Assembly (NCBI RefSeq): GCF_964355755.1
Contig: NC_092676.1
Coordinates: 4,007,888 to 4,071,887 of the forward strand
DNA: 64,000 nucleotides
Source: Antedon mediterranea
Lineage: Eukaryota; Animalia; Echinodermata
Direction of reading: 5' to 3'
Below are positions 1 to 64,000 of this stretch, piece by piece; position 1 is the first letter of the stretch, and every line of letters starts with the position of its first letter. The translations under genes and the position numbers were made by a program. The notes under the pieces were generated by a model that was not told the origin of the DNA, ran no database searches, and was given only the letters and a program-made list of their open reading frames with translations.

Positions 1-378
1 ACACCCTTGCAGCAGCATCACGGAGGCTGCCAAAAACACCGTGGTGCGTGTGTACATCGCATCGCGGTGATAAAAAACCATGTGCTTGCTAATAACGTGA
101 CGTCATATCGCCCAAAGTTTCATCCTCTGTTTTTGGACACACTCGAGGTCAGCGATAGTTAAAGTAATAATTTATTTACGTAATACAATAATTGTTAATG
201 TACACAGTTTTTTTAGTATTTTGTAATAAACATGACACCCTTGCAGCAGCATCACGGAAGCTGGCCAAAAACACTGTGGTGCGTGTTGTACATCGCTTCG
301 CGGTGATAAAAAACCATGTGCTTGCTAATAACGTGACGTCATATCGCCCAAAGTTTCCTCCTCTGTTTTTGGACACAC
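1..378. repeat. ~235-bp tandem duplication (cut by window start)
   Basis: 1-143 recurs almost exactly at 235-378. Confidence 0.85.
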
Positions 379-1177
379 TTAACTCGCGCGGCAGCTACAG
401 TCAGTAAATGTTTTAGCTCTAGATAGACGGCGACCGGTTTCTATATTGTTTGGTCCATACCATCGTCCATAAAGGCTATACATGCTGATACTATCGATAC
501 GACAGTCGGGGTTTTATCCGTGTTTACAATTTCGCCATTTTTTTTTTCGGTCAAGTGTACGGGGTAAAAAATAAAAAAGGAATTAACGTCAAGCATGCTA
601 AACAAAAAATTAGTATATTATAGGAATGTTCTATAAGTTGAAAATGTTCAACAAAAATTGTGGAATTGTAGATGCTGATAATTTAATGTTGGGTAAGGTA
701 GTTTTAACAGCATTTTTTTATTGCCGTCGAAATGACGGTTTACCACAACATCATTTGCAGTTTCAAGGCCCTTTCTACAGCAATTGCCGTCGATCTTCAT
801 ATTATTATTAGATATTATTGTATTGAACTCTGTAATGTGTGGTGTGATATTGTCAGTACAGTACAAGGGTCCGTTAAATGAGCGTTTAACGAATATAAAA
901 ACGATCTGTTAGGTCGGCGGTTAACGGACGAAAACAACGGACGTTGTTCTTCCGTTGTACGCGTTAAATTCAATTTCATTGTACAGTATTAACCATGATA
1001 CGCTCTGCTGAGTACAGACCGCCCAACTCATTAACGTTTTGCATATTATTAACGCATTTAAACGTCTATTAACGGAGTAAAAACATTTGGGCACGCTCCC
1101 TAAGTATCCCAATATTTTATTGTTCCAAGTTGGAACCTGTGTAGACCTTATTAGAATAGTTGCCCTTGTTTTACTAA

Positions 1178-1334
1178 AGCTCTGTCCACACTATCAAACT
1201 TTATATGGCAGGAAAATGTGATGTGCCCATATATGGACATGATGATGTAATATCACTACCAGATTTGGGCATGTCACTACCATATTTGGGCACGTCACAC
1301 TTTTTTTGTCAAACTAGTTTGATAGTGTAGAGCT
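1178..1334. mobile_element. PIF/Harbinger-like MITE, family A, copy 1
   Basis: TIR AGCTCTGTC(C/T)ACACTATCAAACT; TAA on both flanks. Confidence 0.75.
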
Positions 1335-1374
1335 TAAAGTTCCATCGCAATGAATCCGTCTTGTTTTCTCGTAG

Positions 1375-1492
1375 GCCAGCCACTATTGCTACAGCAGTGA
1401 GTGCATTCACATCAAATCTAGCAAACATTGATCCTGAAGAAAAGAAGCAAGCTTTAGAAGAAGAACAATTAAGGCTTGCATCCATGAAGATG
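1375..1492 (+). CDS. PICALM: PICALM-like exon (PATIATAVS...EEEQLRLASMKM)
   Basis: ttctcgtag acceptor, gtaaga donor, phase 2 to 0. Confidence 0.9.
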
Positions 1493-4400
1493 GTAAGAAC
1501 ATCACAAATGAGATGCGGTCATAAGCCCCATCCTGGACTTAAAATTCTAAGTTATGGTCATGGGTGTTAATTTACCAAAAAAACAACTTGTGTATAAGTT
1601 ATTTTTTAAAAATGTTTTTTCAGGGGACAATCTTTAAATCTTTAGCACCTTGAGCACTTTTAGAGGATATGTGCGCTATATAAATTATTATTATTTATTA
1701 TTAACATAATAAATGTTTGTATTCGTGAAATGGAGAGTATAATGAGAGTTAAATGACGGAATGGTCTATATGAACAAAAAATGAAAACAAAAATCATATA
1801 ATTATTATTATGATATATTTTAATTAACATAATATTAACTATTATCCACAGCAAACCCATACATCTCCTCCAGTATCTGAGTTGAGTGCAGCACCAACAA
1901 GTAACAATCCGTTTACAAACACAGCGCCACCACAGGCTGTGACCTCTCCGTTTACAAACACATCAGCACCGCAGGCTGTGACCTCTCCGTTTACAAATAC
2001 GTCAGCGCCACCACAGGCTGTGACCGCTCCAGTCACCGCTCCTCCTAGTCAAGATTTATTTAGTGTTGCCACAACGAGTAAGTCTTTGAAATATATTAAC
2101 ATTTTCTGGTCCAGAAAAGTGAATGTGTGTAAATAAAAATGGCAGAAAGTTTAGAAGGCAATTCATCTCAGTGAATAAGCATATGCTGATCCAAGGTGGG
2201 GGAGGGGGCCCTCTAAATTTTGCTAATTGTAATGAAAAAGATAGGATACTAATTTTAGTTCGGCACCTAAAATTTGCCATCTTTAGGCCCTGGGGTCTCC
2301 CTTTCCCCCTATTCCATAATCCTGGATCTGCCACTAGATAATATATCAACTTATAATATATTAATTATTGGCAATAAATAAGCGCTATTTTCTAAAATAA
2401 AGGGCCAGGAGATGGTTGTTTTTTGACTTCAATTATCAAAAACAAAACGAAAACAACATATGCGTCTACCATGTTTGTTCAGTACCCACAGTGTGTTATT
2501 CTATTCTAGGAAACTACAATGTGATTTTGACTTTCGGACAAAAAATCCCTTTCTTTTGTTGTTGACATTTTTTTTCCACAATCTTTTCCAAAACTTAAGG
2601 AGACAGAAAGAAATAAAATATGTTTACATTTCAATTTCATGCTCCAACCATTCTCATAGTGACATGCTTTAGTGGTGAACATGCTTGCTTACCAGAATCT
2701 GGGGTTCAAATCCTGGCACAGGTCCAGTACCAAAATAATTGTCATCTCAATCTTTAGTGCTTATGTTTTATTTTTCTGCTCAATCTTCTGCCAATTATCA
2801 AGTCAAATCTCATGGGCTCTTTCAAATGCTTTACATACGTCATGAATATCATACATAAAATCAGCCATTCATGTTTTAGATTCATCACAATCACAGCCGA
2901 CGAGTAAACCGTCAGAAGATCTCATGGGCTTAACACCGAATCCAATGGCTGTCGTCCAGGCTACATTGCAGGCGCAGTCACAAATGATGCACCCTGGCAT
3001 GCCGAGCGGCTCCCCTTGGAGCTCACCGAACGGTAAGACAAATCAGATCCGCGCTTGTAATCACATGATACTTGCATGATAATGCTTCGCTTTACATACA
3101 CTCGCATTTATTCTTAAGCTCTGTCTACACTATTAAACTTGTATCACAAAAAAAGTGTGATGTGCTCGATTATGGTAGATATGACATCATCATGTCCATG
3201 TATGGGCACATAAAGTTTGATAGTGTAGACTGGCTTTAATCATTTACTTTGCTTTAATAATATTATTACAGAAAATTAGACGGGTTTGTGCCAAGCCCAT
3301 CACGCTAAACTGTAGGTTAATAAATCCATTTCCAATACTCATCAACCATAAATATTCATATATTAACAGCATATATAAACAGATTTAAAAATGTCTATAT
3401 ATTCCTAAAGAATTTTATCAAACTGAATTCTGTGAGTAACGAAAACTAATCTAATGAGTATAGTTCATTCCAATTTCCAGTACGTTCATGCATCGAAAGT
3501 TTAATGACTGGTTTTTTGTGCCTAAATGCCTGTGTGCGTATAAAACAAAACCATAGTTTGTGTGCAGAACGGCCTTGTTTTGTTTTTTTCACCGGATATA
3601 ATACTAGATTGAGCCAGCTTGAACAACCTAAACTAGATTGAACCAGCTTAAGTCAACCTAAACTAGATTGAACCAGCTTAAGCCAACCTAAACTAGATTG
3701 AACCATCTTAAGCCAACCTAAACTAGATTGAACCAGCTTAAGCCAACCTAAACTAGATTGAACCATCTTAAGCCAACCTAAACTAGATTGAACCAGCTTA
3801 AACCAACCTAAACTAGATTGAACCATCTTAAGCAAACCTAAACTAGATTGAACCAGCTTAAGCCAACCTAAACTAGATTGAACCATCTTAAGCCAACCTA
3901 AACTAGATTGAACCAGCTTAAGCCAACCTAAACTAGATTGAACCATCTTAAGCAAACCTAAACTAGATTGAACCAGCTTAAACCAACCTAAACTAGATTA
4001 AACCATCTTAAGACAACCTAAACTAGATTGAACCAGCTTAAGCCAACCTAAACTAGATTGAACCATCTTAAGCCAACCTAAACTAGATTGAACCCAGCTT
4101 AAACCAACCTAAACTAGATTGAACCATCTTAAGCAAACCTAAACTAGATTGAACCAGCTTAAGCCAACCTAAACTAGATTGAACCATCTTAAGCCAACCT
4201 AAACTAGATTGAACCAGCTTAAGCCAACCTAAACTAGATTGAACCATCTTAAGCAAACCTAAACTATATTGAACCAGCTTAAACCAACCTAAATTAGATT
4301 GAACCAGCTTAAGCCAACCTAAACTAGATTGAACCATCTTAAGCCAACCTAAACTAGATTGAACCAGCTTAAGCTAACCTAAACTAGATTGAACCATCTT

Positions 4401-7400
4401 AAGCAAACCTAAAGTAGATTGAACCAGCTTAAACCAACCTAAACTAGATTGAACCAGTTTAAGCCAACCTAAACTAGATTGAACCAAATATTGTCAGTTG
4501 TCAAAAATATTGCTAACTGGATGAAAGGAGTTGATAATTAGCAAATCAATTGTGATTGGCTACTGATTATATAACGTTTATGCAACTCCTCATTATTGTG
4601 TTTTACTATTACTGTATATTTTATTTTTCTTATTTTATTGTTACTGCAATGTATGAATACTATTTCATTTTTTAAAATACTGAAAATGTTTTTCATAGCT
4701 ATACATTGTTATTAGTAATGTTTTCTTTTTCTCGTTCTCTTTATTCGGACACTTGTTTGGCTTTACACTTACACTTTGTCTTTACATGCTTCGCTTGTTT
4801 TGATTCTGTGGATAGTTGGTCGTGCTTTGAAAGTACCACGCCCTCGTTCGCCATTCGATGACAACGTGGGAAATAGCGCATCTGCTCCTGCCAGCATCGT
4901 TGATAGCTTTCTTGGCGGTGATAATACACAAAGTATAGCATACCTGTTTATTACTTTGCTCTTTCTTTTGTATTTTCAATCTTTCAATGTTTCGCACATT
5001 AAACGTATTTAAAGCACTTGTAATTTTTTTTTTTTTTACTTTATTGAATTAAATGTCCATATGTTAATGTTGTGATCAAAATTATAAGAAATGCAGTTAT
5101 TTTGTTTCTTACATTGTCAGCATATAGTGTTTTGCTATATAAGGCCATATATATTTATAATTATGTTGACCAAATTTCAAAGTATATAGGTAATAATCTT
5201 GACCTAGATCCTTAATGATCTGAAGGTATGATTCCACACCTGTTATTTGAGATATTAGGTTTGTGTCCCACCCTAAAAACAACTTCTTTAGTGATCTCAC
5301 AATGTAAATATGTATGATTATTTTTATAACTAAAAATAATTCAATTGTTAAAAGATGAAGCTAAATGGCCCTGTTAGATATGAGGCTTCTATTCTCTAGG
5401 CTTGGCACCAACCAACCCGTTTACTAACACAGCAAAACCCAGCATAGGATCGCCGTCACGTGGCTATGAACGCCACAGCTGGACTCCAAGCATCCTAGAA
5501 CCAGAGGGTGGCTTAGAATCTGGCGGTAATGCCGTCGCTGATCTGGAAGCTTTCTTCAGTTCACCCTCCGTGTCCCCTAGCGGAACACCTACTCGCCAAA
5601 CAAGATCTGGTACTTTTTTGACATCTGTCATGACCCATTCCTCCTGTGTTTGGATGTTGTTGTGACTCCTCCCTCTTGTGTTTGAATGTTTGTCATGACT
5701 CCTCCCTCTTGTGTTTGGATGTTTGTCATGACTCCTCTCTCTTGTGTTTGGATGTTTGTCATGACTCCTCCCTCTTGTGCTTGGATGTTTGTCGTGACTT
5801 CTCCCTCTTGTGTTTGGATGATGTATGCATTTGGAATGTACTGTGTCTGGAAGTTATTAACCACTACCATTTTCCATGGTTTTTTTTTCAATGTCTAAAT
5901 TCTTGATATATCTTTTATTTTTTTCTCATTGTTTTGAATTTTCTCCACAGTACTATATTTCAAGTGGATGTACTGTAGTTATAAAATGAGTTGGACAGAA
6001 TGATTGAAAGAGAATGTATTAATTTAAAAAGACAGCGGTTGAAGATAAATAAAATTTAAATATAATTGTTTGGATATCTTCAATATTCTGTACACAAAAT
6101 GTCATGCAAATATTTTTTGATTTCTATGCACAACTTTATGGAGAACACCAATATTAGTGAGTTCTACTAGGCCCAATTTTAACTTCTCAAACCACCCAAA
6201 CTGGATAGCTGAAAAGCCTAATTTCACCATAGGCACTCCAGAATTCCTCTGGATATCTGAACGTACTTTATTTTTTTCAAACCTAGCTTTAACTTATTGA
6301 CAACCTAACCCCTACAATTCTCTACCTGCCTGGGACACACAGATCATGTTTTTTTTTTAATGAGGGTGATCCATCCATTTTGTCTAATAGAAGCACAATC
6401 ATGCAAGGGGATCTGAAATAAATACAGACTCTTTTTTTAACACCTTACACAAAGTTTAGATATGAATATGTAGCATGGTGGTAATTGTCTATCAACTGTT
6501 CAAATGATAACCCATGTTAAGACTTTGTTGTATTTATTTACCATATTTTCCCTACAATTTCAGTTATTTATGTAAATATGTGTTTGTATAAATATACAGT
6601 ATCTAATTTTAATCGAAAGTTTAATTATATTTTTTTTTTAATGAATTACTGTATACTTTAATATATTTTTATCCCGTACACACTGTATAATCATGAAAAT
6701 ATACATATTTTATTTATTAGATTATTATTATATATTTAAATAATGATTTAATTCCTCTTAAGCTCTGTCTATACTATCAAACTAGTTTGACAAAAAAAGT
6801 GTGATGTGCCCAAATATGGTAGTGATATGCTCAAATATGGTAGTGATATGACATCATCATGTCCATATATGGGCACATCATATTTTTTTGTCGCATAGTT
6901 TGATAGTGTAGACACAACTTAATGCTAATTAACAAAGGTGCTAATTTTTCACAGGCTGCTATACAATATTTAATAAGAAGAAATATTACTTTGTCATTAT
7001 AATTTTCAGGCATGCTGCCACCAACTAACTCTCCTTCACCTTCAACCAATAGCCTCATCGATCCAGGCTTAACAGCTTATAGTGCTAGGCCAATTCAAAC
7101 AGGTAATAAAGGTTGCACGCTGCAAATAGCTTTTAAAAGTCTAGCTTTTTTAACAATTTATCACTTTGTATTTAGACTAACATAACAATTTGGTACTAAT
7201 CAATACTAATGTTTTATAAAGCCTAGTTTCTTTAAAGTCAATATGCTGCTGATAAAATGTTCCGTTGAATTTATCGACATATGCAGAACAGTATCATGAT
7301 TTCTTAAGCGGGAAATTGAGTTTTTTTAAATCCACAAAATGGTCTCATCTTATTTTTCTCATCCCACCCCCTTCATCTCATCCCAAGAGATTTTTAATAT

Positions 7401-10400
7401 ATTTAATGAGGTTGATCCATCTAGCAATTGATGATCATTATACAATTCGGTTCATTTTGATAACCCCCTGTGTATAAATGCACGCATAAGTAAAAATTTG
7501 TGTAACGAACAAACTTCAAAATGTCTCTGTTAAAGATCCAACATATTTCGTCTGTCTCCAACATCAGGATTTTAAAAATTACAATTAAATTGATATTGAC
7601 AAATTAACGGAAAATTTAGTCCTGCCAATGCCATGTGCCAGTGAACTTATTGATTTTAAGTAAAACAGGCTTAAGTTTCTATTTAAACTCAAATAATTCA
7701 AATCAAATTTAATAACAATAATACAGGTAGGTATTTGAGTTATCAAATCATTGCTTAGTTCAGAATTGTCTCATTGCTCTTAATTTGTAATATAGTTTGT
7801 AACAAATAATAATAGAAACACAAAATACATGAATCGACCATAATACGCATGACATGATGACCATTTGGCTGATGGCAAGGAACGGGAATGCGTTGATACA
7901 TTTCGGCAGGTATTGTTATATCTCCCAGAAATGTTAAGGACAGTGTTTAAATTCTGGTACCCTCTGGAATTTCCCCTGGGATGACAATGTGTGTGACACC
8001 CTGGTACCTTGGAATTTACCATGGGATGACAGTGTGTGTGACACCCTGGTACCTTGGAATTTACCCTGGGATGATAGTGTGCGTGACACCCTGGTACCTT
8101 GAAATTTCCTCTGGGATGACAGTGTGCGTGACACCCTGGTACCTTGGAATTTCCTCTGGAATGACAGTGTGCGTGACACCCTGGTACCTTGAAATTTCCC
8201 CTGGGATGACAGTGTGCGTGACACCCTGGTACCTTGGAATTTCCCCTGGGATGATAGTGTGCGTGACACCCTGGTACCTTGGAATTTACCCTGGGATGAC
8301 AGTGTGCGTGACACCCTGGTACCTTGGAATTTACCCTGGGATAACAGTGTGCGTGACACCCTGGTACCTTGGAATTTCCTCTGGAATGACAGTGTGCGTG
8401 ACACCCTGGTACCTTGAAATTTCCCCTGGGATGATAGTGTGCGTGACACCCTGGTACCTTGGAATTTCCCCTGGAATGACAGTGTGCAAGGCACCCTGGA
8501 ATGCCCGTGGCATCACCCCTGGCATCTTGTGTTTCTACTATTTTTGTTATAATATAGAATGCTTAGGAATCTGTAGAACCAAACCCTCACGTCAATAACT
8601 GTATATATTAACATAATATTTTTATGTACAAAATAATTCCAAGAAAAAACATTTCTAAACGTCAACTTCCAATTAGTTATAATGAAATAACTACTGAAGT
8701 AAACACCAAATTACTGCAGTAATCATTTCATTATAATTGATAAGAAATTAACCTACAAACCAGCATGAGTATCCAACATTTTTCAGATGACCTTTGACCC
8801 CAAGTAAGTGTCGTATGCTTGTTATTGTTTTGTATCACTGTGCATTTTTTCCTTCATTTTGCCATTCATTGTTAGGGGTCATGCAAACTCAAGTAGGGGC
8901 TAACTTTGATCAAGCCTTTGGTACGGCATCTACCAAAACGTCAGGTAGGTTCATGCAATGGGTATTAATACCCAAAGAAGGGGTGCAATCTAGAAGTAGT
9001 GGTACAATCTAGAATTAGGATACTAACTTGAAGAACGGATATAGCAAAGGGGAAAAGGTCATTCCGAAATTCTAGAAACAGATCGAAGCCCTGCCCTTTT
9101 GTTTCATAATAGTTCATATTATTTATTAATACAAATTTTTCATTCACTAACATTTTTTTTTTTAATTCAAGTTCAACTTTAAAATGAGATATTTTTTTTT
9201 TTAAAGCAATTCAAAGAACGGGTCATTCTAAACAAAAAATTATTACTTAAACTAATGATGTTACTGTATTGCCAAACAATTGCATTTTACTTTAAAGGCC
9301 AAAACTCGAGTTGCAAAAGCTGATTGATTTTGATCTTTTTTGTCACATTTTATTGTTTATTTTATGTGTGACATGAGTGACAAATAAAGTATTTACACAA
9401 ATGTATCATTTCTTACATTGAATCCAATACAAATTTTAATTTCTGCCATGTTGTCTTATATTTTGTTGAATTTTAACAATTGTTAATAACATTTTTAATT
9501 CATTTAGTGTTTATTAGAGATTATTTACAATAATGTACTATGCATGTGCTGCCCTCTCTTGTTTGATTTATCCAAGGTAAGCCTGTGTGAGGGCAGTATA
9601 ATTGTCAAAACCTTCTAACCATTTCAAGATCTTGTCTCATGTTTAATTTCCCAGGCATGCAAAATCATTACATTATGATTATCTTTAATCCTCTATCTCA
9701 AATTTACTATGTATGTGCTGCCCTCTCTTGTTTGATTTACCCAAGTTAAGCCTGTGTGAGGGCAGTATAATTGTCAAAACCTTCTAACCATTTCAAGATC
9801 TTGTCTCGTGTTTAATTTCCCAGGCATGCAAAATCAATTTACGTTGTGTATTAGAGATAATAGTATATGATTATCTTTAATCCTCCTTGTCTCAATCTAA
9901 TGTACTATGTATGTGCTGCCCTCTCTTGTTATTGTTTCCAAGATAAACCTGTTTGCTTGCAGTTTAAAGTTTAATATATGAATATTATTACTATTATTAC
10001 GAACACTTTGTTTTAATAAGTAGAATGCTGTCAGAAAACTAATATAATAATTAACAAAATAAAAAATGATTTCATATTGATAAATTTCAGGCGGAGCTGA
10101 ATTACTCGGAGAGGTTATGCAGCCGATGAACAAGAGAATAGAACCAACACCCCCCGCAGAAAATCTTGTTTCAAATGGAACAAGCAAGGATATTGATAGC
10201 ACATTGGCACATCTAGCCACTAATCTAAATATGAAAGGAGGAACACCGAAAAAGTAATTATATATGACCTTTGACTCTTAATTTCAAATTCAGATATTTA
10301 CTTACCTCTTAGAAATGTGTGTATACTCTACACTTATTTTTGTTTTATTTCAACAATATTTTACAAGGGTGGTCCAAAGCTGATCATTAGGGACCCTCAC

Positions 10401-13400
10401 AAAAAACAATATGACAAGAAATAAACATATAACAATTCTCACTGATTGTAAACAATTAAATTAAAATTAGAATTTATAAAGATAAACAAAATCAAATAAT
10501 GCACAAAAAAATTTGAATTTAAAAAAATGTAAAATTAGAAATAAAATAAAATAAATATGTATTGTATGTATGTATATTATAACTTCTCTTCCCCATCTTC
10601 TCCCACACCCCCTCCTCATCCTATCCAAGCAATCTCACTGTACTTTGTGTCTACAAGGACTTAATATTATAACTTCTCTTCCCCATCTTCTCCCACACCC
10701 CCTCCTCATCCTATCCAAGCAATCTCACTGTACTTTGTGTCTATAAGGACTTAATATTATAACTTCTCTTCCCCATCTTCTCCCACACCCCCTCCTCATC
10801 CTATCCAAGCAATCTCACTGTACTTTGTGTCTACAAGGACTTAATATTATAACTTCTCTTCCCCATCTTCTCCCACACCCCCTCCTCATCCTATCCAAGC
10901 AATCTCACTGTACTTTGTGTCTACAAGGACTTAATATTATAACTTCTCTTCCCCATCTTCTCCCACACCCCCTCCTCATCCTATCCAAGCAATCTCACTG
11001 TACTTTGTGTCTACAAGGACTTAATATTATAACTTCTCTTCCCCATCTTCTCCCACACCCCCTCCTCATCCTATCCAAGCAATCTCACTGTACTTTGTGT
11101 CTACAAGGACTTAATATTATAACTTCTCTTCCCCATCTTCTCCCACACCCCCTCCTCATCCTATCCAAGCAATCTCACTGTACTTTGTGTCTACAAGGAC
11201 TTAATATTATAACTTCTCTTCCCCATCTTCTCCCACACCCCCTCCTCATCCTATCCAAGCAATCTCACTGTACTTTGTGTCTACAAGGACTTAATATTAT
11301 AACTTCTCTTCCCCATCTTCTCCCACACCCCCTCCTCATCCTATCCAAGCAATCTCACTGTACTTTGTGTCTACAAGGACTTAATATTATAACTTCTCTT
11401 CCCCATCTTCTCCCACACCCCCTCCTCATCCTATCCAAGCAATCTCACTGTACTTTGTGTCTACAAGGACTTAATATTATAACTTCTCTTCCCCATCTTC
11501 TCCCACACCCCCTCCTCATCCTATCCAAGCAATCTCACTGTACTTTGTGTCTACAAGGACTTAATATTATAACTTCTCTTCCCCATCTTCTCCCACACCC
11601 CCTCCTCATCCTATCCAAGCAATCTCACTGTACTTTGTGTCTATAAGGACTTAATATTATAACTTCCCTTCCCCATCTTCTCCCACACCCCCTCCTCATC
11701 CTATCCAAGCAATCTCACTGTACTTTGTGTCTACAAGGACTTATGCTATATTTCTTTCTATCTATCCAATGTTAGTTTCATTATGACGCATGACTTATTT
11801 CACGGAAAACATAAAGAATTACTAATAATGAATATTTTAGTGGTAATCGTTTCTCAACGTTGATAAGAAATTGAGAATTGAGATTGACAATTAAAGTTTG
11901 TACATACAGATTTAAATCTGATTGGTTATTTGGTTGCTGGACAAAATGGTAGACAGTTGATTGGTTGGCTTAATAATAGGCAGTTGATTGGCTGGTAGCT
12001 TGAAACAAGTAAAAGATAGTTGATTGAAAGATGGACAAAATTTAAATAGACAATTGATTGGTTGAATAAGGTGTAAAGAGCCAAATAGAGGACAAAACTT
12101 AAGAGAGTTTATTGGCTAGTTGTTCAAAAAAGTTATAGATGAAAGATAGACGCATGGTTGACAAAATTAATGATGTTTGATTGGTTGGCAAAATTAAAGA
12201 TGTTTCATTGGCTGGTTCATTGTAATCATTTCTATCTATGTTTTAAAAAAAAATAAAACATCATGTCCTAATTTATTTAAAGATATAATGTCCCCCTAAA
12301 AATATAATTTTTTAACATATTTTGTAGAATATTATTATTATTTTAATGTCACATATTAGTTATTCACTTTGACCAAAAATTGGATCATAAACAAAATGTA
12401 TTTACCAGAAAAAATTTAATTTAATGCAAAAAATAGTCAAATGGTTTTTGGTTGAATTTAACTGTTTGTTTTGTCATTTTATAAGTGAAAACATTATTTT
12501 TTGAGTTCTTTTTCCCAATTGAAGTGATTAACTTAATTAAAACTACAAAATAACCTATTCAAAGTCTGAATTGATTAATCTTCATTTTTCATGCTTTTGG
12601 GGGACAATAAATGTTTACTGATAATTTTCAGAGCCGATCACCAATGGACCAAAAACCCTTCCAAGAATATGAAGACAGGTGGCGCTAATTGGGCCCCACA
12701 ACAGACAACGTCAACAACGACATGGCCACAAGGACAACAATATATGGTAAGATATAAATAAAAAGAAAACATCATTTCATATTTAATACCCGATTCACTC
12801 TAAAAATCTAGTAAAATATCATCTTAAGCTCTGTCTACACTATCAAACTAGTTTGACAAAAAAAGTGTAATGTGCTCAAATATGGTAGTGATGCTTAAAG
12901 GACAACTTTCCCGAGGACCATATTTTAACAACGTATTAGGGATGTACATATGATTTCAGAACCATCGCGAATTAAGGATATTGCTGAACGCGCTCGCCGT
13001 ACAGCCGTCGCCGTAAATTGCTGTGACGTCACAGGTGCATTGCAAAATTTACGTAATGATTTTTCAGGCAAAGTCTGTACGGCGAGCGTGTGCGGCGATA
13101 TCCTTAATCTCGTGATTTTTCTGAAATCATATGTACTTCCCTAATACGTTGTAAAAATATGGTCCTCGGTAAAGTTGTCCTTTAAATATGGTAGTGATAT
13201 GACATCATCATGTCCATATATGGATTTTTTGTGACATCAATTTTGATAGTGTGGACAGGACTTAAGTTCTGAGTCAAGAAACAGAACCCTCAATGAAAAC
13301 TCCAATTTATATATTTTTATGTAATTTTATGGTATAAATTTACAGAAATTTGTAACTTTTAAACTTGTATAAATATTTATCTAACAAAATGTAATCACAA

Positions 13401-16400
13401 ATTAAGTAATTGATATAATTAAAAATAAATAAATAAACTCAACTTAATATCAGGCCAAACTTAGTCTATACAGACGAGGTGTATTAAATCACAAGTCTAC
13501 AGTAGTTCTAGTAATAATAATAAATACTTTATTTTAACACGCAAATGCTTGTATCACCACAAAGGTGTTCTTGTACAAAGACCTGATCTACTTTAATACA
13601 TTACTAAATGTAAAAATAACAAAAGAGAAAATAAAATAAACTGAAACCTTAATTATTTATCCTAGGAATACAAAATAAAATTACACCAATAATCTTTTAA
13701 AATTATCGAAAAATAATGATTTGGGTTAAAATTATTTTTCTTTTAAATGTATACAAATGTATCTGGCTATTTTCACTTATAATTCAGAATTTTTTGGTCT
13801 TCTTTATCTAAGTGAGATTTAATTAAAAAAAAAAAAGTAATATACTAGAATATTAGAATTGAACGTCAGTTTTACAAATCTATCAACTATGATTGTTTTC
13901 AAAGGTAATTGAATTCTACTGTAGAATCATATAATCGGTTATACAGATAGATTTTAATTATTAACATGTTCGATTATCTAGCATGCCAGATTCAGTACTT
14001 GATAGAAAACGTACAACTAGCGACAATGAATATTTTAGTACTACTGTTAAGCGTTTTACAGCATTTATGAAAGTCAATGTTCTAAGATTGGCGATTAATG
14101 TTTTGTATCTGTACATACTGTATTGAATTGTTATTGGTTGGTTGGTTGTCCGACAAAATCGTAAACAGTTGATTGGTTGACAAAAGTATGAAGAGCTAAT
14201 TGTGTGACAAAGTTAAAGACAGTTGATTGGCCGATTGAAACACAAAATCATAGACTGTTGATTGGTTGATAACATTGTAGACAGTTGATTGGCTAAATAG
14301 ACAAGGCAGTTAATTTTGAAACAAGTGAAAGATAGAGAGTTGATTGGCTGGTTGATTGAAACAAGTCAAAGAAAGTTGATTGGCTGTAATTATACACAGT
14401 CGACAAACATCATGTACTATTGAATTGTTAATATGTTTTTTCAAGATGTTGTTTTCTTCCTATTTTCAATGCTTATCACAGGAGGTACAGTAATATTATG
14501 GTTTGAAAACTAATTTACTCTTTAATCTAGTGTGTGACAATGTTTGTAGATAATTTGGGAGAATATGAAGATAGGGGAGTCCATTTATTATATAACCGCA
14601 TCATTAGGTCCATCATCAAGCATTTTGGTCATGTCATATCGTTAATGACATTTTTATTGTCATTAATATAATGACAGTGTCATTTATATCATCATCAGTA
14701 TTGTCATCATCCTTACCATCATTGTTGCCGTCATCATCACCATCATTGTCATCACCAACATCACGATCATCATCGTTATCATCACCATCACCATCGTCTT
14801 TATCACCATCACCATCGTCTTTATCGTCGCCTTTGTCATCTTAATCATCATCACCATTATCATCATCTTCAGCATCATCATCATTGTCATTATCATCAAA
14901 TATCATCATTGACATTGTTTTGCATTGTCATCATCTTATTAATATTATCACCAATATTGTCATTGTTCTCCAATATATTTCCATCATCTTATTAATATTA
15001 TCACCTATATTAGATGAGTGGAAATAGACTTTTCAGTCAAACAAATTGCAACAGTTTGTTTTTTTGCTGAAATATGCTCAACTATATGTAGATATTATCA
15101 TATCCAAAATCTACCCTGATCTGCCCATTATAAATTACCTAATTTGCATAAAATCAAAATGGCTGCCATTTTACAACTTTGATCCCAATTATCTCTTAAA
15201 CCATAAAGAATTTGGTGTAAGAATGTATTGAACACAAATATAAACATGACCCCAAAGATTCAGAATAATATATTTGATTTGTCTTTGGGGTCAAGGTCAA
15301 AGGTCATTCCAGTATGGCCTCTAAAATATGCTAATTATCTCTTAATCCATTAGGTATTTTGAATAAGAATGTATAAGTACAAATATAAATGTGACCCTAA
15401 ATATTTAAAATAATGTATTTGATCAATATTGTCAGTATCAATTGTAAACAGCATGGTTCATAGCCATTTTGTCTCAATAAGCATGTTATATTTGATGGTT
15501 CTAAAATAAACGTGTAAATATTATAATTTTTACATTACACAAAAATTAGAAATTATGTAAAATAATGTTCAGTGAAATTCTAAGTAGGATTTAATTATGA
15601 ACATTATTACCATATTTGGCTAATTACAAATGCTAATATTATCTTTTTTGGATAACCCGTATCGCCGTAATTATATAAAAACACTATACCATTTGAATAA
15701 ACTTAGTATATCCCACAAGGCCCCACCACAGAAGAAAGCTGAAAACATTATTGGATGCAACTAATTACAGTAGTCAAATACATGATTGCTAAACAAAAAA
15801 ATAAATTATATATTATTTCTTAATTTGTAGCAACATACTAGAAATTTTATGTACAACTTGCACCATTTGTTTTTATTTATTTATTTTTATTTTAATTCAA
15901 ATTATCACACAGGCACAAAAATAGAAAAACATAAAATAAACCATGACATTAAACTTAGCACTTAGCAACAAATTATATATATTTGTATGTACAGTACTAT
16001 AAACTCTTTACAACTGCATGTTTCAATATTATTATTTTTCTTTATGTTCTTCTTGTAATTTAGTATACCTTACATCTGTTATCCATCACTATGTATAAAC
16101 ATATGTTAGTTATTTTTTGTAAAATTCTGCATGAGTTCCACTTACAAGTAAACCTGTTTTATTTACCTTTGACATTCTTAAAGGAGGGAATCCAGTCTCA
16201 GCCACCCAAGCTGGTAAGTAGACACACATATGCACACTATTCATACGGACCTCTTACTCATCTTCGGGTTTTGAAAAATTATAATGTTTCGTTTTTCGGC
16301 ATGCATGATGTACGAGATTTATTAGTTTTGATAACGTCACGGTGAAGAATTCATATTAATGGAATCAGATAGAATAGAAAACATCACATCATCATCAATG

Positions 16401-19400
16401 TATTTACTGTAGTTTAATCATGACAACTGGTTGGGTATTGTAGTTGGTTTATAATTAATTCACTATACTGGCTTTGGTATAGCACTCTATCCAATAAAGT
16501 ATAACATACTGGTAACATACTGAACTCCTATCTCATAATGGGTAACATACTGAACTCCTATCTCATAATGGGTAACATACTGAACTCCTATCTCATATTA
16601 GGGTGACATACTGAACTCCTATCTCATATTAGGGGTAACATACTGAACTCCTATCTCATAAAGGGTAACATACTGAACTCCTATCTCATATTAGGGGTAA
16701 CATACTGAACTCTTATCTCATAAAGTATAACATATTGAACTCCTATCTCATAAAGTGTAACATACTGAACTCCTATCTCATAAAGGGTAACATTAACCGC
16801 TTAAAATAATCTTTGTAACATCACCTATTTAGGAGATAATTTCCCATTAAAATGAACTAGAAGCGATATGTGTGCTAACATGACGGCCGTATTAAGGGTA
16901 AACTTTTGTTTGGTCCTGGAGTTGTCATATTAATACAGGTTGTACTGTATGAACATTTAATATACTTTATAACAGTGTGATCAATGATTATTAATAATAT
17001 TAACATGTTTCATAATGGTGTTGAATATGAATTTACAAAAAACATATTGATAACATTAGTTTTAGTCATCTTATAATATATTCTAATATCATATAAAAAA
17101 TACATAATATTTTAGCCTATAATTATTTTAATATGTTTTATTTGTAATACGCTTCCATTGAGATCAGTGCTACTAAATCAACAAAGACATTTAGTATATG
17201 TTATATATGTATGTGACCCCTTCATTCAGAGATGATATCATGGTGACCTCTGCCCCCATCCAAAAAAACCCCTCTATTACTGAATAGTGTTCTATTCTCT
17301 ATAGTTTAATGCAGGCTTTTTATTGGCTTACATATCAAATTAATAGCAGAAAATATTTTAAACCTTCATTACATTTACTAAATATATATTTCTTCCCGTC
17401 GTCTTGTGCGGTTAAGGACTGTAAACTGTAGGTCAAATCTACACAAAAATGCTTGTGTACACTTTAAAGAACTTAGTACATCTTTCGAGACGAGTAGGGG
17501 GTCACCCCGGTGTACTAGTTCGCACTCAGCCACTGTGAGTAGGCTACCCAGTGTACTAGTACATCACAGCCACTGTGAGTAGGCTACTGGTCCCTCTAGG
17601 AGAACAGTCCTTGATTAAAGAGGTCACTTAGAGGTCACACAGTATAAAGAAGAAACAAAAACTGATTTTAATAACAAAATGTTAAAAATCAAACAATATA
17701 TCAGTATACCATATCTATACAACTGTTTATGGTTCTAGATTTGTATTTCCAGTACTTTGTTCTTGATGTTTCTATTAAAGAAACTAGACCTGCAATTTTT
17801 GACGTTTTCTAAAAATAATATATAACTATTATTTTTAAAAACATTAAACCAGGTCATTTCTTTTCTTAAATGTGCGTTCTACGGTTAATTGTGATAGAAA
17901 GAGAAAAACAATGCACTACCTATAAGTAGCTCGGGTCGTAAGTTCTCTTGTGTAGACGTGTAGGCCTAGCTTAGTTAGGCTTAGTTTTGTAGGCCTAGCT
18001 GGTAAAGAGCGGTAATGTACGAACATTGCTCGCTAGCTATAGGCCTAGCCTGACGTCCAGTTGCTAAATTAATTGTCTTTCCTTTTTTGGCAGAGAATTC
18101 GATAAAATAAATTGGAGAAGACCTGATATTTTTGCTGATAATTTACGGTTCTTTTATTTGGCTATTTTTCACGCGATCGGTTGAAGTGGGTACATACATC
18201 ACAATATGAAAATATCAATCCGTGCGCAATGCATGTTGGGATTTATAACCGGCCGCTAAAATGATTAGAATCGACTTATTTTCACATTTTTAACCGTTTA
18301 AAGATGAAGAAATATCGCAATAGGTCCATATAATATATGTGTGTAGTGTGTAACCTTAAATTAGGTCAAAGAGACATAGGGCTAGTGTCTTTAATTACAG
18401 TCTGGAGAATCTAATTTTCAAATTTACGTTGTTTTATTTTGATCAAATAAACTACTAGACTTTGTTTGAAATTTAAAGTTCAGATCTTGATGTGGCTTGC
18501 TTTGATTGCTATCACAGCAACGGATGTGTATCATATCGCTAAAAGCAACTATAAATAATTTATGCAGCTACCAGGAAAGTGTTTGTTAATTCATATTAAT
18601 CAAAGTACTGCAATGAAGATACTGTTAGGATAATAATTATGAATTATGATATGTTAAGATAAACAATGGAATAATTATAATAATTCAAAAGCCTTCGTTC
18701 GTTATTGAATAAACTCTGTTGAGAATTAACGATTAAGAAAAGTTTGTCAATACCAATAACAAAACTAAATTAAACAATATTTATATTATTAAAATTCTTA
18801 TTTTTACCCAACCGACTTGTGTAAATGTAAAATGCAATTTAGGCTACAATTTTTTTGTACTGTATTTAAAGATGTGTTGTCCCTGAAAAATATGAAAAAT
18901 AACGATTTAAAATATCAGACTTTTTTTAGGCCATTTTACAAATTACAGTTTTAATGAAGTTATTCAATTCCATTTAAAACAAAACAAAAACAGACTATAT
19001 TTTTAAAGATATTATCATTAAAAGGTTTTGTTGAATCAAATCTTCCAAACATTATTAAATCAACTTTAGAAAGTTTCATTACAAATGATAACGTGTCAGA
19101 AATCTTGTAGTTAGTTAGGAATGTAATAACATAATAGAGTAAAAAAAGCCTAAATAATAATCATAAAGTATAGGTTTAGGCCTAAAAGCTATTTCTACTA
19201 GGATGTAACGCAAGAATGTGAGTGAGTTGACCAATCACAAGCGACAGTTAGGATGATCCATCGCGTCGTGATTGGTCAAATTACATATGTTGTGCTCACG
19301 TCCCTGCGTTCCATCCAAGTAGGAACCAAGTGTATGATATTAATATTAATAATAATTCAAAATTATTGTTCAATTTTGCATTAAGGGTTTTATTTTAGGA

Positions 19401-21878
19401 TTTTAGCATATCACTTTTAAACCTTTTTGTATTTGCAACAATTTCTATTTTTTCCTTGTGTTTTTTAACTTCTAGTACATTGTATGGTATATTGTATCAA
19501 CTGCACATATATTAAATTGTGTGTTTATTTTTGTGCTATAATTATGATTTTTTTTTAATATAATTTATTTTTCTTTTTTTTTTTAATTTCTTTTCTAATG
19601 GTCTTTTAAGAATGTTTATAAGTGTTTAGTTGTCAAATATTTAAATTTCTTTGATGTGACAGGGATGGGTGGGTGAAAACATTCTAAAATAGTATTATTT
19701 GTGTGCCTCTCTTGTTGAGAAATGGATTCTTTGCAGCTGTGCAAACTACTTTAATTATTACCTCTAGTGCATGGAAGGAATGGACCTATTCTCATTCCTC
19801 AGCAATATCTGCACATATTGTGTATAAATAATAATAATCATTTTTTCAGTTATTGTGTGTGATCATATTAATTTTATATCGAATATAATAATTTGTTAAG
19901 CCTTGAAAATAATCCTTTTTTTTTACTGTACTTTTAATCTTTCCTTTGTAATATTGAATATAAATAAATTGATGTTAATATTAGTTCAAAGATGATTTTA
20001 GTGAAATATTCAAGCATATTCAATTGCTTGTTTTTTACATTTTGTAGATGAAAATCCAGTACTGAATAAGATAAGGCAATATGATATAATGATAATATTA
20101 CTAAAAATTATTTTTAAATTAATATTTTAATGTTTACTAAACCATTTAACATCATGTAAAATAAAATTACAAGTCATCTACCACAAAAACTACTTTATAT
20201 TCTACTAGTGCTTCTATTGTTACAATTACTTTCAGTTTGTTTTTTAATCAAAATTAGTTTACTCGTATTTGGTACGTTCCATTGTTGTTGCAGGGAGGTC
20301 AGCCAGCTGATTGGAGATCAGGAGCTTTTTCTGGACAGTTTGTGGCACCTAATCAACAAATGGTATGTCTCCTAAATAATTTCTAAATTCACAGTTTTGT
20401 AGATATAACAAAATAATAATAATTAATATATATCTTATTTCCTATATTCCTTTTGTTATGTAAACGTATTTGTACAATAAAGTTAAAATGATTCAAAAGC
20501 CTCCCTTCGTTTGTTATTGAATAAAGTTTGACAATACCAATCAATTCAACATAACAAAATAGATAAATTTATACAAATAGTGTTCATGATTTTAAAGTTA
20601 TGTTGACACAAATATTTGTCCTGCACTGCCCCGCATTGAGTGCATTACAATGATGTGCCATTTTGTAGAAAGTTGCGGGACATTGCATGAAATACATGCC
20701 CAAACATCAATATTTACGCCTGCATTTATATTCCTGAATTGTGCAATAATACGCACCATGGTTGCAGCCGTGCATGTTATTGTGGGAAATGACACGCATT
20801 TCACGACTAGTTCATGACATGTGGTATAATAATTTGTGCATACTTTACGCTGGTTTTTTAGGTAATAGGTTGCCCATGACCATGTGACCTATAGGGTACT
20901 ATTTGTGACAATGTAACATTATATGGCACAACATTGAATGTAAAACAGTGTGGGCGAAAATGTGTGATAGTGAATCAGGACCTAACTAATCACTATAACA
21001 AGTGTTGATTACTTCATTATTTTAGGGAATGAGAACAGGTATGGCATACAATGCAGCAGGAGCACAGCAAATACATAGACCACCAACACAGCAAAATACA
21101 GATCCATTTGTAAGTACGGAAGTCACCCACAGAGCACTACATAAGTAAGCGCCACAGTCCAGTAAGCGCCGCAGTCCAGTAAGCTCTGCAGTCCAGAAAG
21201 CTCTGCAGTCCAGTAAGCGCTGCAGTCTAGTAAACGCCACAGTCTAGTAAGCGCCGCAGTCTAGTAAGCGCCACAGTCTAGTAAGCGCCACAGTCCAGTA
21301 AGCGGCACAGTCCAGTAAGCGCCTCAGTTCAGTAAGCGCCGCAGTCCAGTAAGCGACGCAGTCCAGTAAGCACCACAGTTCAGTAATCGCAACAGTCCAG
21401 TAAGCGCCACAGTTCAGTAAGCACAACAGTCCAGTAAGCGCCACAGTGCAGTACGCACCACACAAGTAAGCAGTCATGCCAGTAAGCACCGCAGTCTTGT
21501 AAACGCCATAGTCTAGTAAGCGCCGCAGTCCAGTAAGCGCCTCAGTTCAGTAAGCGCCGCAGTTCAGTAATCGCAACAGTCCAATAAGCGCCACAGTTCA
21601 GAAAGCGCAACAGTCCAGTACGCACCACACAAGTAAGCGCCACAGTCCACAAAGTGCCACCGTCCAGTAAGCTCCTCAGTCTAGTAAACTCCGCAGTCCA
21701 GTAAGGCACAACAAATTCAAAGCTTATTAAAATTGACAATTTTATTTTTTCTTAAGCAATTATTTACTAATTATTATATGCTGTAGATTTGTATAAAATC
21801 TTTGATTCAATTTTGATGAAGTGAGAAATAAATTTATTTCTACTATAATTTTTTTTATATTTGCAGGGAAGTCTGTGA
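1375..21878 (+). CDS. PICALM: PICALM/AP180 (LAP/UNC-11-like) clathrin assembly protein, C-terminal part (spliced; ANTH domain exons lie upstream of the window)
   Basis: Exons with AG/GT ends and consistent phases join to: PATIATAVSAFTSNLANIDPEEKKQALEEEQLRLASMK (post-ANTH helix like PICALM EKQAALEEEQARL), NPF/DLF motifs, KPSEDLMGL, DIDSTLAHLATNLNM (cf. DLDSSLANLVGNL), KTGGANWAP (cf. LTGGSNWQP), C-terminal DPFGSL*. Recognised from memory of the family; invertebrates have one PICALM/SNAP91 co-ortholog. Confidence 0.9.
1852..2077 (+). CDS. PICALM: PICALM-like exon with NPF/SPF repeats and DLF
   Basis: ccacag acceptor, gtaagt donor, phase 0 to 1. Confidence 0.9.
2880..3032 (+). CDS. PICALM: PICALM-like exon (SSQSQPTSKPSEDLMGLTPNP...)
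   Basis: ttttag acceptor, gtaaga donor, phase 1 to 1, open frame. Confidence 0.85.
3117..3235. mobile_element. MITE family A, copy 2
   Basis: same TIRs, TTA on both flanks. Confidence 0.75.
3603..4486. repeat. 30-bp minisatellite, ~29 copies, with alternating variants (60-bp dimer)
   Basis: unit AACTAGATTGAACCA(G/T)CTTAAGCCAACCTA. Confidence 0.97.
4816..4917 (+). CDS. PICALM: probable cassette exon (VGRALKVPRPRSPFDDNVG...DSFLG)
   Basis: GC-richer open 102-nt island after a long pyrimidine tract, gatag acceptor, weak gtgata donor, phase 1-1. Confidence 0.55.
5400..5609 (+). CDS. PICALM: PICALM-like exon (LAPTNPFTNT...DLEAFF...), alternative in-frame donor at 5526
   Basis: ctctag acceptor, gtactt donor (or gtaatg at 5526), phase 1-1, NPF motif. 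Confidence 0.7.
5626..5822. repeat. 33-bp minisatellite, ~6 copies
   Basis: unit GTCATGACTCCTCCCTCTTGTGTTTGGATGTTT. Confidence 0.9.
6761..6919. mobile_element. MITE family A, copy 3
   Basis: same TIRs and core as 1178-1334 in opposite orientation. Confidence 0.75.
7010..7102 (+). CDS. PICALM: PICALM-like exon (MLPPTNSPSPSTNSLIDPG...)
   Basis: tttcag acceptor, gtaata donor, 93 nt phase 1-1. Confidence 0.75.
7954..8502. repeat. 45-bp minisatellite, ~12 copies
   Basis: unit CTGGTACCTTGGAATTTCCCCTGGGATGACAGTGTGCGTGACACC. Confidence 0.95.
8876..8944 (+). CDS. PICALM: PICALM-like exon (VMQTQVGANFDQAFGTASTKTS)
   Basis: tgttag acceptor, gtaggt donor, 69 nt phase 1-1; resembles PICALM VDFESVFG. 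Confidence 0.8.
9535..9950. repeat. ~170-195-bp tandem repeat, ~2.3 copies
   Basis: TACTATGTATGTGCTGCCCTCTCTTG recurs near 9537, 9705 and 9903. Confidence 0.8.
10091..10253 (+). CDS. PICALM: PICALM-like exon (GAELLGEVMQPM...DIDSTLAHLATNLNMKGGTPKK)
   Basis: tttcag acceptor, gtaatt donor, phase 1 to 2; conserved DxDSxLAxLxxNL motif. Confidence 0.9.
10574..11743. repeat. 90-bp tandem repeat, 13 near-identical copies
   Basis: exact 90-bp period; only three substitutions seen across the array. Confidence 0.97.
12632..12746 (+). CDS. PICALM: PICALM-like exon (ADHQWTKNPSKNMKTGGANWAPQ...)
   Basis: tttcag acceptor, gtaaga donor, phase 2 to 0; conserved TGGxNW motif. Confidence 0.9.
12827..13262. 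mobile_element. MITE family A, copy 4, interrupted by a nested element
   Basis: family A TIRs at both ends; core split at a TTAA. Confidence 0.75.
12899..13181. mobile_element. palindromic TTAA-flanked MITE (Kolobok-like) nested in family A copy
   Basis: AGGACAACTTT...AAAGTTGTCCT long inverted repeat, TTAA duplicated at 12895-98 and 13182-85. Confidence 0.75.
14660..14990. repeat. degenerate (CAT)n low-complexity tract
   Basis: catcatcaccatcatcgt pattern. Confidence 0.85.
15011..15425. mobile_element. fragment related to the arm of the 24898-27740 element
   Basis: shares ACAAATTGCAACAG, ATCATATCCAAA, CAAAATGGCTGCCATTTT; begins TAG. Confidence 0.5.
16184..16213 (+). CDS. PICALM: candidate 30-nt microexon (EGIQSQPPKL)
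   Basis: pyrimidine tract + aag acceptor, consensus gtaagt donor, phase 0-0 matching neighbours. Confidence 0.5.
16502..16793. repeat. ~30-bp minisatellite, ~10 copies
   Basis: unit GGTAACATACTGAACTCCTATCTCATAATG. Confidence 0.92.
17405..17650 (+). mobile_element. 5'-truncated copy of the SINE at 46580
   Basis: shares TAGTACATCTTTCGAGACGAGTAGGGG..CCCGGTGTA and CACAGCCACTG. Confidence 0.7.
17779..18390. mobile_element. TTAA-flanked non-autonomous DNA transposon (Kolobok-like)
   Basis: imperfect TIRs AGAAACTAGACCT / AGGGCTAGTGTCT, TTAA on both sides. Confidence 0.55.
19187..19331. mobile_element. palindromic MITE family B (second, inverted copy at ~23493-23622)
   Basis: TTGACCAATCAC...GTGATTGGTCAA inverted core shared by both copies. 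Confidence 0.6.
20294..20362 (+). CDS. PICALM: PICALM-like exon (GGQPADWRSGAFSGQFVAPNQQM)
   Basis: ttgcag acceptor, gtatgt donor, 69 nt phase 0-0. Confidence 0.8.
21026..21109 (+). CDS. PICALM: PICALM-like exon (GMRTGMAY...QQNTDPF)
   Basis: ttttag acceptor, gtaagt donor, 84 nt phase 0-0, DPF motif. Confidence 0.85.
21144..21705. repeat. 17-bp minisatellite, ~33 copies, in last PICALM intron
   Basis: unit AGTAAGCGCC(A/G)CAGTCC. Confidence 0.93.
21867..21878 (+). CDS. PICALM: terminal coding exon (GSL*), followed by AT-rich 3' UTR
   Basis: ttgcag acceptor then gga agt ctg tga, giving DPFGSL* like invertebrate AP180 C-termini. Confidence 0.8.
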   Translation, partial: GSL

Positions 21879-24800
21879 AGCTAACTGTGATAAATAAAGA
21901 TATATATATATATATATATACACAAGTTAGCTCTTTTAAGAACTAGACATATTCATCTGAAAAAGAAGAAAATATAAAGATATTTAATCATTGCGACATT
22001 CAAAATATCAGAAATATCATAATTTACAGGATGTAGCAAAATGGTTTTTAGTTAATAATATTTGTTACCAATGAATTATAAAAATTGTAATTGTCACCCA
22101 AAATCATTGTTTTCCTGACACATTTTCAGGGGAGGAAATATATCTTGAAACAACATATATTAAATCATTTTATAAAGATAGAGTTACAATTAATTTAATG
22201 TGAACAATTAAAATTGTAATTGAGTTGTTTAAATATCTGAGAGAAATCCTCCTTTTGTCGATCATGCTAGTAATTCTGTAGAAAGTGAGTTTATATTTTT
22301 TATCTGGAGATGTGAATTACATTGTATATTATATAATTTTGTTATATAAAATGTTGGTTTATAGATCAACAAATTATTCGTGTGTTTATACTATGATGCT
22401 AACACGATACATTGTGAAATGGAAATATGAATACATGTAACAAATATGTATTTCATAATAAATGAAAGAGTAAAACTAAAACATAAATGCATTTATTTAA
22501 TTAATTTGTTTTTCATATTAAAATGAAATTAAAATTAAAGAGATACATACATTTGATAAATTTGTATTTCATAACAAATGAAATATAGTATAATTACAAT
22601 ATTAAAGGGACAACGTTAGGATCCAAGAAAGTGTCCCTTTAATTTGGGGTGTCCCCTAAATAGGGGTGTCCCAAAGAAGGGGTTCATACTTTATGTATAT
22701 ACATTAAATCATATAAGGAATAGCCAACGTCTCTCATACAGTTGTTATTTTTTTGTTATGGTCATAGTATAAACACATTTTAGGAATTAAATTTTCATTT
22801 TTTTTAAAGTAATTCCGAAAATCTTTATTTTATTTATTTCTGATTCTTCATATTTCTTGTTTAATTGCTGCCATTGTTTTTAAAACATGAACCAAATACT
22901 TTGCCACCTGCAATACTGACCACATGTGCTCAATATGACCCCAAGTGACCCCATATTAATTAGTAAATTCAGTAACTGATTCATAATTGCAGAATAATTA
23001 ACAGTTTTTTGTAACGAGCAATAGACGGGTTACAAACAATTATTTGTTTATGAAACTTATATATAAAGAAAATTATCAATTTTTCCTTTGGTCCTATATT
23101 TTTATTTTTGTTATTATATGTTTTTGTTTATTATAATAATATATAATTATAAATGTATAATATTACTGTACTAAGACTATAAACATGTTTAGTATAATAG
23201 TATTGCATGCTATGTTGAACTCTATCCGTGTTTATATACAAGTATGTGTACCACTTATACAATAGACTATATGTTCAAACATTGTTGTTATGCCTTCATT
23301 TTTTGTAGACATATGGCTACTGATTTATCTGAATAAGACAATTGAACAGACTAGGTGTTTTTATAGACCTGGTTCACGCTAGAAATTTGTATGGAGTCAT
23401 GATTCACACTAGAGAGTTGTTATCGGGAGCTAACTAATCGTGTCAGTCTGTGTAAGAAATTATCGATCTTATAGGGCGATCTCAATTTTCATGCTTGGTT
23501 CCCACTCGAGGCGCAACACAAGGACGTAACGCAACGTAAGTGATTTGACCAATCACAAGCGATGGATTATTCGAACTGTCGATTGGTTAACTCGCTTGCT
23601 GTGTGCCTCTAGTGTAAACCAATAGTCGACTAATCAGAATCTGGTTGTTATTATTGGAAACCGATTTTGATCAGCCCTAGTATGTATTGCAAATCAGGGT
23701 TACCGGTAAAATGACTTCAGTAATTTTATGCGTGTGAAGAGGGGATTTGATTTATGCCTGTGATTGGTGACCGGGTGTAAACAGAGCCTTGACAGTATGT
23801 TTAGCATAATTTACATTAAAGTGCGCAATATGTATTGCGAAAACTGTATAATTCACTCACTCTTTTCTCAATCAGAGTTAAATACAATCTTACAGATTGA
23901 CTTGTCATTATATCAGATATCGCCCTGAGACCTAGCAAAGTTATATCGGAGTTATAATCGGATATCCCGTAAGTGGTCACCTGCCGTACGCGGCCAGTTT
24001 TTCCGGTCCCGAGGGTGGTCGCTTACGGAATGTTCAACTGTATAGGCCTTATATTGTTATTGTCCAATTTTTTAAACGAATATTACATTTTGTTTGACGA
24101 AATTTGGCAATTAAACATTTTAGGTAGGCCTCTTTGGAAGGAAAAAAACGATAATATAATAGTACTATATGCACATAATATTAAGGTATCATTGTCTTAT
24201 GGAGTCATATAAGCAATTATGTCAACAAACAAAAAAAAATTAAATTAAAAAATTAAATTATGCCATAATATTGTTATATATAAAAAATTCCATCTACTAT
24301 AGTATAGCAATTTTCGAAAAATTGACATGCAATAAATGTCGACCCATTTTGACATTGCAGTGACGTGACATGCGCAGAATCGTATACGATTTCGACCTTT
24401 TTCTGTTTTTAGAAAAAGTCTGGAAAGTATGGAAATTACATGCATTTATAGAAATATTAGAGCATATTAAATGAAATTAAAAAACGCAATGTTTTGGGTG
24501 ATTTTTTTGGTTACTATGACTCTAAGATGATGATAACGCAACATATGCGCATATATAGTAATATTATTGCATAATTATTGAATTTTAAAGAGTCGATATT
24601 TTGGCTATTTTTTAAAAAATCCCTGTACTATAGTACACGGAAATTTTCGAAAAATGACAAAATTTCGACGCTTTTATTTGTTGACATACCTACAGTTAGT
24701 ATGACTCTATAAAGATGATGATAACGCAATATAATATGTGCATATGGCAACATTATTGCATAATAATTTAATTTCAAATAATCGATGTTTTGGCCATTTT

Positions 24801-24897
24801 TGAAAAAAGCCCTGTTTTCGAAAAATTACCAAATTTGGACCCTTTTATTTGTTGACATAACTAGTTACTATGACTCTATAAGATGATAACGCAATAT

Positions 24898-27740
24898 TAG
24901 TCCAGTAAAGATAAGTCAAAAATAGGGTGAACCTAGAACAAATTGCAACAGAATTTGTTTTTGTTTTGTCTGGTAAATATGGTTCAAATGAATATCATAT
25001 CCAAAGTTTACCAAAATCGGACATCGGGAAGTGGGTTAATTAGCATAAATTCAAAATGGCCGCCATTTGCTATTTTGAAGCCTCATATCTCTCTAACGGT
25101 TGGATTTAGACCACCTAAGTGCATTACGAGTAGATATAAATGTGATATTAAACATTCTAATTAGCATATTTAAATTTCCATATGACGTACTTATGACGTC
25201 ATATGGTAGTTGTGACGTCATATATTATGTTATAACTGTTTAAATGACATTATACTATTCGAACAATTTAGGGACTGCAAGAAAACATGTTTCTTGACAT
25301 TCTCCTTGTTAAAATGAACATTATTTCCAAAGTTTACCAAAATCGGACGTCAGGAAGTGGGTTAATTAGCATACATTCAAAATGGCCGCTATTTATCATA
25401 CCATTTTGAAGCTCCATATCTCCTTAACGCTTGGTTTTAGACCACCTAAGTGCATTGAGAGTAGATATAAATGTGATATTAAACTTTATAATTAGCATAT
25501 TTAAATTGCCATATAACGTACCTATGATGTCATAAGACATATGACGTCATGTATTTTGTCACAATAATGCTCAATTGGCATTATTCTAAGGGGAAAATAT
25601 AGAAACCGAAAGGAAAAAATGATTTTAATCTCATGAAAATAGTAGAACATTTACCACATCCAGGTTAAGATCATGGGTATCAGAAGTTATTCGGCCACCC
25701 TTCACAACATGCAATAGAACATTCCAGTTAATTTTCTGCAACTGCAACTTTTTATAACTGCATATATATCTCATATATCTCATATATAATATTTAAAGAA
25801 ATAGGATTCTTAATTAAGTAATGAGTCTGGGATTTAATAATTCGACCCCATCCTAAATATGGAGTTGGATCACAGTAAGTTTCCAATCCAAAGTACATAC
25901 ATAGAAAATGTAATGTTGGCGCCGTCAAAATACTTCCACCATACATGTAGGCACAGCAAGTCTACTTCATTGGCTTTTCTGATGTCTTTTTAAATTTTGG
26001 ACCAAACAGTTCTTGCTTAGAATAGAATGCATCCCCCTGTTTCTTTGCAAGTGCAGAGCATTACAAAGATGTTGCAAATTTGCTCCTTAAGATGTTTTCT
26101 TTAAGTACCAATTATTCCACTATTTTTTGCTTCTTCTGTCTTAAAACGCAATCGCTTTTTTTAATTATGGCAAAGTAAGATATTTAATAGATCCCCATCT
26201 GCATTCAAAGTTTCTATTCCATTTTTCTGACATTTTTTGTCAAGGAAGTTGAATACTGTCTTGTCGAAAAATAAAATACTGTAATTAGTAGTGGCAAGTT
26301 TGAAAATTACTGTATTACCTTAACAACCCCTTTTTGGATTCCGTTGATGTGTATCTTTTAACTGATGGTTCTTCATCCTAGTTAACACTAGGATGAAGTG
26401 TCCTTGTTATATGCTCATTGAATCTTGGAAACAGCATTCAAAAGATAAACATTATATAAAACATCATAAACAGTTGTTGTCTCATAAATGATCGACACCA
26501 AACAGATGCAATGAAATAGCAAATTTGAAAGAGCAGAATGGAGATGCTGACTATACAGAAAACTACAGTATGACATTTATCATTTTCATTTCAATTGAGA
26601 TGAGTTTGTGGGAATGATGGGTTTGAATAGCCTGACCCACAATCAATCGCCTCATTACAATATTTTTTTTATTCCTTTACCAATTTAAAGAGATAAAGTT
26701 CTAAAAGATGTAGTTTTAGAAAACACAAAACAAGATGTGCGCTTGAGTACAAATCAGTTTCGGAAATACAGTTGATGATCACCTTTCATACGGTTCTGTA
26801 GAATATCTATTTTCATAAGATTTTGTAAATGGAAACTTAATGATAAATTTCAATGGTTTTTACATATATATCTACTCGTAATGCACATAGGCTGTCTAAA
26901 CCCAACCGCTAAGTAGATACAGGGCTTCAAAATGGTATTTTGAATTTATGCTATTATTGACCCTCTTGAAGTCTGATTTTGGTGAACTTAGGATATCATG
27001 TTCATTTCAACAGGAAATTGTTAGAAAATTGTTTTCCTGCAGTTTCTACATTTTTTAGCATGGGATAATGCCATTTAAGCAGTTATAACATAATATATGA
27101 CGTCACAACTACCTTATGACGTCATATTTACGTCATATGGTAATTTAAATGTGCTAATTGGGAAGTTTAATGTCACATTTATATCTACTCGCAATGCACT
27201 TTGGTGGTCTAAAACCACCATTAAGGAGATATAGGGCTTCAAAATGATATAGTAAATAGCGGCCATTTTTAATTTATGCTAATTAACACACTTCTTGACG
27301 TCCGATTTTGGTCAACTTTGGAAATTATGTTCATTTCAACAAGGAGAATGTTAGGAAACTTGTTTTTCTGCAGTTTCTAAATTGTTCGCATAGTATAATG
27401 TCATTTAAGCATTTATAACATAATTTATGACGTCACAACTACCATATGACGTCATAGGTACGTCCTATGGAAATTTAAATATGCCAGTTAGAATGTTTAA
27501 TATCACATTTATATCTACTCGTAATGCATATAGGTGGTCTAAATCCAACCGTTAAGGAGATATGGGGCTTTAAAATAGCAAATGGCGGCCATTTTGAATT
27601 TATGCTAATTAACCCACTTCCCGATGTCCGATTTTGGTAAACTTTGGATATGATGTTCATGTTCACCATATCAACCAAATAAAATAAAAAAAAATTCTGT
27701 TGCAATTTGTTCTAGGTTCAACCATATTTTTACTGGACTA
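24898..27740. mobile_element. long-TIR foldback DNA transposon, Academ-like, non-autonomous/decayed
   Basis: TAGTCCAGTAAA...TTTACTGGACTA termini, ~700-bp inverted arms (mirror ORFs 24943+ and 27705-), TAT on both flanks; interrupts a ~185-bp tandem repeat (24330-24897, 27741-27900). Superfamily is inference from TAG/CTA ends and 3-bp TSD. Confidence 0.7.
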
Positions 27741-28450
27741 TATATGCATATATGGCAATAGTATGGCATAATAATTGAATTTTAAATACAGTAGTCGATA
27801 TTTTGGCCTGTACTAGTACAGGAATTTTTTCAGAAAATGGCAAAATTTCGAACCCTTTTAGTTTTCGACAAAAGTGTGTATTATGGCTCTATAAGTTGTT
27901 GCAAATAAATTTTTTTTTTCTCTCTTTGGTTTGGTGTGTGCCTCTCTTCATATACATATACATAAGTAAATAAGGGTTAGTACACTACCAGTGTCTAACT
28001 AATACTCCTGATATATTCCCATTATATTCATTTTCTCATTTAGAATGTTCAATTCTTGCAAACATTCTTAAACAATTACGTTACCTTCAATTATTAGAAT
28101 ATTGTTATGTGTTATGATATGGACTTTGTTCTGAAATAAAAGTGAATTGATTTGAATTGCATTTAGCCTTTGTTCTAAAAAACCTTAGATAATAATCAAT
28201 AGTACAATAGTCAATTCACATTCATTACTGTTTATCTTAAATCTATATATGTAATTGCTTATTCGAACAAAACAATTAAATATTAATATCAACTACTAAC
28301 CAAAGTCATACACCTGGTGAACTGATTTATCTAAATTATTTAAAACTCTTTTGCAACAATACTAAAAGAAACAATATTATGTCAAACGTTGAGATGACTT
28401 TGGGAGATAAAGTTTACTACGCACATCACGGTACTGAATTGCGTAAGAAG

Positions 28451-28526
28451 ATGTTTGTCTTTAAAGTGGTAATAATATTGGTGGAGTTATCGTTTTCTAG
28501 TTGTGCTGATGTTGGTTCAAATTCTG
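28451..28526 (+). CDS. probable signal-peptide first exon of the SRCR-LRR gene (MFVFKVVIILVELSFSSCADVGSNS; upstream in-frame ATG at 28379)
   Basis: ATG + hydrophobic stretch + small-residue cleavage site, gtatga donor in phase 1 matching SRCR exon 46127; linkage across 17.6 kb is inferred. Confidence 0.5.
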
Positions 28527-29032
28527 GTATGATTCGTTCTTTTAATATTTATCATTTGTAATAGATATTATAATATAGTAGGGCATTATAATAATTCATG
28601 ACCTTTTCTGAATTTGAGGCTAGGTCTAACCATCCTTATTTTACAATATTTATTATTCTATAATGTTTTATTGAAAATGAAATGAAAATATTTTTTCGAA
28701 CTAAATATTTTAGCTTTATTATATACGGTACTGTGATCAAATTCTTTAGTTAATGTTGTCAATAGTTTACCTTTTAATGAACAAATAGTAAAATTTTAAT
28801 TTCATGAGTTTTTTTTCCATTTGTTCATAAATTAATATTTTGCACTAATTTGTTCACCTTTTGATGTATCCACACACTTAAGACCGGTTCACACTGAGCA
28901 TTTTACACGCGCGTCAAGCGTCAAACCGAAACGATTCGCGACTAAACTTGAAAAAGTTGCCCATGTTGGGGAGCAACAACTGAAAATATAACATACACTA
29001 TATACCGCATATATAAGCTGTCTGCGAGCTCA

Positions 29033-30477
29033 TCTATATATAAATTTACGTAAGGGCAAAATTCGGTAAATCGCGCCTTACTTTTAGAATTTTTACTCGA
29101 TGGTATATAAAGTTGGTTCGTACTTTCGGTACTGATTTTAACAGCCTGATGTAACCCTGTTTACTAATTAAATTAAGTTAGATAATTAGTTATTGACGAT
29201 TAAAACGAATTTAGGTTCAACAATTTGCCCCAAATAGGGGTGTTTTCCGATCGTGGTATACACTGTCTAATGGATGTCTATCTTGAAAAATACCCGCCAC
29301 AAAAATGCGAGGAGGCTTCGCATTTTCCTATCTCCTCCTACGATAATTGTTTTTAATAGCTGAAAACCGGTTGAACAGCTCGAGTACAGTATCATAATGT
29401 TGAAGACAGGCCGATTTTCTCAAAAAAATACTATTTTGATAGAATTAATATACGTTTATGCAAATGTATTGATTTGAAATGAATGGAACATTCCAATCTC
29501 TGTTCCACAAGTGTCTATTCCCTCAGGCGTCGTAAAGGCAAGTACTGTACACTCATAACAGAAATTCGATCCATTTTTTTTTTCAATCTGTGCTGCAGAG
29601 GTTGGATATAGATATTTTTTAACGGATAATGAGCTAGCGTTTTCAGTCGCCGTATATTATGTACAAATCTTTATTATTGCAGTTAAACCACCCACGTGAC
29701 AGCATCACCCTTCCCCCACTGGCATGAGTAGCGTTGTAAAGCCAGTAGAGGATAGGCCTACGGTGCATCACATGCCCTAAACGCAGAACAACTTTGGTGG
29801 GTAGGGTTAGGAACCAACTTAAGTATGAATTGGCTCTAAGAAACAATTGAAACCCATTAGGCCTACTAATTAAGTTGAGTTAGATAATTTAATATTTATT
29901 ACTCGAATTTATGATTTGCCACGAATAGGTGTGGTTTTCACAAATTGTTTTACATTATATAAACATATTATACACGTAGTAGTGATGTATCGTTACATGT
30001 ACTATACTATTTCAATCGACTAGGACGGTGATAGTTTCAACAAAGTATTACATCGCAATGTTTTACTGTGTTTAGTGGTATATTATTTGTAAAACATGAA
30101 AACAATTAATATTTCGTTACTACATGGATAAAGAATATATTTAAAAATTGTTCCTCTTTGCACCCATCCTCTTTCCCATCCCTCAACCCTAATGTTACAT
30201 ACAAAACACAAATTAAGTTTGTTTAAATTTGACTTAAACAATTGGTCTCATTTTGTGACAAGTTTCTCTTTCGGAAGTAATTCCAAGGGTGCTAATTTTA
30301 GTTCAGTACATAAATCACAGTGTTTATTTATTCGTTCCTGTAAACGACATGTATTATTGTCCTGCGGTACGTACATTTGAAATCGCCAGTTTTTTAACGC
30401 TGAAATTATTATGTATTCGAGAACCATCTGTGGGCACGACCTAGATGGTACGCGAGCGAAGCGAGCGTACCATCTAG
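29033..30477 (+). mobile_element. non-autonomous Helitron, family H1
   Basis: A|TC start, CTAG|T end with terminal hairpin; two more copies at 59526 and 63919. Confidence 0.85.
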
Positions 30478-31666
30478 TTTCATAAATTTGTCAAAACACA
30501 TTAAAGTATTATTGTATTTCCCAGAATATATAACATTTTATCGTTATTGTTATTGGTGCAGAATATTTCCCACACATCTAACTCATTATGCTAAATTAAA
30601 TCTTGTGTTTTTATTTGTTCTTCTCTTATACATTACAATGCATCTCAACTGAATATAAAGTGAGATATGTCCTCTATGTTACCACATTTCCATAATGTAG
30701 ATAATTTTCCTCGGTCCATTTTCTTAATAATTTAAAGGTATATCAAGTTTTCAAGTTCAAGTTCAAGTTTATTGTTTCACACAATACAATACAATAGAAC
30801 AGTAACATAAATTAATAAAAACAATTGTGTGAGGAGGACGCATTAAGCCAAGGCTTTAAGTTTGGTCCTCCAGATAATTAACGTAGCAGATGTACGGGTG
30901 AGACGGGTGGGTCTGTCTATTACGGGAAATAAATTAGCTGAATATATACAATTTAAAAAATCTGATGTTAGTGTATGGGAACTGAATTTAAGCAAATCAA
31001 TATTAAAATCTCCACAAGCATAAAAACTTTTTTTTCTGTGTTGATTACTTCAAATAATAGTGATATGTTTTCATTAAAAGTTTTTATGGATTTTTCTGGT
31101 GGTCGGTATATTACTGAGAAAATATAATTTTTTGGTTTTAATTCTATTTCAATGCAGATATTTTCAGCTTCATTATTAATTAAAGAACTCAAATCATCTC
31201 TCATTCTAAAATTAATATCATCCATAATATAAAGACAGACGCCACCACCTTTCTTATCTACTCTATCACAATAAATTAATGTATAACCAGGAATGTTATA
31301 TAAAGTATGTACAGTATTTGAACTAAACCAGGTCTCAGTGAAACATAATATATTAAATTTGTGATTAAGAGTTTCAAGATATTCAGTTATTTCAGTAAAG
31401 TTTTTTACCAGGCTACGTGAATTAAAATGAATAAAACTAAAATTGTTATTAATATTTTCAATTGAACTATTAAAGTTATCGCTGAGATGATATCTACATG
31501 TAGAAGGAATGGATGTATTTACGTCAAAAGGGTTAATACTTAATGAATTTAGATGATCAAAATCAACAAATTGGTTTACGTGAAATTGTTTTATTTCATG
31601 TAAAAACTCATCATCATTGAGTATATGATTAAACGGAAGTAGAGAAATATTACATGACGTACAGTA

Positions 31667-33825
31667 TTATTATTATTATTATTATTCACTTTTATTTCAA
31701 ATATCAAAAAATTGACCAAAATTACAACTCGTGGCTAAGAGCCAAATTGCGTGTAAAATACATGTCATATCAAAAATATAAATATATATAAAAAAAATGA
31801 AAAAAAAAAACAACAAAGAAGGGGAGAGCAGTCGCAAGCGAGCAGGGGAGAAAATTAAGAATTTAGTAATTTGATGAAGTAGGGTATAGGGCTATTGGTA
31901 AATCTGGATGTTTTAGACGCTAGCTGGGTAATTTTGTTTTTATTTCTTAAATTCCTACCATGACAGCTATGTCTGGTCGGTGGGATTAAATCAGCTGTTT
32001 GTTTAATTTTGGGGAGATACTCAGCGAACTTGCGACAATGCTCCACCCTTCTTTGAGCCAAAGTCTCTAATTTAAGAAAATCAAGGGCACCAGAGTAAGA
32101 AAAGTAATCATTGCCTAACATAATACGGCAAGCCCTCTTTTGAACATTTTCAATACAATCGCTTAATCTACTAGACAGGCCAGAATGCCAAACAACATCA
32201 GCATACTCAACAACTGGTCTAATGTAACCACAAAAGGTCAATTTAAGCTCTTCAATGTTAAAACCAAATCGTTTTAGAGATCGTAAAAAGAAAAGTTTCC
32301 TGGAAGCTTTAGTGATGATGGAATCAATATGACAGTCCCATTTAAGGTTGTCTTGAAAAAAAAACTCCCAGGATCTTGGCTTTATTAACATATTGGAGCT
32401 TATCAGTTCCCAAGTGTATGTCAACGTGTGAAGGTTGGGTAGAACTGAAACACACCTTAAGGGCTTGACATTTTTTGGGGTTAAGCACTAAACAGTTGTT
32501 GTTACACCAGCGGAAAAAAGAATTAGGATCATCTTGTAAAAAAACAGGCAATGAGAGCTTACGATTTTCACAAAATGTAAGATCATCTACATATTTCAGA
32601 TACTTAGTTTTAGCATTTGTACCAGCATCGTTGATCATGATCTGGAAACATAAAGGGCCTAACTTGGTTCCCTGTGGGACACCAGCTTTTAAGTAAGAGT
32701 AATTAGATTAGGTACCATTATATTTAACACACTGCATACGCATAAAAAGAAAATCACACAACCATGGTACCAAAGCCCCCCTGACACCAATATCAATGAT
32801 CTTATTAACAATGATGGTATGGTCGATAAGATCAAAGGCCTTGGAGAAATCAGTAAGAACCATGGTACCAACATTGTGCTTATTCTCAGCACCTTGACAG
32901 AGATAATGCACCAAGTGGGTCAGGTAATGAGCAGTAGACAAACCCTTAACATTTCCAAACTGGTTAACATCGATTTTTGAACTTATATCTTGTAAGATCC
33001 AGTCAGTGATAAACTCCTCAGCTACTTTGGCAAACACAGAAGTAATGGAGATAGGTCTGAGTTTGTCAATAGTAGGAGGCTGAACCTTGGGCACAGGGAC
33101 TACAACTGCCTTTTTCCACTGAGAAGGGACAATGCCTTCAGAAAAAGAACAGTTGAGTATATCACAAAGTGGTTCACAAAACTCCATGGCAAATAATTTA
33201 ACAGGCCTTGTTTTCTTTAATAGATCTTAATTTTTTATAAATATCCCAAGGATAAAGTTTAGGTGCAGGTTTGTCAGAGGGAAGGAATGCAGGGAGTTGG
33301 GTTTTATTTAGAAAAGGGATGTGAGCACTAATGTTAGTAAACAAGTCATTGATGACATTAGCAATGGATTTATGATCCAATGGAGAGATTTAAGGAACTG
33401 GTATATTGAGATCAATTTTCTTAGTGTTTGTCATAACTCTGACCTGTTGGTGCCATTTACCTGGGTCAGTTTTTTGCAGGTGTCTAACTCTATCTACATT
33501 AAATTTTACTTTAGATTTAATGATTTCCCTCTTGACTTTGTTTCTGCAAGCTTTCCAATGGGTTAAGTTATTGGATTTAAACGCTTTTTGGCGTTCAGAA
33601 ATAGAATTTCTGATATTTTGTGTTAGCCAAGGTTTATCAGTATTGTGCGTTTTAATATTTTTCAACGGGAAAAACTTATTAATAGCAGTGATCAGTTTGT
33701 AATAGAAAGCATCAACTTTACTCTGTGTAGACATGCAGCTATAAATATCATTCCAATTCTGAGATACAATCCAGGTGCCAAACGATCTTATTCTGGTATC
33801 ATATAAGGGACGAACACTTATAGAT
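31667..33825 (-). mobile_element. 5'-truncated, frameshifted L2/CR1-group LINE (element A), reverse transcriptase
   Basis: RT motifs LRPISITS, DFSKAFD, GVPQG, YVDD across ORFs 31855-33734; AATAAA + (TAA)n tail; CAGTA duplicated at 31662-66 and 33826-30. Confidence 0.9.
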
Positions 33826-34318
33826 CAGTACCATTCTGGTTCTATGGAAAAACATTGGGCATGTGCGTACCCATTACATAATGCACATCTGTTTAGATTA
33901 ATATCGCCACTCATGAGAGCGTTTCTGCATACAATACAAATCATATTAATAAGAAATTGTTTTTAGAAAATATAGTGTTCGTTTTGTCTCAAGGGACATA
34001 ATATATTCATAAAAGTATATTGCCATGCACAACAAGTAATAATAAATACATATACATATATAATAAAAATAAACGACGAAAATAGAAAAAAAAGGTAATA
34101 TGCCTTTAATATGTAAATTTAAAAATTCCAAACTTCTAATGGAGTAAATTTTTAAAAAGTGTTGCATTTGTAATCTGCAAGGAAAAGTAAAAAAAAACAG
34201 TTATTTAATAAACAATGGTATCAGAGTCTACTCTCGTCTACGTTTAACCGAATGTGATAAAAGAAAATATCTTTTAAATTATTATGTGGAGAAAAAGCTA
34301 CTAAATAAATAATGTTAG

Positions 34319-34990
34319 TTATAAAATAATAATAATAACGTTAGGTTTGACTGTCCTGCAACTTCCGTTTATGTACAAGTTGCCATTTCTGAAGGACGGC
34401 CTTTTCCCCTCTCTATAAGCTATGGCCATTGTGTCTTTCAGGCTTCGTTTTTTAATTAGGTCCGCCTCACAGAGATCATCGATGACATATATGTTACTGC
34501 TTTTTAGTGATGACTTCGACTTGGAGAGAACTTGATGTCGCTGGGGACGATATATGAACTTGGCGATGATATGCCTGGGCTTGTCGTTAGGTCCTCGCGG
34601 CTTACCGGACCGGTGCGCATTTTCTATTTTAACATTAGGAATGCATAACTCATTTTCAATCAGGTCTGTGATTTTCTGGACTGTATTTTCATTGATTTCT
34701 TCCGGTAAGCCACCAAATCGCAAATTAAAAGACCTTGAATAGCGTTCAAGCTTGTTCAGTTGATTTTGTACCGATAAGCACTTTGATTTTTCAGCTTCAA
34801 CAGTAGGTGATACGCCTTTAAGCTCTGTAGTTACATTTTTCATTTTGATTTCCATTTCTGATATCGTACTGCTAACAAATTCAATTGATGTTTCAAGTTG
34901 AGTTTGTTTGTTTTCAATTTTGTCTATCCTTCCAAGTATGGTATTCTGATTTGTTAGGACCGTGTCCAGCTGGTTACGTATACCAAACAA
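34319..34990 (-). CDS. LINE ORF1-like protein (coiled coil + RRM-type), element B
   Basis: 223-aa ORF with motifs typical of L1-type/L2 ORF1p; N-terminal repeat region out of frame. Confidence 0.75.
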   Translation of the reverse strand: MFGIRNQLDTVLTNQNTILGRIDKIENKQTQLETSIEFVSSTISEMEIKMKNVTTELKGVSPTVEAEKSKCLSVQNQLNKLERYSRSFNLRFGGLPEEINENTVQKITDLIENELCIPNVKIENAHRSGKPRGPNDKPRHIIAKFIYRPQRHQVLSKSKSSLKSSNIYVIDDLCEADLIKKRSLKDTMAIAYREGKRPSFRNGNLYINGSCRTVKPNVIIIIL

Positions 34991-35400
34991 TTCTCTTGCT
35001 ATTGTTGAATTTCGCGCCTCAGTGCTTCCGTGCTGGTCGCATCGGCTGCTTCAAGCACAGGGGGCGACTCCAGTGATTGTTGGCCTACGTCTGATGTTTT
35101 TTGGATTTCGCGCCTCCTGCTGGTCGCATCGGCTGCTTCAAGCACAGGGGGCGACTCCAGTGATTGTTGGCCTACGTCTGATGTTTTTTGGATTTCGCGC
35201 CTCAGTGCTTCCGTGCTGGGCGCCTCGGCTGCTTCAAGCACCGGGGGCGACTCCTGTGATTTTGCGCCTACGTCTGTTGGCTTTTTTTTTTCCCATTTTG
35301 AGTGCTTGATTTCTCTATTAAAGTCAGATTCAATTTGTTAAATGCACTTACAGTTTTTTTTACGGTTTATTTGTCCAACGTTGTATTAGTGTAGCATGTA

Positions 35401-36801
35401 TCTATATTATAAGTGAGAGAGTTTGTCTGTCTGTCTGTTTGTTTGTTTGTTTGTTTGTTCGTTATACAAATTTTTGTTACTGCACGTAATCTTACATATG
35501 GGGTATCAAAATGACCGCAATTGTACCGGGAATGTTCTAAGCTATATTTCAACATCATCCGCCACCTAGGATCCATGTTAGGGACCAAAATGTGGTCAAA
35601 ACCCCCACTTTCGATGTTTGTTCGTTATACAAATTTCTGTTTCTGCACGTAACCATACGTATGGGGTATCAAAATGATGGCAATTGTACCCGGAAGGTTT
35701 TAAACTACATTAAAAAAAAATTCCCCCCGACTCCTGGGGTTTTTGTGGGAGAGGTGGGTGGTGTGGTGGTTTGTGATGTCACATTTTTGCTAGGGCTCGG
35801 GGTTGTAGGCTATCGAATTGTAAAATATATACTACAAAAGTTTTACAGTATTTGAATTATCCTCAGCAAGGCGTTTGGGGAAATATAGATATAGATATAC
35901 ATATTTTATTCATTAACCAATATGACACCTATTCAATTACACATTTAGCAAAGTACTTTAACCATATCCAGCTATGTATCGGTCTCTTGGATTGTCTCAT
36001 TACAGACATCCATACCTGTGTGAACATACACATGATGTTTACTGTTACTGTGTTCAACTACATCACCAATCCTCCAAGAAAAAAACGTCAATTGTGGGAG
36101 AGTGGGGTTGGGAGATAGGGTTTGGGTTCAGGGGATTTTGCTTACACCAGAATTGTGGTTGGAAAATGTTAAAGTATTTAATCATCCCTGGAAGCAGATG
36201 GGAGTTTGGGGTGGGGATGTAGGCCTATCACCATGACCGAAACTGTATTTGGAATGTTTTAAACTACATTTGAAAACTGCCACTGAGGGATTATGGGTTG
36301 GGAGTGATAATAACATAATTTGTACTGGGGTGTAGTGTAGTAGGGGGAGGAGGAGCGAAAATACTAGCGTAATGAAGTAGCCTATATGATTGGATTGTAC
36401 TAGGAAAAGTTACTAAATTTGAACTGTCCAGGGGAGGAGTTAAGGTTTGTTGATGGTGGCTGGGGTGGTGAAAGGAGAAAGAAGGCTGGGGGACCGCAGT
36501 ATCTAAATTACATATTTTAATTATCATCCAATATGACACCTATTCATTTACACAATTTACAACGTACCATTTAACCATTATTAGACCCATCGTAGCTATG
36601 CATACTCCTCTCAATTCGAAGCTTAGGTTGAATTGAATTTGTCCATCACTGGGAAGAATTTGTTTTTAAGAAAGAGTATGGGGTGTTATTGAAGAGGGGT
36701 GGAGGTTGGCGAGTATAGACAGATACTGGCGTCGGGTGTTATGTACTGAGAAGGCTGTAAACTAATTTTGAAACCCGCCCTGGGGCGGGTATAATTGCTA
36801 G
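35401..36801 (+). mobile_element. non-autonomous Helitron, family H2
   Basis: A|TCTATA start followed by (GTCT)/(GTTT) microsatellite; hairpin ACCCGCCC-TG-GGGCGGGT just upstream of CTAG|T end. Confidence 0.8.
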
Positions 36802-37826
36802 TTATTTATATATTAGACGGAGCAAACTATCCACGTCTGTTCACTCACGTAGCATCTTATTACTTTTTAATATATAGTATTGGAACGAACTTCACATTTA
36901 AGACGATAATATTTGTTTTATCAAAAGATAAGGCTTCAATTTTAATTTCACATACAAATTGTTGATTACCTAAAATATTTTGTTTTAGTAAATTAAACCA
37001 ACATATGGTTCGAATGTTAGTAACAAGCGAATTTATAGGCGCAGAGGCTCCGCAAGTTCCGCATTCTCCGCGTTTGGAGTTGAAAATCGACTGACGCTTG
37101 TCACATTCGATTTCATGTTCCCTCTGATGATATTGTTTTTGGAATTTTACGTGTGTCACTTCGCGTGTAGATTGTTCAGTGCGTGCACAATACGTAGCAA
37201 TATGGAGCTTTGATTTGCAACGACCCAATTAGGTCAGGTCAATCGATGTGTCATCGATCGCCGCCTGGACCTACAAACCATTATAATGTGTGTAGAGGTG
37301 GAGAGCGGGGAAACACGTCCCAATTTCCCCGCATGGGTACAATGAATAAAATAACATCATTTCGTCGTCGGTCGTCGTATAGCTCCCTATACGCTCGCAA
37401 AGACAGAACTTTTAATATTACAAGAGAAACGGAGACAATGGCTACTATTATGAAGCTAATTTACATAATATTAAAGTTAAGGTAATACAATTAACATTTT
37501 CCTTTCCTTGACATAATTTCATTAAACATCCACATACAGTACAACTCTTCTTAACAACATTTTTTTCAATCTTCTATCAACTAAAAGTCGTAGTTAGTCA
37601 TGTCTCGGGTCACATTCTATGGTCACCGTACAGATAGGCTACTACATCAGTACTTCTATGACTGGATGACTAGTTGGTGAGAAGAACGCTAGTTGGTCAT
37701 ACCCAGTACCGTTTTGATTTTACGATCATTCGGGAAACCACCTCACGACGATACTATTATTAAAATATAACACTCTCTTTTCGTTAGAGTAATACAATTA
37801 ACATTTTCCTTTCCAAATTTCAACTT

Positions 37827-40800
37827 CGTATTATCACATACGATTGTTAGGTCACACTTTATAAGATTTGACTGGTTTTAATCGCCGGACATTGCTTCCA
37901 TTTTGTATGCGTATTATCACATACGATTGTTAGGTTACACTTTATAAGATTTGACTGGTTTTAATCGCTGGACATCACTTCCATTTTGTATGCGTATTAT
38001 CACATACGATTGTTAGGTCACACTTTATAAGATTTGACTGGTTTTGATCGCCGGACATCACTTCCATTTTGTATGCGTATTATCACATACGATTGTTACG
38101 TCACACGTTATAAGATTTGACTGGTTTTAATCGCCGGACATCGCTTCCATTTTGTATGCGTATTATCACATACGATTATTACGTCACACTTTATAAGATT
38201 TGACTGGTTTTAATCGCCGGACATAACTTCCATTTTGTATGCGTATTGTTTTGATCGCCGGACATCACTTCCATTTTGTATGCGTATTATTACATACGAT
38301 TGTTACGTCGCACTTTATAAGATTTGACTGGTTTTGATCGCCGGACATCACTTCCATTCTGTATGCGTATTATCACATACGATTGTTACGTCGCACTTTA
38401 TAAGATTTGACTGGTTTTGATCGCCGGACATCGCTTCCATTTTGTATGCGTAATATCACATACGATTGTTACGTCACACTTTATAAGATTAGGCTGGTTT
38501 TAATCGCCGGACATCGCTTCCATTTTGTATGCGTATTACCACATACAATTGTTACGTCACACTTTATAAGATTAGGCTGGTTTTAATCGCCAGACGTCAC
38601 TTCCATTTTGTATGCGTATTATCACATACGATTGTTACGTCACACTTTATAAGATTAGGCGGATTTTAATCGCCGGACATCGCTTCCATTTTGTATGCGT
38701 ATTACCACATACAATTGTTACGTCACACTTTATAAGATTAGGCTGGTTTTAATCGCCAGACGTCACTTCCATTTTGTATGCGTATTATCACATACGATTG
38801 TTACGTCACACTTTATAAGATTAGGCTGATTTTAATCGCCAGACGTCACTTCCATTTTGTATGCGTATTATCACATACGATTGTTACGTCACACTTTCTA
38901 AGATTAGGCTGGTTTTAATCGACGGACATCGCTTATATATATAAACTTTATTTAGACACGAGACTGATGTGCAGTACAACTCGTTCAATCAATATTGATT
39001 GTTTTTACACAAGTTCGTGAAACTGTATTACAAAACAAAAAAAAATCAACACCATATAAATACAACAGAAACGAAAAAAATTGAAATTGAAAAGAAACAA
39101 AATTACAGCAGAATCCCCTTCATCTGACAACTCTATTTAGGGTACACCATACCGGTACTTCCCGTGTAAACGGAAACCCTTATCGAAGTGTAGAATTCAT
39201 GGGGATTCAACTGTAATACATAATAAATCTTTTGGATTTCATTTACCTTAAAATAATAGTGATAAAACACACATTTTACATAGTATTTAGCCATTTTAAA
39301 AGTTGGATGTAGATCGTAGATTACCATACCATTATGTTTTAAAATGCATTTTTCAGATACGTTTTAAACAACTTCCATTTTGTATGCGTATTATCACATA
39401 CGATTGTTACGTCGCACTTTATAAGATTTGGCTGGTTTTGATCGCCGGACATCACTTCCATTTTGTATGCGTATTATCACATACGATTGTTACGTCACAC
39501 TTTATAAGATTTGACTGGTTTTAATCGCCAGACATCGCTTCCATTTTGTATGCGTATTATCACATACGATTGTTACGTCACACTTTATAAGATTTGAATG
39601 GTTTTGATCGCCGGACATCACTTCCATTTTGTATGCGTATTATCACATACGATTGCTACGTCGCACTTTATAAGATTTGAATGGTTTTGATCGCCGTACA
39701 TAACTTCAATTTTGTATGCGTATTATCACATACGATTGCTACGTCGCACTTTATAAGATTTGACTGGTTTTAATCGCCGGACATCGCTTCCATTTTCGTT
39801 GCATAGTATACATACGATTGTTACGTCACACTTTATAAGATTTGACTGGTTTTGATAGGCGGACATCGCCTCCATTTTCGTTGCATAGTATCACATACGA
39901 TTGTTACGTAGCACTTTATCAGATTAGGTAGGTTTTAATCGCCAGTCATCGCTTCCATTTTCGTAGCATAGTATACATACGATTGTTACGTAGCACTTTA
40001 TAAGATTTGACTGGTTTTAATCGCCGGAAATCACTTCCATTTTGTATGCGTATTATCACATACGATTGTTATGTCGCACTTTATAAGATTTGACTGGTTA
40101 TAATCGCCGGACATCACTTCCATTTTGTATGCGTATTATCACATACGATTGTTACGTCACACTTTATAAGATTCGGCAGGTTTTGATCGGCGAACATCAC
40201 TTCCATTTTCGTTGCATAGTATCACATACGATTTTTACGTAGCACTTTATAAGATTCGGCAGGTTTTGATTGCCGGACATCACTTCCATTTTCGTTGAAT
40301 AGTATCACATACGATTGTTACGTCACACTTTATAAGATTTGGCTGGGTTTGATCGTCGGACATCGCTTCCATTTTGTATGCGTATTATCACATACGACTG
40401 TTACGTCACGCTTTATAAGATTATCAAGGTTTTGATCGGCGGACATCGCTTCCATTTTCGTTGCATAGTATCACATACGATTGTTACGTCGCACTTTATA
40501 AGATTTGACTGGTTTTGATTGCCGGACATCGCTTCCGTTTTCGTTGCATAGTATCACATACGATTGTTACATATAGCACTTTATAAGATTTGACTGGTTT
40601 TGATTGCCGGACATCGCTTCCATTTTCGTTGCATAGTATCACATACGATTGTTACGTAGCACTTTATCAGATTTGACTGGTTTTAATCGCCGGACATCGC
40701 TTCCATTTTCGTTGCATAGTATCACATACGATTGTTACGTCACACTTTATAAGATTTGACTGGTTTTAATCGCCGGACATCACTTCCATTTTGTATGCGT

Positions 40801-43800
40801 ATTATCACATACGATTGTTACGTAGCACTTTATAAGATTTGACTGGTTTTAATCGCCGGACATCACTTCCATTTTGTATGCGTATTATCACATACGATTG
40901 TTATGTCGCATTTTATAAGATTTGACTGGTTTTAATCGCCGGACATCACTTCCATTTTGTATGCGTATTATCACATACGATTGTTATGTCGCACTTTATA
41001 AGATTTGACTGGTTTTAATCGCCGGACATCACTTCCATTTTGTATGCGTATTATCACATACGATTGTTACGTCACACTTTATAAGATTTGACTGGTTTTA
41101 ATCGCCGGACATCACTTCCATTTTGTATGCGTATTATCACATACGATTGTTATGTCGCACTTTATAAGATTTGGCAGGTTTTGATAGGCGGACATCGCCT
41201 CCATTTTCGTTACATAGTATCACATACGATTGTTACGTATAGCACTTTATAAGATTAGGTAGGTTTTGATCGCCAGTCATCGCTTCCATTTCCGTTGCAT
41301 AGTATCACATACGATTGTTACGTAGCACTTTATAAGATTTGACTGATTTTAATCGCCGGACATCGCTTCCATTTTGTATGCGTATTACCACATACAATTG
41401 TTACGTCACACTTTATAAGATTAGGCTGGTTTTAATCGCCAGACGTCACTTCCATTTTGTATGCGTATTATCACATACGATTGTTACGTCACACTTTATA
41501 AGATTAGGCTGATTTTAATCGCCAGACGTCACTTCCATTTTGTATGCGTATTATCACATACGATTGTTACGTCACACTTTCTAAGATTAGGCTGGTTTTA
41601 ATCGACGGACATCGCTTATATATATAAACTTTATTTAGACACGAGACTGATGTGCAGTACAACTCGTTCAATCAATATTGATTGTTTTTACACAAGTTCG
41701 TGAAACTGTATTACAAAACAAAAAAAAATCAACACCATATAAATACAACAGAAACGAAAAAAATTGAAATTGAAAAGAAACAAAATTACAGCAGAATCCC
41801 CTTCATCTGACAACTCTATTTAGGGTACACCATACCGGTACTTCCCGTGTAAACGGAAACCCTTATCGAAGTGTAGAATTCATGGGGATTCAACTGTAAT
41901 ACATAATAAATCTTTTGGATTTCATTTACCTTAAAATAATAGTGATAAAACACACATTTTACATAGTATTTAGCCATTTTAAAAGTTGGATGTAGATCGT
42001 AGATTACCATACCATTATGTTTTAAAATGCATTTTTCAGATACGTTTTAAACAACTTCCATTTTGTATGCGTATTATCACATACGATTGTTACGTCGCAC
42101 TTTATAAGATTTGGCTGGTTTTGATCGCCGGACATCACTTCCATTTTGTATGCGTATTATCACATACGATTGTTACGTCACACTTTATAAGATTTGACTG
42201 GTTTTAATCGCCAGACATCGCTTCCATTTTGTATGCGTATTATCACATACGATTGTTACGTCACACTTTATAAGATTTGAATGGTTTTGATCGCCGGACA
42301 TCACTTCCATTTTGTATGCGTATTATCACATACGATTGCTACGTCGCACTTTATAAGATTTGAATGGTTTTGATCGCCGTACATAACTTCAATTTTGTAT
42401 GCGTATTATCACATACGATTGCTACGTCGCACTTTATAAGATTTGACTGGTTTTAATCGCCGGACATCGCTTCCATTTTCGTTGCATAGTATACATACGA
42501 TTGTTACGTCACACTTTATAAGATTTGACTGGTTTTGATAGGCGGACATCGCCTCCATTTTCGTTGCATAGTATCACATACGATTGTTACGTAGCACTTT
42601 ATCAGATTAGGTAGGTTTTAATCGCCAGTCATCGCTTCCATTTTCGTAGCATAGTATACATACGATTGTTACGTAGCACTTTATAAGATTTGACTGGTTT
42701 TAATCGCCGGACATCACTTCCATTTTGTATGCGTATTATCACATACGATTGTTATGTCGCACTTTATAAGATTTGACTGGTTATAATCGCCGGACATCAC
42801 TTCCATTTTGTATGCGTATTATCACATACGATTGTTACGTCACACTTTATAAGATTCGGCAGGTTTTGATCGGCGAACATCACTTCCATTTTCGTTGCAT
42901 AGTATCACATACGATTTTTACGTAGCACTTTATAAGATTCGGCAGGTTTTGATTGCCGGACATCACTTCCATTTTCGTTGCATAGTATCACATACGATTG
43001 TTACGTCACACTTTATAAGATTTGGCTGGGTTTGATCGTCGGACATCGCTTCCATTTTGTATGCGTATTATCACATACGACTGTTACGTCACGCTTTATA
43101 AGATTATCAAGGTTTTGATCGGCGGACATCGCTTCCATTTTCGTTGCATAGTATCACATACGATTGTTACGTCGCACTTTATAAGATTTGACTGGTTTTG
43201 ATTGCCGGACATCGCTTCCGTTTTCGTTGCATAGTATCACATACGATTGTTACATATAGCACTTTATAAGATTTGACTGGTTTTGATTGCCGGACATCGC
43301 TTCCATTTTCGTTGCATAGTATCACATACGATTGTTACGTAGCACTTTATCAGATTTGACTGGTTTTAATCGCCGGACATCGCTTCCATTTTCGTTGCAT
43401 AGTATCACATACGATTGTTACGTCACACTTTATAAGATTTGACTGGTTTTAATCGCCGGACATCACTTCCATTTTGTATGCGTATTATCACATACGATTG
43501 TTACGTAGCACTTTATAAGATTTGACTGGTTTTAATCGCCGGACATCACTTCCATTTTGTATGCGTATTATCACATACGATTGTTATGTCGCATTTTATA
43601 AGATTTGACTGGTTTTAATCGCCGGACATCACTTCCATTTTGTATGCGTATTATCACATACGATTGTTATGTCGCACTTTATAAGATTTGACTGGTTTTA
43701 ATCGCCGGACATCACTTCCATTTTGTATGCGTATTATCACATACGATTGTTACGTCACACTTTATAAGATTTGACTGGTTTTAATCGCCGGACATCACTT

Positions 43801-45829
43801 CCATTTTGTATGCGTATTATCACATACGATTGTTATGTCGCATTTTATAAGATTTGACTGGTTTTAATCGCCGGACATCACTTCCATTTTGTATGCGTAT
43901 TATCACATACGATTGTTACGTCACACTTTATAAGATTAGGCTGGTTTTAATCGCCGGACATCGCTTCCATTTTGTATGCGTATTACCACATACAATTGTT
44001 ACGTCACACTTTATAAGATTAGGCTGGTTTTAATCGCCAGACGTCACTTCCATTTTGTATGCGTATTATCACATACGATTGTTACGTCACACTTTATAAG
44101 ATTTGGCTGGTTTTGATCGCCGGACATCACTTCCATTTTGTATGCGTATTATCACATACGATTGTTACGTCACACTTTATAAGATTTGACTGGTTTTAAT
44201 CGCCGGACATCGCTTCCATTTTGTATGCGTATTATCACATACGATTGTTACGTCGCACTTTATAAGATTTGACTGGTTTTAATCGCCGGACATCGCTTAC
44301 ATTTTCGTTGCTTATTATTACTAACCCTTGATACGTCACACTTTGTAATGTTAGGCTGGTTTTGATCGCCGGACATCGCTTCCATTTTGTATGCGTATTA
44401 TCACATACGATTGTCTTTATAAGATTTGGCTGGTTCTGATCGCCGGACATCACTTCCATTTCCGTTGCATAGTATCACATACGATTGTTACGTAGCACTT
44501 TATAAGATTAGGTAGGTTTTAATCGCCGGACATCGCTTCCATTTTCGTTGCATAGTATACATACGATTGTTACGTCACACTTTATAAGATTTGGCAGGTT
44601 TTGATAGGCGGACATCGCCTCCATTTTCGTTACATAGTATCACATACGATTGTTACGTATAGCACTTTATAAGATTAGGTAGGTTTTGATCGCCAGTCAT
44701 CGCTTCCATTTCCGTTGCATAGTATCACATACGATTGTTACGTAGCACTTTATAAGATTTGACTGGTTTTAATCGCCGGACATCACTTCCATTTTGTATG
44801 CGTATTATCACATACGATTGTTACGTAGCACTTTATAAGATTTGACTGGTTTTAATCGCCGGACATCACTTCCATTTTGTATGCGTATTATCACATACGA
44901 TTGTTATGTCGCACTTTATAAGATCTGACTGGTTTTAATCGCCGGACATCACTTCCATTTTGTATGCGTATTATCACATACGATTGTTACGTCACATTTT
45001 ATAAGATTCGGTAGGTTTTAATCGGCGAACATCACTTCCATTTTCGTTGCATAGTATCACATACGATTGTTACGTCACACTTTATAAGATTTGGCTGGTT
45101 TTGATCGTCGGACATCGCTTCCATTTTGTATGCGTATTATCACATACGATTGTTAGGTCACACTTTATAAGATTTGACTGGTTTTGATCGCCGGACATCG
45201 CTTCCATTCTGTATTCATATGATCACATACGATTGTTTTTTTTTTTTTTTTTTTTATTCAGTATATTACACAGAGGCGCCTTACAAGATGGAACCATCTT
45301 AGCTTCAAGGCGCCTCAGATTAACAAATACAACATTTTAAAACAACTAACAGAAACATTAATTAAATCTTCCAGAATTAACAAGAAATTGTTGTACATAA
45401 TAAAATAATAAAGCATTTTCACAATTCGAAAGAAGATCGGAACCAAAAATAAAAATTTCACTTAAAAATGTAAAATTAAATGTTAAAGAAAAATCCTTGG
45501 CTAAGATATCCTCAATAATTGAGTTAGCGCTTACAAGTAGAATATCTCTTTGTGTATTATACATACATATATTACATACGATTGTTACGTCACACTTTAT
45601 AAGATTTTACTGGCTTTGATCGCCGGACATCCCTTACATTCTGTATTCATATGATCACATACGATTGTTACGTCACACTTTATAAGATTTTACTGGCTTT
45701 GATCGCCGGACATCCCTTACATTCTGTATGCATATGATCACATACGATTGTTACGTAACACTAAGATTCGGCAGGTTTTGATCTCTGCACATCACTTTCA
45801 TTTTCGTTGCATAGTATCACATACGATTA
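37827..45829. repeat. 83-bp satellite, roughly 80 monomers, with a 2683-bp-period internal duplication and three insertions
   Basis: unit GTATTATCACATACGATTGTTACGTCACACTTTATAAGATTTGACTGGTTTTAATCGCCGGACATCACTTCCATTTTGTATGC; identical ORFs at 39133/41816 and 39303/41986. Confidence 0.97.
45238..45573 (-). mobile_element. 5'-truncated LINE 3' end with poly(A) and target-site duplication
   Basis: poly-T on + strand, ORF end ...IFGSDLLSNCENALLFYYVQQFLVNSGRF, ACATACGATTGTT duplicated at 45225 and 45574. Confidence 0.8.
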
Positions 45830-46126
45830 CTGTTTTATCTAATTGTCGCATTTGATAATTTATAGATGATAAGCAGTAATTACTATAATTAAGTAATAAT
45901 AATTTAATTTTAGGCTTCAGTAAACATTTTCCGCAAACTATATATTTACTTATTTGTAGGGCAGAATATTATTACCCCTCACTTTAAGAATACCGTGAAA
46001 AAGTACTACTACTACTGCACCACTACCACCCCCACCACCACTACTACTAACATTCAGTAGGATTAATAGCAGTATACATTTAAATAAAGAAATGTTTTAA
46101 ACTATATTGTAATTGTTGTTATGCAG

Positions 46127-46432
46127 ACATTAGACTTGTGGATGGCAGCAATATTTATGAGGGACGAGTTGAAGTTTACGATGGCACAGAATGGGGTACA
46201 ATATGTGATGATGACTGGGACATCAACGACGCTCAGGTTGTATGTCGACAATTAAGACTAGGACCAGCTATCCAAGCTCCAATGCGAGCTCATTTTGGCC
46301 AAGGGACTGGTCCGATTATGCTTGATAATGTTCGGTGTTCAGGAAGTGAGACATTTATCACAGGCTGTCTTAATAGAGGAATGAGGGTACACGATTGTGG
46401 ACATTCTGAGGATGCTAGTGTTATTTGTGGAG
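46127..46432 (+). CDS. SRCR domain exon 1 (group A, 6 Cys)
   Basis: [38 protein letters not shown]; atgcag/gtaaaa; 306 nt. Confidence 0.95.
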
Positions 46433-49400
46433 GTAAAAAGGATTAACACAGAAAACAACAATACTCTAAGGCCAAGACACTTTTTTAACTAGGAAATGTC
46501 AATATGTTTATCTCAGTTTAAAAGGAAAATGTGTTTTTTTCATATTTTTGTTCATTGCCACCATTCAGACTTTGTGTCCTTTGTATCATTACTTTGTGAG
46601 TGGCCGAGCGGTTAAGACATTGGAACCGTAATTACGTAGCCATAACATCGGCAGGGGTTCGAGGCACACTCACTCCATGGTTGTGGTGGTAGAACGAGTC
46701 TTCTCGGATAAGGTCTATAAACCGTAGGTCCAGTGTACACATCTAGCTCGTGTGCACTTTAAATAACCTAGTACATCTTTCGAGACGAGTAGGGGGTTAC
46801 CCCGGTGTATTAGTACATCACAGCCACTGATCACCAACTGGGCCCTCTGGGAGACCAGTCTTTGACTGAAGAGGTTACCCAGTATAAATATATATTTCAA
46901 TCAATCAATCAATCAATCCACGTCTCAGTTATATTACTCATTAAATGTTAAAATAAAAACGTTAAGCAATTTCAAGTTGCTACTCATCTTATAAAATAAT
47001 GGGCAGTTTGTCAGAGTTGGAAAACAGAACCAATTTATTTTTTATTTAGTTGCAATCTCAAAATCATAATTTGTTTAAGAAATGTATTATCCATTTAAAC
47101 ATATTCATTCATCATTTAATTTTATATCTGTTTATTTCAGTTCATTCAATTTTTACAAAACAGTAGACATAAATGTAAAAAGGTAACAGAAAATAATAAA
47201 CTAATAATGAAGATAATGTTATTTTAGTGATGAAAGCTTAAAATGTTAAAAATATTTCTAAGGGCAGATATTATCTCATATTAAGATATACCTCATCATT
47301 TAAATATCCTTTTTATTGAACAGGTTTTAAATTTAGGAATAAACTGTTTAATAGCAGTAATTAATAATACTATATTAGGTACCCTTACAATGGACGGGCG
47401 CCATCTTATGATTATTTTAAGGTTCGGGAATCAAAAACATAGTACAGTAATATAATGTAATGTCCTGAGTTACTAGTGTGTCAGATTTACGTCAGCTGTT
47501 CAAATAGACTTAACGAGAGTATAGCTTCACAGTGAGAGATATATCAATATAAAGAAATGATTTTAACTTGTACATTTGTTTCATTTAGTAAACATTAGAC
47601 TTGTGAATGGCAGCAATATTTATGAGGGACGAGTTGAAGTTTACGATGGCACAGAATGGGGTACAATATGTGATAATAGCTGGGACATCAACGACGCTCA
47701 AGTTGTATGTCGACAATTAAGACTAGGACCAGCTATCCAAGCTCCAAGACAAGCTTATTTTGGTCAAGGGATTGGTCCGATTATGTTTGATAATGTTCAG
47801 TGTTCAGGAAATGAGACATCTATCACAGACTGTCCTAAAAGAGGAATGAGGGTACACTATTGTGGACATTCTGAGGATGCTAGTGTTGTTTGTGGTAAGT
47901 AAAATAGTAACTGTAGAAAAAGGATTAATAAATGCAGACAACAACAATACTGTAAGGCCAACACACTTTTTAAACTAGGAAATGTTAATATGTTTATCTC
48001 AGTTTAAAAGGAAAATGTCTTTTTTTTTCATATTTTTGTTCATTGCCACCATTCACACTTTGTATCCATGTCCCAATTATATTACTCATTAAATGTTAAA
48101 ATAAAAACGTTAAGCAATTTCAAGTTGCTTCTCATCTTATAAAATACTAGGCAGTTTGTCACAGTTGGAAAACAGAACCAGTTAATTTTTTATTTAGTTG
48201 CAATCTCAAAATCATAATTTGGTTAAGAAATTTATTATCCATTTACACATTTTCATTCATCATTTCATTTTATATCTGTTTATTTCAGTTCATTCAATTT
48301 TTACAAAACAGTAGACATAAATGTAAAAAGGTACCAGAAAATAATAAATAAACTAATAATGAAGATGGCATTATTTAGAGATGAAAGCTTAAAATACAAA
48401 AAATAGTATTTTTCTATGGGCAGATATTATCTCATATTAAGATATACCTCATCGTTTAATCATCCTCTATTGAACAGGTTTTAAATTTAGTTTTAAACTG
48501 TTTAATAGCAGTAATTAATAATACTATATTAGGTACCCTTACAATGGACGGGCGCCATCTTATGATTATTTTAAGGTTCGGGAATCAAAAAGATATTACA
48601 GTAATATAATGTAATGTCCTGAGATACTTGTGTCAGATTTACATTAGCTATTCAAATAGACTTAACGAGAGTATAGCTTCACAGTGAGAGATATATCAAT
48701 ATAAAGAACTGATTTTAACTTGTACATTTGTTTCATTTAGTAAACATTAGACTTGTGGATGGCAGCAATATCTTTGAGGGACGAGTTGAAGTTTACGATG
48801 GCACAGAATGGGGTACAATATGTGATAATGGCTGGGACATCAACGACGCTCAAGTTGTATGTCGACAATTAAGACTAGGACCAGCTATCCAAGCTCCAAG
48901 ACAAGCTTATTTTGGTCAAGGGACTGGTCCGATTATGCTTGATGATGTTCAGTGTTCAGGAACTGAGACATCCATCACAGACTGTCCTAATAGAGGAATG
49001 AGGGTACACGATTGTGGACATTATGAGGATGCCAGTGTTATTTGTCAAGGTAGGAAAATTTGACACTAAATACAAACTTCAGTACTAACAGACGGTATTA
49101 CAATACACTATTGACTAAGAGGGAGTGTTTTGTTTTATAAATTATATAAAAATAAGTTCTATTTTCAATAGTTTTACCCATTTAGAGAAAAAAGAGATTA
49201 AAGCTACATTTGGCGTCGTTTATTCTCCTTATATAATATTCCATTGTTTAACACGACGAAATGAACAATACCATTAAATTAAACAGTGTAATAATGAAGC
49301 TTAAATATAATATGTTTTTATTTCACCTGTATCGAATTATAAGAATTTATGTTCATGTTTAAATTACTCATTGTTATCACACCACCAGTCAGGGGTGGCG

Positions 49401-52400
49401 CCAGGATCTTCCCGACGCGGGGGCTACATTCCCCGACGAGGGGGCTATGCGAGCGAAGCGAGCATCACTAGGCTGGGGGACAGGGGGCCGCCAAGGGCCC
49501 CCGGTGGGGGTCCAGGGGGCGAAGCCTCCGGAAGCAACGCGTTCTAGCGTCATTTGAGGTCATTTTAATCAGATTTAGGGTAGCCATTTTTTTCCATTTT
49601 TTATAATGCATAAATAAAATACTAAAATACTGCGTGCAAAAAAACGATGCGCGATGACTGTTTCAATCTATATTTTTCAATTTAAAAAATAAAAGTTCAA
49701 AGAAAATTTAGAAAAATAGAGTTTTGGAGGTCCCGGAAATTGAACTTATTATACTTCAAAACATGAAACAAAATATATAAGTCCCTATAAAGGTTGTGAC
49801 TGAGCTAAGAAATGTTGAAAAATAGAGATGTTAGGTCCCGGAAAATGCACTTCCTTGTACTTCGAAATATGACCAGCTTTATTGTTGGGGCTGAGCTAAG
49901 AAACTGTTTAAAACTAGAGCTGCAGGTCTTCAAAAAATTGCATTTTATACTTCGGAAAAATCAGGCCTAGAGGCTTAAAAAAAGCAAGCGTAGACCTTTT
50001 TCAGTCGGGGAAATAAGTTTATTCCTCCCAAGTGTATGCGTGCGTACCATCTGGACTCCCGAGTGGTGAGAAATTCATGACATACAGGACATTGAAAATG
50101 TAATAACTTAGCTATAATAAGATGTTGGCTAAGCGAAAATGGCATGTTTTTTTGTTTAGTAATGGATGAAAAATGTTTTTTAGGTGCCCCACGGTACAGA
50201 AGGTTACTTGTAAAAAATTGGTGAACATACGAACAATTAACATAATTCGTTTTTGCTGTAGTGTAGCGTACGTCGACGCAGTACACGATGTAACCGTCAG
50301 TAAACTTCGCCTGGAAAATAACTACAGTACACATTTTGGTCCCTGGATGGAACATGATATCACGCGTCTCGACCCAACGTTGAACGATTCGTACAAAGGG
50401 ATACCGCCAGACAAGTGCGAACCTAGCTATTGTTTAGTAGTAAGTTAGATCGCTGGCAATAATGAATGCATATAAAGTGCATAATATCACTCTGACGTGC
50501 TCTCACGGTCAATGAAACGTCGCGGTTTTCTAGGCGCTGAAGCTAGCTACGAAGTGAACGCGAACGCTTTTTACTGTATATTATATTCCCCGACAAAAAG
50601 TACCCGTGTTCCCTTCGGTAACCGTCGGTAAACTTCGCCTAGAAAATAACTACATTACACATTTTGGTCCCTGGATGGAACTTGATATCACGCGTCTCGA
50701 CCCAACGTTGAACGATTCGTACTGAGGGATACCGCCAGACAAGTGCGTACCTAGCTAATGTTTAGTAGTAAGTTAGATCGCTGGCAATAAATGAATGCAT
50801 AAAAGTGCATAATAGCCCTCTGACGTACTCTCACGGTCAATGGAACGTCGTGGTTTTCTAGGCGCTGAAGCTATATGAAGTGAACGCGAACGTTTTTTAC
50901 TGTATATTATATTCCCCGACAAAAAGTACCCGTGTTCCCCGACGGGGGGGGGCTAGGCTCCCGACGAGGGGGTTAGAGCCCCCGTAGCCCCCCCGCTGGC
51001 GCCACCACTGCCACCAGTATTCATCATTATCGTAGTGTTCTACTATGTAAGATAGAAATAAAGTACTTGGTAATGCTGTTGTTTTACATGAATTACTGAA
51101 TTGTATTATTTACTGCTTGTGTTTTTTTTTAACAAAATCATTGTAGTCAGATGCCCAACATATTGCACCTGTAATGTCCAGACGTGTTACTTAGCAAGTT
51201 GTTATAATAACACTAGATGTACTCAATGGAATGCAAATATACATACAGAACTTGTTGACTACAATGTATATGATCCAATAACAAGATTGTAAGTAGAACT
51301 AAGTTTATGTCATACTGTGAGCAAAATAAACAATTTATATTTCTTTGATAATATAGGTCCATGCTATTTATACAGCAGAATCATGATAATATTGAACAGA
51401 TGGGGAGTGGGTGGATTTTGTTAATGTGGAACTACTGGTCTTGTGGCGGTCTACAGTATATTTAGGTCGTTTCAATCAGTTTACGGGCTCATCAGTAATC
51501 TGGTCATTTTCCGTATACGACATTTTACGTAAGAATGTGATAGTAGACTAAAAATAACATTTTTTATTTTAACATAGTATATTGTGACATCACTAAAGTA
51601 CATACAATAGAGTACATGCAGTATAACTACTGTATAATGTACAGGAAATGTAGAAATTTCAACATTTGAGGTGACAGAAAAACTAAAATAATTTAAAAAC
51701 AGCTTGGATATTGTGATTTACTTACACTGTGCATTCTTTGGGATTTGACCTATAACCAAATTAAGTACATGTTGGTTAAACAATGATAATGGTTTAATAT
51801 TATATTGATTTCACAATTTGTGATCTTATAAAAATAACTTTAAAAATCAAGTTTTTTGTTCATCCACCATGTAATGAACTTTATTTTTTTTATATATAAT
51901 AATTCAAAATCAATTTTTATTGTAAATATCACAATATAAATATAATTATATTTATATATATCATCATAACAAATGTTACTAAATAATTAAAATTTGTTTA
52001 TGTATTAATTTTGTCTTATGAGAAAAAATGTTTCAAAATATAAATATATATTTTATATTTTGACATTAAAATGTTTATGCAATACAGTGAATGCATTGTA
52101 GGATCAATTGTAATATTGGACTAATATGCTATACATTATGACTATTTACAGTAAAAAGAATTTTAAAATAAACATTTTTTAAATGTATCCACCATGATTG
52201 AACTATTTATTTTGGTAAGATCTAACAATTGAAACTAAATCTGTATTACATATAGATAATACATTTATTATATGGTTGCTAACGAACAATTTGAAATTGG
52301 TGTAGAAATTTTGTTTTAATAAAATAAGTTATCAAAATAAATTTACCACATTTTTATTTTAACATAGTATATTTTGACATCACTAAAGTACATACAATAT

Positions 52401-55400
52401 AGTACATGCAATATAACTACTGTATAATGTAGCCTACAGGAATGTAGACATTTCAACATTTGAGGTGACAGAAAAACTAAAATAATTTAAAAACAGCTTG
52501 GATATTGTGATTTACTTATACTGTGCATTCTTTTTACTTTTAAGGTCTTTGTACGATAACCAAATAAGTACATTGCAAGCCAATGCATTTGCTGGTTTGA
52601 CAGCATTGGAAACACTGTAAGTGTATTGCTTATGTTTGCTAACTTTTATCAGTTTGGTTTTAATCTAGAAATTAAATTACAAATTATTTTGAATTGTTGA
52701 TTAAGCAATTATAATGGATTAATATTATTACATAATTGCACAATTTGTGATCGTATAAAAAATATCTTTATAAATCACAAGTTTTTAGTTCATCCACCAT
52801 GAATGAACTTTATTTTTGTGTAATACATAATAATTCTGAATTAATCTTAAATGTAAAATTTCACAATATAAATATCATTATAATGATTGTTATACTAATT
52901 AATTAGTATTTGTTTATGTAGTGATTTTGTTTTATGATAATAAAAATTATTAAAATATAAATATATATTTTATATTTTGACATCATTAAAATATTGATAC
53001 AATACAGTGCATGTATTGTAGGATCAATTGTAATAATGGACTAATAATATTTACCTTATGATTTCATGATTATTCACAGTAAAACAAATTTAAAAAGCAA
53101 CAATTTTGTAATTTATCCACCATGATTGAATTATTTATTTTTGTAATATATAACAATTGAAACTGAATTTACATTACATATTAGATAATACATTTATTAT
53201 ATGGTTGCTATCAAACAATTTGAATTTGTTGACATTTTGTTTTAAGAAAATATGTTATTCAAATAAATTTACCATATTTGTATTTTAACATAGTATATTT
53301 TGACATCACTAAAGTACATACAATAGAGTACATGCAGTATAACTACTGTATAATGCACAGGAATGTAGACATTTCAACATTTGAGGTGACAAGAAAAACT
53401 AAAATAATTTAAAAACAGCTTCGATATTGTGATTTACTTATACTGTGCATTCTTTTTACTTTTAAGGGATTTGGGCAGTAACCAAATAAGTACATTACAA
53501 GCCAATGCATTTGCTGGTTTGACAGCATTGGAAACACTGTAAGTGTATTGCTTATGTTTGCTTACAGTTACTAATTTGGTTTTATATTATAAATTAAATT
53601 ATAAATTATTTTATATTGTTGGTTAAACAATGAAAATGGATTAATATTATTCTATAATTTCACAATTTGTGACCTTATAAAAAATATCTTTATAAATCAC
53701 TAGTTTTTACTTCATCCACCATGAATGAACTTTATTTTTGTGTAATACATAATAATTTTAAAAATAATATTAATTGTAAAATTTCACAATATAAATATCA
53801 TTATAATGATTGTTATACTAAATAATTAGTATTTGTTTATGTAGTGATTTTGTTTTATGATAATACAAATTATTAAAATATAAATATATATTTTATATTT
53901 TGACATCATTAAAATGTTGATACAATACAATGCATGTATTGTAGGATCAATTGTAATAATGGACTAATAATATGTATCAACATTTTTAAAATGTATCCAC
54001 CATGATTGAACTATTTATTTTTGTAAGATATAACAAAACTGAATCTGTATTACATATTAGATAATACATTAATTATATGGTTGTTAACAAACAATTTGAA
54101 TTTGTTGTAGACATTTTATTTTTAATAAAATAAGTTATTAAAATATATATACATTTTTACTTTAACATAGTATATTTTGACATCACTAAAGTACATACAA
54201 TATAGTACATGCAATATAACTACTGTATAATGTACAGGAATGTAGACATTTCAACATTTGAGGTGACAGAAAAACTAAAATAATTTAAAAACAGCTTGGA
54301 TATTGTGATTTACTTATAATGTGCATTCTTTTTACTTTTAAGGAATTTGTACAGTAACCAAATAAGTACATTACAAGCCAATGCATTTGCTGGTTTGACA
54401 GCATTGAAAACACTGTAAGTGTATTGCTTATGTTTGCTTACTTTTACCAATTTGGTTTTAATTTAGAAATTAACAAACTTTATTTTTTTGAATAATATTA
54501 TAATAATTCAAAATACATTTTTATTGTAACTGTCACAATATAAATATTATTATAACAAATGTTACTAAATAATTAGTATTTGTTTATTTAGTGATTTTGT
54601 TTTATGAGAATAAAAATTATTGAAATATAAATATATATTTTATATTTTGACATTAAAATATTGATACAATACAGTGCATGTATTGTAGGTTTGATTGTAA
54701 TAAGGGAGTAATAATATGTACTTTATGATTTCATGATTATTTATAGTAAAAATAATTTTAAAGTGAACATATTAAAAATGTATTCACCATGATTGAACTA
54801 TTTATTTTTGTAAGATATAACAATTGAACTGAATCTGTATTACATATAGATAATACATTTATTATGGTTGCTATCAAACAATTTTTAATTTGTTGTAGAC
54901 ATTTTATTTTAATAAAATAAGTTATTAAAATATACATTTTTACTTTAACATAGTATATTTTGACATCACTAAAGTACATACAATAGAGTACATGCAGTAT
55001 AACTACTGTATAATGTACAGGAATGTAGACATTTCAACATTTGAGGTGACAGAAAAATTAAAATAATTTTAAAACAGCTTGGATATTGTGATTTACTTAT
55101 ACTGTGCATTCTTTTTACTTTTAAGGGATTTGAGGGGTAACCAAATAAGTACATTACCAGCCAATGCATTTGCTGGTTTGACAGCATTGAAAACACTGTA
55201 AGTGTATTGCTTATGTTTGCTAACTTTTAACAATTTGGTTTTAATTTCGAAATTAAATGAAAAATTATTTTACAAAGTTGGTTAAACAATGATAATGGAT
55301 TAATATTATTATATAATTTCACAATTTGTGATCTTATAAAAAATAACTTAAAAAATCAGTAGTTTTTTGCTCATCCACCATGAACAAATTTTAATTTTTT

Positions 55401-58400
55401 AAATATTATATAATAATTCAAAATAAATTTTTATTGTAAATGTCACAATAAAAATATCATTATAACAAATAATACTAAAACTAAATAATTAGTATTTGTT
55501 TATGTAGTGATTTTGTTTTATGAGAATAACAATTATTAAAATAGGAATATATTTTATATTTTAACATTAAAATATTGATACAATACAATGCATGCATTGT
55601 AGGATCAATTGTAATAATGGACTAATCATATGTACCTTATGATTTCATGATTATTTACAGTAAAAAGAATTTTAAAGTCAACATTATTTTTATTTGTAAT
55701 TTATCCACCATGATTGAAGTATATATTTTTGTAAGATATAACAATTGAAAGTGAATCTGTATTTAATACATAATAGATAATACATTTATTATATGGTTGC
55801 TATCAAACAATTACATTTGGTGAAGACATTTTATTTTAAGAAATTAAGTTATTAAATTATATTTACCACATTTTTATAAAACTGACAAAATGTTTCTAAG
55901 TAGGCCTAATCAATATTTGTTTATGTACATTTTTGTTTATTTTAACAAAATAAGTTATTAAAATATACATTTGTATTTTAACATAGTATATTTTGACATA
56001 ACTAAAGTACATACAATAGAGTACATGCAGTATAACTACCGGTACTGTATAATGTACAGGAATGTAGACATTTCAACATTTGAGGTGACAGAAAAACTAA
56101 AATAATTTAAAAACAGCTTGGATATTGTGATTTACTTATACTGTGCATTCTTTTTACTTTTAAGGAATTTGAGATGGAACCGAATAAGTACATTACAAGC
56201 CAATGCATTTGCTGGTTTGACAGCATTGGAAAAACTGTAAGTGTATTGCTTATGTTTGCTACTTTTACAATTTGGTTTTAATCTAGAAATTAAATTACAA
56301 ATTATTTTGAATTGTTGATTAAGCAATTATAATGGATTAATATTATTACATAATTTCACAATTTGTGATTGTATAAAAAAATATCTTTATAAATCACTAG
56401 TTTTTAGTTCATCCACCATGAATGAACTTTATTTTTGTGTACATAATAATTCTGAATTAATCTTAAATGTAAAATTTCACGATGTAAATATCATTATAAT
56501 GATTGTTATGCTAAATAATTATTATTTGTTTATGTAGTGATTTTGTTTTATGAGAATAAAAATTATTAAAATATAAATATATATTTTATATTTTGACATT
56601 AAAATGTTGATACAACACAATGCATCCATTGTAGGATCAATTGTAATAATGGAGTAATATGTACTTTATGATTTTCTATAATTTCACAATTTGTGATCTT
56701 ATAAAAAAACTTTAAAAATCAATAGTTTTTTGCTCGTCCAACATTAACAAACTTTATTTTTTTGAATAATATTATAATAATTCAAAATACATTTTTATTG
56801 TAACTGTCACAATATAAATATTATTATAACAAATGTTACTAAATAATTAGTATTTGTTTATTTAGTGATTTTGTTTTATGATAATAAAAATTAATAAAAT
56901 AAAAATATATATTTTGACATTAAATATTGATACAATACAGTGCATGTATTATAGGATCAATTGTAATAATGGACTAATAATATGTACTTTATGATTTCAT
57001 GATTATTTACAGTAAAACCAATTTTAAAATCAACATTTTTAAAATGTATCCACCATGATTGAACTATTTATTTTTGTAAGATCTAACAATTGAAACTGAA
57101 TCTGAATTACATATAGATAATACATTTATTATATGGTTGCTATCAAACAATTTGAATTTGTTGACATTTTGTTTTCAGAAAATATGTTAATCAAATAAAT
57201 TTACAACATTTTTATTTTAACATAGTATATTTTGACATAACTAAAGTACATACAATAGAGTACATGCAGTATAACTACTGTATAATGTACAGGAATGTAG
57301 ACATTTCAACATTTGAGGTGACAGAAAAACTAAAATAATTTTAAAACAGCTTGGATATATTGTGATTTACTTATATTTATTACCAGCCAATGCATTTGCT
57401 GGTTTGACAGCATTGAAAACACTGTAAGTGTATTGCTTATGTTTGCTTACTTTTATCAATTTGGTTTTAATTTAGAAATTAAATGAAAAATTATTTTACA
57501 TTGTTGGTTAAACAATGATAATGGATTAATATTATTTATAAAATTTCACAATTTGTGATCTTGTAAAAACAAACTTAAAAAATCAATAGTTTTTTGCTCA
57601 TCCAACATGAATGAACTTTTTATAATATATAATATTTCAAAATGATTTTTTATTGTAAATGTCACAATATAAATATATTTTTGTAAATCAACAATTTCAG
57701 CCGTCGGGCTGCATGTTTTTTATTATATAAACCTGAATAAATAAATAAATAAATTATTACAATTGATCCTACAATACATGCACTGTATTGTATAAACATT
57801 TTAATGTCAAAATATAAAATATGTAATCACTACATAACAAATACTAATTATTTAGTATAACAATCATTATAATGATATTTATTGTGAAATTTTACAATTA
57901 ATATTATTTTTAATTATTATGTATTACAGAAAAATAAATTTCATTCATGTTGGATGAATTAAAAACTAGTGATTTATAAATTTATTTTTTATAAGATCAC
58001 AAATTGTAAAATTATGTAAATTATGTAATAATATTAATCCATTATCATTATACAGTTGTTGTACTGCATGTACTCTATTGTATGTACTAGTGATGTCACA
58101 ATATGATATGGGTAAATAAAAATGTATATTTTAATAACTTATTTTATCAAAATAAAATGTCTACAAAAAATTAAAATGTTTTGATAGCAACCATATAATA
58201 AATGTATTATCTATATGTAATACAGATTCGGTTTCAATTGCTATGTCATGGTGGATAAATTTAAAAATTGTTGATTTTAAAATTAGTTTTACTGTAAATA
58301 ATCATGAAATCATAAGGTACATATTATTAGTCCATTATTACAATTGATCCTACAATGCATTCACTGTATTGTATAAACATTTTAATGTCAAAATATAAAA

Positions 58401-61400
58401 TATATATTTATATTTTAATAATTTTTATTCTCATAAAAAAAATCACTACATAAACAAAATACTAATTATTTAGTAACATTTGTTATAATGGTATATATAT
58501 ATATATGGAAACACAAATATTTAAAAAAATACCAAAATTTATACAAAATATAAAAAAATTTGAAAAATTCAGTTAAAAAAATAAAATTATGTTAAAAAAA
58601 TTACAAAATTTATATACAAATGCATAGGCCTATATATGTAAATATTTATAACATAGCCATCTTCAGCGTGATCAGTTTAGGTACTGTTTAAATTAAGGAT
58701 TCTACTTATAGTAAGGGCAGGCGAGGTCTTAAGACGGTTAGTTCTACAAACAGGTATATTAATTAGGGGTTTATGGACTAATATGTACTTTATGATTCCA
58801 TGATAATTATTTACAGTAATTTTGTTTTAAGAAAATAAGAAATAAGTTATGAAAATATATTTACAAAAGTATATTTTGACATACTAAAGTATACAATAGA
58901 TGGATTACATGCAGTATAGTGTATTTACTGTACTACAATTTAGTTTTAATTAAAAAGGTAAATTAGAAATTGTATTTTACATTGTAGAACAATTATAACA
59001 AAATATTTAATATATAATTTCATTATTATGTGATTATAAGTTTAAACCCCACCTCACCAAAAAAAACCACAAACAACTGGTTTTTCGTATATGATAATAT
59101 AGGCCTAATAAATCAAATATCAATTTTCAGTTGTTATTTTACAATATAAATATCATTTAAAATATCATTTAAGTTAATTTTACTACATTTAGTATTTGTT
59201 TACTTTAACCAGAAAACAAACAAAAATAAAAGGGATAAATGCAGTGTTTATATTACCGTAAATCAATAGATAATTGGCAACTAACTTAATTAACTGCTAA
59301 AGCCCAAACTAGCAAGACCATAATGTGCATTATTTATCATATACTGTGTATTTTTTATCATTTAAGGTGGTTCATGAATGGTAACCAAATACACACATTG
59401 GAAGCCTATGCATTTGCCGGTTTGGAATCATTGACAGAACTGTGAGTATTTTTTCAATACTTGTACAAACTTCCTTATTTTTAAAAGAAACTTTATTTAT
59501 TGTTGTTTTAGAACTATTCTAATTACTAGATGGTACGCTTGCTTCGCTCGCGTACCATCTAGGTCGTGCCCACAGATGGTTCTCGAATACATAATAATTT
59601 CAGCGTTAAAAAACTGGCGATTTCAAATGTACGTACCGCAGGACAATAATGTCGTTTACAGGAACGGATAAATAGACACTGTGATTTATGTACTAAACTA
59701 AAATTAGCACCCTGGGATTTACTTCCGAAAGAGAAACTTGTCACAAAATGAGACCAATTGTTTAAGTCAAATTTAAACAAACTTAATTTGTGTTTTATAT
59801 GTAACATTAGGGTTGAGGGATGGAAGAGGAACAATTTTTAAATATATTCTTTATCCATTTAGTAACGAAATATTAATTGTTTTCATGTTTTACAAATAAT
59901 GTACCACTAAACCATGGAGGTATTTATACCCCCATGACTAAACACAAGTAAAACATTGCGATGTAATACTTTGTTGAAACTATCACCGTCCTAGTCGATT
60001 GAAAAGTACAGTACGTATAACGATACATCACTACGACGTGTATATGTTTATATAATGTAAAACAATTTGTGAAAACCACCTCTATTCGGGGCAAATCATA
60101 AATTCGATTTAATCGTCAATAAATATTAAATTATCTAACTCAACTTAATTAGTAGGCCTAATGGTTTTCAATTGTTTCTTAGAGCTAATTCATACTTAAG
60201 TTGGTTCCTACCCTACCCACCAAAGTTGTTCTGCGTTTAGGGCATGTGATGCACTGTAGGCCTATCCTCTACTAAACATTCTAGAAATAACGCGCTATTT
60301 ACCGAATTTTGCCCTTACGTAAATTTATATATAGATTCCAGTTGATACTGTATGTCATACTGCCCTAATATTGCTGTAACACCGGTGCCAATCAATTTAC
60401 ATCTAACAACATGAATTATATTATTGTTTATATACATGAAAATTTTATTCAAAGATCTCTTTTGTCAATACATTTTTTATTAATGAAAATTTACAATCAT
60501 ACAGTATCAAAACAACTTGGATGTATATGATTTTAATTACTATGAATCATTTTATTTTGAAGACGTTTGAATGGTCACAAAATCAGTACATTGCCAGCTA
60601 ATGCATTTAATGGTTTGACAGCATTGACAACACTGTAAGTGTTTTATTTAGTTCATAATACTTTTATAATTATTTTTTTTAATTATACATTTTAAAATAA
60701 AATTTAATGAGAAAAAAGATAGATGCTGTTAATTTTACTCATTTGTTCTTTAGAATGGTTCCGAAACGTTGATCTTTTTTTGTCATTACATTTTATTTTA
60801 AAGTTATGTAGTAAACGTCTCTTAATTTGTAATTATGAATTCCTTTTTAAATTATAGTTAAATGTAAATCATGCAATTTTCTAAATGCAAATTTTAATGT
60901 AATGGTCCTATAGAGTAATTGTTTCACTTCATTTAATAATTAATATTTGATTAAAACTCCGAACAATGGGTCTTGATGTCCCCTTAAGGAGGTCCAGTAA
61001 TATCATTTTCAGTATTTCTATCAAAATTATATTTACTGTCAAAAAGTATTTAGGTAACCGGTTACGGGATTATAAATACATGAAAAACCCCTTATTGTCA
61101 AAAATTGTCTGTGTGCCTATGGTACAGTAATATACGTTTATACAAATGTATTGATTTGCAATGAATGGAACATTCCAAATTATTTGGTTTAACCATACTT
61201 GCATACCTCTATGGTTTAACACAAGTAGGTAAATTGATAGACCCTTGGAGAATAAACAGAAATAGTACTGTAATGCTATACAATACTGCAAATAGGTATT
61301 AACCACTTTTGATCGCCATTTGAATCAAAAGTGTGTTGTACTGTTAGATATAATATAAACAAATATACTAATAAACTTTATCACTTATTATAAACACATA

Positions 61401-62491
61401 ATAATATAATACTTTATTACTGTCAGTTGTTTCTCAACGTTTGTATTAATTAATAATTACAAAAATATAAACGTATTAGTGGTCTTTAAATGTACTTTAC
61501 TATTTCAATCGACCATGAGACAGTGACAGTTTATAAAGTATTAAATCGGAAATGTTTTACTCTAATTAGTGGTATATTATTTATAGTATTAAGTAATGAA
61601 GGAAGAAAGTTTGTGGAAACAAACATATTGAATTTGAATTTAAATAATAGGTGTTTAAGACTATCTTCTGTTAGTTGAGGAACATAGATTTAAGTATTTT
61701 TAAAAATTGTATTTATTTTGTTAATGCAAATTTTTAGAATTGTTAATTATACAAAAAAAATTGTTTTTTTTTCCTGTCCTCTTTTGGAAGTCTGTTTAAT
61801 AAAAGGCCAAGTAATTAAATAGAAAAGACACACAAAGACTTTTGGGCGAGTGTCCGTTATGAGAGTTGTCCATTTACGAATGGTGTCCACACAGGGAGTT
61901 TTGGACCATTACTTAGGAAAGATAAAGCATCAAACTTTACAGTTTATTCTTTATTCTTTGTAGAAGGTTGGACGATAACCAAATAAGGAAATTGCCAGCA
62001 AATGCATTTAATGGTTTGACAGCATTAAAAAAACTGTGAGTGTATCTCAAATTTATCCCAATTCATTAATTTACGTTTTAGAATAATGACAGATTCATAT
62101 TATTTAGTTTATCATTTCATAATGTGATCTTGTAACAAACAATTAATGAGAGGCAATGATCACCCAAGATCCATGAAATAACACCTTTGTACCAATAGGG
62201 TTACATGCTCTAGCATAATTTTAAAGGAAAAAAATTCACAAGAAAAGTTTAAGACTAATTAGCCGTGGATGGAAGAAGAAATATAATCAGAAAAATAAAG
62301 GGGTAAACACAGTGTTTATATACGGTAAGGTGTAGAAATCAATAGATAATTCACAACTAACTTAACTGCTCAAGCGTAAGCTAGCAAGACTATATACTAT
62401 GCATTATTTATTATTTAAGGCGAATGAATGGTAACCAAATACACACATTGGAAGCCTATGCATTTTCTGGTTTGGAATCATTGACAGAACT
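46127..62491 (+). CDS. multi-exon SRCR(x3)-LRRNT-LRR(x9+) extracellular protein/receptor; continues beyond the window
   Basis: three phase 1-1 SRCR exons, a phase 1-2 Cys-rich cap exon, then phase 2-2 72/75-nt LRR exons all joining in frame; no stop or transmembrane exon seen before 64000. Confidence 0.88.
46580..46916 (+). mobile_element. tRNA-derived SINE
   Basis: A box TGGCCGAGCGG, B box GGTTCGAGGC, (TCAA)n tail; absent from the paralogous intron at ~48066. Confidence 0.85.
47589..47894 (+). CDS. SRCR domain exon 2
   Basis: atttag/gtaagt; 306 nt, phase 1-1. Confidence 0.95.
48741..49049 (+). CDS. SRCR domain exon 3
   Basis: atttag/gtagga; 309 nt, phase 1-1. Confidence 0.95.
49390..51010. 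mobile_element. non-autonomous hAT element
   Basis: TIRs CAGGGGTGGCGCCAG / CTGGCGCCACCACTG, 8-bp TSD CCACCAGT (49382-89, 51011-18), internal ~328-bp tandem duplication 50290-50940. Confidence 0.88.
51147..51288 (+). CDS. LRR N-terminal cap exon ([14 protein letters not shown]...DPITRL)
   Basis: CPxxCxC motif; ttgtag/gtaagt; phase 1 to 2 bridges SRCR and LRR exons. Confidence 0.85.
51740..51770 (+). pseudogene. disabled LRR exon (DLTYNQI.. remnant)
   Basis: same upstream intron block as intact units but acceptor AG deleted and 3' half plus donor deleted. Confidence 0.8.
52545..52616 (+). CDS. LRR exon ([24 protein letters not shown])
   Basis: 72 nt, taag/gtaagt, phase 2-2. Confidence 0.93.
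53467..53538 (+). CDS. LRR exon ([24 protein letters not shown])
   Basis: 72 nt, taag/gtaagt, phase 2-2. Confidence 0.93.
54343..54414 (+). CDS. LRR exon ([24 protein letters not shown])
   Basis: 72 nt, taag/gtaagt, phase 2-2. Confidence 0.93.
55126..55197 (+). CDS. LRR exon ([24 protein letters not shown])
   Basis: 72 nt, taag/gtaagt, phase 2-2. Confidence 0.93.
56165..56236 (+). CDS. LRR exon ([24 protein letters not shown])
   Basis: 72 nt, taag/gtaagt, phase 2-2. Confidence 0.93.
57379..57423 (+). pseudogene. disabled LRR exon (..[15 protein letters not shown] remnant)
   Basis: acceptor and variable 5' part deleted; 3' part and gtaagt donor retained. Confidence 0.85.
57757..58492 (-). 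repeat. inverted, exon-less segment of the LRR intron repeat unit
   Basis: reverse complement of the ~0.8-1.0 kb unit (e.g. ATTACAATTGATCCTACAAT twice); exon and flanks deleted at ~58050. Confidence 0.85.
59367..59441 (+). CDS. LRR exon, 75 nt ([25 protein letters not shown])
   Basis: taag/gtgagt, phase 2-2, one extra codon. Confidence 0.88.
59526..60335 (-). mobile_element. non-autonomous Helitron H1, internally deleted copy
   Basis: reverse complement of 29033-30477 with both termini; empty site AAATTA|TTCCAGTT at ~62579. Confidence 0.9.
60563..60634 (+). CDS. LRR exon ([24 protein letters not shown])
   Basis: 72 nt, gaag/gtaagt, phase 2-2. Confidence 0.88.
61964..62035 (+). CDS. LRR exon ([24 protein letters not shown])
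   Basis: 72 nt, ttgtag/gtgagt, phase 2-2. Confidence 0.9.
62420..62491 (+). CDS. LRR exon ([24 protein letters not shown])
   Basis: 72 nt, taag/gtgagt, phase 2-2; duplicate of 59367 exon. Confidence 0.9.
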
Positions 62492-63918
62492 GTGAGTATT
62501 TTTTCAATACTTCACTTTACCAACTTTCTAATTTCAAAAGAAATTGATTATTGTTTAGAACCATTATAATGTCAAATTATTCCAGTTAATACTGAATGTC
62601 ATATAGACTGCCCTAACAAACATTGAGTAAACAGTGTCAGTCAATGGAATTACAATGAACAACATGAATTATATTGTGATCCTTTTGATTCCAAGATATT
62701 TTTTGTCACAAAAAAAGAAATAATGACATTTTACCATAATACTGTATCAAACAACTACTATATATATATATATATATGATGTATATATTATATGATTTTC
62801 CTTAGTATGAATTATTTTATGTTGTAGTCAGTTAAGAAAATAATATCATAAAGTAGTTAAGTGTACTGTAGATTTGAATCCAATTTGTTTGCTAAATATA
62901 AACGAAATATTTAACAAAGACACTAAGTTAGGGAAGGGCCGGACATATTGATAACCTTTGTAAAAATACAAAGAAAACAAATAGGTGTTTTATATAAACT
63001 AAGATATTTGGTTTCTTTTAAAATAAATATTAATTTTAATATATAACTTCTTTATTTTACCGTTATTATTTATGGTATAGAAGTCTGGGGAAACACTCAT
63101 ATAATGTTACATTTTCTGATTTCATTTTATATAATTGTTTAAACAACTTAATATTATAGATGTTTAAAAGTTATGTTATATGTTTTGTGTTTTAATTATT
63201 ATCATTTGTATTTATTATTTATATGCTATATTCATTTAATAACTATATCGGCGTCTATTAAAAAATTATTTATGTGTTACATTTCGAAGGCCAAATCTCG
63301 CCAACCGAAAGCTTTTTATTTAGTCGTTTTGTCAAATAAGTAAATCATGTAATTATTATTATTTTACATTTTGTAAAAAAAGTCAAAAAGACTATGCATT
63401 ATATTAAATAAAATAAACAGAAGGGCGTGAAAGATTACTGCAATTTTTGACTAAAAATCATGATCCTAATACATTAAAAGTTTTAATTTCTTTTGTGAGT
63501 TGTTGAAGCTTCCATAACATGAACAAGTGTTCGTTGCTATAGGTGTTTAGACAATCTCCTGTTAGTTGAGCAACATAGATTTAAGTAGTTTTAAAAACTG
63601 TATTCATTGTGATAATGCAAGTTTTTAGAAGTTAATAATACAACAAAAAATGTTTTTTTCCTGTCCTCTCTTGAAAGTCTGTTTCAATTATTAAATAATA
63701 AATTATTTTACATTGTTGGTTAAGCAATGACAATGGATTAATCACAATTTGTGGCTTATAAAAGATAATTTTTAAAAATCACAGTTTTTAGTTCATCTAT
63801 CATGAATGAACTTAATTTTTTTTTTAATTATTCCAAATCATTTATCCCCAAGTCAATTACAGTTTTCAACAACACCATTACTAGATACTTTGGTTCTGTT
63901 TAAGTAAATTGTTGTGTA

Positions 63919-64000
63919 CTAGATGGTACGCTCGCTTCGCTCGCGTACCATCTAGGTCGTGCCCACAGATGGTTCTCGAATACATAATAATTTCAGCATT
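63919..64000 (-). mobile_element. Helitron H1 3' end (third copy, cut by window end)
   Basis: CTAGATGGTACGCTCGCTTCGCTCGCGTACCATCTAGGTCGTGCCCACAG. Confidence 0.88.

Follow-up and report, generated by a model that had tools for sequence, protein, structure and literature searches.

Tandem single-LRR exons with variable binding-face codons in a predicted SRCR-LRR gene of the crinoid Antedon mediterranea

Genes for ROCO proteins and LRR kinases in the brown alga Ectocarpus are reported to encode one 24-residue LRR per 72-nt phase-2 exon, with inactivated exons among live ones, recombination between units, and positive selection on the repeat's concave side (PMC3341825, PMC11378527). LRR genes of Tetrahymena with 90-bp exons likewise consist of tandem exon-plus-intron units with phase-2 introns, and unequal crossing-over has been proposed to underlie their expansion (PMC6564038). 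These ciliate genes have 30-residue repeats, number in the thousands and are linked to a retrotransposon, and the term "positive selection" is absent from the available part of the account (PMC6564038). Agnathan VLRs combine a 24-residue consensus and an invariant framework with variation on the concave face, and are somatically assembled, an incomplete gene being completed with sequence from flanking cassettes that number in the hundreds (PMC3308329, PMC4731796). Their coding part is intronless and carries no other domain (PMC3308329).

The window described here is a 64,000-nt stretch of Antedon mediterranea DNA (NCBI RefSeq assembly GCF_964355755.1, contig NC_092676.1, positions 4,007,888 to 4,071,887 of the forward strand), and coordinates are counted from its first letter. 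It holds an array of LRR exons that a preliminary description likened to VLR modules. The array is probably part of one larger SRCR-plus-LRR gene with a predicted extracellular product, in whose transcript SRCR and LRR exons would be joined. Its exons upstream of the array are as follows.

28394..28526, + strand: first coding exon; on visual inspection a hydrophobic stretch resembles a signal peptide, and the donor is phase 1; N-terminus of XP_071956195
46127..46432, + strand: SRCR exon 1, phase 1/1 (Pfam PF00530, E 1e-30)
47589..47894, + strand: SRCR exon 2, phase 1/1 (Pfam PF00530, E 2e-32)
48741..49049, + strand: SRCR exon 3, phase 1/1 (Pfam PF00530, E 4e-33)
51147..51288, + strand: Cys-rich exon, phase 1 to phase 2, an open frame bounded by AG and GTAAGT

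The gene order is signal-type exon, three SRCR exons, Cys-rich putative cap exon and nine intact LRR exons; all 14 are phase-compatible and lie in one continuous frame with GT-AG sites. The first coding exon matches the N-terminus of A. mediterranea XP_071956195 (P0081) at 42 of 44 residues. All three SRCR exons are full-length members of the SRCR superfamily (106 to 114 bits, against a Pfam cut-off of 26.1), and the third matches A. mediterranea P0012 and P0081 at 94%. Two A. mediterranea models have 7 domains and 6 domain starts, compared with 3 SRCR exons here, and these differences in count are a sign of unit turnover in the SRCR part too. A protein search with SRCR sequence gave 925 matches, DMBT1-like proteins included; none of the best 120 of the 925 has at least two LRR motifs, and both A. 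mediterranea SRCR models lack an LRR motif. The Cys-rich exon bridges the SRCR phase (1) and the LRR phase (2), and its position and cysteines suggest that it is likely an N-terminal LRR cap. It has no Pfam match, a word-indexed protein search gave no candidate for it, and an Atlas search gave no usable match. Seven HMMER matches of this exon, over short stretches of repeat-rich prokaryote-type proteins (two of them named bacterial), were rejected as spurious. The preliminary description had missed the larger gene enclosing the array.

The LRR modules number nine intact and two broken, all on a single strand.

51741..51770, + strand: dead LRR copy D0, 5' half only, with the acceptor partly deleted and one extra base
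52545..52616, + strand: young LRR exon E1, 72 nt, phase 2/2
53467..53538, + strand: young LRR exon E2, 72 nt, phase 2/2
54343..54414, + strand: young LRR exon E3, 72 nt, phase 2/2
55126..55197, + strand: young LRR exon E4, 72 nt, phase 2/2
56165..56236, + strand: young LRR exon E5, 72 nt, phase 2/2
57379..57423, + strand: dead LRR copy D6, 3' half only, with the acceptor and variable codons deleted
59367..59441, + strand: older LRR exon E6, 75 nt
60563..60634, + strand: older LRR exon E7, with a flank ~78% like the young units
61964..62035, + strand: older LRR exon E8
62420..62491, + strand: older LRR exon E9, a duplicate of E6

Five intact 72-nt phase-2/2 exons had been described from the array, and we confirm them: each of E1 to E5 lies between AG and GTAAGT, is free of stops and symmetric, and has the same splice flanks as the others. 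Their codons 1 to 4 read exactly as first listed (TCT-TTG-TAC-GAT, GAT-TTG-GGC-AGT, AAT-TTG-TAC-AGT, GAT-TTG-AGG-GGT and AAT-TTG-AGA-TGG). The dead copy reported earlier (D0) is real, and a second (D6), closest to E4, can be added; the two broken copies stand at the array ends, and none lies on the opposite strand. Eight of the nine intact LRR exons are 72 nt long and one is 75 nt, all in phase 2/2, and the introns between intact young exons measure 711 to 967 nt. The proposed origin by exon duplication is supported. We rejected assembly or sequencing error as a source of the variation: the introns of the units differ by 9 to 14%, and the variable bases fall in frame and create no stops. The window ends 1.5 kb past E9, the last LRR exon, with no further exon found in between. 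E2 matches Pfam LRR_8 at E 2e-4, which is under the curated cut-off. Six candidates were returned for an LRR exon with its in-frame intron flank, none significant, an Atlas search with the LRR exon gave generic LRR clusters only, and the exon framework has no exact match in metagenome contigs. Of 12 sequencing runs listed as sharing sequence words, none is from RNA; three contain at least half of the words, and all three derive from one sample, which may be the source.

Variation among the young exons is concentrated in the codons at the x positions of LxxLxLxxNx, namely codons 1, 3, 4, 6, 22 and 23 (18 nt, here called x codons); the other 54 nt are the framework. Thirteen of the 72 columns vary among E1 to E5, 11 of them within the x codons and 2 elsewhere (Fisher p 6.6e-7), a result that bears out the reported variation at the x positions of the LRR beta-strand. 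The stronger statement, that only ligand-facing codons vary, holds for 11 of the 13 variable columns; of the two framework columns one is a synonymous TTG/TTA change, but the other is a nonsynonymous Gln/Pro difference at codon 11 of exon 4. Codon 23 is variable in a single exon only. Pairwise differences amount to 63/180 (35%) at x codons and 8/510 (1.6%) in the framework among E1 to E5, and to 56/1948 (2.9%) in the 200 nt upstream of the exon (the proximal intron), and pN is 0.42 at x codons versus a pS of 0.043 over the whole exon. The island of variation is 12 nt long and lies among otherwise near-identical sequence. The SRCR exons of this locus, used as a control, have no such island; their pN is 0.05-0.08 and their pS 0.04-0.08, with changes dispersed along the domain.

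Near-identity extends beyond the exon to a block of ~300 nt, and an inverted copy of the unit intron follows the young array.

53267..53562, + strand: near-identical block, example around E2 (~200 nt of intron, the exon and 24 nt)
57753..58505, - strand: unit intron copied in inverted orientation, split into three pieces and lacking exon and splice-site flanks; identity to parts of the array introns 78-96%

The donor flank has 0/240 differences between units, compared with a difference of 9-14% further out. Slow mutation alone does not account for the block: divergence within it is 2.4% among units but 8.8% between the units and the exon-less inverted copy, and both figures are ~8% further out. 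E1 and E5 differ at 10 of 18 positions in the x codons and at 4 of 174 downstream. Conversion between units, which the preliminary description had suggested, gains from the finding that 80 of 153 pairs of informative sites are incompatible and no single tree fits the units, but is not proven, because the incompatible sites are not significantly clustered (p 0.23). An intronic element under purifying selection is another possible explanation of the near-identical block. Selection has been described as leaving a peak of divergence amid sequence that is otherwise converted (PMC3924837).

Positive selection at codons 1, 3 and 4 fits these data. For the five young exons on a star tree, M2a is favored over M1a (2dL 29.1, p about 5e-7), with a posterior of 1.0 at codons 1, 3 and 4, although five short sequences enter the test and conversion and multi-base changes inflate its result. 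Among all nine exons, the posterior is 1.0 at codons 1 and 3. The comparison with neutral intron that had been proposed as a check shows an excess over both upstream stretches: the 18 x-codon nt require at least 15 changes, where the rate of the proximal intron predicts 1.2 (P 4e-12) and that of the distal upstream intron 5.0 (P 2.4e-4). Against the downstream intron, the fastest stretch, 9.9 changes are expected (P 0.08), so that the excess is borderline and not significant for all six codons; codons 1, 3 and 4 alone give P 0.005, with the choice of codons made post hoc. The earlier claim of positive selection is thus supported by the codon models and pairwise rates, and is borderline when set against the fastest intron.

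We consider it probable that the locus is one gene for a predicted recognition protein, in which an exon for one repeat has been copied in tandem together with its intron, the binding-face codons being kept different by selection and the rest being kept alike by conversion. This reading builds on the units and their in-frame phase, the broken copies at both ends, the 300-nt block and the 12-nt island. Whole units would be gained and lost in the germline by unequal crossing-over, conversion between units would even out the ~300-nt block, and diversifying selection at codons 1, 3 and 4 would resist that conversion. Each exon would form one rung of the concave sheet, and therefore a change in the number, order or variable codons of the units would create a novel binding surface while the fold stayed the same. 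Diversification would be germline-based, and not by assembly in immune cells as in lamprey antibodies. The putative recognition role proposed earlier is likely, and is strengthened by the SRCR domains. On a slight balance of probability, the combination of SRCR and LRR points to a fast-changing microbial or parasite molecule as the most likely ligand.

Several alternatives depart from this reading at different points. The x codons might drift without positive selection at the rate of the fastest intron, with purifying selection holding the framework and the upstream 200 nt, and the downstream intron does come near them, at 0.55 versus 0.83 minimum changes per column (P 0.08), with 1 of 145 intron windows of 18 columns attaining the x-codon score. 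This is improbable: pairwise difference is 35% versus 14%, none of 137 windows of the distal upstream intron (P 2.4e-4) attains that score, the codon model rejects neutrality, and the value for the downstream intron is probably too high, since its AT-rich, gapped sequence aligns poorly. The framework also has 1 synonymous change in 12 sites, against 6.6 expected at the rate of the fastest intron (P 0.01; P 0.15 at the slower rate). Receptors for fixed hormones are not expected to randomise their binding face, which counts against a non-immune protein, such as an LGR/GRL101-type GPCR or a gamete or adhesion receptor, with a binding face diversified otherwise. We find this doubtful; it would leave the mechanism at the DNA level unchanged. 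LGR4 chains rank top among PDB matches of E2, with LRRTM2, VLRA and others among the rest, but the matches are generic for the LRR class and also include VLR, Slit and TLR chains, and no 7TM, membrane or C-cap exon was found in the 64-kb window, which ends before the gene's 3' end. The LRR arrays of LGR and gonadotropin receptors are old and fixed, whereas this one is recent, turning over and hypervariable. Like it, they encode an extracellular domain of an animal protein with each LRR in a phase-2 exon of its own (PMC11378527), and a domain-combination table pairs SRCR with LRR_1 and 7tm_1 (PMC2575513; its columns are garbled, and the row is likely sea urchin). A true VLR-like system is somatic, with a cytidine deaminase, clonal expression and flanking donor cassettes in both orientations; it is extremely improbable that the units here serve as such donors, from which immune cells would copy sequence into an expressed locus. 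The repeat does match the 24-residue LRRV consensus XLXXLXXLXLXXNXLXXLPXXXFX (PMC4731796), and by our mapping its variation falls at consensus positions 6, 7, 9, 11, 12 and 14. However, the modules are ordinary exons with intact GT-AG sites, spliced in one frame behind SRCR domains; there is neither an incomplete, intronless gene nor, by prediction, an LRR-only protein, and five young copies, with no orphan cassette outside the array in the 64-kb window, contrast with the hundreds at VLR loci (PMC3308329). The proposal of a VLR-type system is therefore not supported.

Combinatorial splicing is compatible with the preferred reading of tandem copying, conversion and selection, and would add diversity within an animal, but we regard it as unlikely. 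By pairing with the intron before any young exon, the inverted copy could loop out that exon and all later ones, in the manner of a docking site, and yield isoforms with 0 to 5 young repeats. The young exons are all symmetric with identical splice flanks, and the predicted duplexes with unit introns are strong for all six units tested (-311 to -475 kcal/mol, compared with about -100 kcal/mol for five shuffled controls each); the inverted copy leaves out ~110 nt ahead of every acceptor and ~100 nt following every donor. Yet strong pairing is expected of any inverted copy and its energy is silent on use, the copy has diverged at the level of neutral intron (8-9%), and the upstream block folds weakly, its hairpin not clearly beyond shuffles (z -0.9 to -2.0, 5/5 units). 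Tandem arrays, moreover, often give rise to inversions. Exon choice in Dscam is directed by RNA pairing; nothing here suggests mutually exclusive exon use. Tandem duplicated exons that splicing could in principle select are shared with Dscam (PMC3236188) and with crab VLR2 isoforms (PMC10045472), and splice variants are reported for the crab LRR gene (PMC10045472) and for one-exon-per-LRR genes of brown algae (PMC11378527). It is distinctly unlikely that all elements act together, as an RNA-level LRR repertoire of interchangeable binding-face exons, conversion of a 300-nt cassette and a docking arm, formed by the inverted copy, through which nested exon sets are looped out.

LRR exon arrays of the type known from brown-algal ROCO genes and from Tetrahymena, not named in the preliminary description, are the better model. 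As in Ectocarpus, the array has symmetric 72-nt one-LRR exons, inactivated exons and evidence that concave-face codons are under positive selection (borderline when the fastest intron is the reference); exchange between units may be a further likeness. The Ectocarpus type II exon begins at the same point of the repeat, and the selected sites 15, 17, 19 and 20 correspond, by our own mapping on the printed consensus, to codons 23, 1, 3 and 4 here, so that three of the four (codons 1, 3 and 4) overlap and the fourth, codon 23, does so weakly (PMC3341825, PMC11378527). Unlike the algal genes, this is an animal gene, seen at a single locus, with a predicted extracellular product, no whole exon on the opposite strand, and no ROC-COR GTPase domain or kinase in the 64-kb window, which stops short of the gene's 3' end; an intracellular protein of the ROCO type is made less likely by the signal-type exon and the SRCR domains. 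For the homogenised 300-nt block and the inverted intron copy we found no description in the available text on Ectocarpus arrays, and the available parts of PMC2246102 and PMC10199209 contain nothing on such a design. Among titles and abstract openings, with few subscription papers covered, no paper on this gene or on a crinoid SRCR-LRR exon array was found. The locus is small.

Crinoid immune receptors are little described in the literature searched, which covered few subscription papers. If the RNA-level repertoire considered above were true, one animal would make receptors of differing length and specificity, and an invertebrate deuterostome would arrive at a protein repertoire like that of VLRs through means like those of Dscam. 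Brown algae have already been described as having one-LRR exons that shuffle and are under positive selection, and ciliates as having LRR exons in tandem arrays. The same design and strand positions in a predicted crinoid SRCR-LRR gene would indicate that VLR-shaped modules can arise in deuterostomes without somatic assembly, and the crinoid array may therefore bear on the origin of the lamprey system.

The variable LRR exon array is a real and sharp feature, and on re-reading of the sequence its five exons agreed in number, 72-nt length, phase and codons with the preliminary description. The array and associated elements (E1 to E5, young LRR exons; E6 to E9, older ones) are as follows.

51147-51288, Cys-rich exon that converts phase 1 to phase 2
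51741-51770, dead LRR copy, already in the preliminary description
52545-52616, 53467-53538, 54343-54414, 55126-55197 and 56165-56236, forward strand, E1 to E5
57379-57423, second, additional dead LRR copy
57753-58505, inverted copy of the unit intron in three pieces, in the intron after E5
59367-59441, 60563-60634, 61964-62035 and 62420-62491, forward strand, the four older LRR exons E6 to E9, 3' of the array

Thirteen of 72 alignment columns vary among E1 to E5, and 11 of these fall in the 18 nt of the x codons (codons 22, 23, 1, 3, 4 and 6, taken beforehand from the LRR consensus as the x positions of LxxLxLxxNx), versus two in the other 54 nt, or framework (p 6.6e-7). Hypervariability was earlier assigned only to ligand-facing codons; its concentration there stands, but "only" is slightly too strong: two framework columns also change, one synonymously and the other from Gln to Pro in E4. 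Among the older exons, E6 and E9 form a duplicate pair (86% identity over 170 nt, within 59290-62560) whose members differ at 3/18 positions in x codons and 2/51 in the framework, and E6 carries one additional codon at its variable 5' end.

Positive selection likely acts on the x codons. Mean pairwise difference among E1 to E5 is 35% at x codons and 1.6% in the framework; in the flanks it is 2.9% over the upstream 200 nt and 0% over 24 nt past the donor, and further out in the intron it is 9.3% (distal upstream) and 14.4% (downstream). pN is 0.42 at x codons, and pS is 0.043 across the whole exon. When variable codons are compared with flanking intron divergence, as had been proposed, the minimum of 15 changes counted over the 18 nt is more than either the proximal (P 4e-12) or the distal upstream (P 2.4e-4) intron rate predicts, but is not significantly above the downstream rate (P 0.08). 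Our own codon model, run on a star tree, also favors a positively selected class, both for the five young exons (2dL 29.1, p 5e-7; codons 1, 3, 4) and for all nine without the additional codon of E6 (2dL 26.7; codons 1 and 3). Such tests are inflated by few (five), short, recombining sequences and by multi-base changes, and selection is therefore graded as likely rather than proven.

Each exon-plus-intron unit contains a ~300-nt block that is far more similar across units than the remaining intron. With the exonless inverted intron copy as a control, the first part of the block diverges by 2.4% between units (42/1748) and by 8.8% between units and inverted copy (40/455), versus 8.2% and 8.4% beyond the block, the comparisons with the inverted copy being mutually non-independent. 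Purifying selection on the block could yield a similar picture. The 18 informative sites give 153 pairs, 80 of them incompatible, and therefore no single tree fits the units; clustering of incompatible sites is not significant (p 0.23). Block likeness and site incompatibility fit conversion between units, which would even out the block while selection holds a narrow divergence peak apart. A divergence peak amid conversion is a signature described for duplicated genes (PMC3924837). Unequal crossing-over in the germline would add and remove units, which fits the broken copies at both array ends and the differing SRCR count in A. mediterranea protein models. By eye, 58840-58940 resembles the conserved upstream block in diverged form, with no exon beside it.

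The inverted copy lacks the exon and ~100 nt on each side of it, and its divergence is like that of neutral intron. Pairing with all six tested units is predicted, at energies from -311 down to -475 kcal/mol, whereas shuffled sequences give about -100. Were such duplexes to form, young exons would be looped out in nested 3' sets with the frame kept; a role of the inverted copy in driving exon looping is a hypothesis, and an unlikely one.

The array is the middle part of a longer gene. Pfam identifies three SRCR exons 5' of it, the third 94% identical to two A. mediterranea proteins, and in exon 28394-28526 42/44 residues agree with the N-terminus of one of these, both in keeping with an origin in a feather star of or near the genus Antedon. 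The Cys-rich exon, for which Pfam and protein sequence searches found no homologue, is likely an LRR cap. Phases are compatible across 14/14 exons, and we infer that all 14 belong to one transcript. LRRs are absent from both A. mediterranea models, which counts against a joint SRCR-LRR transcript. The C-terminal 19 residues of one model are identical to intron read-through past SRCR exon 1 here, so that this terminus appears to be an artefact of annotation. The final 1.5 kb of the window yielded no exon. Both models have more SRCR copies than the window (seven domains in P0012 versus three exons). The SRCR exons (46127-49049), too, form tandem units (1.2-1.5 kb) of recent origin, and their pN and pS are similar, which suggests relaxed or diversifying evolution.

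Repeats occupy several introns. The first (17.6 kb, 28527-46126) contains an 83-bp satellite of ~8 kb (37827-45828) and, on the minus strand at 30971-35050, fragments that we take to resemble LINE reverse transcriptase, endonuclease and L1-type ORF1. A 1.6-kb insertion (49390-51010) between SRCR exon 3 and the Cys-rich exon has imperfect terminal inverted repeats, an exact 8-bp target-site duplication and an internal 325-bp tandem duplication; its ends are presumably those of a non-autonomous hAT-type element. A repeat element, 93% identical and oppositely oriented, lies in two introns of the gene (59525-60273 and 29744-30478), and its start recurs at 63918-64000. Elsewhere, 10574-11743 holds 13 copies of a 90-bp tandem repeat (99% identity) with one frame open over 299 codons, and exon-like open frames at 1331-5662 presumably resemble clathrin adaptor PICALM/AP180, although four frames gave no convincing Pfam match.

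The nearest known system is the brown-algal LRR exon arrays (PMC3341825), in which every 72-nt exon encodes a single LRR, some exons are inactivated, units recombine, and sites 15, 17, 19 and 20 are under selection; by our mapping these sites are codons 23, 1, 3 and 4 here. For such genes, PMC11378527 reports splice variants and not somatic recombination. Tandem phase-2 LRR exon units are described in Tetrahymena (PMC6564038), and the SRCR plus LRR_1 pair already occupies two rows of a table in PMC2575513 (supplement 3). Searches of the openly accessible literature found no work on this gene, or on such a design in crinoids; paywalled articles and bioRxiv supplements may bear on this. The VLR-like diversification proposed earlier holds as a protein-level resemblance: the repeat matches the VLR LRRV consensus (PMC4731796), and the best 60 of 103 PDB matches include VLR chains, LGR4, LRRTM2 and Slit. 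Under the definition in PMC3308329, however, the locus is not a VLR, as it is spliced, with SRCR domains and few modules. In how it operates at the DNA level it is akin to the brown-algal arrays, and at the protein level it resembles a VLR without being one.
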